DNA of 64,000 bases, taken from positions 25,482,001 to 25,546,000 of the forward strand of contig OX597818.1 in the NCBI GenBank assembly GCA_951406725.2, in the 5' to 3' direction. The stretch is from Octopus vulgaris (lineage: Eukaryota). Made by a program: the position numbers and the translations under genes. The notes beneath the pieces were generated by a model. It ran no database searches. It had not been told where the DNA came from and was given only the letters and a program-made list of their open reading frames with translations. Below, piece by piece: positions 1 through 64,000 of this stretch (its first letter is position 1; each line of letters starts with the position of its first letter).

Positions 1-1240
1 AGCTGTTTTCGGCACATTTTCAGTGTTTATTGCCCCTGTACATTTGCTACATACAAAAACTATCTTCCCAGTTAGCTCTCCTTTGATATTGCTGCACCTC
101 TTGTGTGTCCATAGCTTACACTGGGTACATCTTAGGGAGTTTCTACCAACGCCTTTTCTACAGACTGAGCAGGGCCATCTACCTGAAGGGATTTGTGATT
201 TGTCTGCCTTCTTACTTACTGAGATTTGGTTTTTGCTTGATTGACTCTATTGCCTTTCTAGTCCTTGCTTCCACACCCTAAACCTCGTCTCTAGTTCTGG
301 CAGTGATTCAGCTATTAGAGCAAGGTCATCAGCATAGAGGAGCTCCCAGTGGATTCCTGTCTTGAATTCCTCTGCTATTGCCTGGAAAACTATGGTGAAT
401 AAGAGGGGACTGAGGACTGATCTTTGATGAACCTCTACCCAGAATTCTTCACTGTACTCATTGCCAACCCTCACCTTACTGACAGCATCCCTGTACATGG
501 CTTGTACAACTCTCACTAACCACCCCTCTATCCTTAGTTTCTGCATTGACTACCAGATAAGAGATCAGGGGACCCTGTCAAAGGCTTTCTCCGTGTCAAC
601 GAAAGCCAAGTACAGAGGTTTATCTTCGGCTAGGTACTTCTCCTTCAACTATCTTACCAGAAATATAGCATCAGTGGTGCTTCTCTCCCTGGCAGAAACC
701 AAATTTGCATCTCATCTAAACTAACTCTCTCCCAATTAGTTGGGCTATGACCCTCTCCATGACTTGTATTACCTCAACAACTTGATACCTGTGTAATTAC
801 TTATATCTAATGCGTCACCTTTACCTTTGTAGCAGTTGACTATGGTACTGCTACACCAGTCATTGGGTATGACTCCTTCATGTATCACCTAATTGACTAT
901 ATGGATGACTAGACTGTATCCCACACCACCAGATATTTCAAGCATCTCTGCGGTGATTCCTGATAGGCCGGGGGCTTTCCCGGTCTTCATACCCTTAATT
1001 GCTTTCTCAACCAAGGTACTGTCAGTTCAGATAGTTGGTCCCTCTGTTGGGTCAACATTTGGCAGACTCTCCTCCTCCCATTCATTCTCTTCATTTAGCA
1101 ACCTTTCATAATGATGTCTCTAAGTCTCTCTCTTTGCAGCCTCATTAAATGTAAGTTAGCTATCATTCATGTGGACACGTTTCTCTCCAATGATATCATA
1201 ATTCTCTCTCACACACTGTCTGCAACACAAAACACTGCTC
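1..1240 (-). mobile_element. RTE-type non-LTR retrotransposon fragment (RT region with PHD-type finger), decayed; runs off the window start
   Basis: Minus strand encodes LAFVDTEKAFDRVP, ELLYADDLALIAES and WPCSVCRKGVGRNSLRCTQCKLWTHKRC...CSKC; same family as the copies at 16-19 kb, 22-25 kb, 39-42 kb and 47-50 kb. Confidence 0.9.
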
Positions 1241-1844
1241 TGCAATCAGTTCAAAATCTGACATATGGTACACCATGCACCTGTTCTGGCAATGTCAATT
1301 TGATGGAGGTGATGAGCTAATGTATTTGATCACTATAAACAAATCATTTGTTCAGCATGAAATTACAGAACTGTCTTTCTCAGATGAGAGACTACTTCAT
1401 ACATACATATACACACACACATACCATATGTGTGTGTGTGTTCTGTGTAAATAGTATAAAAATTACCAAAATAATTCCAAGAGGGATGGGACATATTCTA
1501 CAAGAATTCGTTTATGAATGCATCGAGGGCTGCAGGGTCTCCTTTTACTTAAGAAATAATATTCTTAAACTCTCGACTTTTCATATTCAGCCACATACTT
1601 CCACAGAAGAAATTAATATGACAACAATCTCACTCACATACAAACAACACACCTAGAATACACATTTTCACACCCCATATTATTCTGCAATATACAAAAT
1701 ATATACATACACACTTCTATATAAAAAAAAAAACACATTGTAGTATAGACATATCTACATGCATTATATATATATATATGTGTAGGAGAGGGTACACAAA
1801 AGAAACTGAAATTTTGCAATATTATTTTACTTAGTTTTACATGT

Positions 1845-2625
1845 TTACACTTTTATCACCATCAAAATATTCTCCATTTGAAGCAATGCATTTTCCAATG
1901 TTGGAACTCTTGCAAAGTGATGCCTTTTAATGCCTCTGTCGTTTTTTTCTTCACCCCTTCCACATCTGTAAATTCATAGCACCAGCTTTCGTCACCAGTG
2001 ATGACCTTCAAAAACAATGTCGGGATCAACCCAACTGTTCTTTCAGTTCATGACATGCATTCAGTCATGACTGCTCTTGATCTTCCATTAAGCAAGCAAG
2101 GCACAAATTTTGCTGCTACTCTTTTCATTCACAATTCCTTGCTCAGAATTCGTTGGCAAGTGTTCCAGGACACACCATTCATATCAACAAGTTTGTCAAT
2201 TATTCAGTGATGGTCCTCTAAGATCAGTTAATGAATTTTAATGATGTTGTCACTTTGAATGAAGTTGGCCTTCAAGCAACAAGTGACCATTCCTAAAGCA
2301 TGAAAACCATTTGTAAACTTGTGTTTTGCTCATGAAAGTGTCTTTGTAAGCTATTTGAAACATGACACCTGTTTTCACTGCAGCAGAAAACAGAATTTCA
2401 TGGAAGCACGCTGTTCCTTTGTTTCAGCCATCGCAAAAATTGACGAACAGGGGAGCATCACTGCAAAGCAAAGCTGCACCACATGGCAGTCGGAATACAC
2501 CCTATGCCACCAGTTGACAGACTGATAGCTGAAGGTTGCATCAAGTGGCTTCTAGCAGTGGACACCCGAACTACAATGGACTTGTGCCACAGAGAACATT
2601 TCCAGTTACTTTTGGGTACCTCTTT
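1845..2625 (-). mobile_element. Degenerate Tc1/mariner transposon remnant
   Basis: Minus strand shows a VITGDE-like first catalytic Asp motif (~1990-2005) and a mariner-like terminus (GGTACCCAAAAGTAACTGGAA) near 2600-2625; heavily deleted. Confidence 0.55.
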
Positions 2626-3083
2626 GAAAATATATATATAGAGGGAGGGAGAGATTGTTTGTTTGAAGTGTATAGATTTTATATATTAAGAAAAAGAAGG
2701 TAATCAGAGACTGGATAAAATCTGTTTATTAGCACCTGCAGCCCTTTAAGGGATTCATCATGAATGGGTTTCTCTATAGAAAATTCATACCTTTTATATA
2801 TATATGCAAGTCAACTTTAAAAAATCTTGAGTTGAATTTGTTTTCTTGGGTTTTGGAAAGAGGGTGCCTTGGCAGTGGTTATTTGAGATATGCTTTTGTA
2901 TATTGAATTTATATACGTGTGTGTGTGTGTGTGTGTACATGTGTAAGAATGTGTGTGTGTGTGTGTGGTTTTTTTGGGTGGCTTGATTTGAGAGGAAAGG
3001 AAAGAATAAAGTGTTTTTCTAGGATGGTTGAAATTGATGACAGGTCAAAAGGTCAAATTTTTTATCAATTGCAATAAATAGCA

Positions 3084-3322
3084 GTGGTGGGGGGACAAAC
3101 ACAGACACAAAGACACACTCAGATATACATATATATATATATATATATTTACACACACACACATGAAGGGCTTCTTTCAGTTTCTGTCTACCAAATCTAC
3201 TCACAAGGCTTTGGTCAGCCCAAGGCTATAGTAGAAGACACCCAAAGTACCACGCAGTGGGACTGAACTCAGAACCATGTGGTTGGAAAGCAAGCTTCTT
3301 AACACACAGCCACACCTGCTCC
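3084..3322 (-). mobile_element. tRNA-derived SINE (family A, internal TA/TG microsatellite)
   Basis: Reverse complement of the head seen at 55450 (GGCTGTGTG..GGTTCTGAGTTCAGTCCC..GTGAGTAGATTTGGTAGACAGAAACTGAAAGAAGCCC). Confidence 0.8.
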
Positions 3323-3374
3323 TATATATATATACACACACACACATATATGGTGGTTGTCTACTCCTTATGCG

Positions 3375-4597
3375 GAGTTTGACCACCTCCTGTACCTAAG
3401 CACTGTCATGGCATCTGATGCGGCTTTTTAAACCAGGTAATGTTCTCTGAAAAGACACCTACATAGATTGCACCTCTAAATTGGACCACCAAGAGCTGCA
3501 GATAAGTTCTGCTCTTTGTGGATATTAAAATGTCTTTTGGGGCCTCTGTTGGATTTGCAAACCTTCTAGCATACACTGCATTCAAAGGTGTGCACAGACA
3601 TACAGGCAGAATAGTTGGTGGAAGTTCATTTTCCATGCATTCGCAGATGAGATTTGAGGCCAGCAAAAGACAGGCGTGGTCTGTCACATACTGTGCACAC
3701 AAAAAGGTCATTGTCATTCACTTTCTCAATCGTTACATTCTTCTTTAGATCTCTTTTGAGTCTTACTTACATTATCCTGGCCTCTTCAAATGCTTTCACT
3801 CCACTTCACATCTTTGTTCGCCATCCAACTCAACCCGAAGCACGGGTTTCTATATCTTCTGGAACCATTCCAAGTGACTTCATAGTAGTCCTTATACCAT
3901 TCTTAAACCTTTATTTTAGGTTTACATTGGTAGCGTTTCCCCTCTGCAAGCTCACCATAAAACAGCTGTTTCAGCATGCGTTCATCGCCATTCAAACAAT
4001 ATGGCTACACCATCTCAGTTGGTTCCTCGAAATCATAACTTTAATTGAGGAGATGCTTGCAAATGCAAGGCTATCTGTGTTTGGAGTAAAAGAACTCCAT
4101 TTAATTTTTAAAATGCGATGAAGACAATTTTTGTGGAATTGTTCTAACAATTTAAAATGCCTTTCATAACAAGTCCAAGCTTCACAGGCATCCAACAGGG
4201 ATAGTAAGCCAAATGATTTGTAAAGAGCCGGCTTTGGATTCTTATTTATATATTGCTGGTACCAAGTGAATGGCTCCAAGACACCAAATGCTTTTGCTGC
4301 CTTTTGAATTTGCAGCTGTATTTCTGTACCAAGATTTCCATCATTTTGAACAGAGCTTTCAAGGTAGATGAACAAATTGAAAGCCTCAAGTATCATTCCC
4401 TTAACAAAAATTTTAGTGGGATTACAAACAGCACCACATGCGGGTTGATGCATTTGTTTCAGAATGGCTGACAAAATCGCAATCGTCAGTATACAAAAGT
4501 TGCCTAATGAGTGATGTAAAAACCTTCGTTTTGAATTTCAGTCTGGTCAGATTAAAAACATTCCCTGTTGTTCGATATTTTATATAAATAGCCTCTT
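3375..4597 (-). mobile_element. Degenerate RTE/BovB-like LINE 3' portion
   Basis: Minus-strand remnants LLYTDDCDFVSHS, YLESSV, IQKAAKAFGVL, CEAWTCYERHFKLLEQFHKNCLHRILKIKW, LRWCSHIV, followed by a Cys/His-rich C-terminus. Confidence 0.75.
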
Positions 4598-4671
4598 CAA
4601 ATATATATATATATACACACACATGTATATATACATATATATACACACACATATATATATATATATGGAAT

Positions 4672-5056
4672 TTCAACATCAATGGAATTTGTAGCTGTGA
4701 TACCAGTGCTGGTGGCACATAAGAGAACCATCCGAATGTGGCCAGCGCCGCCCTGACTAGCCTCCGTGTTGGTGGCATGTAAAAAGCACCATCCGATCAT
4801 GGCTGTTGCCAGCTTCGTCTGGTCTCCGTGCCGGTGGCACGTAAAAAGCACCATCCGATCATGGCCGTTTGCCAGCCTCGTCTGGCACATAAAAAGCACC
4901 CACTACACTCACGGAGTGGTTGGCGTTAGGAAGGGCATCCAGCTGTAGAAACACTGCCGGATCAGACTGGGCCTGGTGCAGCCTTCTGGCTTCCCAGACC
5001 CCAGTTGAACTGTCCAACCCATGCTAGCATGGAAAGCGGACATTAAATGATGATGA
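4672..5056 (+). mobile_element. RTE LINE 3' UTR-only fragment with hairpin repeats and (ATG)n tail
   Basis: Matches the 3' UTR of the copy ending at 42618: GGCAC..AAAAGCACCATCCGA units, GGAAGGGCATCCAGCTGTAGAAAC, CCATGCTAGCATGG and an ATGATGATG tail. Confidence 0.85.
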
Positions 5057-5084
5057 TATATACACACATGTATATATACATACA

Positions 5085-7020
5085 ACTTATAATGCTGCTC
5101 TGGCTAGAGTTGGGTACCGTGAAAAAATACAATATATACAAGAAGCAGGCATACACAACACTGGTAGTTCCTCCAACTGTGATGCACATTGTATACCACC
5201 ACAACGTTATGGTTTGAGAACTCAGATAAAGAATACAGGCCAGAAAGAATTGGTTGTATCAATGAACTATCAACGAAAATTCATAGATACATGCAACATA
5301 ATAATTCAACTACTTGTACCAATCCTATACAACACACTCAATCAAATAAGCCAGACAACAGATACAGGATTCAGGTTGTCCTCTGGTTCAACCCAATTTT
5401 CAGTTTGCATGTTTCAACCAAGGTCGCTGCTTTGGACAAGTGTTTTCCTAAATCTAATTGGTATCTTGCTATTTTTAACCGGCACACCATGAAGATATCC
5501 TATGCCAACTCTTTAGAGCACCTTATGCATCACATAAATGATAGCAAAATGCAACAAAGGTTCAATAACCCACCTACTGGCTCTAGCGAACATTTGAATC
5601 TAAATACCAACCAAGCAGATGTAAACCGCATTCATAAACACCAACTACAACCAATTTGTAGTAGTTGAAATATTTATGATACAGCTAAATGGAGTCGCCT
5701 TATATCAGGCCCAGTCTGATCTGGCAGTGTTTCTACAGCTGGATGCCCTTCCTAACGCCAACCACTCTGTGAGTGTAGTGGGTGCTTTTTACGTGCCACC
5801 TGCACAGGTGCCAGACGAGGCTGGCAAACGGCCACGATTTAATGGTGCTTTTTACATGCCACCGGCATGGGGCCAGACGAGGCTGGCAACGGCCACAATT
5901 GGATGGTGCTTTTTACGTGCCACTGGCACGGGGCCAGAGGAGGCTGGCAACGGCCACAATTGAATGGTGCATTTTACGTTCCACCGGCACGGAGGCCAGT
6001 CGGGGCGGTACTGGCAATGGTCACGTTCGGATGGTTCTCTTACGTGCTATCGGCACTGGTATCACAATGCTCATGCAGAGAAAAATCAAAATGTCCTTTG
6101 ATGAATCTCTGTTTGAGTACAAATCTTGTATATAAATGTACTATGCACACAAGGGGAGGGCCCTATGTTTACATTGGGCAGATGGCTGATTCATTTAAGA
6201 ATCATTATCGTAACCCTGTTGCCAGCTTTAAGACAATAAGAGACATTCAACATCTTTGGCAGATTTTGTATGGCAACTGAAGGAGGATAAAACGAAGTAC
6301 AACATTAATTGGTCCCTAGTAAGGTATGCGAAACCATACAATATAATTTCCAGGAGATGCCGTCTCTGCTCCGAGGAATACCTATCTATTCAGTGAACTA
6401 ACAAGAAGATAATTAATAGAATTTCTGAAGGCTCTTGAGATACCTACATGCATGTAAATATACTTTGACACAATGCAGTGGGAATGAATTTTCAGTAAAT
6501 GTTAATTTAATTTACTTTAAGGAATAGATGCCTTAAGTTTACTTTTAACCTCTCTATTCTTATAAATACCTAGTAGATAACTAACTCACTTTGTGATCAT
6601 GAGTGCACCAAACCTCCTGTGTGTATATACTCACATTTTTGCAGATGCTTGTATGAGCGACTGTTCTCACGCCATGCAGCTTGCCCAAGGGCGTTTATAC
6701 ATCCATATCTGTTAACGGTTATTTTTAATGCTTTTCTCACTGGACTATGTGTGCGTTTCTCTTTTTGCTATCTCTGATTTTATATTGGATCTGCTATTTA
6801 AATGAAGATATTTCCTCCGTCTGCCTGCTTTTCTCTCTACAAGGCAGGAAGTTACATTGCAGAACAGTCATTTTAACGAGTTGTATTTATTTATCACCCG
6901 ACGAGATACACCTGCACCACTGGAAGCTCGTGAACCACGTGTTAAGTGTCCCACTCAAGAGGAATTGATGCTAAATGCGTCGAAAAAATTGTCGTGATTA
7001 ATAGTAAATTCTTGTATATT
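5085..7020 (+). mobile_element. Penelope-like element remnant (RT C-terminus/linker, GIY-YIG endonuclease, pseudo-LTR), interrupted by an RTE 3' UTR fragment
   Basis: YNAALARVGYREKIQY; LWFNPIFS..STKV..LDKCFPK..IFNRHTMKISY; CPLMNLCLSTNLVYKC..YVYIGQ..SFK; W.LK..YNINWSLV..AKPY..RCRLC.EE are hallmark PLE linker and GIY-YIG motifs. A hammerhead-like motif lies at 6891-7000. Confidence 0.8.
5705..6066 (-). mobile_element. RTE 3' UTR fragment inserted into the Penelope remnant
   Basis: Reverse complement of the RTE 3' UTR repeat array and of GGAAGGGCATCCAGCTGTAGAAAC. Confidence 0.8.
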
Positions 7021-7044
7021 CCATCTTCTGTCTTCTATTTGGAG

Positions 7045-7218
7045 AAGTGGCTTTGTGGTAAGTAGCTTGATTACCAACCACATGGTTCTGGGTTCATTCC
7101 CACTGCATGGCACCTTGGGTAAGTATCTTCTACTATAGACTCAGGCCAACCAAAGCCTTGTGAGTGGATTTGGTAGATGGAAACTGAAAGAGGCTCGCCA
7201 TATATATACATATATATG

Positions 7219-7287
<69 letters not shown>

Positions 7288-7472
7288 CCACCCTAACATC
7301 ACTTGACAACTGATGCTGGTGTGTTTACATCCCAGTAACTTAGCAGTTCAGCGAAAGGAGCCGATAGAATAAGTACTGGGGTTACAAAGAATAGGTACTG
7401 GGGTCGATTTGTTTGCCTAAAGGCGGTGCTCCAGCATGGCCACAGTCAAAACGACTGAAACAAGTAAAAGAA
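7045..7472 (+). mobile_element. tRNA-derived SINE (family A)
   Basis: A-box-like GTGGCTTTGTGGT, B-box-like GGTTCATTCCC, ACCTTGGGTAAGT core, internal (TA)n(TG)n, tail ending GACTGAAACAAGTAAAAGA. Confidence 0.85.
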
Positions 7473-7477
7473 TAACG

Positions 7478-9890
7478 ATCAACTATCGATATGATATTCT
7501 CCATACGCCAACTTCAGGAGAAGTCCAGAGAGCAGAGAATGCCATTATATATGGCCTTCATTGATCTAACAAAGGCCTTTGACTCGGTAAGCAGAACAGG
7601 CCTCTTCACCCTGCTCCAAAAAATCGGATGTCCACCAAAGCTGCTGAGGATCATCAAGTCTTTCCATGATGACATGCAAGGCACCATACAGCACAACGGT
7701 TCAACATCAGCCGCCTTCCAAATAAAAAACGGGGTAAAGCAAGGTTGTGTCCTCGCTCCTACATTGTTTGGCATCTTCTCGCTCTTACTCTCACATGCCT
7801 TTCAGACATCAGATGATGGAGTGTTTCTGCACAGTAGAAGTGATGGGAAACTGTTCAATCTCTCGCGTCTGCATGCCAAGACCAAAATCAGAAACATCCT
7901 GATCAAGGAGATGCTATTTGCTGATGATGCCGCTCTGGTATCACACACAGAAGAAGCCCTCCAAAGGCTCATTAACTGTTTTGAGCAAGCATGTAACGAC
8001 TTTGGCTTAGCTATCAGCCTTAAGAAGACCAACATCATGGGTCAGGCTACATCGGACATCCCAAACATACATATTGGAGACCACAGATTACAAGAGGTGG
8101 AGAAGTTTACCTATCTGGGCTCTACCGTCACCTACAATCTATCCCTCGACGCTGAGCTCAATATACGCATTGGCAAGGCAGCTGCTGCAATGGCCCAACT
8201 CTCCAAACGGGCTTGGGACAACAATAAGCTGACCAAGACCACGAAAATGAAGATCTGACCAGGCATGTGTACTTAGCACTCTACTATATGGAAGTGAGAC
8301 TTGGACGCTATACACACGCCAAGAGCGTCGCCTAAACATCTTTCACCTGCACTGCCTCCGGAAAATTCTCCGCATCAAATGGCAGAACCATATCCCCAAC
8401 AAAGATGTCCTCAGGCAAGCAGGAATACCAAGCATGTTTGCACTCCTCACACAAAGACGTATGAGATGGCTTGGGCATGTTAGCCGTATGAAAGATGGCA
8501 GAATCCCCAAGGACATACTCTACGGAGAGCTTGCTAGGGGTACTAGGTCTGTAGGTAGATCGCTCTTACGTTACAAGGATGTTTGCAAAAGGGACATGAA
8601 GGCCTGCAACATCAATATTAGCGGTTGGGAGGCAGTTGCCGGCAACCGTGGAGACTGGCGACGTACCGTAAGAGAGGGAATACAAAGGAGTGACAGAGAG
8701 AGAGAGGAGAAATGGAAAGACAAGAAAAGACATCAACAAGAAACTATGGCATTAGTTAGTTAGTTAGTTAGTTAATTTGGCTCAAAAGCAAATAGCAAGG
8801 CCATGTAGGGGGACATGGAGTTAAGTACAGGGTGGTGTTCATGTAAAGAGTTCAGGCCACTTGAGGTCAAGGGAGGCTTTGAACAAAGCGGTCGTCGGCA
8901 TCTTCACCATCTCGTCTGGCAGCTTGTTCCACGGATCCGCAACCCGGACGGAGAAAGCTCCTCTCCTTCGATTGAGATGAAATCGTCGCAGGTAGAGCTT
9001 TTCGGAATGACTCCGCAGCCGACGCTCTGGAGCAGGAGTGAAGAACAGCTCTTTCGAGAGGTTACACTTTCCGCTTATGATGTTGTGGGCAAGAATGAGA
9101 TCACCACGGCGGCGGCGTTTTTCAAGAGAATAAAGGTCAAGCGTCCTCAGCCTTTCTTCGTAGGACAAATTTTTGAGACCATGAACCATGCGGGTAGCCA
9201 GCTTCTGGACTCTTTCGAGATGCTGTATGTCTTTGAGGAGATAAGGAGAAGAGGCTTGAATCCCATACTCCAATATGGGTCTCACCAGCGTGACATAGAG
9301 TGGTAGGAATATGGCTGCTGTGAGCATTCCGAATGACCGTCGAATCAAGAACAGAATTCCGCGTGCATTGTTGGCAGCATGGACGCACTGGGCCGAAGGC
9401 GAAAAGGAGGAATCCACCAAGATACCTAGGTCCTTTTCCTGATCGGTCCTCTCCAGCAGCAGACGACCCGGCTCGAAATCAAGTTGAGTTGCAGGAGTAG
9501 AGCCGACAGGCAGATGACAGCACTTTGACACGTTCAGACACAGGTCCCAATTGTTAGACCACTTCCAAATTTGGTGGAGGCATCAACGAAGATCCTCTAT
9601 ATTACCGCGAGGAGCAACCAGTTTGATATCGTCGGCAAATAGAAGGGTGTGTTGCGTGAGGTCGTCGGGCAAGTCATTTATGAAGACTAAGAACAACAAG
9701 GGCCCAAGCACTGAACCTTGAGGCACGCCAGGAACAGTCTTTGCTACATTTGCGGTACCTGCCAGAGGGAGTGTTTGTCCAGGATTGGACTACACAGCAG
9801 GAAATGTATCAGGACATGAAATGTAAAAGCCGGACTAGACTACTTTATGCGCAACTCCATTGTCTCCTGAGACAAAAAGGTTGCCAACAA
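7478..9890 (+). mobile_element. RTE/BovB-like LINE, 5'-truncated, split by a CR1 insertion (7478-8751 and 9730-9890)
   Basis: ORF 7491-8258: FIDLTKAFD, GVKQGCVLAP, LFADD, FTYLGS; then LYGSETW and RWLGHVSRM..RIPKDILYGEL. The C-terminal finger [19 protein letters not shown] resumes at ~9742. Confidence 0.85.
8752..9729 (-). mobile_element. CR1-type LINE, 5'-truncated, with (CTAA)n tail
   Basis: Minus strand [72 protein letters not shown]; tail reads (TTAG)n on + at 8752-8773. Confidence 0.88.
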
Positions 9891-9975
9891 TACATACACA
9901 CACATATATATATATATATGTGACGATGATGATATATACACACATATACATATACATGCATATGTGTATCTCTCT

Positions 9976-10130
<155 letters not shown>

Positions 10131-10138
10131 CCACATAT

Positions 10139-10199
<61 letters not shown>

Positions 10200-10254
10200 C
10201 ATATATATATATACATATATATATATATACATATATATATATACACACACAAAA

Positions 10255-10493
<239 letters not shown>

Positions 10494-10494
10494 C

Positions 10495-10593
<99 letters not shown>

Positions 10594-10616
10594 TATACAT
10601 ATATATATATACATAT

Positions 10617-10663
<47 letters not shown>

Positions 10664-10685
10664 TATACATATATATATATATACA

Positions 10686-10785
<100 letters not shown>

Positions 10786-10798
10786 TTTTTTTTTTTTT

Positions 10799-10940
<142 letters not shown>

Positions 10941-10945
10941 CACAT

Positions 10946-11142
<197 letters not shown>

Positions 11143-11143
11143 C

Positions 11144-11244
<101 letters not shown>

Positions 11245-11275
11245 CATATACATATATATATACATATATATATAC

Positions 11276-11347
<72 letters not shown>

Positions 11348-11392
11348 GTATATATATATACATATGTATATACATATATATATATATATATG

Positions 11393-11542
<150 letters not shown>

Positions 11543-11557
11543 CACATACACATATAT

Positions 11558-11722
<165 letters not shown>

Positions 11723-11723
11723 T

Positions 11724-11824
<101 letters not shown>

Positions 11825-11829
11825 TATAC

Positions 11830-11912
<83 letters not shown>

Positions 11913-11931
11913 TATATATACACACACACAC

Positions 11932-11963
<32 letters not shown>

Positions 11964-11965
11964 AC

Positions 11966-12202
<237 letters not shown>

Positions 12203-12243
12203 CATATATATATACATATATATATATACATATATATATATAC

Positions 12244-12384
<141 letters not shown>

Positions 12385-12396
12385 CATAATATACAC

Positions 12397-12567
<171 letters not shown>

Positions 12568-12568
12568 C

Positions 12569-12991
<423 letters not shown>

Positions 12992-12992
12992 C

Positions 12993-13107
<115 letters not shown>

Positions 13108-13186
13108 TATATACATATATATATATACATATATATATACATATACATATATATATACATATATATATACATATACATATATATAC

Positions 13187-13329
<143 letters not shown>

Positions 13330-13330
13330 C

Positions 13331-13484
<154 letters not shown>

Positions 13485-13486
13485 CT

Positions 13487-13782
13487 CTCTATATAAACGG
13501 CAGTTTGTCTGTGCGTGTTTCTGTGTGTCTGTTTTCTCGTACCCTCACCCTGACCACGGCTTTCAACCGATTCTGATGAAACTTGACACACACATAGCCC
13601 AATGTCATAATTCAAAACTAACGCAGCGAAAATTTTGAAAAGTTCCCCCAGTTCTGAAAAAAATCGATAAATTCGACATGGGGTCGAGAATTAGAAACCC
13701 AAACCACAGACCGTCTAGGGGACGCAACTCTACCTTTTTTAACTCTCAAAAAAAATTTACCATCATTTGTTTTCCATTTTTT
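13487..13782 (+). mobile_element. Non-autonomous Helitron-like 5' end, cut by the assembly gap
   Basis: TCTATATAAA start, then a GTTTGTCTGT..GTCTG tract and ACCGATTCTGATGAAACTT, a layout recalled from non-autonomous Helitron 5' regions; the 3' end is not visible. Confidence 0.5.
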
Positions 13783-13882
13783 NNNNNNNNNNNNNNNNNN
13801 NNNNNNNNNNNNNNNNNNNNNNNNNNNNNNNNNNNNNNNNNNNNNNNNNNNNNNNNNNNNNNNNNNNNNNNNNNNNNNNNNN
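13783..13882. other. Assembly gap (100 N)
   Basis: Run of N. Confidence 0.99.
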
Positions 13883-13913
13883 GGTACACACAGAACACAC
13901 ACACACACACATG

Positions 13914-13995
<82 letters not shown>

Positions 13996-14017
13996 ACATA
14001 ACACACACACACACACA

Positions 14018-14078
<61 letters not shown>

Positions 14079-14081
14079 ATA

Positions 14082-14121
<40 letters not shown>

Positions 14122-14132
14122 CATATATATAC

Positions 14133-14163
<31 letters not shown>

Positions 14164-14186
14164 CATATATACATATACACACACAT

Positions 14187-14273
<87 letters not shown>

Positions 14274-14274
14274 T

Positions 14275-14324
<50 letters not shown>

Positions 14325-14343
14325 ACACACATATATACACACA

Positions 14344-14382
<39 letters not shown>

Positions 14383-14406
14383 ACATACACATACACACAC
14401 ACACAT

Positions 14407-14437
<31 letters not shown>

Positions 14438-14548
14438 TACACACACACACATAGAAACACACACAAAACATACACAGAGTAGACCATATACAATGAATAA
14501 AAAATATTACACAAACACACAGAACACATAAACACAACACAAACAAAC

Positions 14549-14719
<171 letters not shown>

Positions 14720-14750
14720 GGATATATATATACATATATATATATATACG

Positions 14751-15318
<568 letters not shown>

Positions 15319-15333
15319 AAAATACATACACAT

Positions 15334-15364
<31 letters not shown>

Positions 15365-15402
15365 CACATATATACATACATATGTATATGTATATGTATA
15401 TA

Positions 15403-15445
<43 letters not shown>

Positions 15446-15460
15446 GTATATGTATCTCTA

Positions 15461-15517
<57 letters not shown>

Positions 15518-15524
15518 GTATATG

Positions 15525-15597
<73 letters not shown>

Positions 15598-15598
15598 G

Positions 15599-15731
<133 letters not shown>

Positions 15732-15742
15732 GTATATGTATA

Positions 15743-15793
<51 letters not shown>

Positions 15794-15794
15794 G

Positions 15795-15863
<69 letters not shown>

Positions 15864-15887
15864 GTATATGTATATATATCTATTATA

Positions 15888-15933
<46 letters not shown>

Positions 15934-15938
15934 TATAT

Positions 15939-15993
<55 letters not shown>

Positions 15994-15998
15994 TATAT

Positions 15999-16043
<45 letters not shown>

Positions 16044-16052
16044 CATGTATAA

Positions 16053-19000
16053 ATCATCATCATCATCATCGTTTAAAGTCCGCTTTCCATGCTGGCATGG
16101 GTTTGATGATTTTGACTGAGGGCTGGCAAACCAGATGGCTGCACCAGGTTCCAATCTTGATCTGGCAGAGTTTCTACAGCTGGATGCCCTTCCTAACGCC
16201 AACCACTCCAAGAGTGTAGTGGGTGCTTTTTACGTGCCACCGGCATGGGGGCCAGTCAGGCAGCACTGGCAATGACTTCGCTCGAATCTTTTTACACGTG
16301 CCAGTGAAGCGATGTTGATAACGATCACGCTCGGCCCTTTTACGTGCCACGGGTATGAAAGCCAGTTGGCTGCTCTTGGCACCCTACTAGCACAGGCATA
16401 AGTGCCAGTAAGGCGACACTGGTAGTGATCATACTTGAATAGCCGCTCTGTCACCGATCCCACTCGCATGGTGCTCTTTGCACCCCGCTAGCATGGATGC
16501 CAGTCATCGAATTGATTTTGATTTTACTTGCCTCAACAGGTCTTCGCAAGCAGAGTTTAGTGACCAAAGAAGGAAAAGGTATGCATAAGCGGGTTGGTTA
16601 TGCTCCTGGCATAGGCCACGGGTTATGGTCTCATTTGGCTTGCCTGGTCTTCTCGAGCACAGCATATTTCCAAAAGTCTCGATTGCTAGTCGTCATTTCC
16701 TTGGTGAAGCCTAATGTTCTAAGGTTGTGCTTCACCACTTCATCCCAGGTCTTCCTGAGTCTGCCTCTTCCATGGTTTCCCTCAACCGCTAGGGTGAGGC
16801 ACTTTTTCACACAGCTATCCTCATCCATTCTCACCACATCTAATGCTTCTTGGGTCCATCTTTTCTCCCAAGGTACTTAAACTCTGTTGAGTATGTACAC
16901 TGACATTACACATCCATCGGATCATACTGGCTTCATTCCGTGCGAGCTTATGCATGTCCACAGCCCATGTTTCACTGCCATGTAGCATGGCTGTTCGTAC
17001 ACATGCATCATACAGTCTATCTTTTACTCTGAGTGAGAGGCCCTTTGTCACCAGCAGAGTTAAGAGCTCTCTGAACTTTGCCCAAGCTATTCTTAATCTA
17101 GCAGCTACACTTTCTGCACACCCGCCCCCGCTACTGACTTGGTCACCTAGGTAACGGAAGCTATCAAATATTTCTAGTTCTTCTCCCTGAAATGTGGCGG
17201 AAGTTGGTCTCTGTGCATTTTCAGTGTTTATCGCTCCCGAGCATCTGCCACATGCAAAATCTATCTTCCCAGTTAGCCTTCCTTTGATATTACTGCACCT
17301 CTTATGTGTTCATAGCTTACACTGGGTGCATCTTATAGAGTTTCTACCTACGCCTCTCCTACAGATCGAGCAGGGCCATCTACCTGAAGGGATTTGTGGT
17401 TTGCCTGCCTTCCTACTTATTAGGACTTTGGTTTTAGCTAGGTTGACTCTAAGGCCCCTCGATTCTAAACCCTCCTTCCACACCTGGAACTTCTCCTCCA
17501 GTTCTGATAGTGACTCAGCAATTAGAGCAAGGTCATCAGCATAGAGGAGCTCCCAGGGGCATCCTGTCTTGAATTCCTCCGTTATTGCCTGGAGGACTAT
17601 GATAAATAGGAGGAGGTTGAGGACTGAACCTTGGTGGACCCCTACCTCTACCCGGAATTCTTCACTGTACTCGTTGCCAACCCTCACCTTACTAGCAGCG
17701 TCCCTGTACATGGCTCGCACTGCTCTCACTAATCATTCATCTATCCCTAGTTTCCTCATTGACCACCAGATAAGGGATCGGGGGACCCTCTCAAAGGCTT
17801 TCTCCATGTCAACGAAAGCCAGGTGCAGGGGCTTATCGTTTGCTAGGTATTTCTCCTGCAGCTCTCTTACCAGAAATATGGCATCAGTGGTGCTTTTCCC
17901 TGGCACAAACCCAAACTGCATCTCATCTAAACTAACTCTCTCTCTAATTAGTTGGGCTATGACCCTCTCCGTAACCTTCATTACCTGATCTAACAGCTTG
18001 ATACCCCTGTAATTATTTGTATCTAGGGCGTCATCTTTATCTTTGTAGCAGTTGACTATTATGCTGCTACACCAGTCATTGGGAATGACTCCTTCGTGTA
18101 TCACCTGGTTAACTATACGGGTGACTAGGCTATAGCCGACACTACCAGATATTTTAAGCATCTCTGCAGTAATTCCTGATGGGCCTAGGGCTTTCCCTGT
18201 CTTCATGCTTCTAATTGCCTTAACTACCAAGGAACTGTCAACTTGGATAGCTGGTCCCTCTGTTGGGTCGACATTTAGCAGACTCTCTTTATCCCATTCA
18301 TTTTCTTTATTGAGCAACCTTTCATAGTGGCGTCTCCAAACCTCTCTCTTTGCATCCTCATTTAGTGCAGGTGAACCATCATCCATGCGAACACATTTCT
18401 CTCCTACCACATCACGATTCTCTCTCACACACTGTCTTGCAACACGAAATACCTCAAGTCTTTCATCATCACGGTGCAGAACATTGGCAAATTTTTTCTT
18501 ATCTGCTTCCCCTCTGGCTAAATACACCTGCATCCTAGCTTCCCTTCTGGCAGTCTGATACACTTCCCTGCTACCACTGTTCTTTCAGTCCTTCCAAGCC
18601 TGTTTCTTTTGTCTAATAGCCCTGTCAACAATATTGTTCCTCCACCACGTTATTTTGGGTCTTGAGGGGACTTTGCACCAACCACAGATCTGGTCACTGG
18701 CTCTCAGCAGGTTCTCCCTTTGAAACCTCCAGTTGTCTTCTACCCCAGGTGAAGCTATATCCCCTTCTATTACATCAAAGGCTTCAAGTAATATGTCTCT
18801 AAATCTCTGTCCATTTGCAGGATCTTTAAGCTTCCAGACCCTTCTTCTCCATGTTGGTCGTCTTCTGGTCGTCCTCTTAGTCCTGATCCTAAAGTCACTA
18901 ACTACCAGTCTATGTTGTGGGGTACATTCTTCACCTAGGAAGGTTTTGGCATTTATAAGCAGCCATCTTTCCCTTTTTCTGGCAAGGGTGTAGTCAATTT

Positions 19001-19319
19001 GGCTAGTATGTCGGCCCGATCAGTAAGTGAATAGGTGACTGGTAGGTTTCATGAAGTTAGTATTGCAAACCATAAGATCATTCGCATCGCAGAACTTCAG
19101 CAGCCTGGTTCCCTCCTCATTGCGGGAACCATAACCGTAGCCTCCATGTATGCCATGGAAGCCCCCTGCATGTTGTCCAACATGCCCATTGAAGTCACCA
19201 GCCACAAAGAGAGGGTCCCTGTCGTTCGTCGATGAGGTAGTCTGCAGTAGGGTGTCATAGAATCGGTCTTTCTGTCCATCAGGTAGCCCTAGCTGAGGGG
19301 CATAGGCTGATATAATGGT
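16053..19319 (-). mobile_element. RTE-type LINE, long decayed copy (partial APE endonuclease, RT, PHD, 3' UTR, (GAT)n tail)
   Basis: Minus-strand ORFs 19020-19205 (AGDFNGHVG), 17733-18563 (NYRGIKLL, FVDMEKAF), 17310-17729 (QGSVL, YADD) and 16821-17051; tail reads CATCATCATC on + at 16053-16070. Confidence 0.93.
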
Positions 19320-19420
19320 GGTGTAAGACTTTTGAAGTGTACATGGGAGACAACCAGGGATGACAAAATTGGGACTTCCTGTAAAGGTGGAGGGGGTGGG
19401 AGGGCGAGTGCACCATGAAA

Positions 19421-19967
19421 ACTAGCAGCCATGAGGGGGCGCCTCTCATTTTTTGGAGAAGGAATACTTCATTGTAGGTATTAAGAGACATAATTGAGAG
19501 AGAGATATGTTGCAGATTTAGGGGAGATGCGTGAGCTAAATTTATCTTAGACATCGATAAGTAAGGGGAACTATAGAATGATATATATTTAACACGAGAT
19601 GTGAGGCTGAAATAGACAGAGTAAAACAGAATAGAGATAGACTAAAAAGGTAAATCAATTGCGCAGAAATAATACTAGGTAGTTAACGGGTTGAATTTAA
19701 AGGAATGCTTATCTGTGATTCATCTCTTCTGTTCGTAGTTTACAGCAAATTTTTTGAATCGAAAATGGGGGAGCTATAATGCGTGTGTTAGTTTATATAG
19801 CATGGTGATGGAAGGGGAGTAGGAAGTCCTGTCGAGTGGTAATCGAAAGAGATAGGGAGACAGACCGTGTGAAGAGATAGAGAAAAACATAGTGAGACAG
19901 AGAGGGGGGATCGCGACCCACGTAAACTAGCAGCCATGAAGGGGCGCGTCTCATCTCGTGGAGAAGG
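19421..19967 (-). mobile_element. Two tandem Helitron-like 3' termini (hairpin + CTAG|T) ~505 bp apart
   Basis: On +: A|CTAGCAGCC-ATGAGGGGGCGCCTCTCAT at 19421-19449 and A|CTAGCAGCC-ATGAAGGGGCGCGTCTCAT at 19926-19954. On the minus strand each is a GC-rich near-palindrome 5 nt before CTAG followed by T. Confidence 0.55.
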
Positions 19968-19979
19968 CATACGTATATA

Positions 19980-20206
19980 TTTCAATTTAAATATAGCCAC
20001 TCTTCAGGTCAAAGAGAAAAACAATAAAATAATTAAATAAATATATGTATGTAATCTTGTAAAATAGGAAATATCTTAAATATATTCTGGTGTAAATAAA
20101 AATAGAATAAATATTTATTATAAAAATAAAATTTATATAAGAAAAGAATAACAAACTATAATATATCATTACTAGAAAATAAAATACAATTAATTAAATT
20201 ATTTAA

Positions 20207-20242
<36 letters not shown>

Positions 20243-20963
20243 TAAATAAAACATATGCATATATATATTAATAAATATATATATATATAAAGATACAAAA
20301 TATACATTAAGTGAAAACTAAAATATAATTTAATCTATATACATTAAATTAAATTATTTATTTATATATCTATTTAATAAACATCTAAGTTAAATCTTAT
20401 TATAATTAAGTAATATATACTAAAAAATCTTCATGTTAAATTATATACATAATACTAGTACATGCTATGCATATTAGAATTAAAAATAGAAAATGCTACA
20501 AATATATACACACCTATTATATAATATAAACTTACTATATTATTAATTTATATATAGTATATATAGATTTAATATTACACTCACTAATAGAATTGACCAA
20601 AATATCAATTAATATTAAACTTATTTACTTAAATGTAATACTATGTATCAAATAAACCTTCTAACTATTAAATATATATTGTCTTACAAAACTATTTCTC
20701 AAAGTAAATTATATGTAATATGTTAAGTCACATTATGAAAATAATAATGAACATAATGAATTAAATAGATATACATATTGTAACTAGTAATTATCAAGAA
20801 ACTATATATAAATTAATATTTTAACAATAATAATGATAATCAAACATAATACAATTCAAAAATTAAATAATATTGTTAAATAAAAAACGTTACTTATCTT
20901 ATCGATGAATATTATATAACTGAATTTTAAATGTAAAAATGTAGGTTTTAACGTTTATAAGAA
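19980..20963. other. Extremely AT-rich ~1-kb segment (candidate mitochondrial control-region insertion or Helitron filler)
   Basis: Almost G/C-free, non-microsatellite sequence with an internal (TA)n run and a possible decayed mitochondrial tRNA 3' half at ~20910-20963. Confidence 0.35.
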
Positions 20964-20964
20964 A

Positions 20965-21835
20965 CTAGCTTAAGGTGACCCGCTCTACGCATGGGTAAGG
21001 GTGTGGTTGTTACTTTCTGTTGCTTCCTTTCTGTTTTTTTATCACTACATTCTCCCTCTTTGTTTCTCTTTCATTTTCCCACTCTCTTACTATCTATCTT
21101 TCTCTATCTATCTCTCTCCCATTTATAAACAATAAAAGAACTTGAGTATGTTAAGAAAGAAAATATGTTGAAAGATCAATCATAAATATCAGGCAGTGAC
21201 AACGGAAAGGTCTGCTTCAAGGCATACAACAAAACACTAACTTTTAAAAAGGACAAACAAACTTGCGAGCTGAATAAAAATAATAAAATATTGTAAACCA
21301 AAGTTTGAAGGGATAGAATCTGAGGATAGTAGAGTCATCATGGCTGGCATTTCTTAACAGCAGACAGCAACATAGTGGCAGTTTAACGGCTGGCATAAAA
21401 TTTTGAATTTGATGTAAAAGAAAATTCCTAAACACCAAGTTTTGAAGTGATTCTTTCTCACGACAGTAGACTCACCATGGCAAGCATTCAAAACTTCTTC
21501 ATCGTGAACGGCAACACATTGAAGATTTAAAGGCTGGCGCAAATTTTTTAGCTTGATGTAACAGAGAATTCCTAAACACCCACTCCTGTAAATTTTAATC
21601 CCCCTCCAGCCCCATTTAGAACTCTTTTCACATTTTGGTTAATATAACCCGATTTCATTTGGGTCTACTCGGGCCACATTTTACAAGATGAGGAATTTTG
21701 TCCTAGAGGTCACTCCTTTCATTTGAGGAAAAAAAATAGTTGCCATACAAACTTGCCAGCACTTTTAACATAGGTGTGCATATTTTCAGCTCAACCGACC
21801 ACATAATGCACACATTATTTATATATATATATAGA
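20965..21835 (-). mobile_element. Non-autonomous Helitron-like element
   Basis: Minus strand starts TCTATATATATAT.. (~21835) and ends ACCCATGCGTAGAGCGGGT hairpin..CTAG|T (20965). Confidence 0.6.
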
Positions 21836-24800
21836 GTTGGCACATTGAAAGGTAGGTCTGGAGAGATTGTAGAGCTGCTTGAACGGAGACGTGTGGATGT
21901 ATGTTGTATCCAGGAAGTAAGGTGGAGAGGAGGTTCCGCTAGGCTCCTCACAGGCAAGGAACACAGGTATAAGATTTTCTGGGCAGGGAACACTGACGGG
22001 GTCGGGGGCGTGGGTATACTTCTTGCAGAGAAATGGGTAGGTAAGGTAATTGAGGTAGTCAGAGTAAGTGACAGAGTAATTAAAATTAGATTAGTTCTTC
22101 ACCACAGGACAGTTACCATCATCTCGGCATATGCCCCTCAGCCAGGGCTACCGGAAGGACAAAAAGACCAATTCTATGACACCCTATTGCGAACTACCTC
22201 GTTGACAAATGACAGTGACCTTCTCTTCGTGGCAGGTGATTTCAATGGACATGTCGGACGGCATGTCGGGGGCTTCCATGGCGTCCATGGAGGCTATGGT
22301 TTCGGCTCTCGTAATAAGGAGGGAACCAGGCTGCTGGAGTTCTGCGATGCAAATGACCTTATGGTCTGCAATACCAACTTCAGGAAACTCTCCTCTCACC
22401 TAGTCACCTACCGTTCTGGCAGACACACCAGCCAGATTGACTACATCCTTGCCAGAAAAAGGGAAAGAGGGCTGATTATAAATGCCAAAAACTTTCCAGG
22501 CGAAGAATGCACTCCTCAACATAGATTAGTAGTTAGCGACTTTAGGATCAGAGCTAAATGGTTGCCCAGAAGAAGACCTGCTTGGAGGAGAAGGGTCTGG
22601 AAGCTTAAAGATCCTGCAAATGGACAGAGATTTAGAGACATACTACTCGAAGCCTTTGACGAAATAGAAGGGGATATAGCTTCACTTAATGTGGAAGACA
22701 ACTGGAGATTTCTACGGGACAATCTGCTGACAGTCACTGACCAGATCTGTGGATGGAGCAAAGTACCGTCTTAACCCAGAGTAACATGGTGGTGGAACAC
22801 TGTGGTTGACAGGGCTATTAGACAAAAGAGACAGGCTTGGAAGGACTGGAAGAACGGTGGTAGCAGGGAATTGTATCAGACAGCCAGAAGGGAAGCTAGG
22901 AGACAGGTTTATTTAGCCAGAGGGGAAGCGGATAAGAAAAAATTTGCCAATGTTCTGCGCCGTGAGGATGAAAGACTTGAGGTATTTCGTGTTGCAAGAC
23001 AGTGTGTGAGAGAGAATCGTGATGTGGTAGGAGAGAAGTGTGTTCGCATGGATGATGGTTCATTTGCGCTAAATGAGGAAGCAAAGAGAGAGGTTTGGAG
23101 ATGCCACTATGAAAGGTTGCTGAATAAAGAAAATGAATGGGATAAAGAAAGTCTGCCGAATATTGACCCAACAGAGGGACCAGCTATACGAGTTGATAGT
23201 TCCGTGGTAGCTAAGGCAATTAGAAGCATGAAGACAGGGAAAGCCCCAGGCCCATCAGGAATTACTGCAGAGATGCTCAAAATATCTGGCAGTGTCGGCT
23301 ATAGCCTAGTCACCCGTATAGTTAATCAGGTGATACACGAAGGAGTCATACCCAATGACTGGTGTAGCAGCGTACTAGTCAACTGCTACAAAGGTAAAGG
23401 TGATGCCCTAGATACAAATAATTACAGAGGTATCAAGCTGTTGGATCAGGTAATGAAGGTTACGGAGAGGGTCATAGCCCAACAAATTAGAGAGAGAGTT
23501 AGTTTAGATGAGATGCAGTTTGGGTTTGTGCCAGGGAAAAGCACCACTGATGCTATATTCCTGGTAAGGCAGCTGCAGGAGAAATACCTAGCCAAAGATA
23601 GGCCCCTGTACCTGGCTTTCGTTGACATGGAGAAAGCCTTTGATAGGGTCCCCTGATCCCTCATCTGGTGGTCAATGAGGAAACTAGGGATAGATGAATG
23701 GCTGGTGAGGGCTGTGCAAGCCATGTACAGAGATGCCGTAAGCAAGGTTAGGGTTGGCAACATGTACACAGAAGAATTCAAAGTAGAGGTTGGGGTCCAC
23801 CAGGGTTCAGTACTCAGCCCCCTCCTATTTATCATAGTCCTCCAGGCAATAACAGTGGAATTCAAGACAGGTTGCCCCTGGGAGCTCCTCTATGCTGACG
23901 ACCTCGCTCTAATTGCTGAGTCACTATCAAAACTGGAGGAGAAGTTCCAGGTGTGGAAGGAGGGTTTAGAATCGAGGGGCCTTAGAGTCAACCTAGCTAA
24001 AACCAAAGTACTAATAAGTAGAAAGGTAGGCAATCCACAAATGTCCTCAGGAAGATGGCCCTGCTCGATCTGTAGAAAAGGTGTAGGTAGAAACTCTATA
24101 AGATGTACCCAGTGTAAGCTATGGACACATAAGAGGTGCAGCAATGTCAAAGGTAGGCTAACTCGGGAGCATTGACCTCCGAAAATCTGCAGAAAACAAC
24201 TTCCGTCACTTTCCAGGGGGAAAAATTAGAAGTAGTTGATAGTTTCCGTTATCTAGGTGACCAAGTCAGTAGTGGGGGTGGGTGCGCCAAGAGTGTAACT
24301 GCTAGAATAAGAATAGCCTGGGCAAAGTTTAGGGAGCTCTTACCTCTGCTGGTGACTAAAGGCCTCTCGCTCAGAGTGAAGGGCAGACTGTATGATGCAT
24401 GTGTTCGAACTGCCATGCTACATGGCAGTGAAACATGGGCCGTGACTGCTGAGGACATGCGTAAGCTCATGAGGAATGAAGCCAGTATGCTCCGATGGAT
24501 GTGTAATGTCAGTGTACTTACTCGACAGAGTGTTAGTTCCCTAAGAGAAATGTTGTACCTAAGAAGCATCAGTTGTTGCGTGCAAGAGAGACGATTGCGA
24601 TGGTATGGTCATGTGGCGAGAATGGATGAAGATAGGAGTGTGAGAAAGTGCCAATCCCTAGCAGTTGAGGGAACCCGTGGAAGAGGTAGACCCAGGAAAA
24701 CCTGGGACGAGGTGGTGAAGCACGACCTTCGAACATTAGGTCTCACCATGGAAATGACCAGAGACCGAGACCTATGGAAGTATGCTGTGCGTGAGAAGAC

Positions 24801-25385
24801 CCGGCAAGACTAGTGAAGCCATAACCCGTGGCCCCTACCTGGGGCGTAGTCAGTCCGCCTGTGCATACCTTCCTGCTTGTGACACTTGTGAAGACCTGTT
24901 GAGGCAAGTCAAATCGAATCAAGTCAAACCAAATCAAAATAGATGAACATCAATGGAATTTGTATCCTTGTGGTACCAGTGCTGGTGGCACATAAGAAAA
25001 CCATCCGAACGGGACCGTAGCCAGTACCGCATCGACTGGCCTCCGTGCTGTGGGCACGTAACAAACACCGTCCGAGCGTGGCCGTCTGCCAGCCTCGTCT
25101 GGCACCTGTGTCGGTGGCACATAAAAACACCATCCGAGCGTGGCCGTCTGCCAGCCTCGTCTGGCACCTGTGTCGGTGGCACATAAAAACACCATCCGAG
25201 CGTGGCCGTCTGCTAGCCTCGTCTGGCACCTGTGTCGGTGGCACATAAAAACACCATCCGAGCGTGGCCGTTCGCCAGCCTCGTCTGGCACCTGTGTCGG
25301 TGGCACATAAAATCACCCACTACACTCTCGGAGTGGTTGGCGTTAGGAAGGGCATCCAGCTGTAGAAACACTGCCAGATCTGACT
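21836..25385 (+). mobile_element. RTE-type LINE, near full-length ORF (APE endonuclease + RT + PHD), inactivated; 3' tail missing
   Basis: VGTL..DVCCIQEVRW, AYAPQ, AGDFNGHVG, QIDYIL, QHRLV (APE), then FVDMEKAFD, QGSVLSP, YADD, FRYLG. Stops at 22772 and 23654 and a 31-bp frameshifting deletion at 24163/24164; the ORF ends at TAG 24813. Confidence 0.95.
25005..25312 (+). repeat. 62-bp tandem repeat array in the RTE 3' UTR
   Basis: CCGAGCGTGG recurs at 25072, 25134, 25196 and 25258 (period 62), with a diverged unit upstream. Confidence 0.92.
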
Positions 25386-25715
25386 CACCATGGCAAGCAT
25401 TCAAAACTTCTTCATCATGAACGGCAACACATTGACGATTAAAAGGCTGGCGCAAATATTTTTAGCTTGATGTAACAGAGAATTCCTAAACACCCGCTCC
25501 TGTAAATTTTAATCCCCTTCCAGCCCCATTTAGACCCCTTTTCACATTTTGGTTAATATAACCCAATTTCATTTGGGTCTACTTATAAGATGAGGAATTT
25601 TGTCCTAGAGGTCACGCCTTTCATTTGAGGGAAAAAATAGTTGCCATACAAACTCGCCAGCACTTTTAACATAGGTGTGCATATTTTCAGCTCAACCGAC
25701 CACATAATGCACACA
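25382..25715 (-). mobile_element. Partial second copy of the Helitron-like element (direct repeat of 21469-21814)
   Basis: Near-identical to 21469-21814 apart from scattered substitutions and one ~12-bp deletion. Confidence 0.8.
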
Positions 25716-26516
25716 TATATATATGTGTGCGTGTGTATGCATTATATATATAAATTATGTATTCTAGTGAGGGATGTAAGAGGATTTTTGTGGACATGCT
25801 GGTGTGCAAGGTGTTAAGGAGGCAAGGAAGTGGAGATGAGTTGTGTGTATGTGAAAGTTGTGATGGCATGTGAAATTGTAGAGTGGTAAAGGTGTAAGTG
25901 TATTGAGGGTAAACGGTGGGTGGGAGTGATATGGGATAAGAGCAGGAGAAAGAGGACTTGAAGAATTTCAAAGGAGAGTTAATACTAAAAGAACTATAGG
26001 TTTGGAGAGAGAAACTGAGCTCCTGTTCCTTCAGGAGTCAAATGGTGGAAGGGCTCAAGTGTAGCCATGATGAAGTTCAAGAGGTATTGGGTGGAAATGT
26101 CAAGAGATAGGAGACTTGTTGCCAAGTCAGATGTCACTATAATATTGTGTGAACTTAGTCAGTGGCCAGTTTGCCCAATGTAAAAAGATTGCAGGGAGAA
26201 CATTCATGTGCATATATAAGTACAGTGGAAGGAATCTCTAGTGTGTAAAGTGTAATAATGGATGTGATATGTATATACACATCCTGTACATATACCACGT
26301 CATTCTAATTAATGAACATGGAAATGTATTGGTCATAGAGTTTTTATGTTAGAAGTGTTTTTTAGATATTTATTTACTTTTGTAATACAGGTATGGCTAT
26401 CTCAGTGTGAATATTTATAATGTACTTACTCAAACTAGACTCATTAGTAGTCACCTCAAGATTTTATGAAGTATGAAGTGTTTGTGAAAATAGTAATATC
26501 TTTTATTTCTTTGCAG

Positions 26517-26670
26517 GAGACAAGATTGTGACACTGGTGGAAATGTCTGCACAGGCTGTTGCTTGCCACATTCCTTTTGAAGTTGTTGAAAATTTCCGAC
26601 AGCCTGTTCCAGATCAACTTCAACTCAGGATTGCTTTTTGGAGTTTTCCTGAAAATGAAGAAGATATACG
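26517..26670 (+). CDS. ZSWIM8: ZSWIM8 coding exon (BC-box/cullin-box region); first exon visible in the window
   Basis: ttgcag|..|gtagt; DKIVTLVEMSAQAVACHIPFEVVENFRQPVPDQLQLRIAFWSFPENEEDIR matches the recalled human HIPFEVVE..PVPEQLQLRIAFWSFPENEEDIR. Confidence 0.95.
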
Positions 26671-28225
26671 GTAGTAAACACTTTCTTCCTTCATTTTGTA
26701 TTTTCCTTTGCATTTTTTGATCATGTGAAAATGTCAGTGCTTTATTTTTTTCATTCATACTGTTATTGAAAAATAGAGTAGCAAGAGTTAAATTACACAG
26801 TGAACATGAGCTTACTCTACCATGCTTATTAAGGATGAGCCTAAGCTATGACGTTCTGTTTCTCTTTCCTATTCTTGGGGAAATAAATGTAACATAGAAA
26901 TGTTAAAACAATGAAGGCAGCTCCTAGATGTACAATTCTTCTATCAATAATTTCTACAATAAAGACATCTCACTTGTTTCATTTTGTTTGTAAAAGTTAA
27001 GCTAGTGTAACCAAAGTTAGACTGAATGAAGAATTTCTTATACTGCTATCTGAAATATATATCTGATTGTTTGTGTTTATTTCATGGGCTTGGAAGCTTT
27101 ATATTATTGATGCTACTATTCATAATAAAAGCAATTCTTTCATAGAGAAGTCTAATAAAAAAAACTTTAGCAATGATGTGTGGTTGTATTAAATGCGGTT
27201 TAAAGTATGTTAAGATCTAAATTGGGGAAAATTGTCCCTTAAATAGCTGAAAAGGGGCGCTTGGCTAGTCTATCACATAAGGGACAGACAGTCCACGTAA
27301 AGCTAAATAGACTTGACTGTCATGTGATGAACCAAAAATAGGCAGCTAAAAGTAAAATGCCACTACGTGGGTAACTAAAGGTCAAGAGTTATCATGTTTC
27401 TGCTACAGAACTTCCATGGTATAAGTGCCTCATAAAACTCTGTTGACTCAATTGTTGATAGGATGAGAATCCAGTTAATCAAAACCATGTACTTGGAAAC
27501 ATACTAGATGTGTCAAGATTCAGGGAAGAATCCAAGACATATGGAGGGATGCTCTACTGCAAATCCCTCCAACATTTGCCTACATGGAAAAACATATGTA
27601 CAATGAATTCTGACAGTAGGTTGTAAAATTATGCTTAAAACTCAAATTTATAATTTATTCTTTACTCGTTAAATCACTAGTGCTTCATGCACAGTATTTT
27701 CAGTCTACCTTAGAAATATCACCAAAATGCTATAATTATAAAACATATGATATAAATTCAATGTTGATATGTTAAGTTGCTTGTGAGATTTATAGAGGAA
27801 ATGGGGAGGTTGTAAAATTGTTTTCTCACTGATGTTCATAGCACAAATGACGTATATGTCTCTAACTTGGAACCAAAACTAGGTTGTTATGAGCTTATTT
27901 ACCTCTTAGACTTATAGATTCAATATTGTAATATTTGTAAACAATGACAGAGATGCTAGACTGAAATCAAGTTGAACTGGAGTGTTTCATCTCTCAAAAG
28001 GCAGTTAGTGGCAATAATATACCAGCATCAATTATATTGATGATATTGCAACTTTACAAAACATATCCTTCTCTTGAGCTTTAAAATTTATTCTTTTAAT
28101 AACTTCAGTCAATGAACTACAGCTATATGGAAGGCTTAGTTGATGTATCAATGCCAGTACTTATTTTCAAGCCTGGTACTTGTTTTATTAATGTCTACTT
28201 GACAAACCACATTACAGGACATAAG

Positions 28226-28969
28226 CAAACATGGACACTACAGTTCTATATTTAAGAGATGAGGAATTGTGTACTTTATTTACATTTGACGGATATTTGT
28301 CCTCATCTTGTTTGTTGTTAACACAACATTTTGGCAGATATACCCTCCAGCCTTTATTAGGCGTCTTGGGGAAATTTGGAACCTGGATTCTCATTCCTAA
28401 GGTATTTTTTAATGTTGTCGTTATTCAGGTCACTGCCTGGAATCAAACTCGGAATCTTGGGATTAGTAGCCCATGCTCTTAACCACTATGCTATATGCCC
28501 GTGGACAATTCTGGAGTGAATTTTAGGGCTTATAAATCTAATATTTTTCTATCCTTCCTTAATACCGGTTCCCATATGCTACTCATATCTGCACTCGGTC
28601 TGCTTAGGAGGTTGTTGTGTCCTAGCATACGTGTTGCTTCTTTTAGTTTTCATATTTTCCAGTGGTGTTCTCTGTCTATTATTTTAACTTCATCCCACGG
28701 GGGGCGGTCTCCATTTTTCCATACATGATCAGCTATACCCGATTTATCAATATCTCCTCGTGTCACAGCTTTGTGATGTTTGTCGACGAAAGCCCTAAAA
28801 TTAACTCCATAATTGCCCGTGGGCATATAGCGTAGTGGTTATGAGTACAGGCTACTAATCCCAAGATTCCAAGTTTGATTCCAGGCAGTGACCTGAATAA
28901 CAACAACATTGAAAAATACCATAGGTAAATAACAAATGTAAATAATGTAAATAACAAACATGGATACTA
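28226..28969 (-). mobile_element. 5'-truncated Penelope-like element with inverted pseudo-LTRs (tRNA-like cassette + decayed hammerhead) and a ~15-bp TSD
   Basis: Minus strand 28779-28531 encodes a GIY-YIG C-terminus (HHKAVTRGDIDKSGIADHVWKNGD..WDEVKIIDREHHWKI*KLKEA). Inverted arms at 28401-28531 and 28790-28920; flanking CAAACATGGA(C/T)ACTA at 28226-28240 and 28955-28969. Confidence 0.8.
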
Positions 28970-29157
28970 ACACATATATACAAACATATACACACACTTA
29001 CAATGAGCTTCCATACAGGTTTCACCTTCCAAATTGTAATCTCAAAACATTAACTAGGGTAGCGTGCCAGTATAACTCCAGTCTATTGGTTGGTACCAGC
29101 AAAATAATTAGGCATCAGTTTAAATTTACTGATCTGACTTTATGTTTAGTAAACTGC

Positions 29158-29463
29158 ATCATCATCATCATTTAACATTTGATTGAAAACTGGTAAGCCA
29201 GGGCGCTGCACTAGGTTCCAATCTGATTTGGCATGGTTTCTATGGCTGGATGCCCTTCCTAATGCCAACCACTCCAAGTGTGTAGTGGTACTTTTTACGT
29301 GCCACTGGCATGGGTGCCATTGATGTGACATTAGCATCAGCCATGGCTACAGTCTTGCTTGGCTTGACAGGTCTTCACACACATAGTATATCACCAAAGG
29401 TCTCAGTCACCTGTCACTATCTTCATGTGGCCCATTGCTTAAATGGTGCTTTTTATGTGCCAC
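29158..29463 (-). mobile_element. Old RTE 3' UTR fragment
   Basis: CATCATCATC tail on +, then GGATGCCCTTCCTAATGCCAACCACTCC and TTTTTACGTGCCAC units. Confidence 0.7.
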
Positions 29464-30550
29464 AAAATGTGTATTTGAATAAAAGCTCAAGGGCATTTTA
29501 CTGTTTGAAACTATACTGATTTAGAATAAAAGAATATAGACAGTACACGCTTCAATTTTTTAGTTTTAACTCATTAATGAATACAGCATTTTAGTGAGTG
29601 TAGAGCCTCTCTTTTCATAATAATGACATTTTGTTTTCTTCCTGAAACCCTATTATGGAAGTAGTATGTTTGCTTATATTATAAACCAATTTGTGAAACC
29701 TCCTAATACATATACTGAAACTTGATACCACAGTGTAAAATATGTCTTGTTCTTGCAGTATTTCATTCATAAAACCCATATATTCTAAGGTTGTCTGTGT
29801 CATCTATTTAACTTAATTTTATCTTGTCTTTTTGGCTATCATTGAAATACTTTTGCACTCACTCATCAAGCATCTTTTTATTTCACTATACTTTCACACT
29901 AATGTAGTCTTCCCTCATCAACCCAATGGTGTTTATCTAAGCATTTCTTAACTTGCATGCATTCAATAAAATTGTCAAGTTTGATGCAGTGCATTTAACA
30001 AATCATCTTTAATTCATCCTTCTCTAATTGTTGTAAGTTTACTATGTAGTTTCTATATGGGATGCACTATGCCTTGAGAAATATATTCAACTAATTTATT
30101 TCTTTTATGAAAACAGAATTTGTATACTGCTAGCAGTATACAAAAAGTTTTCCATCCACTTTACATTCTAGAGATTTTGCTAGCACTTATTCCATTTACT
30201 GTACCAATTGTCTCCTAAATTATTTATCATAAAGTTTAACTCTAGCTAGTTTTCTTGAGAAGGCCTACATTATTTGAGTGCTTATTCTATCTTAAGTTGC
30301 TGTTTATTTTGTATCTGTAATTGAGATTTTTTTTTATCAAATGCTATTGAATTTGGCAGCTTCTAGTTTGTCATAGACATTTTTATTCAAATCTTTTTAT
30401 TCTAGCCTGTTCTGTCAAATTTAAACTTTTTAACTGACTCTGCAACACTTGGATTGATTGCTTTTTTTTCTGTTAACTATAATGACTATTCCCTTTGCTG
30501 GATTGGGGTTTTACACTATTTTTATCACTTTTAAAAATTTTCTTTGGTAG

Positions 30551-30645
30551 GTTGTATTCTTGCCTGGCCAATGGCAGTTCTGATGAATTCCAAAAGGGAG
30601 AACACTTGTATAAAATGAAAGCTGTGAAAGAAGCATTGCAAATTG
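30551..30645 (+). CDS. ZSWIM8: ZSWIM8 coding exon
   Basis: tag|..|gtgtgt; LYSCLANGSSDEFQKGEHLYKMKAVKEALQIG; phases 2/1 fit the neighbouring exons. Confidence 0.95.
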
Positions 30646-31079
30646 GTGTGTATTAAGCTTTCCTTTTACTATGATTTTATTACTTTTCCATTGTTAATTA
30701 AATTTATTTGATTCTGTCAAAAATTCTGTTTTCAGTCAAACTTTTGCCAGTCATTACTTCCTAGCACTGAAACTTTCTGGCATTCTTTGGCTGCTTAAAT
30801 TTTCTTTTTGATGTTAATCTAGATATTCATAACAAACATAAGTCACACCAGCTTCACTAACTAGAAGGGGAGGGTAGATAGTCTTTAACACTCCAAAAAA
30901 GAACATTATAATGCTTATTATATTTAATTTCCTTTATGGTTTTGTGTTCTTTGAGTTATTCTCTGATAAACTATCCATATTTTTTGTATTTGTCAAACTT
31001 TTGTACCTGATATGACCTATTCAATGTCATCAGTTATCTGCTTTTTATACTAGTTTTTATTTCATTCATATTATTTCAG

Positions 31080-31252
31080 GTTTTCATCTCAGTGCAACTG
31101 TAGATCCCTCCCAAAGCTCAACTCAGGGTAAAGGCTCATACAATGTCGCAGTTGTATTTGACAGAAGACGAATCACTTCTTGTATGTGTACTTGTGGAAG
31201 CACAGCATGGTGCTCTCATGTAGTAGCTTTATGTTTATATAGGATTCATCAG
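31080..31252 (+). CDS. ZSWIM8: ZSWIM8 coding exon encoding the SWIM zinc finger
   Basis: cag|..|gtaaag; GFHLSATVDPSQSSTQGKGSYNVAVVFDRRRITSCMCTCGSTAWCSHVVALCLYRIHQ (CxC..CxH SWIM motif). Confidence 0.97.
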
Positions 31253-31834
31253 GTAAAGAGATAGTCTAAGTCATTCACCTTATTTACTAGTTACAGTTAT
31301 TTTGTCTTTTGAACAGGTGGTGATGGTGTATTCTCATTTTCATTACCATTTCTTATCCTGGGATAAGTAGATTTTACCTATAATACTGTTTTCTATGTAT
31401 CACTATTCATTGTCAACTTATCTGCAATACTTGCACTTCTTAGTTCTAATCTGTTTCCTCCAAGTTTTCTTTAGTCAAATTTTACTCTGCTTTTCACTAC
31501 CATTTCACTATACTTCATTTATGTTCATTGCCTATACTTCATTTATCTTCATTACCCATATACCTTTCTCTCTTGCATTACATTTATTTATTTATCAACT
31601 CGTTGTGCTTGACCTATCCCTTAAAGTTCTCAATGCATGGCCACCAACCCATTCATCTTTAGACATTCAGTTCTACTACATTTATTTTGTACAATTTATA
31701 TATCTAAATCTCTTGTGGTGACATTTGATCCTCTAATCAAACCAAAGAATCCAGGTTTCCGTTACTTTTTAAAATTGTTGATGTTGTATGTCTTTCACAG
31801 CTTCTGACAGAAGTGTCAACCATTTTACAGTGAC

Positions 31835-32012
31835 AAGGTAGGATTTGAATTCAGTACTAGAACAGATTCCACAAGTTATCTCATCCAATGCTAACAATTC
31901 TGCCAGTCCGCTGTCTTAATTGGTACTTTTCTATTGATCCCTGAAAGGATGAAAGGTGGAACTGATCTCAGTGGGATTTGAACCCGTGTAGGGAGTCAGA
32001 ACAAATACCACT
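31835..32012 (-). mobile_element. Decayed tRNA-derived SINE (family B) fragments
   Basis: Reverse complement of the family at 44028 (CCCTGAAAGGATGAAAGG, ATTTGAA, AATTCTGCCAG). Confidence 0.55.
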
Positions 32013-33169
32013 GGGCATTCTAACAACTTATCATATAGTCTACCTTTTTGAACAGATAGAACTCTTTATTGCCAGCCATACATTTTTGCAGCTTGTTGAT
32101 GGTTTCTGCTATTTAATATCACCATGGCTATTTCAAACCTTTTAATTCAAGCCAACTCTTCCAAATTGCAAATTTGTTCTATAGCAGTTGAATTAATTTT
32201 TCACTAAAAATCGTCATCATTATAAAAAAGTTCATCCAATCATCCATCCTGAATATCTTGACAATGATCTGTAGGTCAAGGCTTTGTTTTTTAGTTTCTG
32301 TGCATTTCCTCAATAGGTCTCACAATCTATTCTGACTCCTACTTCATCTTTGTTGTTAACTTCATTTTTAGTTCTCTTGTCTTCTTTACACTCTCATTTA
32401 TGCCTCTCACTTATACTCTTTGTCAGTGAGGGCAGATTGTCAGTATCACATAAGACACACTTCCTCTAATGGCCATACTCACAGCCTCAATAATATTCCA
32501 TGCCTTCGTTTGCAATCCCTTCTTTGCTTCTCTTCCAGTTAAGCTTAATGTTTAAACTTTTATGAAAAAAGAGCTTACTTGATATCTTCTTTATTTAATT
32601 CCTTCTGAATTTGTCTTTTATCATTTACTGTGTTATCTTGTACTCTATTCCTCTACATTTTATCTACTATTTGACATTGTTCACTTAAATATGTCATGTA
32701 CAATGAAATCAAACTCTAACAAATGCCTAGCTTTCCTCTACTCCTGTAGTTCCTAAATAGTTTACCACAGCACATTTGTGTGTCATAAGTATGTCCTCTC
32801 TCCTTAACACATATCATCAAGTTCATGTTTCTCACTGATAGGTATGCCTCATTTAGTCCATAAAGAAATTTGTACTTAATAGTAGTTCTGTAGTTTGGGA
32901 TGAAATATATACATATCTTTTAAATTCCTTTGTTTTTTTTACTTTATTGCACCAAGTGCACAATAGTATTTTTACTTGCTCAAAAGTGTACTGTAAAAGG
33001 AAGCAAAGGAACGATAGTTCTATATGATATAATTCTTTGCATCACTTTTCATACAAACATTTATTTATGCCATATGAAAACTTGACTTCAGTTAAGTATA
33101 TTTCACCTCCCAAAGTCTTCTGTTATGTGAGAGCCTATCAGCTTGAACTTGCATGCATCTGTTCTATAA

Positions 33170-33326
33170 TTCTTTCTACTATAAGTACAAGGCCTGAAAT
33201 TTGGGGGCAGTGGTTAAGTTGATTACATCAACCCTACTACTCAACTGGTGCTTAATTTATCAACCCCAAAAAGATGAAAGGCAAAGTCTATCCAGCATGC
33301 TAACGATTCTGCCAACTCGCCACCTT
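33170..33326 (-). mobile_element. Internally deleted SINE (family B)
   Basis: ACAAGGCCTGAAATTTGGGG..GATTACATCAACCC..GATGAAAGGCAAAGTC..GCTAACGATTCTGCCAACTCGCCACC is the reverse complement of family B. Confidence 0.7.
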
Positions 33327-33529
33327 GCACTTGTTCTATAATGATACACAGGTTTTATATCTATACCATTTACAGATCTTTCTGATTTGTCTCTCAGTAT
33401 CCTGTGAACAAAAGTTTTTATATATTACTAAAACATTGACTTTCCTTGACAAAAGCAATTTGCTTAAATTATCACATTGTTAACTGGATTAGGGTGTTGT
33501 AAAGGAGATTTTCCACATCTTTTTTCCAG

Positions 33530-33637
33530 TCTCATTCAGTTTGTTTGCGGGCTCCTGTGTCTGAATCACTTTCAAGATTGCGTAGAGACCAATTGCAGAA
33601 ATTTGCTCAGTATTTGATTAGCGAGCTGCCACAGCAG
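33530..33637 (+). CDS. ZSWIM8: ZSWIM8 coding exon
   Basis: ccag|..|gtaatt; SHSVCLRAPVSESLSRLRRDQLQKFAQYLISELPQQ. Confidence 0.97.
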
Positions 33638-34129
33638 GTAATTTTTATATTTATATATACATTTTTCATGTATACTCTGAAAAAATTGTCATTCAGAATT
33701 GGGCTGTTAAGTCAGTCTTTATTTCTCAATTATCATTGAATTATCTAATCACAACTGTTTCGTTTCTATTGTGTCTGAGTGTTGCAACTGTTTTTTATAT
33801 CTATCTGGAACGTTTTTTTTGCATTTTTCTGCATCGTTCTTGACAAGTTAAAATTAAGACAGTATGCAATTTAGACCAGTTTCTGTAAACTTATATATGC
33901 TAGTAAGAAACTTGATGAAATTTTTTAAGTATCTTTAAAAAAAAACGAAAGGGAAGAATGTTTCAGAATTTTATAAAATGTCTTCCATTGTTTCTTTACC
34001 ATAAATTTACATGTCTATATAGTTTTATACTTCTTGCCTAAGTAGGTGGGAATGTTAACCCTACTTTTTTATCTGAACCCCCTCAAAAGTTGTGGTTGGG
34101 TCCAAATAGCACCTCAAAACTAACATTGT

Positions 34130-35760
34130 AAACCATATGTCTCAAAAACACGCGGAAGTGGCTTTGATAATAGTGGGTAATAAACTGTTCAGTAGAATTT
34201 GGAAGGCACATGATCAGGCAGATTTTATGGATCTAGACACTTTACCTGCACCCCGAAACATTTGGGAGGCTGGTAAAAATATTGAACTCTTGGCACTGGA
34301 TGAAATCGTAAAAGAGATGATCTCTTCTGATAAAAAGTTAGTCATTACTTATTCTAGTGATGGATCTAAAAAAACAGGGAGCTAGATCTTTCTCCGTCCT
34401 GGGGTTGACTATTAATGGTCATTACAGACCTCTGCCAATTCTGCTTGTAGCATCAGAAACAAAAAATAACCTGGCTGATTTGAAAGTGACTGTACTTTTG
34501 CTGCTAGAAGCAGCAAGTAATATTCTAGTTGAAACACTATTTGAAAAAATTGATTTTATTATCTCAGATCAAACATCACACAATGTTGGGGTTGAAGAGA
34601 TTATAGCAGGAAATCTCAGCACAGAACACATACCTGAACATCTGTTTTGCAATGTGCACCCTTCAGTTATGTTCAGTTTAATAACTAAACTGTGGAGTGA
34701 CATTGAGAACACAATTGGACAAGACAAAATTTATTTGAGTTTTCTTGTGAATGCAACATCAAGCTCATCCAGTGTCACTGAACAGGCTCTTGATTGCATA
34801 ACAAGATTAATCAATCATCATTTTGATCACAAGTCCTGGAACAAAGCCAGTGAATTCGACATTCTCACTCAACCAAGGGTTAATAAATTTGTTGCCCTGA
34901 AGAATGAACGCTTTAACCGTTTCATTTTGACATGTGGAATAACTTTGTTCCACCTGGATTATGTGGCATCGTATTTGGCAAAATATGAGCATGTTACAAA
35001 CCAACTGGCTCATATTGTTTGATGTTTCATAGATCTGGAGTTCCTCAAAGTCTTTTATTGCACAGGAGCACTGATTGGATTGCACCTTGTTGAACCATTC
35101 CTCTCACTCACCACTTCAACAAACACAACCTACTCAAAACTTGTACCTGCTTTCAAACAACTTTATGATGACCTTTCCACTGTGGATCCAAACCAACTGC
35201 TAAAATGTACATAATCCTGCACTCAGTTTCATATCTTCAGGCAGTTTCTAGGAAACCAGCTATAATGAAGATATTGCAATCAAGTTGAAGCCAGAGGTTT
35301 TTAAAAGTACTGTCAAGGTTTCTTCCAAAGTTAGCAGAAGGTTTCCAGAACCAGAAGGAAGTTCTGTTAGGTTTTGGAAACATCATCAGTCTCCCCATTC
35401 TCTAACAAACATGGATTTAGCTAAACTAGAGAGAGCTCCCATTCACAATCTTGACTCAGAATGCAGTGTGGGATTTATCAGCTACAAGTTGAGTTGTCAA
35501 GATGCTAAGCAACTCAAATTAACATCTTCTTTCCAAGTTAAATCTGAGTCAGCTGATCTGATTGAACGTCAAGTGTCTGGGGCATTCAGGCAATATACCA
35601 AACTCACCAAACCTGGCAGGTGGGTGGGGAGTGCCTGGCATCATTAAAGAATGGAATAACTGCCAGTAGTAGATAATGGTGGAGGGACTGGAGAAGAAAA
35701 TCACCAACACTGCAGTGGATAGATAACATACAGCCAACTCAGATATTTTGAAAAATCATG
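34130..35760 (+). mobile_element. Decayed DDE-type DNA transposase relic (hAT-like, unclassified)
   Basis: Frameshifted ORFs 34137-34385, 34357-35022 and 35285-35647: YSSDGSKK (D1), IISDQTSHN (D2), LFCNVHP (CxxH), ERFNRF, APIHNLDSECSVG (E). Confidence 0.6.
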
Positions 35761-35794
35761 CATTGAATAACTTGGTATGAGGTTCATTGTATCG

Positions 35795-35937
35795 TGTGGC
35801 AGATACTGGTGGCATGTAAAAGTGCCCGTTACACTCTTGGAGTGGTTGGCATTAGGAAGGGCTTCCAGCTTGCCAGCCCTAGTCAAACTGTCCAAACCAT
35901 GCCAGCATAGACAACGGACATTAAATGATGATGATGA
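35795..35937 (+). mobile_element. RTE 3' tail fragment
   Basis: GGAGTGGTTGGCATTAGGAAGGG..CCATGCCAGCAT..ATTAAATGATGATGATG. Confidence 0.7.
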
Positions 35938-36665
35938 ATTATGGAACTCGAAAAATGTTTTTTTCTTTTGTAAAATTAAATTACTTAATTATTTGTTATT
36001 AAACTGTTTATTCTACATCAAATTTGTGTTCTATAATCTCAAAAACATTTATAAAGACATATCACATGACATTCTTGGTAGCAGCTACTGATTTCTTGGA
36101 AAAATTGTGTATTTTGGCTCCCATATTGGAAAGTCAGATTGCAAAATTAATACTATTTTTGGATTCAGCATATTAAAAAAACCAATGCTAAGCTGCTAAA
36201 TACTATATATTTACATACACTATGGGATTTTAAATTGATTAAATTAGTATTTATCTCTCTTATCGAAATCACAAAAAAAAGTTTATATCTTTGTTTTGTT
36301 ACCCTAACCACAACTTTTCATGGAGTTCTCCAAACAGAAGGACTTCTATAAAATTTTACCTTGTTTTATAATTGAACATTCTTCAATAAAAATTTATATA
36401 GTCTCTTGGGTGTCTAGAATTATAAGTAAAACTTATACATCACTGAGGAGGTCTTAGAAAACTAAATTGTCTTCAGAGTTTTTGCCAGTTTAAAGACAAC
36501 TAAAAATTGGACATGCACTGGGAAGTGAATCGTGAATTAGCCAAATATTCACTCCCTACTGCATGCCCAATTTTAATTGGATTTAAGAGTTGTTTCTCTT
36601 ACCTTTCTTGACAAGAATAATTTGTTAAAGCTAATAATTTTTGTCTTCATTACTTGTATTAATTT

Positions 36666-36810
36666 CATCATCATCATCATCATTTAGCGTCCGTTCTCCA
36701 TGCTAGCATGGGTTGGACGGTTCAACTGGGGTCTGTGAAGCTGGAAGGCTTCATCAGGCCCAGTCAGATCTGGCAGTGTTTCTACGGCTGGATGCCCTTC
36801 CTAACGCCAA
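36666..36810 (-). mobile_element. RTE 3' tail fragment, ~95 bp upstream of an exon
   Basis: CATCATCATCAT..CCATGCTAGCATGGGTTGG..GGATGCCCTTCCTAACGCCAA on +. Confidence 0.8.
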
Positions 36811-36903
36811 ATGCTTTAAGTCACTATTTAAAAATGCTTTAAGTCACTATCTTGTTTTTAGCCCCAACCTAACATTTTTATTGAATGCTTTGTTTCCTTT
36901 CAG

Positions 36904-36985
36904 ATTCTTCCTACAGCACAAAAACTCTTAGATGAACTTCTCTCATCTCAAGAAACTGCTATGAACACTGTTTATGGTGCTCCTG
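36904..36985 (+). CDS. ZSWIM8: ZSWIM8 coding exon
   Basis: cag|..|gtgag; ILPTAQKLLDELLSSQETAMNTVYGAP. Confidence 0.96.
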
Positions 36986-37393
36986 GTGAGATTTTTCTTT
37001 GTATTTTAAATATTGATAAAAAGAAATCTTTGACTTTTCTCATATTTTTACAAAACCATTCGAGCTGCATTAATATCAGCAACCTGGAAGTTGTGCAAGG
37101 GTTGCATCATGTCATTTTTTCTCTTTTTACTAAATGAAATTCTCCTTATTTATAATCAAGTTTAAGGGTGTGTGGACACAGTTTTTACTGGCAGTATGGG
37201 GAAATAGCTGAAGATAAATTGTCAGTAGATAGGTAAATAGATCTATTTTGTAACAAGTAAAAAGAGACAGAACTCTGATCAAGGTTAAATAAATGCTAGG
37301 ACTTGAGATTCACATATTATTAAAACTGATATATTAAAGCTAGTTTATGATTAATTTGTTTTAATCTTTGTAACCTATGTATTATTTCAACAG

Positions 37394-37514
37394 ATCCAAC
37401 TGCTGGTCCATCTGCTAGTGAACAGACATCTTGGTGCTTGGATCCTGATACACTGCATGAAAACATCAAAAAAACACTTGTGAAACATTGTCTCCCCACA
37501 CCAATGGTCTTTAG
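37394..37514 (+). CDS. ZSWIM8: ZSWIM8 coding exon
   Basis: cag|..|gtaagt; DPTAGPSASEQTSWCLDPDTLHENIKKTLVKHCLPTPMVFS. Confidence 0.96.
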
Positions 37515-37809
37515 GTAAGTAAGTGCTTGTAATATTCTTCAAATATAGAATAATAGTTGTAAGCACATGCATAAATATAGGCTAGAATTGTATGTATTAA
37601 AAACAAGTATAGAAAAACGAAGAAATATATTGAGAAATGAAATCCATTTTCTGTTTCCACCAAATGTGTTATAAATTCAGTTACCATGCAAAAAATTAAC
37701 CAACTTCATGCTTTATTTATAATTCTATTTATAAACCAATATTATCGCTTTTCTGTAGTTTTATAGTCATCATTTTCGTTTCCACCACTTTTTGTATTTG
37801 TCTCACAAG

Positions 37810-38148
37810 TGCAGTTGTGGCTTTGTGGTTAAGAAGTAAACGTCTTAACTATATGGTTTGGGATTCAGTTCTGGGCCAACTAAAGCTTTGTGAGTAGATT
37901 TGGTAGACTGAAGCTGAAAGAAGCCCTTCATATATGTATGTGTGAGTGTGTATATGTTTGAGTCTGATTGTTTTGATATCATGTGATTGCTATAAATGAG
38001 TGTCATTCATTTCGACTATTCTGCAAAAAACATGTCTTGCTTGAAAACAGCTAAGGATTGGTGACAGAAAGGTCATCTGGCTGTAGAAAATCTACTTCTG
38101 TAAACTTCTGATCCATGCAAGCATGGAAAAGTGGACATTAAATGATGA
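37810..38148 (+). mobile_element. tRNA-derived SINE (family A head) with RTE-type 3' tail
   Basis: GTGGCTTTGTGGTTAAG head, GATTTGGTAGACTGAAGCTGAAAGAAGCCC, tail ..CATCTGGCTGTAGAAA..CCATGCAAGCATGGAAAAGTGGACATTAAATGATG. Confidence 0.7.
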
Positions 38149-38789
38149 ATATTATACTGCCAGTCATCACTCCCTCTCCTCTTAGCCACTTCCTATTGAC
38201 ATCCTTTGTTCTTACCATCAACCACCACTACCCCTATTTCTTATTCATCACTCACTCTCTTTCCATACACTTTTGCAACATTTACCGACCCTTCCTGATT
38301 CTTTTACTCACCTTCTTGACCGGTTACCTTGGGAGTATACCCTTGCTCCTTCATGCCATCACCTTTATCTCTTTCAATACCAATTTCTTCTACCAGTATA
38401 TAATGTGAGGTACCAGTATATGATGTGAGGTAGCCTCAAATCTCCTCCTACTCAACCCACCTCACTGTCCTCCTTACTTTCTCTCAAGCACAAACACTAC
38501 TCTTTTTCCTTCTTTTCTGTTACTCTCTTCCCTAACACTGACCCTGTTAGTTTTTCCAATACCATCCTCTCACAACAATATATCTTGTTCCTTTTGTTAT
38601 ACTTTAACTCCTTAGCACCTAACCTAAAGACCCGATCTCCTAATTTCTTTCTCATTTGTGGAAGCCCTTTAATCTTCTGAATTATAAGGCAACCTCATTA
38701 GCACTGGTGCCATGAAAAAAAGCATTGAGTACACTTTGAAAAGTGATTGGCAAAGCAAACAATGCAACAGTGACACTTGTTTACAACCA

Positions 38790-38995
38790 TCGGATAATGT
38801 CAAGATACAAACACCCATACACATACATATATACATTGGGAGTCTTTCAGTTTCTGTCTACAAATCCATTCACAAGGCTTTGGTTGGCTAGGTTTATATG
38901 AGAAGACACATGCCCATGGTGTCACACTGTTGGAATGAGCTTGAAACCATGTAGCTGGGAAGTGAATTTCTTAACCATGCAGCTGTGTCTGCACC
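38790..38995 (-). mobile_element. Decayed SINE (family A)
   Basis: TCTTTCAGTTTCTGTCTAC.AAATCCATTCACAAGGCTTTGG..TTAACCATGCAGC on +. Confidence 0.65.
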
Positions 38996-39124
38996 TATTA
39001 TCTCTTAGCTTCACTTTCATAGTATTTATAAGATGTGAAATTTGCATTTAGCAAAATTTTTGTGTTGAATTTGGGGTTGAAAAACGGTTAATATTCTTTT
39101 TTTTTTTTTTTATTTATATTTCAG

Positions 39125-39320
39125 TGATGTGAACTATTTGTCTTCATCAGCACCACCAGCTGCTGCAGAATGGCAGAGCTTATTGAGACCACTACGTGGT
39201 CGAGAACCAGAAGGTATGTGGAATTTACTTTCCATAGTACGCGAGATGTTCCGTCGCAGTGACAATAACGCCGTCCCACTTCTTGAGATACTCACAGATG
39301 AAGTTCTACAATGTGAACAG
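39125..39320 (+). CDS. ZSWIM8: ZSWIM8 coding exon
   Basis: tcag|..|gtaagt; DVNYLSSSAPPAAAEWQSLLRPLRGREPEGMWNLLSIVREMFRRSDNNAVPLLEILTDEVLQCEQ. Confidence 0.97.
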
Positions 39321-39543
39321 GTAAGTTAAGGAAAGGTTTTTATTTTTTACTTTTTTTATTTATTTGTTTTGTGTCTGTGATGCCAAATCCTCTTGATTAC
39401 TCATATGATTTAGTCTCATGTACATTTTTTTCTACTGTTTTGAAAATTAAAGATTAAAAGTGGATGAAAGTGTCATTTTATTCATTTTACCTTAGCCTTT
39501 TTAATATCAACCTACCTGAAACCATCTGGTTCAAAAATGCAAA

Positions 39544-42500
39544 ATACAAATAACTACAGGGGTATCAAGCTGCTGGATCAGGTAATGAAGGTTACGGAGA
39601 GGGTTATAGCCCAATTAATTAGAGAGAGAGTTAGCTTAGATGATATGCAGTTTGGGTTCGTGCCAGGCAAAAGTACTACTGATGCTATATTCCTGGTAAG
39701 ACAGCTGCAGGAGAAATACCTAGCCAAAGATAAGCCCTTGTACCTGGCTTTTGTTGACTTGGAGAAAGCCTTTGACAGGGTCCCCCGATCCCTTATCTGG
39801 TGGTCAATGAGGAAACTAGGGATAGATGAATGGTTAGTGAGAGCTGTGCGAGCCATGTACAGAGACGCTGCTAGTAAGGTGAGGGTTGGCAACGAGTACA
39901 GTGAAGAATTCCGGGTAGAGGTTGGGGTCCACCAAGGTTCAGTCCTCTGTCCCCTCCTATTTATCATAGTCTTCCAGGCAATAACGGAGGAATTCAAGAC
40001 AGGATGCCCCTGGGAGCTCCTCTATGCTGATGACCTTGCTCTAATTGCTGAGTCACTATCAGAACTGGAGGAGAAGTTTCAGGTGTGGAAACAAGGATTA
40101 GAATCGAAGGGCCTTAGAATCAACCTAGCCAAAACCAAAGTCCTAATAAGTAGGAAGGTGGACCAATCACAAACGACTTCAGGTAGATGGCCCTGCTCGA
40201 TCTGTAAAAAAGGTGTAGGTAGAAACTCTATAAGGTGCACCAAGTGTAAGCTATGAACACATAAGAGGTGCAGCAATGTCCAAGGAAGGCTAACTAGGAA
40301 AATAGTTTTTGTCTGTGGCAGATGCTCAGGAGCAATAAACACTGGAAATGTGCAGAGACCAACTTCTACCACGTTCCAGGGAGACAAACTAGAAGTAGTT
40401 GATAGCTTCCGCTACCTAGGAGACCAAGTCAGTAGCGGGGGTGGGTGTGCTGAAAGTGTAACTGCTAGAGTAAGAATAGCCTGGGCAAAGTTTAGAGAGC
40501 TCTTACCCCTGCTGGTGACAAAAGGCCTCTCGCTCAGAGTAAAAGGCAGACTGTATGATGCATGTGTACGTACAGCCATGCTACATGGTAGTGAAACATG
40601 GGCCGTGACTGCTGAGGATATGCGTAAGCTCGCAAGAAATGAAGCCAGTATGCTCCGATGGATGTGTAATGTCAGTGTTCATAATCGTCAGAGTGTAAGT
40701 ACCTTGAGAGAAAAGTTGAACCTAAGAAGCGTCAGTTGTGGTGTGCAAGAGAGACGGCTGCGCTGGTATGGTCATGTGACGAGAATGGCTGAAGATAGTT
40801 GTTTGCAAAAGTGCTACACCCTAGCAGTTGAGGGAACCTGTAGAAGAGGTAGACCCAGGAAAACCTGGGACGAGGTGGTGAAGCACGACCTTCGAACTTT
40901 AGGTATCACCAAGGAAATGACTAGAGACCGAGACCTATGGAAGTATGCTGTACGTGAGAAGACCCGGCAAGACTAGTCAGGCCATAACCCGTGGCCCCTA
41001 CCTGGGACGTAGTCAGTCCACCTGTGCATACCTTCCTTCTTGTGACACTTGTGAAGACCTGCTGAGGCAAGTGAAAATCAAATCAAAATAGATGAACATC
41101 AATGGAATTTGTATCCTTGTGGTACCAGTGCTGGTGGCACACAAGAAAACCATCCGAACGTGGCCGTAGCCAGTACCGCATCGACTGGCCTCCATGCTGT
41201 GGGCACATAACAAACACCATCCAATCGTGGCCGTTTGCCAGCCTCATCTGGCACCTGTGTCGGTGGCACATAAAAACACCATCCGAAGACCCGGCAAGAC
41301 TAGTCAGGCCATAACCCGTGGCCCCTACTGGGACATAGTCAGTCCACCTGTGCATACCTTCCTTCTTGAGACACTTGTGAAGACCTGTTGAGGCAAGTGA
41401 AAATCAAAAATCAAAATCAAAATCAAAACAAATCAGAATAGATGAACATCAATGGAATTTGTATCTTTGTGGCACACAAGAAAACCATCCGAACGTGGCC
41501 ATAGCCAGTACCGCATCGACTGTCCTCCGTGCTGTGGGCACGTAACAAACACCATCCAATCGTGGCCATTTGCCAGCCTCATCTGGCACCTGTGTCGGTG
41601 GCACATAAAAACACCATCCGAAGACCCGGCAAGACTAGTCAGGCCATAACCCGTGGCCCCTACCTGGGACGTAGTCAGTCCACCTGTGCATACCTTCCTT
41701 CTTGTGACACTTGTGAAGACCTGTTGAGGCAAGTGAAAATCAAAACAAATCAAAATAGATGAACATCAATGGAATTTGTATCTTTGTGGTACCAGTGCTG
41801 GTGGCACACAAGAAAACCATCCGAACGTGGCCGTAGCCAGTACCGCATTGACTGGCCTCCGTGCCGTGGGCACGTAACAAACACCATCCAATCGTGGCCG
41901 TTCGCCAGCCTCATCTGGCACCTGTGTTGGTGGCACATAAAAACACCATCCGAAGACCCGGCAAGACTAGGCACCTGTGTCGGTGGCACATAAAAACACC
42001 ATCCGAAGACCTGGCAAGACTAGTCAGGCCATAACCCGTGGCCCCTACCTAGGACGTAGTCAGTCCACCTGTGCATACCTTCCTTCTTGTGACACTTGTG
42101 AAGACCTGTTGAGGCAAGTGAAAATCAAAACAAATCAAAATAGATGAACATCAATGGAATTTGTATCTTTGTGGTACCAGTGCTGGTCACACACAAGAAA
42201 ACCATCCGAACGTGGCCGTAGCCAGTACCGCATCGACTGGCCTCCGTGCCGTGGGCACGTAACAAACACCATCCGATCGTGGCCGTTCGCCAGCCTCATC
42301 TGGCACCTGTGTCGGTGGCACATAAAAACACCATCCGAGCGTGGCCGTCTGCCAGCCTCGTCTGGCACCTGTGTCGGTGGCACATAAAAAACACCATCCG
42401 AGCGTGGCCGTTCGCCAGCCTCGTCTGGCACCTGTGTCGGTGGCACATAAAATCACCCACTACACTCTCGGAGTGGTTGGCGTTAGGAAGGGCATCCAGC

Positions 42501-42618
42501 TGTAGAAACACTGCCAGATCTGACTGGCCTGGTGCAGCCTTCGGGCTCCCCAGACCCCAGTTGAACCATCCAACCCATGCTAGCATGGAAAGCGGACGTT
42601 AAATGATGATGATGATGA
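39544..42618 (+). mobile_element. RTE-type LINE, 5'-truncated, with a 4x tandemly amplified 3' UTR segment
   Basis: ORFs 39537-40256 and 40350-40976 (RT, PHD; TGG>TGA at 40254), stop at 40976, (GAT)n tail to 42618. Confidence 0.95.
40958..42340 (+). repeat. ~330-bp tandem repeat (4 units plus a 53-bp mini-unit) built from the LINE stop/3' UTR
   Basis: GAAGACC(C/T)GGCAAGACTAG restarts at 40958, 41285, 41620, 41952 and 42005. Confidence 0.93.
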
Positions 42619-42744
42619 TACTCATTTTAAAGTGTTCACAACTAAAACATTCTATCAAAATGTAATGTAAGGAAAATAACAAAGTTATTTGTTTTACTAA
42701 ATCCCTCTAAATTCTTGATTATTTTAAAAAATTGAAATACATAG

Positions 42745-43125
42745 GCCCAGGCATGGCTGTGTGGTAAGAAGCTTGCCTCCCAACCACATGATTCAAGGTT
42801 CAGTCCTACTGCATAACATCTTGGGCAAGTGTACTATAGCCTCAGGCCAACGAAAGCCTCATTAGTGGATTTAGTTGATGGAAACAGAAGAAAGCCTGTC
42901 ATGTGTGTGTGTGTGTGTGTGTGCTTTTTTCTGTTTGTCCTGTACCACTGCTTGGCCATTGGTGCTAGTGTGTTTACGTCCTTATAACTTAGTGGTTCAC
43001 CAAAGAGACCAATAAGTACCAGGCTTTAAAAAAATAAATAACGAGGTTATTTCATTTGACTAAGAAATTCTCTAAGTCAGTGCCCCTGCATGGCTGCTGT
43101 CTAATGACTGAAACAAGTAAATAAA
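42745..43125 (+). mobile_element. tRNA-derived SINE (family A)
   Basis: GGCATGGCTGTGTGGTAAG head, GGTTCAGTCC, TTGGGCAAGT, (TG)n, tail GACTGAAACAAGTAAA. Confidence 0.8.
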
Positions 43126-43254
43126 AACAAAAAATAGATAAAAAGACAGAGTGATCCCTTAGCAATATCATCTTCAAATAATTACAGCTTTTATTAATGC
43201 TGAATTTTTTAACCAGTTTCTTTTTAAAGATTTATCTTAATTTTCTTTTTCTAG

Positions 43255-43621
43255 ATTTTAGTTTGGTGGTTTGCAACCAAAATGTCCAGTTCTCACAGTG
43301 GTAACAGTAACCATGTGAATCGCTGCAACAGCAACAGTAGTGCAAATGCTTCCCAACATGCAGCAGCCAGTTTCTGTGATGAAATTGTCACACTATGGCG
43401 ACTGGCTGCTCTAAACCCAAAACTGTCACCTATCCAACGAGACGATCTATGCACTAAATTCCGAGATTGGCATATATCCACAATTGACAAAGTCAAAAAA
43501 ATTCGTGGTTCAAGCTTTGGCATACCAGTTAGCCTGAAGAAGACTGATATTGAAAATTTCTGTGGGTTTAAACCAGCAGTTGAGGCTTGTTCATTGGACT
43601 GGGAAGAATACAATATTCCTG
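43255..43621 (+). CDS. ZSWIM8: ZSWIM8 coding exon
   Basis: ctag|..|gtagg; ILVWWFATKM..HAAASFCDEIVTLWRLAALNPKLSP..FCGFKPAVEACSLDWEEYNIPG. Confidence 0.96.
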
Positions 43622-43764
43622 GTAGGTTTTTTATAATAATTTCTTCCTTTAAAATTAATATATATGTTTAAAATTAATATATATGTTTAAAATTAATATA
43701 TATTATATTCCAGCAAATTAAAGTTGTTTCCCTGCTTGAATTTATTGTTATATGAATAAATTCG

Positions 43765-43910
43765 TAGTGGATGGCATTATGAAGGGCATCCAGTCATAGA
43801 AACCATACCAAATTAGACTGGAATCTGGTGTTGCCCCTTAGCTTACCAGCCTTGGTCAAACTGTTGAACCCATGCCAGCATGGACAATGGATGTTAAATG
43901 ATGATGATGA
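43765..43910 (+). mobile_element. RTE 3' tail fragment
   Basis: GAAGGGCATCCAG..CCCATGCCAGCATGGAC..AATGATGATGATG. Confidence 0.7.
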
Positions 43911-44027
43911 ATTAGGAATGTCTATTTAGCACATCCATAGAATTCTCTTATGTCCAGTTATAAGTATTCCAAAGTTTATTTTAATTTTTTTTTATCTAGT
44001 AGCTTCTTATTCTTCTCATTATTATTA

Positions 44028-44485
44028 AGGCAGCGAGCTACCAGAATCGCTAGCACACTGGACGAAATGCTTAGCGGTATTTCACCCATTGCTGCATTCT
44101 GAGTTCAAATTCCGTCAAGGTTGATTTTGCCTTTCATCCTTGCAGGATCGATAGAATAAGTACCAGTGAAACACTGACGTTTATGTAATCAACAAGTCCC
44201 CTCCTCCCCAAATTTCAAGCCTTGTACCTTTAGTAGAAAGGATTATTGCAATTATTGTATGTATGGTGGCAAGCTGGCAGAATCGTTAGCATGCTGGGTG
44301 AAATGCTTAGCAGTATTTCATCTGCCGCTATGTTCTGAGTTCAGATTCTGTCATGGTCAATTTTTGCCTTTCATCCTTTCGGGGTCAATAAATTAAGCAT
44401 CAGTTATGCACTGGGATCAATGTAATTGACCTGTCCCCTCCCCAAAATTTCAGGCCTTGAACCTATCATAGAAAGGATTATTATT
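44028..44485 (+). mobile_element. Two tandem tRNA-derived SINEs (family B, Meta-domain-like core)
   Basis: Units ~44028-44245 and ~44266-44485, each with GCAGAATCG.TAGC, GAGTTCA(A/G)ATTC, GCCTTTCATCCTT..GGGTCGAT..AATAAGTACCAG and tail AGAAAGGATTATT. Confidence 0.8.
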
Positions 44486-44777
44486 ATGTTTGTATTGTGA
44501 AGTTTTTTTGTTTTGTGTTAGTTTCATCTAAATTGTATGTCTCATAATAGGCTGGATCCATTAAAGTATTTCAGTTAAGAAGCATCATATACATGATGTG
44601 GCTAAAACTAATTTATCTTATTTCAGCATTACACATATTTCTTATAATGTAAAATGTGTCCAATTCATGCTAACAAGCTTAAAAAACAGGATTTTAAAAT
44701 TATGGTAGATATGATAGGTACTTAATTTTCTTAAATAATTGTATATATATTTTTTAATTAACTGGCATGACTAGCTG

Positions 44778-44942
44778 CAGGCATGGCTGTGTGGTTTGAA
44801 AAGTTTGCTTCCCAAATACACTATTTTGAGTTCAGTCCTACCACTTGGTTCCATGGGCAAGTATCTTCTACGATAGTCCCCTAGGAAACCAAAGCGTTGT
44901 AAGTGGATTTGGTAAATGGAAACTGAAAGAAGCCTGTTGTGT

Positions 44943-44992
<50 letters not shown>

Positions 44993-45236
44993 ATGTGTCT
45001 CTTTGTGTTAGCATCGTGATATTTTTAAATAATGAAAGTTGTAATGTCACAATCATATAAGCAATGTCATTCCTTGCCAATATACTGTGAAAACATGTCT
45101 GGCCATGGGGGAAATTATTACACTGCTTAGAAACGTGTGAAGGTTGACAACAGGGACAATATCCAGTTGTAGAAAGTCTACTTCAGTAAACTCTGTCCAA
45201 CCCATTTAAGTGAATATGAAAACAATGATGATGATG
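44778..45236 (+). mobile_element. tRNA-derived SINE (family A head) with RTE-type tail
   Basis: GGCATGGCTGTGTGG head, GGGCAAGT, internal (TA)n(TG)n, tail ATCCAGTTGTAGAAA..GTCCAACCCAT..ATGATGATGATG. Confidence 0.72.
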
Positions 45237-45461
45237 TACATTTATTTTAAAGTTTCTTGCTGTTGGTGGTCTAGTGGAAATAACTAAACATTCAGTTTCA
45301 TAACAGTAGTGCCTCGTGTTGTTCACAATTAGTATTATACAATTCTGGTTGTTATATTTCTATTACAATGCTAATACTCCTCATTCTGTTTACAAAAATT
45401 TATTCTACACCATAATCATAACATATTTTTGCTGCATAAGCCTGTTTGGCATATCTACATA

Positions 45462-46729
45462 CGAGAGATAGTAAAAAATTATACACATTCTTGTTTTTTC
45501 AATGTATTTACACAAAAGCAGGGGATAAACAAGTACGTCATTTTTCTATATAGTCACCTTCCTTTTCAATGCACCTGGTCCAGCACTCCACAAGCTTATG
45601 TATTACCTCAAAGAAGAAGGTTTTCAGTTAGCCATGCAACCATTTACACACCGCTTCCTTCACATTTTCATCTGTAGGAAATCAATGACCTTGTAAACCA
45701 TCTTTGATCACTCCAAAAATATTATAGTCAAAAGGGGCAAGATCTAGGCTGTAGGCAGAGTGTTCCAGCACCTCAAAACCCAATGGTTTAAACAGTCTGG
45801 GCAGCCGTGTGTGGACGTGCATTGTCATGCATCAACAAAACCTTCTTTGACAAGAGGCTTCGTTGTTTGGTACAAATTGCTGGCTTCGGTTTGTTGGCCA
45901 GAAAAGCACTGTTGGTCATACACCCCTTTCCAAGGTAGTCTTCTAGTATAGGCCCTTTTGAGTCCCAAAAAAGAGCGTCACCTTTCCTGCAGAAGACTGA
46001 GTCTTGAATTTCTTCATTGCTGGTGAACCAAGATGTTTCCACTTCATACTCTGCCTAATAATGATGGATCCACGTTTCATCTCCTGTGACTATTCTTTTC
46101 AAAAATTCCTTACCTCCATTGTTATAGTGATCAAGTAAACAGCAGATCTCAAAACATTTGCACTTGTGCTCTGCAGTAAGTTCCCATGGCATCCATCTTG
46201 CACAGACTTTATAGAAACCGAGGTCATCATGGCTGATTTGAAAGGCAGAACCATGATTAATCTGCAGAGAACAAGCTACCTCGTTGATAACTCGCTGGTT
46301 CACCATTACTATCTCTCAAGCTTGCTGAATCTTCTCGTCAGTGGTGGAGGTTGATGGGCATCCTGCTCTCTCTTCATATGTCACACTTGTCCAGCCACTT
46401 TTAAATTTCTCAATCCACTCATACACACTTCTACACAGTAGTGCACTGTCCCTATATAGTGTTAAAAGCCTCCAATGAATCTCAGCACTTGACACATCTT
46501 CTGACCAGAGAAATCAGATCACTGCTCTTAGTTCTTCTTCGGTGCACATTGCAAGTGGAATAGCCATGCTTACACTGTAAAGCCAGGGAAAAAAATGGTG
46601 TAATCAGGCACAAACTTTGATCACATGACCACAGTATTACCAACTATAAGCATGCATGCGTAGAAAGCAGTGTGATGACAATAAAGATATGTTATGGCGA
46701 AAGAGCGGATAATTTTTGCATTCCCCTCA
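45462..46729 (-). mobile_element. Mariner (DD34D-type) transposon, full length but decayed
   Basis: ~1.27 kb; minus strand CARWMPW, IVTGDETWIHHY, MHDNARPHTA, YSLDLAPFDY; degenerate ~28-bp TIRs flanked by TA (45460-61 and 46730-31). Confidence 0.85.
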
Positions 46730-46868
46730 TAGAAATGGGTGATACTGTACACACAAAAATGTCACTAAAAATGTGTGTTTTGTTATTGTTTAGTTCAGTA
46801 GATAATGTGTTAATTATTGTAATGTGTAATGTTGATTGTTTAATGTTGCTGTTTTTGTCTTGTTACAG

Positions 46869-47599
46869 GTATAACATACTCAGAGGGTCTTGGCACTCAG
46901 TATCACATTAGTCGCATCCAAGAAACAGAGACTAAAAAATTATCTCGAGTACAGACTGTTGCAGTTTGTTCACAAGATCTCATCAGTTCAGATTCTTCAA
47001 CACGCTGCACCCATCCAGCAATGAATTTTGACCCAACAACTGGCACAGACCTCAGGGAACCTCATTACTTTTTCAAAAGCATTCCAGGCCCTGGTTTGAT
47101 GTCTTTTGATGTTGGCAACATGGATTCTGTTCTGAGTTCTGGTTCTGAGGGATTTTGTGAACCAGATAAATCAGACACTGAAACAACTAGGAACTCGAGT
47201 AGCAGCAATGGAAAGAACAAAGTCACACACCAAGAGAGTATCGATAACTCTGAGTATAGGGGTAACTGTCAAAACTATAAAGACAAGAACTTAGTTGACT
47301 CTGTAAAATTTTCTGTGGTTGTGTCAGATACAAATGGTGACTCAGATGCCTCACTTCCAGGGACATCTGGCTGCCAAAATGGAGCTAAGACTTCTGCACA
47401 TTCTGAGCAAGGAGGAGAATCACCGCGCTTAGAGCCCAGTCTGTCTGCAGAGTCCCAGCCATCAAGTGATGAATACCAGTTGTATTTTTATGATACTAAA
47501 GTGTTGGTTAAATCATCAGAGTCTGAGAAAAAGAAAAAAGACAAAACTGAGGAACCAAATTACTTCTTTGGTCTGAAGACTAGCTACAGCAAACAAGAT
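46869..47599 (+). CDS. ZSWIM8: ZSWIM8 coding exon (731 bp, largely low-complexity/disordered)
   Basis: tacag|..|gtaagt; begins GITYSEG (continuing ..IPG), open throughout, contains SSGSEGFCE and SSDEYQLYFY; phases 1/0 fit. Confidence 0.9.
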
Positions 47600-47736
47600 G
47601 TAAGTATCATTCAGTTAAAAAATTAATTTTTCGTATAACTTCATTCTAAAATTAGTTAATATTTTTAAATGAGCTTGAACTCCTATCTTTATTTTTTGTA
47701 TATAAAAATAAATTTTAGTTTGTAACTTTTTATTGG

Positions 47737-50144
47737 TTGCCAATGTCCAGCAACGTGAGGACCAAAGAACTGAGATATTTCGGATTGCTAGACAGTGTGT
47801 GAGAGAAAATTGTGATGTCACAGGAGAGAAATGCATCTACATGGATGATGGTGCACTTGCTTTTAATGTTTCTGAAAAGAAAGAGGCTTGGAGAAGCCAT
47901 TATGAGAGACTGCTGAATGTGGAGAATGAATGGAAGGAGGAGAGCCTGCCAAATGTTGACCCAGTAGAGGGACCAGCTATCCCAATAGACAACTCCCTAG
48001 TAGATAAAGCAATTAAGAGTATGAAGCCAGGAAAAGCCCCCGGCCCATCCAGAATTACTGCTGAGTTGCTTAAAGCATCTGGTGGTGTGGGCTATGGCCT
48101 AGTCACCTATTGTAAACCAGGTAGTTCATAATGGAGTCATACGCAATGATTGGTGTAGCAGTACCATAGTTAACTGCTACAAGGGTAAAAGTGATGCTCT
48201 AGATAGAAATAACTACAGGGGTATTAAACTGCTGGATCAGGTGATGAAGGTCACAGAGAGGGTCATAGTCCATCTCATTAGGGAGAGAGTCTGCTTAGAT
48301 GAGATGCAGTTCGGTTTTGTTCCGGGTAGAAGCACTACTGATGCCATATTCCTGGTTCAACAACTGCAGGAGAAATACCTAGCTAAAGATAAACCTCTCT
48401 ACTTAGCTTTTGTGGACTTGGAGAAAGCTTTTGACAGGGTCCCCCAATCCCTTATCTGGTGGGCAATGCAGAAACTGGAGATAGATGAATGGCTAATAAG
48501 GGGTGTACAGGCCCTATACAGAGAGGCCGTTAGTAAGGTTAGGATTAGCAACAAGTATAGTGAAGAATTCTGGGTAGAAGTAGGGGTCCACCAAGGTTCA
48601 GCCCACAGTCCCCTTTTATTCATCATAGTCCTCCAGACAATAACTGGAGAATTCAAGACGGGTTGCCCCTGGGAGCTCCTCTATGCTGGTGACCTGGCTC
48701 TCATAGCAGAATCGCCACTAGAACTAGAAAAGAAATTTCAGGTGTGGAAGCTAGGTTTAGAATCAAAAGGCCTTAGAGTAAATGTAGCAAAGACCAAAGT
48801 TATAGTAAGTTGGAAGGCGAACTCATCACACACCCCCTTAGGTAGGTGGCACTGCTTGATCTGTAGAAAAAGTGTAGATAGAAACTCCATAAGATGTACC
48901 CAGTGTAAGCTATGGACGCATAAGAGGTACAGCAACATCAAAGGAAAATTAATTGAGAAGATAGCTTTCGTGTGTGGCAGATGCACAGGGGCAATAGACA
49001 CCATTGATACTCAGAAAACAGATTCCATTACACTCCAAGGGGAGAAACTAGAAATAGTTGATAGTTTCCGCTACCTAGGTGACCAAGTTAGTAATGGAGG
49101 TGCATGGTCAAAGAGTGTCACCACTAGAATACGAATAGCCTGGGCAAAGTTTAGAAAACTTCTACCCCTACCGGTGATAAAGGGTCTCTCGCTCAGAGCG
49201 AAAGGTAGAATGTACGACGCATGTGTGCGAACTGGCATGCTTCACAGTAGTGAAACATGGACTATGACTGCAAAGGACATGCATAGGCTTGAAAGAAATG
49301 AAGCTAGCATGATCCGTTGGATGTGTAATGTCAGTGTGCACACATGACATAGTGTAAGTGCCCTGAGAGAAATGCTGGACATAAGAAGCATCAGATGTGG
49401 AGTGCAAGAGGGACGTTTGCGCTGGTATTGTTATGTACTACATATGGATGAGGAGAGATGTGTGAAGAAGTGCCACTCCTAAACTGTTGAAGGAATCCGG
49501 GGTAGAGGTAGACCCAGGAAGACATGGGATGAGGTGGTCAAGCATGACCTTTGGACGTTGCGCCTCACAGAGGCAATGACAAAAGACCGAGATCTCTGGA
49601 GATATACTGTGACTGCAAAGACCTGACGAATAATGTGAGTTCATGGCTGTTTCCTGCACCAGTTTCACATAGCAGCCCCAGTCCATCCAAAGTACCTTGG
49701 ATCACAGAACGGCCTGCTGTGCTTACCTTTGATCATAGGGTGACCTGCTGTGCTTGAAGAGACCTATTGAGTCAAGTACATCAACATGAAAATAAAAAAT
49801 CAAATGGAAATTGTAGTTGTGATACCTGTGCCGGTGGTACGTAAAAAACATCATCCGAACGTGGCCGATGCCAGCGCCACCTTGACTGGCTTCCATGCCG
49901 GTGGCATGTAAAAAGCACCAACCGATCGTGGCTACTACCAGCCTCCCCTGGCACCTGTGCCAGTGGCACGTAAAAAGCACCCACTACACTCACGGAGTGG
50001 TTGGTGTTAGGAAGGGCATCCAGCTGTAGAAATACTGCCAGATCAGACTGGTGCCTGGTACAGCCTCCTGGTTTCCCAGACCCTGGTCGAACTGTCCAAC
50101 CCATTCTAGCATGGAAAACGGACGTTACATGATGATGATGATGA
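47737..50144 (+). mobile_element. RTE-type LINE, 5'-truncated, more diverged subfamily
   Basis: ORFs 47733-48131 and 48241-49347 (FVDLEKAFD, YAGD, PHD-like finger, FRYLG); 3' UTR repeats; (GAT)n tail at ~50130-50144. Confidence 0.93.
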
Positions 50145-50166
50145 CATTGAATTCAACATGTTTTAA

Positions 50167-50575
50167 CCCTCAGCATTCTAAACAGCAAGATGTACCCTCA
50201 CACACCTACACTACATTGTCATTCTAAAAAGAAACAGTCACATCATTGAAATCTTGAAGTTATGGCACAATGCACAATTAATTTTAAAAAGTGAACAAAT
50301 AGGCATTACATTTGATAGAGTAATCTGAATGCTAAAGGGGTTAAGATGCAGTTTAACCCTTTAGTGTTCAGATTATTCTATCAAACATAATGCTTATTGA
50401 TTCCCATTAATTTGAATTAATCATGCATTATCTCATATCTTCAAGATCTTGATGGTGTAATTACTTAACGTAGTATAACATTGTAGGGCCGGTGTGAGAG
50501 CCTGGATTTGGTCAGTTTGAACATAAAACAGATTAAATATTTTGGCCGGATATGGCCGGTTTAAATACTAAAGGG
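50167..50575. mobile_element. Two adjacent, oppositely oriented piggyBac-like MITEs (50167-50340 and 50357-50575)
   Basis: Each is bounded by TTAA|CCCT...AGGG|TTAA; the end of the first is the reverse complement of the start of the second. Confidence 0.75.
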
Positions 50576-50768
50576 TTAAGAAATTTGTGTAGTTAAAATA
50601 TATGAATTATATAAATGGTACAAAACTTAATTTCTCTCTCTCACTCTCTCTCTCTTCTTTCTTTCTAATCACTTATAAACTAAATTTTGTATTTCTTGAG
50701 TATAATTCTGAAATATATAAACTAAATTCAAATCTGATTGCGAGTGCTTCAAACTGTCATTATTGCAG

Positions 50769-50910
50769 ATTTGGTTTGCACGTGCTGAAGCATTACATAC
50801 ACATGGACATAATAAAGAAGCATGTAAATTAGCACAAAAATTAGCTGAAGAAATTCTTGCAAATCCTCCAGATTTCTTAGCTGAGGCTAACACAATATCA
50901 GCTCCTAAAG
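50769..50910 (+). CDS. ZSWIM8: ZSWIM8 coding exon
   Basis: tgcag|..|gtaatt; IWFARAEALHTHGHNKEACKLAQKLAEEILANPPDFLAEANTISAPK. Confidence 0.95.
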
Positions 50911-51001
50911 GTAATTAATACCTATGTTGTTTAATTCTAAATTGAGATATTGTGGCTTTTTCCTTTTTTCATAAGCTAATTTGTTTGTCCTTCTCTTTCA
51001 G

Positions 51002-51177
51002 GAAAGAAGAAGAAGCTGCAAAATAGTGTTAGTCTGTTAGCTAGTCAAACTCTTGCAAAAGCTGCATTCTTGTGTAATGTGCTCTCTGAAGACCCTGACT
51101 GTTATCCATTAGCCTTCAACATTGCTATGTTTGGCTTAGAAATGCCTCGGCCTCCTGCATCTAACAAAGTTTTGGAG
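51002..51177 (+). CDS. ZSWIM8: ZSWIM8 coding exon
   Basis: tcag|..|gtatga; GKKKKLQNSVSLLASQTLAKAAFLCNVLSEDPDCYPLAFNIAMFGLEMPRPPASNKVLE. Confidence 0.95.
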
Positions 51178-51404
51178 GTATGATATTCATGCTACATTTT
51201 TGTTGTTGCTGAGGTTTTTTTTGCTTTTTTTTCTCTAATCTTCAACTTTTTCTGTTTATGCAATGAATTGTTCTAGGTTGATACAACATGTACCAATTTC
51301 AAGTGCAAAAGTCACAAACTGAGTTAATTGTTAACTGGGAGACTGACTAAGGGATGATTTGATCTCCCCCAGTTAACACTATAAAATATAAATTTTAATG
51401 AACA

Positions 51405-52090
51405 CTGCTACATGGCAGTGAAACATGGGCTGTGACTGCTGAGGACATGCGTAAGCTCACAAGGAATGAAGCCAGTATGATCCGATGGATGTGCAATGTC
51501 AGTGTGCATACTCAACAGAGTGTAAGTACCTTGAAAAAAATGTTGGACCTAAGAAGCATCAGATGTGGTGTACAAGAGAGACGACTGCGCTGGTATGGTC
51601 ATGTGGTGAGAATGGATGAGGGAACCCATGGAAGAGGTAGACCCAGGAAGACCTGGGATGAAGTGAAGCACAACCTTCAAACTTAAAAGGCCCCATTCGA
51701 GCGTGATCATTACCAGTGTCACTTTACTGGCACTCGAGACCCGTGCTAGTAGGGTATTAAGAGCACCATCCGAGCATGATCTTTGCCAGAGCGGCCATCT
51801 GGCCTCCATGCTGGTGGCATGTAAAGACACCATTCGAGCGTAATCGTTACCTGCATCGCCTTACTGGCACCTGTGCCGGTGGCATGAGTAAAAGATTCGA
51901 GTGAGGTCGTTGCCAGTACCGTCTGACCAGCACGTAAAAGCACCCACTACACTCTCAGAGTGGTTGGCGTTAGGAAGGGCATCCAACTCTGCCAGATCAA
52001 GATTGAAGCCTGGTGCAGCCATCTAGTTCGCCAGCCCTCAGTCATTCGTCGAACCCATGCTAGCATGGAAAGTGGACGATGATGATGATG
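51405..52090 (+). mobile_element. Short 5'-truncated RTE copy with internal deletions
   Basis: LHGSETWAVTAEDMRKL..RRLRWYGHVVRM..RGRGRPRKTW, 3' UTR, (GAT)n tail; possible ATGAACA TSD. Confidence 0.85.
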
Positions 52091-52829
52091 AACAATAAAA
52101 TACAAGATTATTTTCAATCTGGCCTTCCATATACTTTCAACGCCCTTCTGTGTCTCTGGTCTCATAAAATTTAGGGAATCTTCCATTAGATAATCCTCAC
52201 AATTAAATCTCTGGAACTATTAGAGAATTCAAACTAAGCATTAACAGGCTTAATCCCACAGTTTTTTTTTTTAATTCACCATTAAAGAAAAGTGTGCAGA
52301 AGTAATCTTTCAACAATTTGTTGAAAGGAGTAGGTGGAATATCTCTTGTACATATAGTTATTGAACTATATCCATTTTATTCTTATAACATAATTTTTAA
52401 AAAACAAATTTTAAACATGATGCAAAAAGAACTGCAATCATTCTTTTCTCTGCATGCATTTTTAACAAAACTGTATTTATCTCAAATCACTTACAAAAAT
52501 GATTTATATTCAATCAAATCAACAAGGGAATTTGTAATGGGTCACTCAGTCTACCAGAAATGATACTCAAATCTTCCTCAGACCACAGCCTATTATCTTC
52601 TAAAAGAACAAATCAAATAATGTTGTCTGGAATACACTATTCCTGAAAATAAATTATCTTCTTTCAAAACGATTGCTAACAAAATAAACACTTAGTATTC
52701 CTTACAAATAGCCATTAATCTAAGATTTGCTATGAGAACACAGTGCATATTGAAGTAAGGTAGTGAAAATAATATGATCACTATAGAAAACAGCAACAAT
52801 AATGAAAATGAGATATTTATGTATTTCAG

Positions 52830-53016
52830 GTAAAATTAGCCTACCAGGAGTCTGAATTATTGACTTTATTGAAGAAGATCCCACTGGGTCAATCAGAACT
52901 GAATATTTTGAGGGAAAAAGCAGAGCAACTTCGGGATGGCAAATTACAATCACGAGGTGAAGCCCTCCTGCCTCTCACTTTGGCTAGTTTTATATTTGAC
53001 CTCTTCTGTATGCCAG
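52830..53016 (+). CDS. ZSWIM8: ZSWIM8 coding exon
   Basis: tcag|..|gtaag; VKLAYQESELLTLLKKIPLGQSELNILREKAEQLRDGKLQSRGEALLPLTLASFIFDLFCMP. Confidence 0.96.
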
Positions 53017-53159
53017 GTAAGCTCTTTACACAGCTTGATGTTTGTACTCTACAAAATATTTTTGAATTAACAAAAGATAATGCAGTAACGTATCCAGTCA
53101 ATACTGATTCTTCCAAAAGACATAGTGCATTTTATTGTTTTTCTTTCTCTTTTCAACAG

Positions 53160-53273
53160 CAAGTCCAGCTTGTGGTAACAATGGCAAATCACCTAACAGG
53201 TCACAAAGTCAAGTACTAACAAAATTACCATCATATGAAAAACTTGGATTTGAGGCTGCTGTTGCTGCTCTTG
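53160..53273 (+). CDS. ZSWIM8: ZSWIM8 coding exon
   Basis: acag|..|gtatg; ASPACGNNGKSPNRSQSQVLTKLPSYEKLGFEAAVAAL. Confidence 0.92.
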
Positions 53274-53788
53274 GTATGTTTTGCCTAATAGAAAAATTTT
53301 GTTTTGCTAGATTTCATTTCAAATTAATGCTATTATCATCTAAATATTATTCAGATAACAATTTTGTAAAATCACAAATCCTTTATCTCTTGTCCTGTCA
53401 AAAAATTTTTTTGTTCTACATAAAAATTACTGCAAAATAACTTTTATTCTTTTTTTTAAACATGCATTTTTAACTATTGAATGCAGCATGACTTTACATT
53501 ATAAATTTTTATTTTTATCAAAAAATTTCTACAATGCTAATTTGCAAAGGTTATTCATATGGTTCACAGTATAAAGAAAATGCTTTATGATATGTAATTC
53601 AAATTCCTATTTCTTTATTCAAATCTAGTCTTATTTGATTTAATCTTTCATTCACCTCTTATAGAGCAATAAGTTCTGATAAAATATACCAGAACTAAAA
53701 AGAAGTTTTAACTCTAGGAAGAAGTGAATAGGAGCTTAAATCAATTCACTATGACTCCTTTTTGACCACTTTTTAATTTTGTACATAG

Positions 53789-53913
53789 GTTTGAAAGCCA
53801 ATGTTTCAGAAGCAGAACATCCTCTTCTATGTGAAGGGACTCGTAGACAGCGTGGAGATTTAGCTATTACAATGCTTGTTCATTACAAGGATGACCAGGC
53901 GAAGTTGAGTAAG
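53789..53913 (+). CDS. ZSWIM8: ZSWIM8 coding exon
   Basis: atag|..|gtaaga; GLKANVSEAEHPLLCEGTRRQRGDLAITMLVHYKDDQAKLSK. Confidence 0.96.
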
Positions 53914-54162
53914 GTAAGATTTTTGTGCCATTAGAAAATCAAAATATTGAAGTTTGTGTGTGTGTGTGTACACATATGTGTATTTAAAACTTTTGGAATG
54001 ATAATACATTACCATAACAGCACTTTCAGAATGTTTTGGTGGGTACCTAATATCAAGATTAAAGTATTTCATGGTTTTACATCCTCTACAAATGAGCTAC
54101 CCAGCTACAATTGTGTTTGAATTTTATATTATTATATTTTATATTTAAAGACTAATAGGAAA

Positions 54163-54345
54163 GGCGCAAGCATGGCTGTGTGGTTAGGGAGCTTGCTTCC
54201 TAGCTACATGGTTTCGGGTTCAGTCCCACTGCGTGGCACTTTGGGTAGGTGTCTTCCACTATAGCCTTGAGCCGACCGAAGCTTTGTGATTGAATTCGGT
54301 AGGTGGAAGTTACTGCCATGTGTGTATATGTGCGTGTAGGTGCTT
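54163..54345 (+). mobile_element. 3'-truncated tRNA-derived SINE (family A)
   Basis: GGCGCAAGCATGGCTGTGTGGTTAG..GGTTCAGTCCCACTGCGTGGCAC. Confidence 0.75.
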
Positions 54346-54555
54346 GTGCCTCTCCGAAAGAGAGAGATAGGGAATGTTTTTGAGAATCAAAAATTTCACA
54401 TGTGTTTTACATACCCTCTAAGCAAAGGTGTGATAATTATCAATTCACTGTGTAAACTAGGTATAGGTTAATTTATAATTAGTTTTCTCTATATTTAAAG
54501 TTTTGAATAATAATAGTAAAGATTAACAATTATTTTTTTTTGATTTGACTTGCAG

Positions 54556-55073
54556 ATTATTGACAAATTACTTGACAAAGAAGTTCATCAAATGTATAAA
54601 GCCCCCAGTTTGTCAACTTATTTATCCAATAAATCTGGTAGCCATCAGTCATCATCAACAACTGGAAGTACTGAGGCTGGAGCTAAACGCACCAAATTTG
54701 GTTCTTGCAGTGATCCCAACACTACCAGTAGTAAATCATCTTCAACTCAACACTCATCAACATCATCATCATCATCAAGTCAACAGCATGTAAAAGAAGA
54801 CGACAGCAGTACAACAACTGTTACGGCAGCTGCAGTCTCCACTACAAACACCATCAGCAGTCACTCAGCTTCTTCTGCTGGACGGCTTGATTTACCTCAA
54901 TCAGGCATGCTTATGGGTTCATCAGGTTCTGTGGGCGGCGATCCCGATCAGAGTGGATGGCAAAATTCTCCAGCACAGAGACTTGACTATCTCAACCTTG
55001 AACAAGGACAAGCAACAAGCAATCATAGTACAGGTGCCCGACCAAAAACCATGTATTCTCTTAAATATAACAG
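54556..55073 (+). CDS. ZSWIM8: ZSWIM8 coding exon (Ser/Thr-rich disordered region)
   Basis: tgcag|..|gtaaaa; begins with conserved IIDKLLDKE and is open for 518 nt; phases 0/2 fit. Confidence 0.92.
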
Positions 55074-55449
55074 GTAAAATGTTTACTTATATGATGAGAA
55101 TTTCTTCTGATTTCTTTGAAATGTATTTGACAAGAGATTTTGTTTTGAAATTACATCTTGAAACTTGTCTATTTTGGGAGAATCATTTTTGTGTTATATT
55201 TTAAAAATTGTTTGTTTTTTTTTAATTCCATAATTATAATAATTAGTTACAGATGTTAGCAACTCTCAAAGAAAAGGAAAGAAATTCATAATTAATTTTT
55301 CAATGTTAATTTACATGCTTAGGGGAAAGAAAGTGTGATCTTTACTGGCAAAAGTCAATTGTGGACATAACTGAGCAAATGGCATAAATTGGGGAAAAGA
55401 AGTTTGTGAGTAATGCAATTTTGCACAAAAAGATTCTTTATTCTTTATA

Positions 55450-55620
55450 GGCGCAGGAGTGGCTGTGTGGTAAGTAGCTTGCTTACCAACCACATGGTTC
55501 CGGGTTCAGTCCCACTGCGTGGCATCTTGGGCAAGTGTCTTCTACTATAGCCTCGGGCCAACCAAAGCCTTGTGAGTGGATTTGGTAGACGGAAACTGAA
55601 AGAAGCCCGTCGTATATATG

Positions 55621-55655
<35 letters not shown>

Positions 55656-55842
55656 TTGTCCCCCTAGCATTGTGTGGCAACCGGTGCTGGTGTGTTTACG
55701 TCCCCATAACTTAGCGGTTTGGCAAAAGAGACCGATAGAATAAGTACTGGGCTTACAAAGAATAAGTCCCGGGGTCGATTTGCTCAACTAAAGGCGGTGC
55801 TCCAGCATGGCCGCAGTCAAATGACTGAAACAAGTAAAAGAG
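55450..55842 (+). mobile_element. tRNA-derived SINE (family A), the best-preserved copy
   Basis: GGCGCAGGAGTGGCTGTGTGGT (A box), GGTTCAGTCCC (B box), TTGGGCAAGT core, (TA)n(TG)n, tail GACTGAAACAAGTAAAAGAG. Confidence 0.9.
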
Positions 55843-56410
55843 TGTAATGAGTATTGAAATGTTGCTCTTTGTTGGAGAAAGAAAATAAAAACTTAGCAAT
55901 TATTAGTGATTCTCAAAAACAAAGAGAAATCATTTCAAGAAATTAAAATTAGCATGTCAAAGTTTATTAACATGGTTTTCCTTTTATTTGCATTTTGCAC
56001 AACAGTTTGTCTCCACTGATATTATATGAACACGAATTGGAATACATGAAAATGAACAGTCACTGATAATGAGTCATGAGTGTGACTGATTAGGCCTGAT
56101 TTCTTTTGAAAATTTTGGGAGAAAAATATTTTTAAAGTTTTTCACTCTCCATTCTCTTTCTGCAAATCATTGTTGTCAGTACTGTTATCCAACATTGACT
56201 GCACTATTGGAAATTGAATCAACCATGTATTATACTTGATGCATTTTTTATTTGTAGCATTCAAAATTCATTCAGAGTTGTTTGTTACTAAATCTGAAGC
56301 TCATATAAAAGAGCAGAATTCATTCGTTCATTTTACATCTAAATTTTTACTGCTGAAATTTTCATTTTCTTTTGGTTAAATTAAATTCTCTCTCTTTCTG
56401 TCTGCTTTAG

Positions 56411-56514
56411 TGGCAAAGATACTGACAGTTCAGCTTTGGAAGAAGATGGAGATGATTTGAAAGCACTTGAGGCTCGTATACGCTGTATGACTTTAAGGAA
56501 GAAACCATCACAAG
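56411..56514 (+). CDS. ZSWIM8: ZSWIM8 coding exon
   Basis: Pyrimidine tract + ttag|..|gtatga; SGKDTDSSALEEDGDDLKALEARIRCMTLRKKPSQ; needed to convert phase 2 to phase 1 between the flanking exons. Confidence 0.88.
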
Positions 56515-57064
56515 GTATGAATTTGATATATGCATTAGGGTGCTATAAGGTGTGTTTGTAACATATAACTTGAGAGTGCTTATTCAACTCACTTTATTCC
56601 TTAACTTCTTACCATAATGCTTGTAACTATCTGTAGTTGTATGTTGCAAAAGAACCCACATGCTCTCTCTTCATATCTTTGTTTTATATTACTCTCAACT
56701 ATAATGGCTCATCTCTCTATCAGGTTTACATGAAGATTCTTTCTCCCATGCTTTCTCAACATTTAATAGCCTTTCATATTATAGTAGCATATGCACACTT
56801 TTCTTTTCATCATCATTATGTGCAAGTGAACCATTATTCATCCACACACTCTGCTCTCCCACAATATCTCAATTTTCTTTGATACACTGTTTTGCAATCC
56901 TGAACATTTCATCCCTCTGGTCCTCATAGTCAGTATAGATTTGCTCTACTTGTGTTTGAGATAGACGTACTGATATAAGGCATACTGGAGGATTTACCCT
57001 GGAGTTGCTGTATACAAATTATTTGGTATTTATTGCAGGAAGTATGCATGGTTTGAATGAGAAT

Positions 57065-57605
57065 CCTGGCATGGGTTGGATGGTTTGACCAGAGCTGGCA
57101 AACAGGAGAGCTGCTCCAGTTCTCTGTTCTGCCTTGGTTTCAATAGCTGGATGGCCTTTCTAACACCAAACACTTTACAGCATGTTCTGAGTGCTTTTAT
57201 GTGGAACTGGCACAGGGCTCTTGCAGGCTAATCCCCTTCATCAGTAAGAGCAGCATTAACACTTCTGCTGTGGAGGACAGATCTTCTTGAGTACAGCAAG
57301 TCACTAGATATGTTGGTCCTTTGTCATCTCCATAAGGATCAGTGTCTTGAGGTTATCCTTCAGTACTTTGTCCCGTGTCTTCCTTGGATCTCCCTCTGCC
57401 ACGAGTTCCATCCACTTTGAGTGATCAGCTCTTTTTTATGGAGCTATCAACATCCATCCATGTTACATGGCCAAACTAGCACAGTCTGCTCTCTTGCACA
57501 TTCCATCTAAATCCACTTATGCCTAACTTTTCTCTCAGCACACTAGTACTCTGTCACACATGTACACTTACACTACACATCCAGTTGAGTACACTAACCT
57601 CTGAA
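57065..57605 (-). mobile_element. Old RTE 3' fragment
   Basis: Minus strand NWMCSVSVHV..QESRL..FGHV..KTRDKVLK; 3' UTR remnant CAGCTATTGAAACC..CCAACCCATGCCAG. Confidence 0.65.
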
Positions 57606-59261
57606 GGAATGTATAACTGCAAAAAGTACTGAGGTGAATATTGAAAAAACAAGGTAAAGGCAAATAGTAAGGCGGACAGACCAGGGAAGTGATAGAGTGC
57701 AGGAAAGGTGTAGAAAAAACTCCATTCAATGTACAATATGTGCTTGGCTGGTTCATCAGAAATGTAGTGAATTTGAGAAGGTTATTAACTGACATGGCAG
57801 CTACACATTAGTATAAAGTGTGTATGGAGGAAATTGCAGATGAAGGGAATGTTGAAATGGATCTAGGAAATGGCATGAAGATGGAAGTTGTGCCAACATT
57901 TAGTTACTAGAAGATATACTGAATAAAGAAGCTGGATTAGACTCGACAGTGGTGGTGAAATTGAGAGCCACATGGAGAAGTTTCGGGAAATAATTGGTGT
58001 GCTAATGAGGAGGAGGGGAAGATCACTGAAACTGAAGAGCAGACGTGTGCTGCATGTGTGAAAGTGCTATGAGATAAGATTTTTGGTGCCCTGCAAGGCT
58101 AAACCCTGTTTTTGCTGGGAAATGACGTTAATCTTCTTATATTGTACTCTTTTTGAAAAATAGATGGAAGTATATGAGCTTCAGATTTAGTAATAGAAAC
58201 TCTGAGTTTGAATGGTGTTTGAATGCCACAAGCATAACACATGGCAAACTTAACACTAGGTTATTTCCAATAGTGATGAACAGCTACATTGAAAGCAATG
58301 ATTTTCAAATGAAGAATGAAGAAAACTTATAAAAATATTTATCTTCCAAAATCTGTCCCATTCATACTCATTGATTATTTTCTTGTTTTTTTCTAATTCA
58401 AGTGTTCCCCATAACTTTGGAAACTTATTGTTTTACAAAATATAAACAAAGGAAAAAAGGGAACAAACTGAATGCGATTAGGGTATTTTTACTGTAAAAA
58501 TAATAATAAATATAATTTAGTATGCTACATAACATAATACTAGTTTATAACTCATTTTATATGGTGATATAAACAAAATTTGAATAACTTTATGCATTCC
58601 CCTAATTTTACTTGCATTTAACCGTTTCTTGCATGCCAAACATTATAATTATATTAAATAAGAAAAACTTAACACAAAGGTGTATTTTAGTTCAAATATA
58701 GTAACAAAAAGGTTAATGCCTTCTTGGAAAGAGAGTAACTTTGAAAATAATGCCTAAAGAAACTGAAATAAATCAAGCTCTCTCTTCATTTCAGTCCATG
58801 GGTATGGCTACACTTGTATATATAAACCTTTGTAAAATTATAAATGTAACAATTATATTGTTTCCCTATATATTGATGTGTGTGTGTGTATATAATTTTC
58901 ATCATTTTATGTTGAACAGGTTGTGACTGCTTGAGTCCATTTCCAGAGTTATTGCCCTCCTAGGTAGTTTGGAGGATCACATCTCACTTGAATGTTTAAT
59001 TTTTGATAGGATTATTTTAAAGTCACCATGTATAAACTGACATCTTGCTTTTATAAAATTTATCAACTTCAGACGTCTTTAACTTTTGTACATAAATCTT
59101 TTTAATGGAACTTAGTCTGTTACTTCTTTCAGTCATTGGACTGCAGCTATGTGAGGACACTGCTTTCAAGAATTTTAGTTGTATCCATTACTTATTTTAA
59201 TCTGCTACTTATTTTATGAATTTTTTTTTTTTTTTTTTTTTTTCCCCCCTAATATTTCCAG

Positions 59262-59460
59262 GTATGGCTAGTATTGATAGCAGTGCACCAGAAACAACCT
59301 CAAGTGATAACTCCCCTACTCTGATACGTCGCAGTTGGTCAAAGCATCAAGGGCCAGGCAGTGACAGTGGTAGCAGTGGTAAGAGTAGTGATTCACTTGG
59401 GTCTAGTAGTTCCGAGGAAAAAGTTGCTGTTAACTGTAACAAAGTTAGAGAGAATGAAAG
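59262..59460 (+). CDS. ZSWIM8: ZSWIM8 coding exon
   Basis: Long poly-T + ccag|..|gtaata; GMASIDSSAPETTSSDNSPTLIRR..GSDSGSSGKSSDSLGSSSS, matching the recalled ZSWIM8 DSSAPETTSD.SPTL.RR motif. Confidence 0.95.
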
Positions 59461-59619
59461 GTAATAATATATTGAATTATGTCTCATGTTTGTGCATGCA
59501 TACACACAAACATTTTTCTTCTAAAATCATTTGCTTTTTAATCGAGATTATTTACACACATTTAATACAATGGCTATTTTCTAAGACATTAAACTATCTT
59601 TTATTTTTTTTATAATTGT

Positions 59620-59948
59620 TTCAGTCATTTTACTGGGGCACTGCCTTCAAGAATTTTTAGTCAAATGAATCAACCTTAATACTTTTTTTTTAAACCTGGT
59701 ACTTATTCTATCGGTCTCTTTTGCTGAACTGCTAAGTTATGGGGATGTAAACACACCAGCACTGGTTGTCAAGTGGTGGTGGGGAACAAATACACACACA
59801 CACACGATAGGCTTCTTTCAGTTTCCATCTACCAAATCCACTCACAAGTCTGAAGAAGACACTTGCCCAGGGTGGCATACAGTGGGACTGAACCCAGAAC
59901 CATGTGGTTGGGAAAGGAGCATCTTACCACACAGTTACGCCTATGCCT
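59620..59948 (-). mobile_element. tRNA-derived SINE (family A)
   Basis: Reverse complement of 55450-55842 with a deletion. Confidence 0.8.
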
Positions 59949-61244
59949 AGTTAGCTATTCTCATTCATATTGCTAATTAGTATCACTTATCATTAGAATA
60001 CTGATTACAAAGTTCATGAATGAGAGAATCACTAGAGTCAAACAAAAAGCTCTGCAGCATTTAGTCACATTCCTTTACATTTTGTGTTCAAATCCTGTGA
60101 TGGTCAACTTTGCTTTTCACCCATTTAGTTGGGACGATAAAATTAGTACCAGTAAAGTATAGTAGGCTGACTAAATACCTATACCCATCCCACAATATTT
60201 GCAGCTTTTTACACAGTTTAACATCAGTGTTGTTCTGATTAGGACATTCTTCTGATTTTTTGTCATTCATATTCTCATAGCATAAATAGACAGATGTTAT
60301 TAAACTTTTTGCCTTGGAGTTTTGTCTTTATGATTGTGTGTGTGTGTGTTTGTTTGGGGGCAGAGGTTTACGGTATCTACTTAACTCCACTGGTCTACTT
60401 TTAGTTAGAACACATTCACAAATGTTCTTGAACTCTAGTGCAATGGTTTAACCTAATCAGTTGAATGTTGGCTTCTGAAGTTTTATAGAAGCAAGTTCAA
60501 TCAGTATGCAATTGATATTTTGATGATGAGGATGGTTAGGATAATTTAAATACTTCTGTTGTGTTATATAAACCATCAGTTAAATATTATTTAGAATTAG
60601 TGTTTCAGATTCCTAGCTTAGGACTGTCACCAAGCTAAGATATTAGTTTTGTTTTAAAAGTGAAATGTTTTACAAAACAACTTTTATTAACACAATACTA
60701 ATCTTAGAGACTTTTTCTGGTGATCCCCTTCATAGAAAAATATTTAAAGGTAGCCATTTTATATTCTTAAAATCTACTTTATATATATATAAATTTGTAA
60801 TGCCTTATGTGGTGCTGAAAATTATGTTGCAAGTCCTTCATTCTTCAATTTATGATCAATATAAATCTAATAAAGTCTCATTTGAGATTGAAATTGCTTT
60901 TTGTTACAGTTCACTCTTTCACCATTCAGGTACACAAAATTTGTCATGCAAATGAATTACTCTTCTTTCTGTTTGTTATTATCTCCCGCTGATATTTTAT
61001 GTGGTCAAGCTCTATAGTCTCTTCAGTCTATTTGGTCAAAGCTGACATTTAATAATGCTAATTGAAGTTTAGCAGTCAATATGTCCAGGTATTGACATTA
61101 AGCTGTCTTAATTGATTGCGTCATGTTAAGAATGCATACTTGACATTTATGCACTCTCCCCTGATTACTACAAAATCTTTGCGAAATATTTTCTCCAAAG
61201 AAAATTCAGCTTCAGTTTATTCTCTGTCTTGTTTTCTGTTTCAG

Positions 61245-61328
61245 TCTCACAAATCCATTTCTGGCCAGGATCACTTCCTTAGTTCTTATTGATACAAGAA
61301 TGCCATCTACTAATATGAAGACTATCAG
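61245..61328 (+). CDS. ZSWIM8: Candidate 84-bp symmetric ZSWIM8 exon
   Basis: Strong pyrimidine tract + tcag|..ATCAG|gttagt; phase 2-2, open: (S)LTNPFLARITSLVLIDTRMPSTNMKTI(R). No recognisable homology. Confidence 0.55.
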
Positions 61329-63634
61329 GTTAGTCCAGAATGGGTGGCCCCTGATTAATCGAAAAGTTCAGTTCTCAAAAATTGGTCCATTAAGCAATGT
61401 TTCATGAAACATTTTTCTAATAAAAACCTTTTTTGAAAATGGAGATATATTCATATATCAGAGGAAAATATCTCACCTGCATATAGTAAGTGTGTTTTTC
61501 ATATGACCTTGAACATCTGCTGCACAGCATTTGAGATGTCCAAAAATAAATTTTGCAGTACCATTCAGGAAACTGAATGACAGTTCATCAAATAATATAG
61601 TGAGGATTTTAGTGTAATAAAAACATATAATCAAACTATTTTCTTCCATTTTGATGGATACAAAAGTTGTTACAGTCACAGTGTAACAATGTCTTTTTAA
61701 ACTTTCACAATTCACATATAATATCTAATGAAATACCATTATTACATTTTCCTGTAGCTATTGCTTATGCTCATTATTCCATTTGCTTTGAAAGTTGTAA
61801 AATGTGGCTCTTAAATCTTTTCATATTGATCAGTAACTTTACATTTGTCTTCTCAAGCGTTGTTACTTCTAAGTTGTCAAGTACTATTTTCTTGTTCAAT
61901 GTAAATTCATTACTTAAACTCATAACAAATTCTGTTATATTTATATATTGTTGTGATTCATCGAAAGATTGTTGCAGTTTTCTCTTCTTGCATATACTAT
62001 AAAGTTCTAAATATTTCCCCGAGTTATTTTTGCTATATTTTCTCTTTCCATTTTGTTTTGTCGCAAGTTCTGTTGTCTACTCTTGTTAACTTTTTCTGTA
62101 CGTTTACCAGTATTTTAAAATTGTCATCTTACATTGCAATTGCAATTTTCACTGCATTCTGTTAAAGTAAATAAGCTATGCTATATATATAATTTTCACT
62201 TGTGTTACTTCAATAATTATAAAATTAAGCATAGTGCATTGATATTTATGTATTTTTATATACATTCAAAATTATACCTCATTCTGTTTCTCTAATTGCT
62301 TCTCTTATAGTGATAAATGGCCCCAATGATTTACATTTCAACAATGAACTGAAATAGTTATATCCATTTCCTGGGGATACTTGTCATAATAATCACTTTA
62401 ATAGGGAGTTGCAATTGTGTGTGTGTTCCCCTATTCATACATGTTAGTAATTAGAATGTATGTCACTGAATGGTTACTGTTAGTCCAGGTAGAATAATTG
62501 AATTACTTGAATTTATATTGAGAAAAGTAAAGTGGTTGTTATCATGAAGTACATCAACTTATGAAATAAACAAATGTCTAAAAATGTGTACACTCTATCC
62601 AAGCTGTAATAAAAATGTTGCTCTATATAATCACGACAATTACTATTGTAATCAATAGCCTCTTAAAAGTAGTACAACCTTTACTAGAAGCATTTATTTA
62701 CCCTTTTATTATTTCAGAAAAGTGTCAAGCTCTTTGTAACCTGTGGGATCTGGGGAATCCTCTAGGGTTGAAATTATTTGCTTTTTTGTACTTGGCTTTT
62801 TTTTTTCTACAAAATTTTTTATGACAAAACCGTAAGGGTAGTATGATCTCCAAATGATGACATTTTGTTTCTGATTCAAATTTTGGTTAAAAAAATCACA
62901 ACTGAGCACAAAAATAATTGTTTTGGGAACTTGGTTGTAACAATTATCATTTTGGGTTCAAGTTATAGCGCTTCCTTATTTAGTCATTCCAGTAATAAAA
63001 TAAATTAGTTTAATAAGTTTGCAGTATTGTCTTTATCTGCATAAATATTACATACACTTATAGTTGATTTTCATATTAACTGTAGCTACACATGCAACAT
63101 TTTGGCTCTTTGAAAACAAATTTGTAAATAATGTCAAAATACCATAGGATTTAAGAAAATGTAGCCATAGTAAATGAGAAAATGTTGATTCTTTCACCAA
63201 GCTGTTTCGTTTCATTCAGAAACAAGGAATGTGAAGAAAGAAGTTCATGTCAGTTTATTTTCTCTAAGTCAATTTTTTGCAAATTTCTTAATCTTTTGAA
63301 GAAAATGTAATACAGTTTTTTTGTTTTTTTTAATTAGTCAAAGAAATGAAAGAAAGAATAGAAGCAGTGCTTGAAACAAATATTAACATGTTATTTAAAG
63401 CAATTTGTTGTTACTGTTGTAATGGAGCAGTAATTATATTTGCAGAAAAAAACATTTTGATGAGCATCCAGGAAATTGAATGAAAATAGTTTTTAATTGT
63501 CAGCACCATTTAAGTTACTCAGAAATTATAAGGGATGGTTCATTTTCACTAGTCATTAAATTGCTACCTTTATGTCTTCATCATATTTTATCTATATAGA
63601 TGACTCAATTATTGATTTCTATCTTTTTCTTCAG

Positions 63635-63915
63635 ATACAAAGGAAAAAGAATTATACCAACTACACCAAATCAGCCAAGTGAAGCTTCTGCTCATTTTAT
63701 GTTTGAGTTGGCAAAGAATGTTTTGTTTAAAGCTGGGGGTAATAGCTCAACCTCACTTTTTACACGACCCCCAAATAACAACAATCCTACTGGACCACAT
63801 CGCAACTTACATCTATGTGCTTTCCAAATTGGTCTCTATGCTCTTGGATTACACAATTGTGTATCACCCAACTGGCTGTCTCGTACCTACTCTTCTCATG
63901 TTTCTTGGATAACAG
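63635..63915 (+). CDS. ZSWIM8: ZSWIM8 coding exon; the gene continues beyond the window
   Basis: tcag|..|gtaat; YKGKRIIPTTPNQPSEASAHFMFELAKNVLFKAGGNSSTSLFT..GPHRNLHLCAFQIGLYALGLHNCVSPNWLSRTYSSHVSWITG, strongly conserved in ZSWIM8. Confidence 0.97.
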
Positions 63916-64000
63916 GTAATATCTTAGTCTCTACTGCTAATGATTACATGTATTGAATATTTATGTTAAATGTTTATTTTCATACAATAGTTCCAAAACA

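Follow-up and report, generated by a model that had tools for sequence, protein, structure and literature searches.

In Octopus vulgaris, a family of coding Penelope-like elements (PLEs) carries a unit derived from tRNA-Arg(ACG), with A and B boxes, in its pseudo-long terminal repeat (pLTR), where it precedes a hammerhead ribozyme motif. This tRNA-derived unit is a real, family-wide feature and apparently the new part of the finding, while inverted pLTRs, tails and minimal hammerheads are already known from PLEs. Most sampled copies with a whole tRNA unit have their 5' end close to its first base, and we lean, on slightly better than even chances, towards the reading that the long element RNA starts from a Pol III promoter and that the short copies arise by internal initiation of reverse transcription.

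The insertion in the window

The window is a stretch of 64,000 nucleotides from contig OX597818.1, to which all positions refer. It holds an insert of 744 bp including target-site duplications (TSDs), which is a dead, 5'-truncated PLE copy that bears an inverted arm and is flanked by a TSD of 15 bp: positions 28241-28954 lie between 15-nt direct repeats at 28226-28240 and 28955-28969, which are identical at 14 of 15 positions with one mismatch. The earlier note had described a TSD of about 15 bp together with an endonuclease (EN) end, a tRNA-like unit, a hammerhead-like motif and an inverted arm, and each of these parts was found where it had been placed. Read on the minus strand, the copy opens with the C-terminal part of the PLE EN (28530-28779), which is 5'-truncated at 28779, carries an internal stop at 28650 and ends with the stop codon at 28530-28532, so that the copy retains the last 250 nt of the PLE open reading frame (ORF). 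The EN C-terminus (28533-28779) holds only the portion past the GIY-YIG-like motif and a Pfam search of the fragment gave no match; its identity, proposed earlier as a GIY-YIG C-terminus and upheld here, therefore rests on longer copies and relatives.

Downstream on the same strand lies the tRNA-Arg(ACG)-derived unit (28428-28500, with +1 at 28500), including an A box at 28493-28483 and a B box at 28448-28440, the latter decayed at CpG in this copy. A 12-nt palindrome (28496-28507) spans the tRNA +1 and is the centre of many fold-back junctions elsewhere in the family. The unit is followed by an AAT/AAC microsatellite (28412-28425) whose length differs among copies, by the likely start codon of the ORF for reverse transcriptase (RT) and EN (28392-28394), assigned by an N-terminal match to the relative P0003, and by a minimal type I hammerhead (28320-28365) that is inactivated in the window copy. 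Its stem I is formed by 28365-28361 and 28324-28320, its core lies at 28360-28354, stem II covers 28352-28333, and the predicted cut lies after 28325. The direct arm closes with a PLE tail extension (28241-28275, minus strand), which represents the long 3' end as defined by 3'-end clusters of the family, with loose ends at 28239, 28272 and 28276. The second, inverted arm occupies 28790-28925 on the plus strand, starts 31 nt upstream of the tRNA +1 and contains its own tRNA unit at 28821-28893; over 136 nt the two arms (28396-28531 and 28790-28925) are 90% alike. Beyond it the pLTR tail survives, also inverted, as no more than 22 nt (28933-28954, plus strand), the end of which lies near the short 3' end of the family, and the hammerhead was thus deleted from this arm, as the earlier note had also read it. 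The window copy is dead at both RNAs, the tRNA unit and the hammerhead. Both arms extend upstream beyond the tRNA start, and therefore the window copy came from a longer read-through RNA.

Several other features surround the insert. A further interspersed repeat adjoins it at 29160-29460, fragments of LINE ORFs lie at 7476-8763, 8839-9582, 17310-19421, 21740-24813, 39468-40976 and 48103-49347, and tRNA-headed SINE-like repeats were observed at 3258-3310, 7048-7102, 42748-42803 and 55460-55514. Open frames that resemble exons of a host gene occur on the plus strand between 43255 and 55204 (43255-43671, 46844-47626, 52812-53219 and 54544-55077); the gene is possibly ZSWIM8-like.

The coding family and its terminal repeat

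The genome was searched with each of the three modules alone, whereby 40 candidates were scored and 30 fetched per search. First-look counts amounted to 2,782 for the EN end, 2,821 for the tRNA unit and 2,603 for the hammerhead with tail, and a query with the 5' end of the ORF gave 391; the loci studied are top-scoring matches out of about 2,600-2,800 candidates per module search and do not represent a random sample. The family qualifies as an EN+ PLE with a C-terminal EN, a type defined by a single ORF in which RT precedes a GIY-YIG-type endonuclease with Cys/His zinc ligands. One longer copy gave an RVT_1 match (E 1e-9) on its natural frame, and in locus L204 RT and EN share one frame of 569 aa. 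Relatives are 38-68% identical among the best 120 of 1,564 matches, and three with PF01541 are listed. In L204:1066-2775 the EN carries the motif VYSIPC..YKGET, in which Lys replaces the Ile of YIG; this variant is common to the relatives of 53-68% identity (P0001-P0006), and relatives of 38-45% identity keep YIGET. The placement within the PLE clades is provisional, being drawn from domain order and likeness to PAc only. The family is old: divergence from the column majority ranges from 4.6 to 8.4% in the 60 longest pieces, none of the fetched loci showed a complete, intact ORF, and family sequence is present under five organism labels.

The tRNA unit directly follows the EN end in 28 of 29 non-self loci found by the EN query, and a sense hammerhead lies downstream of the unit in 27 of 29 non-self loci found by the tRNA query. 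Moreover, L188 is a tandem with the order EN, tRNA unit, hammerhead, tail, ORF, EN, tRNA unit, hammerhead and tail. This linkage identifies the cassette as the pLTR of a coding PLE; the earlier note had asked whether all autonomous members carry the tRNA unit, and ORF-bearing copies have it in their pLTR. The repeat unit comprises 2.67 kb, with the order tRNA unit, AAT repeat, ATG, hammerhead, tail, RT/EN ORF and next tRNA unit; partial tandems forming the pLTR were found in L188 and L191, and 40/58 loci contain both orientations. In L100:1375-1454 and the sequence upstream of it, a tRNA unit is fused to a piece of the ORF 5' region, which represents an internally deleted tandem. A direct repeat of at least 10 nt flanks 29 of 33 two-armed insertions (1/33 in controls), and the TSDs of such insertions measure 10-24 nt. 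The alternative that an independent SINE with its own TSD had inserted into the window copy alone, which the earlier note had named as the case against itself, was rejected, since the unit belongs to the pLTR in 28/29 EN-found loci and the TSD encloses the whole insertion. Two 3' ends about 35 nt apart were observed (88 and 102 of 236 ends in the two clusters), consistent with the tail of 30-40 nt that characterizes PLEs. In L180 the frame that begins with the ATG corresponding to 28394 continues without a stop across hammerhead and tail, and its N-terminal portion is 47% identical over 74 aa to the N-terminus of P0003. An intron near the 5' end, as known in some PLEs, was not found; the unspliced frame matches P0003 through hammerhead and tail, and none of the 15 joints listed out of 84 read showed GT..AG. 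A 38-nt intron within the tail was therefore rejected as a candidate, given the missing GT..AG joint and the continuous frame relative to P0003.

A family profile of the tRNA unit, compared with 30 host tRNA genes, matched tRNA-Arg(TCG) best (E 5.7e-5), and after 8 of 41 matches to an Arg(ACG) pattern had been added, host tRNA-Arg(ACG) ranked first without gaps (E 6.4e-8), which substantiates the tRNA-like nature first suspected from the window. The unit of L038 is identical to the tRNA at 44 of 73 positions (~60%). With conventional tRNA position numbering and 28500 taken as +1, T8, G53-T54-T55-C56, A58 and C61 stand in tRNA register when the sequence is read directly. Of 90 copies, 66 have an intact A box, 44 an intact B box and 35 both, with variation mostly at CpG; the window copy kept the A box and lost the B-box C in both arms. 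Box positions decay by 5.8% compared with 5.0% for the rest, as is expected in dead copies and with no sign of selection. As read from the copies, acceptor and T stems no longer pair well, and the unit is therefore to be regarded as a promoter-like relic and not as a working tRNA. Standard tRNA and ribozyme finders overlook both RNAs in the window copy: ARAGORN called 0 tRNA genes in the window, and Rfam found neither tRNA nor hammerhead in 27600-29600. In 20 family loci, the best 150 of 209 Rfam matches likewise included neither of the two, and relaxed ARAGORN calls a tRNA in 28/90 copies. An abundant host SINE as source of the tRNA head was considered and no donor was found, as other tRNA-headed repeats in 1.06 Mb of DNA scored at most ~17 bits compared with 95-100 for the window arms. 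As a separate observation, 23 matches to the anticodon-arm pattern of tRNA-Arg(ACG) lie within 20 kb on one strand (G000:C2:211887730-211907120).

The hammerhead motif of the family majority has the sequence of an intact minimal type I hammerhead, as in PLEs. Over 135 copies the core letters are kept in 128 (C), 133 (T), 123 (G), 131 (A), 112 (T), 125 (G) and 131 (A) copies for CUGAUGA and in 87 (G), 133, 135 and 131 (A) copies for GAAA, the main losses being those at CpG sites; 57/135 copies have a whole core, and 5 have the core plus both stems. The earlier note had made its reading depend on a consensus with CUGAUGA and GAAA and had explained the window motif by four transitions and one stem II mismatch. 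The majority has this core, and the changes are exactly those at 28358, 28355, 28332, 28328 and 28336: at 28358, 28355, 28332 and 28336 the hammerhead letter prevails in reads and contigs of four other runs, and at the CpG site 28328 it is common in them. Position 28362 in stem I is a further site at which other copies carry the hammerhead letter. A natural intact copy is predicted to fold stems I and II, with a dimer at -34 kcal/mol. The predicted cleavage triplet of the family is GUU (28325 in the window), which is a weaker hammerhead triplet than GUC or GUA.

5' ends, T runs and the source of the element RNA

The 5' ends were analyzed in 65 tRNA-bearing arms from loci found by the tRNA or the hammerhead query, both of which are blind to upstream sequence; the tRNA query prefers complete units and cannot prefer stops just upstream. 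The starts pile up at the tRNA start: 46 of the 65 fall at -6 to +12, 0 at -30 to -7 and 6 inside the unit, and the remaining 13 continue into the ORF end, from -31 to beyond -300. The hammerhead-found set taken by itself gives 23/32 at -6 to +12, 0 at -30 to -7, 3 into the ORF end and 6 inside the unit. Such a pile-up is predicted by a Pol III start. Among 30 loci found by the ORF 5' end, three begin at the tRNA start (L162 at +1, L180 near +4 and L175 with a fold-back at +1) and 4 run into the preceding ORF end. ORF-less tRNA-headed copies represent the commonest form and bear the insertion marks of PLEs, including TSDs.

Pol III terminates at runs of at least four T (T4), and the sense strand of the family lacks such runs: by column majority no T4 occurs in 2,673 sense columns built from 410 pieces, the highest share at any site being 10%, and a second reference from 277 pieces again contains no T4 and 26 A4 runs in the ORF. 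The probability of this absence is 0.006 under base shuffling and 0.085 under a first-order Markov (dinucleotide) model. T4 is present in 8/9 LINE frames of the octopus genome and in the RT-EN region of 52 of 56 related PLE families, with a median of 4.2 per kb that lies above their own shuffles. These control families are from metagenomes, as two protein searches of the same genome returned top matches resembling the family itself. A pooled synonymous-codon shuffle contrasted 10 T4 runs with 42, with copies that are not independent of each other, and single frames reached P<0.05 in 1/25 cases. The T4 gap thus points, to a modest degree, in the direction that Pol III predicts. Four of the 56 families lack T4 over RT-EN and have no tRNA head, and another pressure against T runs may act on PLE RNAs. 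These are L287:3001-4653 (0 vs 7.4 expected), L253, which is the closest match, L255 and L263; three of the four have T4 in the ORF 5' part, the fourth, the 5'-truncated L253, has it in the 3' repeat region, and the three with the 3' region covered showed no tRNA cassette. Furthermore, A and B boxes at most 250 nt before a hammerhead-like motif occurred in 0/16 related families in which such a motif was found. One candidate, a tRNA-headed SINE-like unit at L324:2467-2539 next to a truncated PLE in a metagenome contig, was discarded as it lies in the flank, outside the pLTR.

RNA reads were taken from about 6% of three raw runs of one study under one species label, with ordinary paired cDNA, and were aligned to a tandem-junction copy. 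Depth is equal on both strands, 88-89% of reads continue into unrelated sequence, ORF depth lies about 100-fold under pLTR depth, and no pile-up of molecule starts or ends was seen in these reads. This pattern fits passenger transcription of dispersed old copies and is silent on Pol III.

We propose that the pLTR of an ancestral PLE would have acquired a relic of tRNA-Arg(ACG) followed by an AAT tail. Pol III would start a few bases before the tRNA +1 and, meeting no terminator, would read through the ORF and the next pLTR, and the PLE protein would initiate reverse transcription inside this RNA at one of its tails. Initiation at the first tail may yield short ORF-less copies that reach the 5' terminus of the RNA and in many cases turn back at the palindrome, and initiation at the second tail may yield long, usually truncated copies such as the window copy. 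The hammerhead would in this scheme be an ordinary PLE ribozyme overlapping the ORF start, with no sign that it defines the copied RNA. The fullest form of this proposal, which we hold tentatively and at somewhat less than even chances, is that of an autonomous retrotransposon whose 2.7-kb coding RNA is a Pol III transcript, which captured a tRNA-Arg gene as terminal-repeat promoter, whose ORF was purged of T-run terminators and is translated without a normal cap, and in which internal RT initiation generates thousands of SINE-like 5'-end copies. It is established that an uncapped Pol III RNA would need a way to be translated; the route is unexplained, and this counts against the reading of the Pol III transcript as an mRNA. 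In the available part of the source, the Penelope promoter is described as a LINE-like internal promoter, which likewise counts against Pol III (PMC2377424).

The translation problem would disappear if Pol III made only short SINE-like pLTR RNAs that the PLE enzyme copies in trans, with the coding RNA made as a capped Pol II transcript by read-through or from another promoter, a division of labor that we judge improbable. It would account for the prevalence of TSD-flanked ORF-less tRNA-headed copies and for the finding that EN lies directly upstream in sense in none of 29 hammerhead-found loci, and a precedent for Pol III and hammerhead in one unit is described for SINE-like elements of Schistosoma (PMC6765202). 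Against it, the cassette has no T4 terminator downstream, ORF-bearing copies also begin at +1, and no fixed diagnostic site parts 64 short-start from 93 ORF-linked arms, which differ by frequency shifts at positions 8, 11, 27, 28 and 64. Moreover, internal RT initiation yields short copies from a long RNA and needs no separate transcript (PMC11167929). An equally unlikely view makes the tRNA relic a passenger of the ancestral pLTR and attributes the 5' peak to snap-back at the palindrome, to RNase P-type cutting or to a Pol II internal promoter that starts there. The 12-nt palindrome is indeed centered at -1/-2 with many junctions on it, its structure may contribute to the peak, and fold-back is clear for 17 of the 46 starts; the boxes lack specific conservation, the T4 gap recurs in the 4/56 tRNA-less families, and PLE transcription is described as starting in the pLTR anyway (PMC8557442; PMC2377424). 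For the other 29/46 starts, however, fold-back is not clear, and in some cases the tRNA +1 is joined precisely to unrelated DNA. In four natural copies the hairpin has little stability (-5 to -7 kcal/mol as RNA and -1 to -4 as DNA), and no 5'-end pile-up accompanies the hammerhead fold, which is stronger (-13.6 kcal/mol). The broken acceptor and T stems argue against RNase P, and the majority boxes fit the Pol III consensus even though the unit is only ~60% identical to a tRNA.

The earlier note had envisaged a Pol III-driven, self-cleaving module, a SINE/retrozyme hybrid producing small or circular RNAs. Its Pol III part is in keeping with the 5' peak and the common ORF-less tRNA-headed copies, and its hybrid part is not: no ORF-less arrays, no pile-up at the cut site and no SINE subfamily were found in the loci studied, and a small-RNA module is also disfavored by the lack of a T-run terminator after the cassette and by the ORF, which reads through the hammerhead. 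In a retrozyme, Pol III RNAs of tandem pLTR monomers would self-cleave, circularize and be copied by the PLE RT, which we consider very unlikely here. The intact majority hammerhead with its many whole cores would allow for it, and animal retrozymes were proposed to be pLTR-derived (bioRxiv 10.64898/2026.07.22.740005). In 222 loci (a sample, 3-8 kb each), however, only 6 same-strand hammerhead pairs less than 900 nt apart and 0 ORF-less head-to-tail arrays occurred, the two-armed inversions of 40/58 loci taking their place; the 10-nt bin that contains the cut site holds 9/255 5' starts, similar to neighboring bins, and PAc insertion does not need the hammerhead (PMC11167929). A start of the long RNA at the tRNA unit by Pol III, with internal initiation on it, remains the reading we prefer.

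Relation to known elements and significance

The comparisons below refer to the available parts of each source. The family resembles Penelope/Poseidon-type EN+ PLEs such as PAc of Anolis in its ORF with RT and C-terminal GIY-YIG-type EN, its tandem pLTR and its inverted 5' arm; inverted pLTRs and tails are known in PLEs (PMC8557442; PMC11167929), and minimal hammerheads occur in their pLTRs (PMC4209133). For PAc, internal RT initiation in vitro, a hammerhead overlapping the ORF start and a tail signature with two ends, which is linked to internal RT initiation, are described (PMC11167929); the two-end signature also seen in the octopus family speaks for such initiation here, and the minimal type I hammerhead over the ORF start and the tail of 30-40 nt are shared with such elements (PMC11167929; PMC4209133). 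Unlike PAc-type PLEs, the octopus pLTR has at its head a unit with A and B boxes derived from tRNA-Arg, where copies start; no intron was found in the element, and its sense strand lacks T4. Sm-alpha and Sj-alpha of Schistosoma similarly combine a Pol III-type promoter and a subsequent hammerhead in one retro-mobile unit; these are ORF-less tandem repeats, whereas the octopus unit is the terminal repeat of a coding element and inserts as inverted pairs (PMC6765202). The TRIMp3 elements Helenus, Ajax and Cassandra carry a Pol III promoter derived from a small RNA inside the terminal repeat, for which insertion of a SINE into the repeat was proposed as origin and which is tRNA-derived in Helenus; they are non-autonomous LTR elements of 0.3-1.3 kb with PBS/PPT, 4-5 bp TSDs, no ORF and no PLE enzyme, unlike the coding PLE with TSDs of 10-24 nt described here (PMC10886601). 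Animal non-LTR retrozymes share the type I hammerhead and kinship to pLTRs, and differ in being ORF-less head-to-tail arrays from which circles arise; no such arrays were seen in the octopus loci sampled (PMC7761336; bioRxiv 10.64898/2026.07.22.740005). As in tRNA-derived SINEs (SINE2), there is a tRNA-derived head with A and B boxes; a separate non-autonomous family with its own short master was not found, and the head belongs to the coding element.

No coding PLE with a tRNA-derived pLTR was found in the full texts searched, including term look-ups in the available parts of PMC7761336, PMC13282606, PMC4758252, PMC8967140, PMC13343379, PMC6685494, PMC6740152, PMC2887409 and bioRxiv 10.64898/2026.07.22.740005; Repbase, Dfam, supplements and most subscription papers lie outside this scope, and an earlier annotation is possible. 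The term tRNA has 0 matches in the accessible text of PMC4209133, the terms tRNA, Pol III and promoter have no match in the main text, as available, of bioRxiv 10.64898/2026.07.22.740005, and the part of PMC13343379 at hand mentions neither tRNA nor Pol III.

The short copies that pile up at one 5' end represent a genomic read-out of internal initiation, which has so far been shown for one PLE in vitro. To our knowledge, Pol III promoters mark non-coding retroelements such as SINEs and TRIMp3, and for coding retrotransposons Pol II or host read-through is assumed. If the proposed reading is true, the RNA of this coding PLE, started at a tRNA cassette, would represent a natural mRNA made by Pol III, which would be unusual for a protein-coding retrotransposon. 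The family would then combine LINE and SINE within a single unit. This could plausibly be the ancestral state of SINEs that join a Pol III promoter and a hammerhead, such as those of schistosomes, and it would offer a direct path by which PLEs could give rise to SINEs with a tRNA head and a hammerhead.
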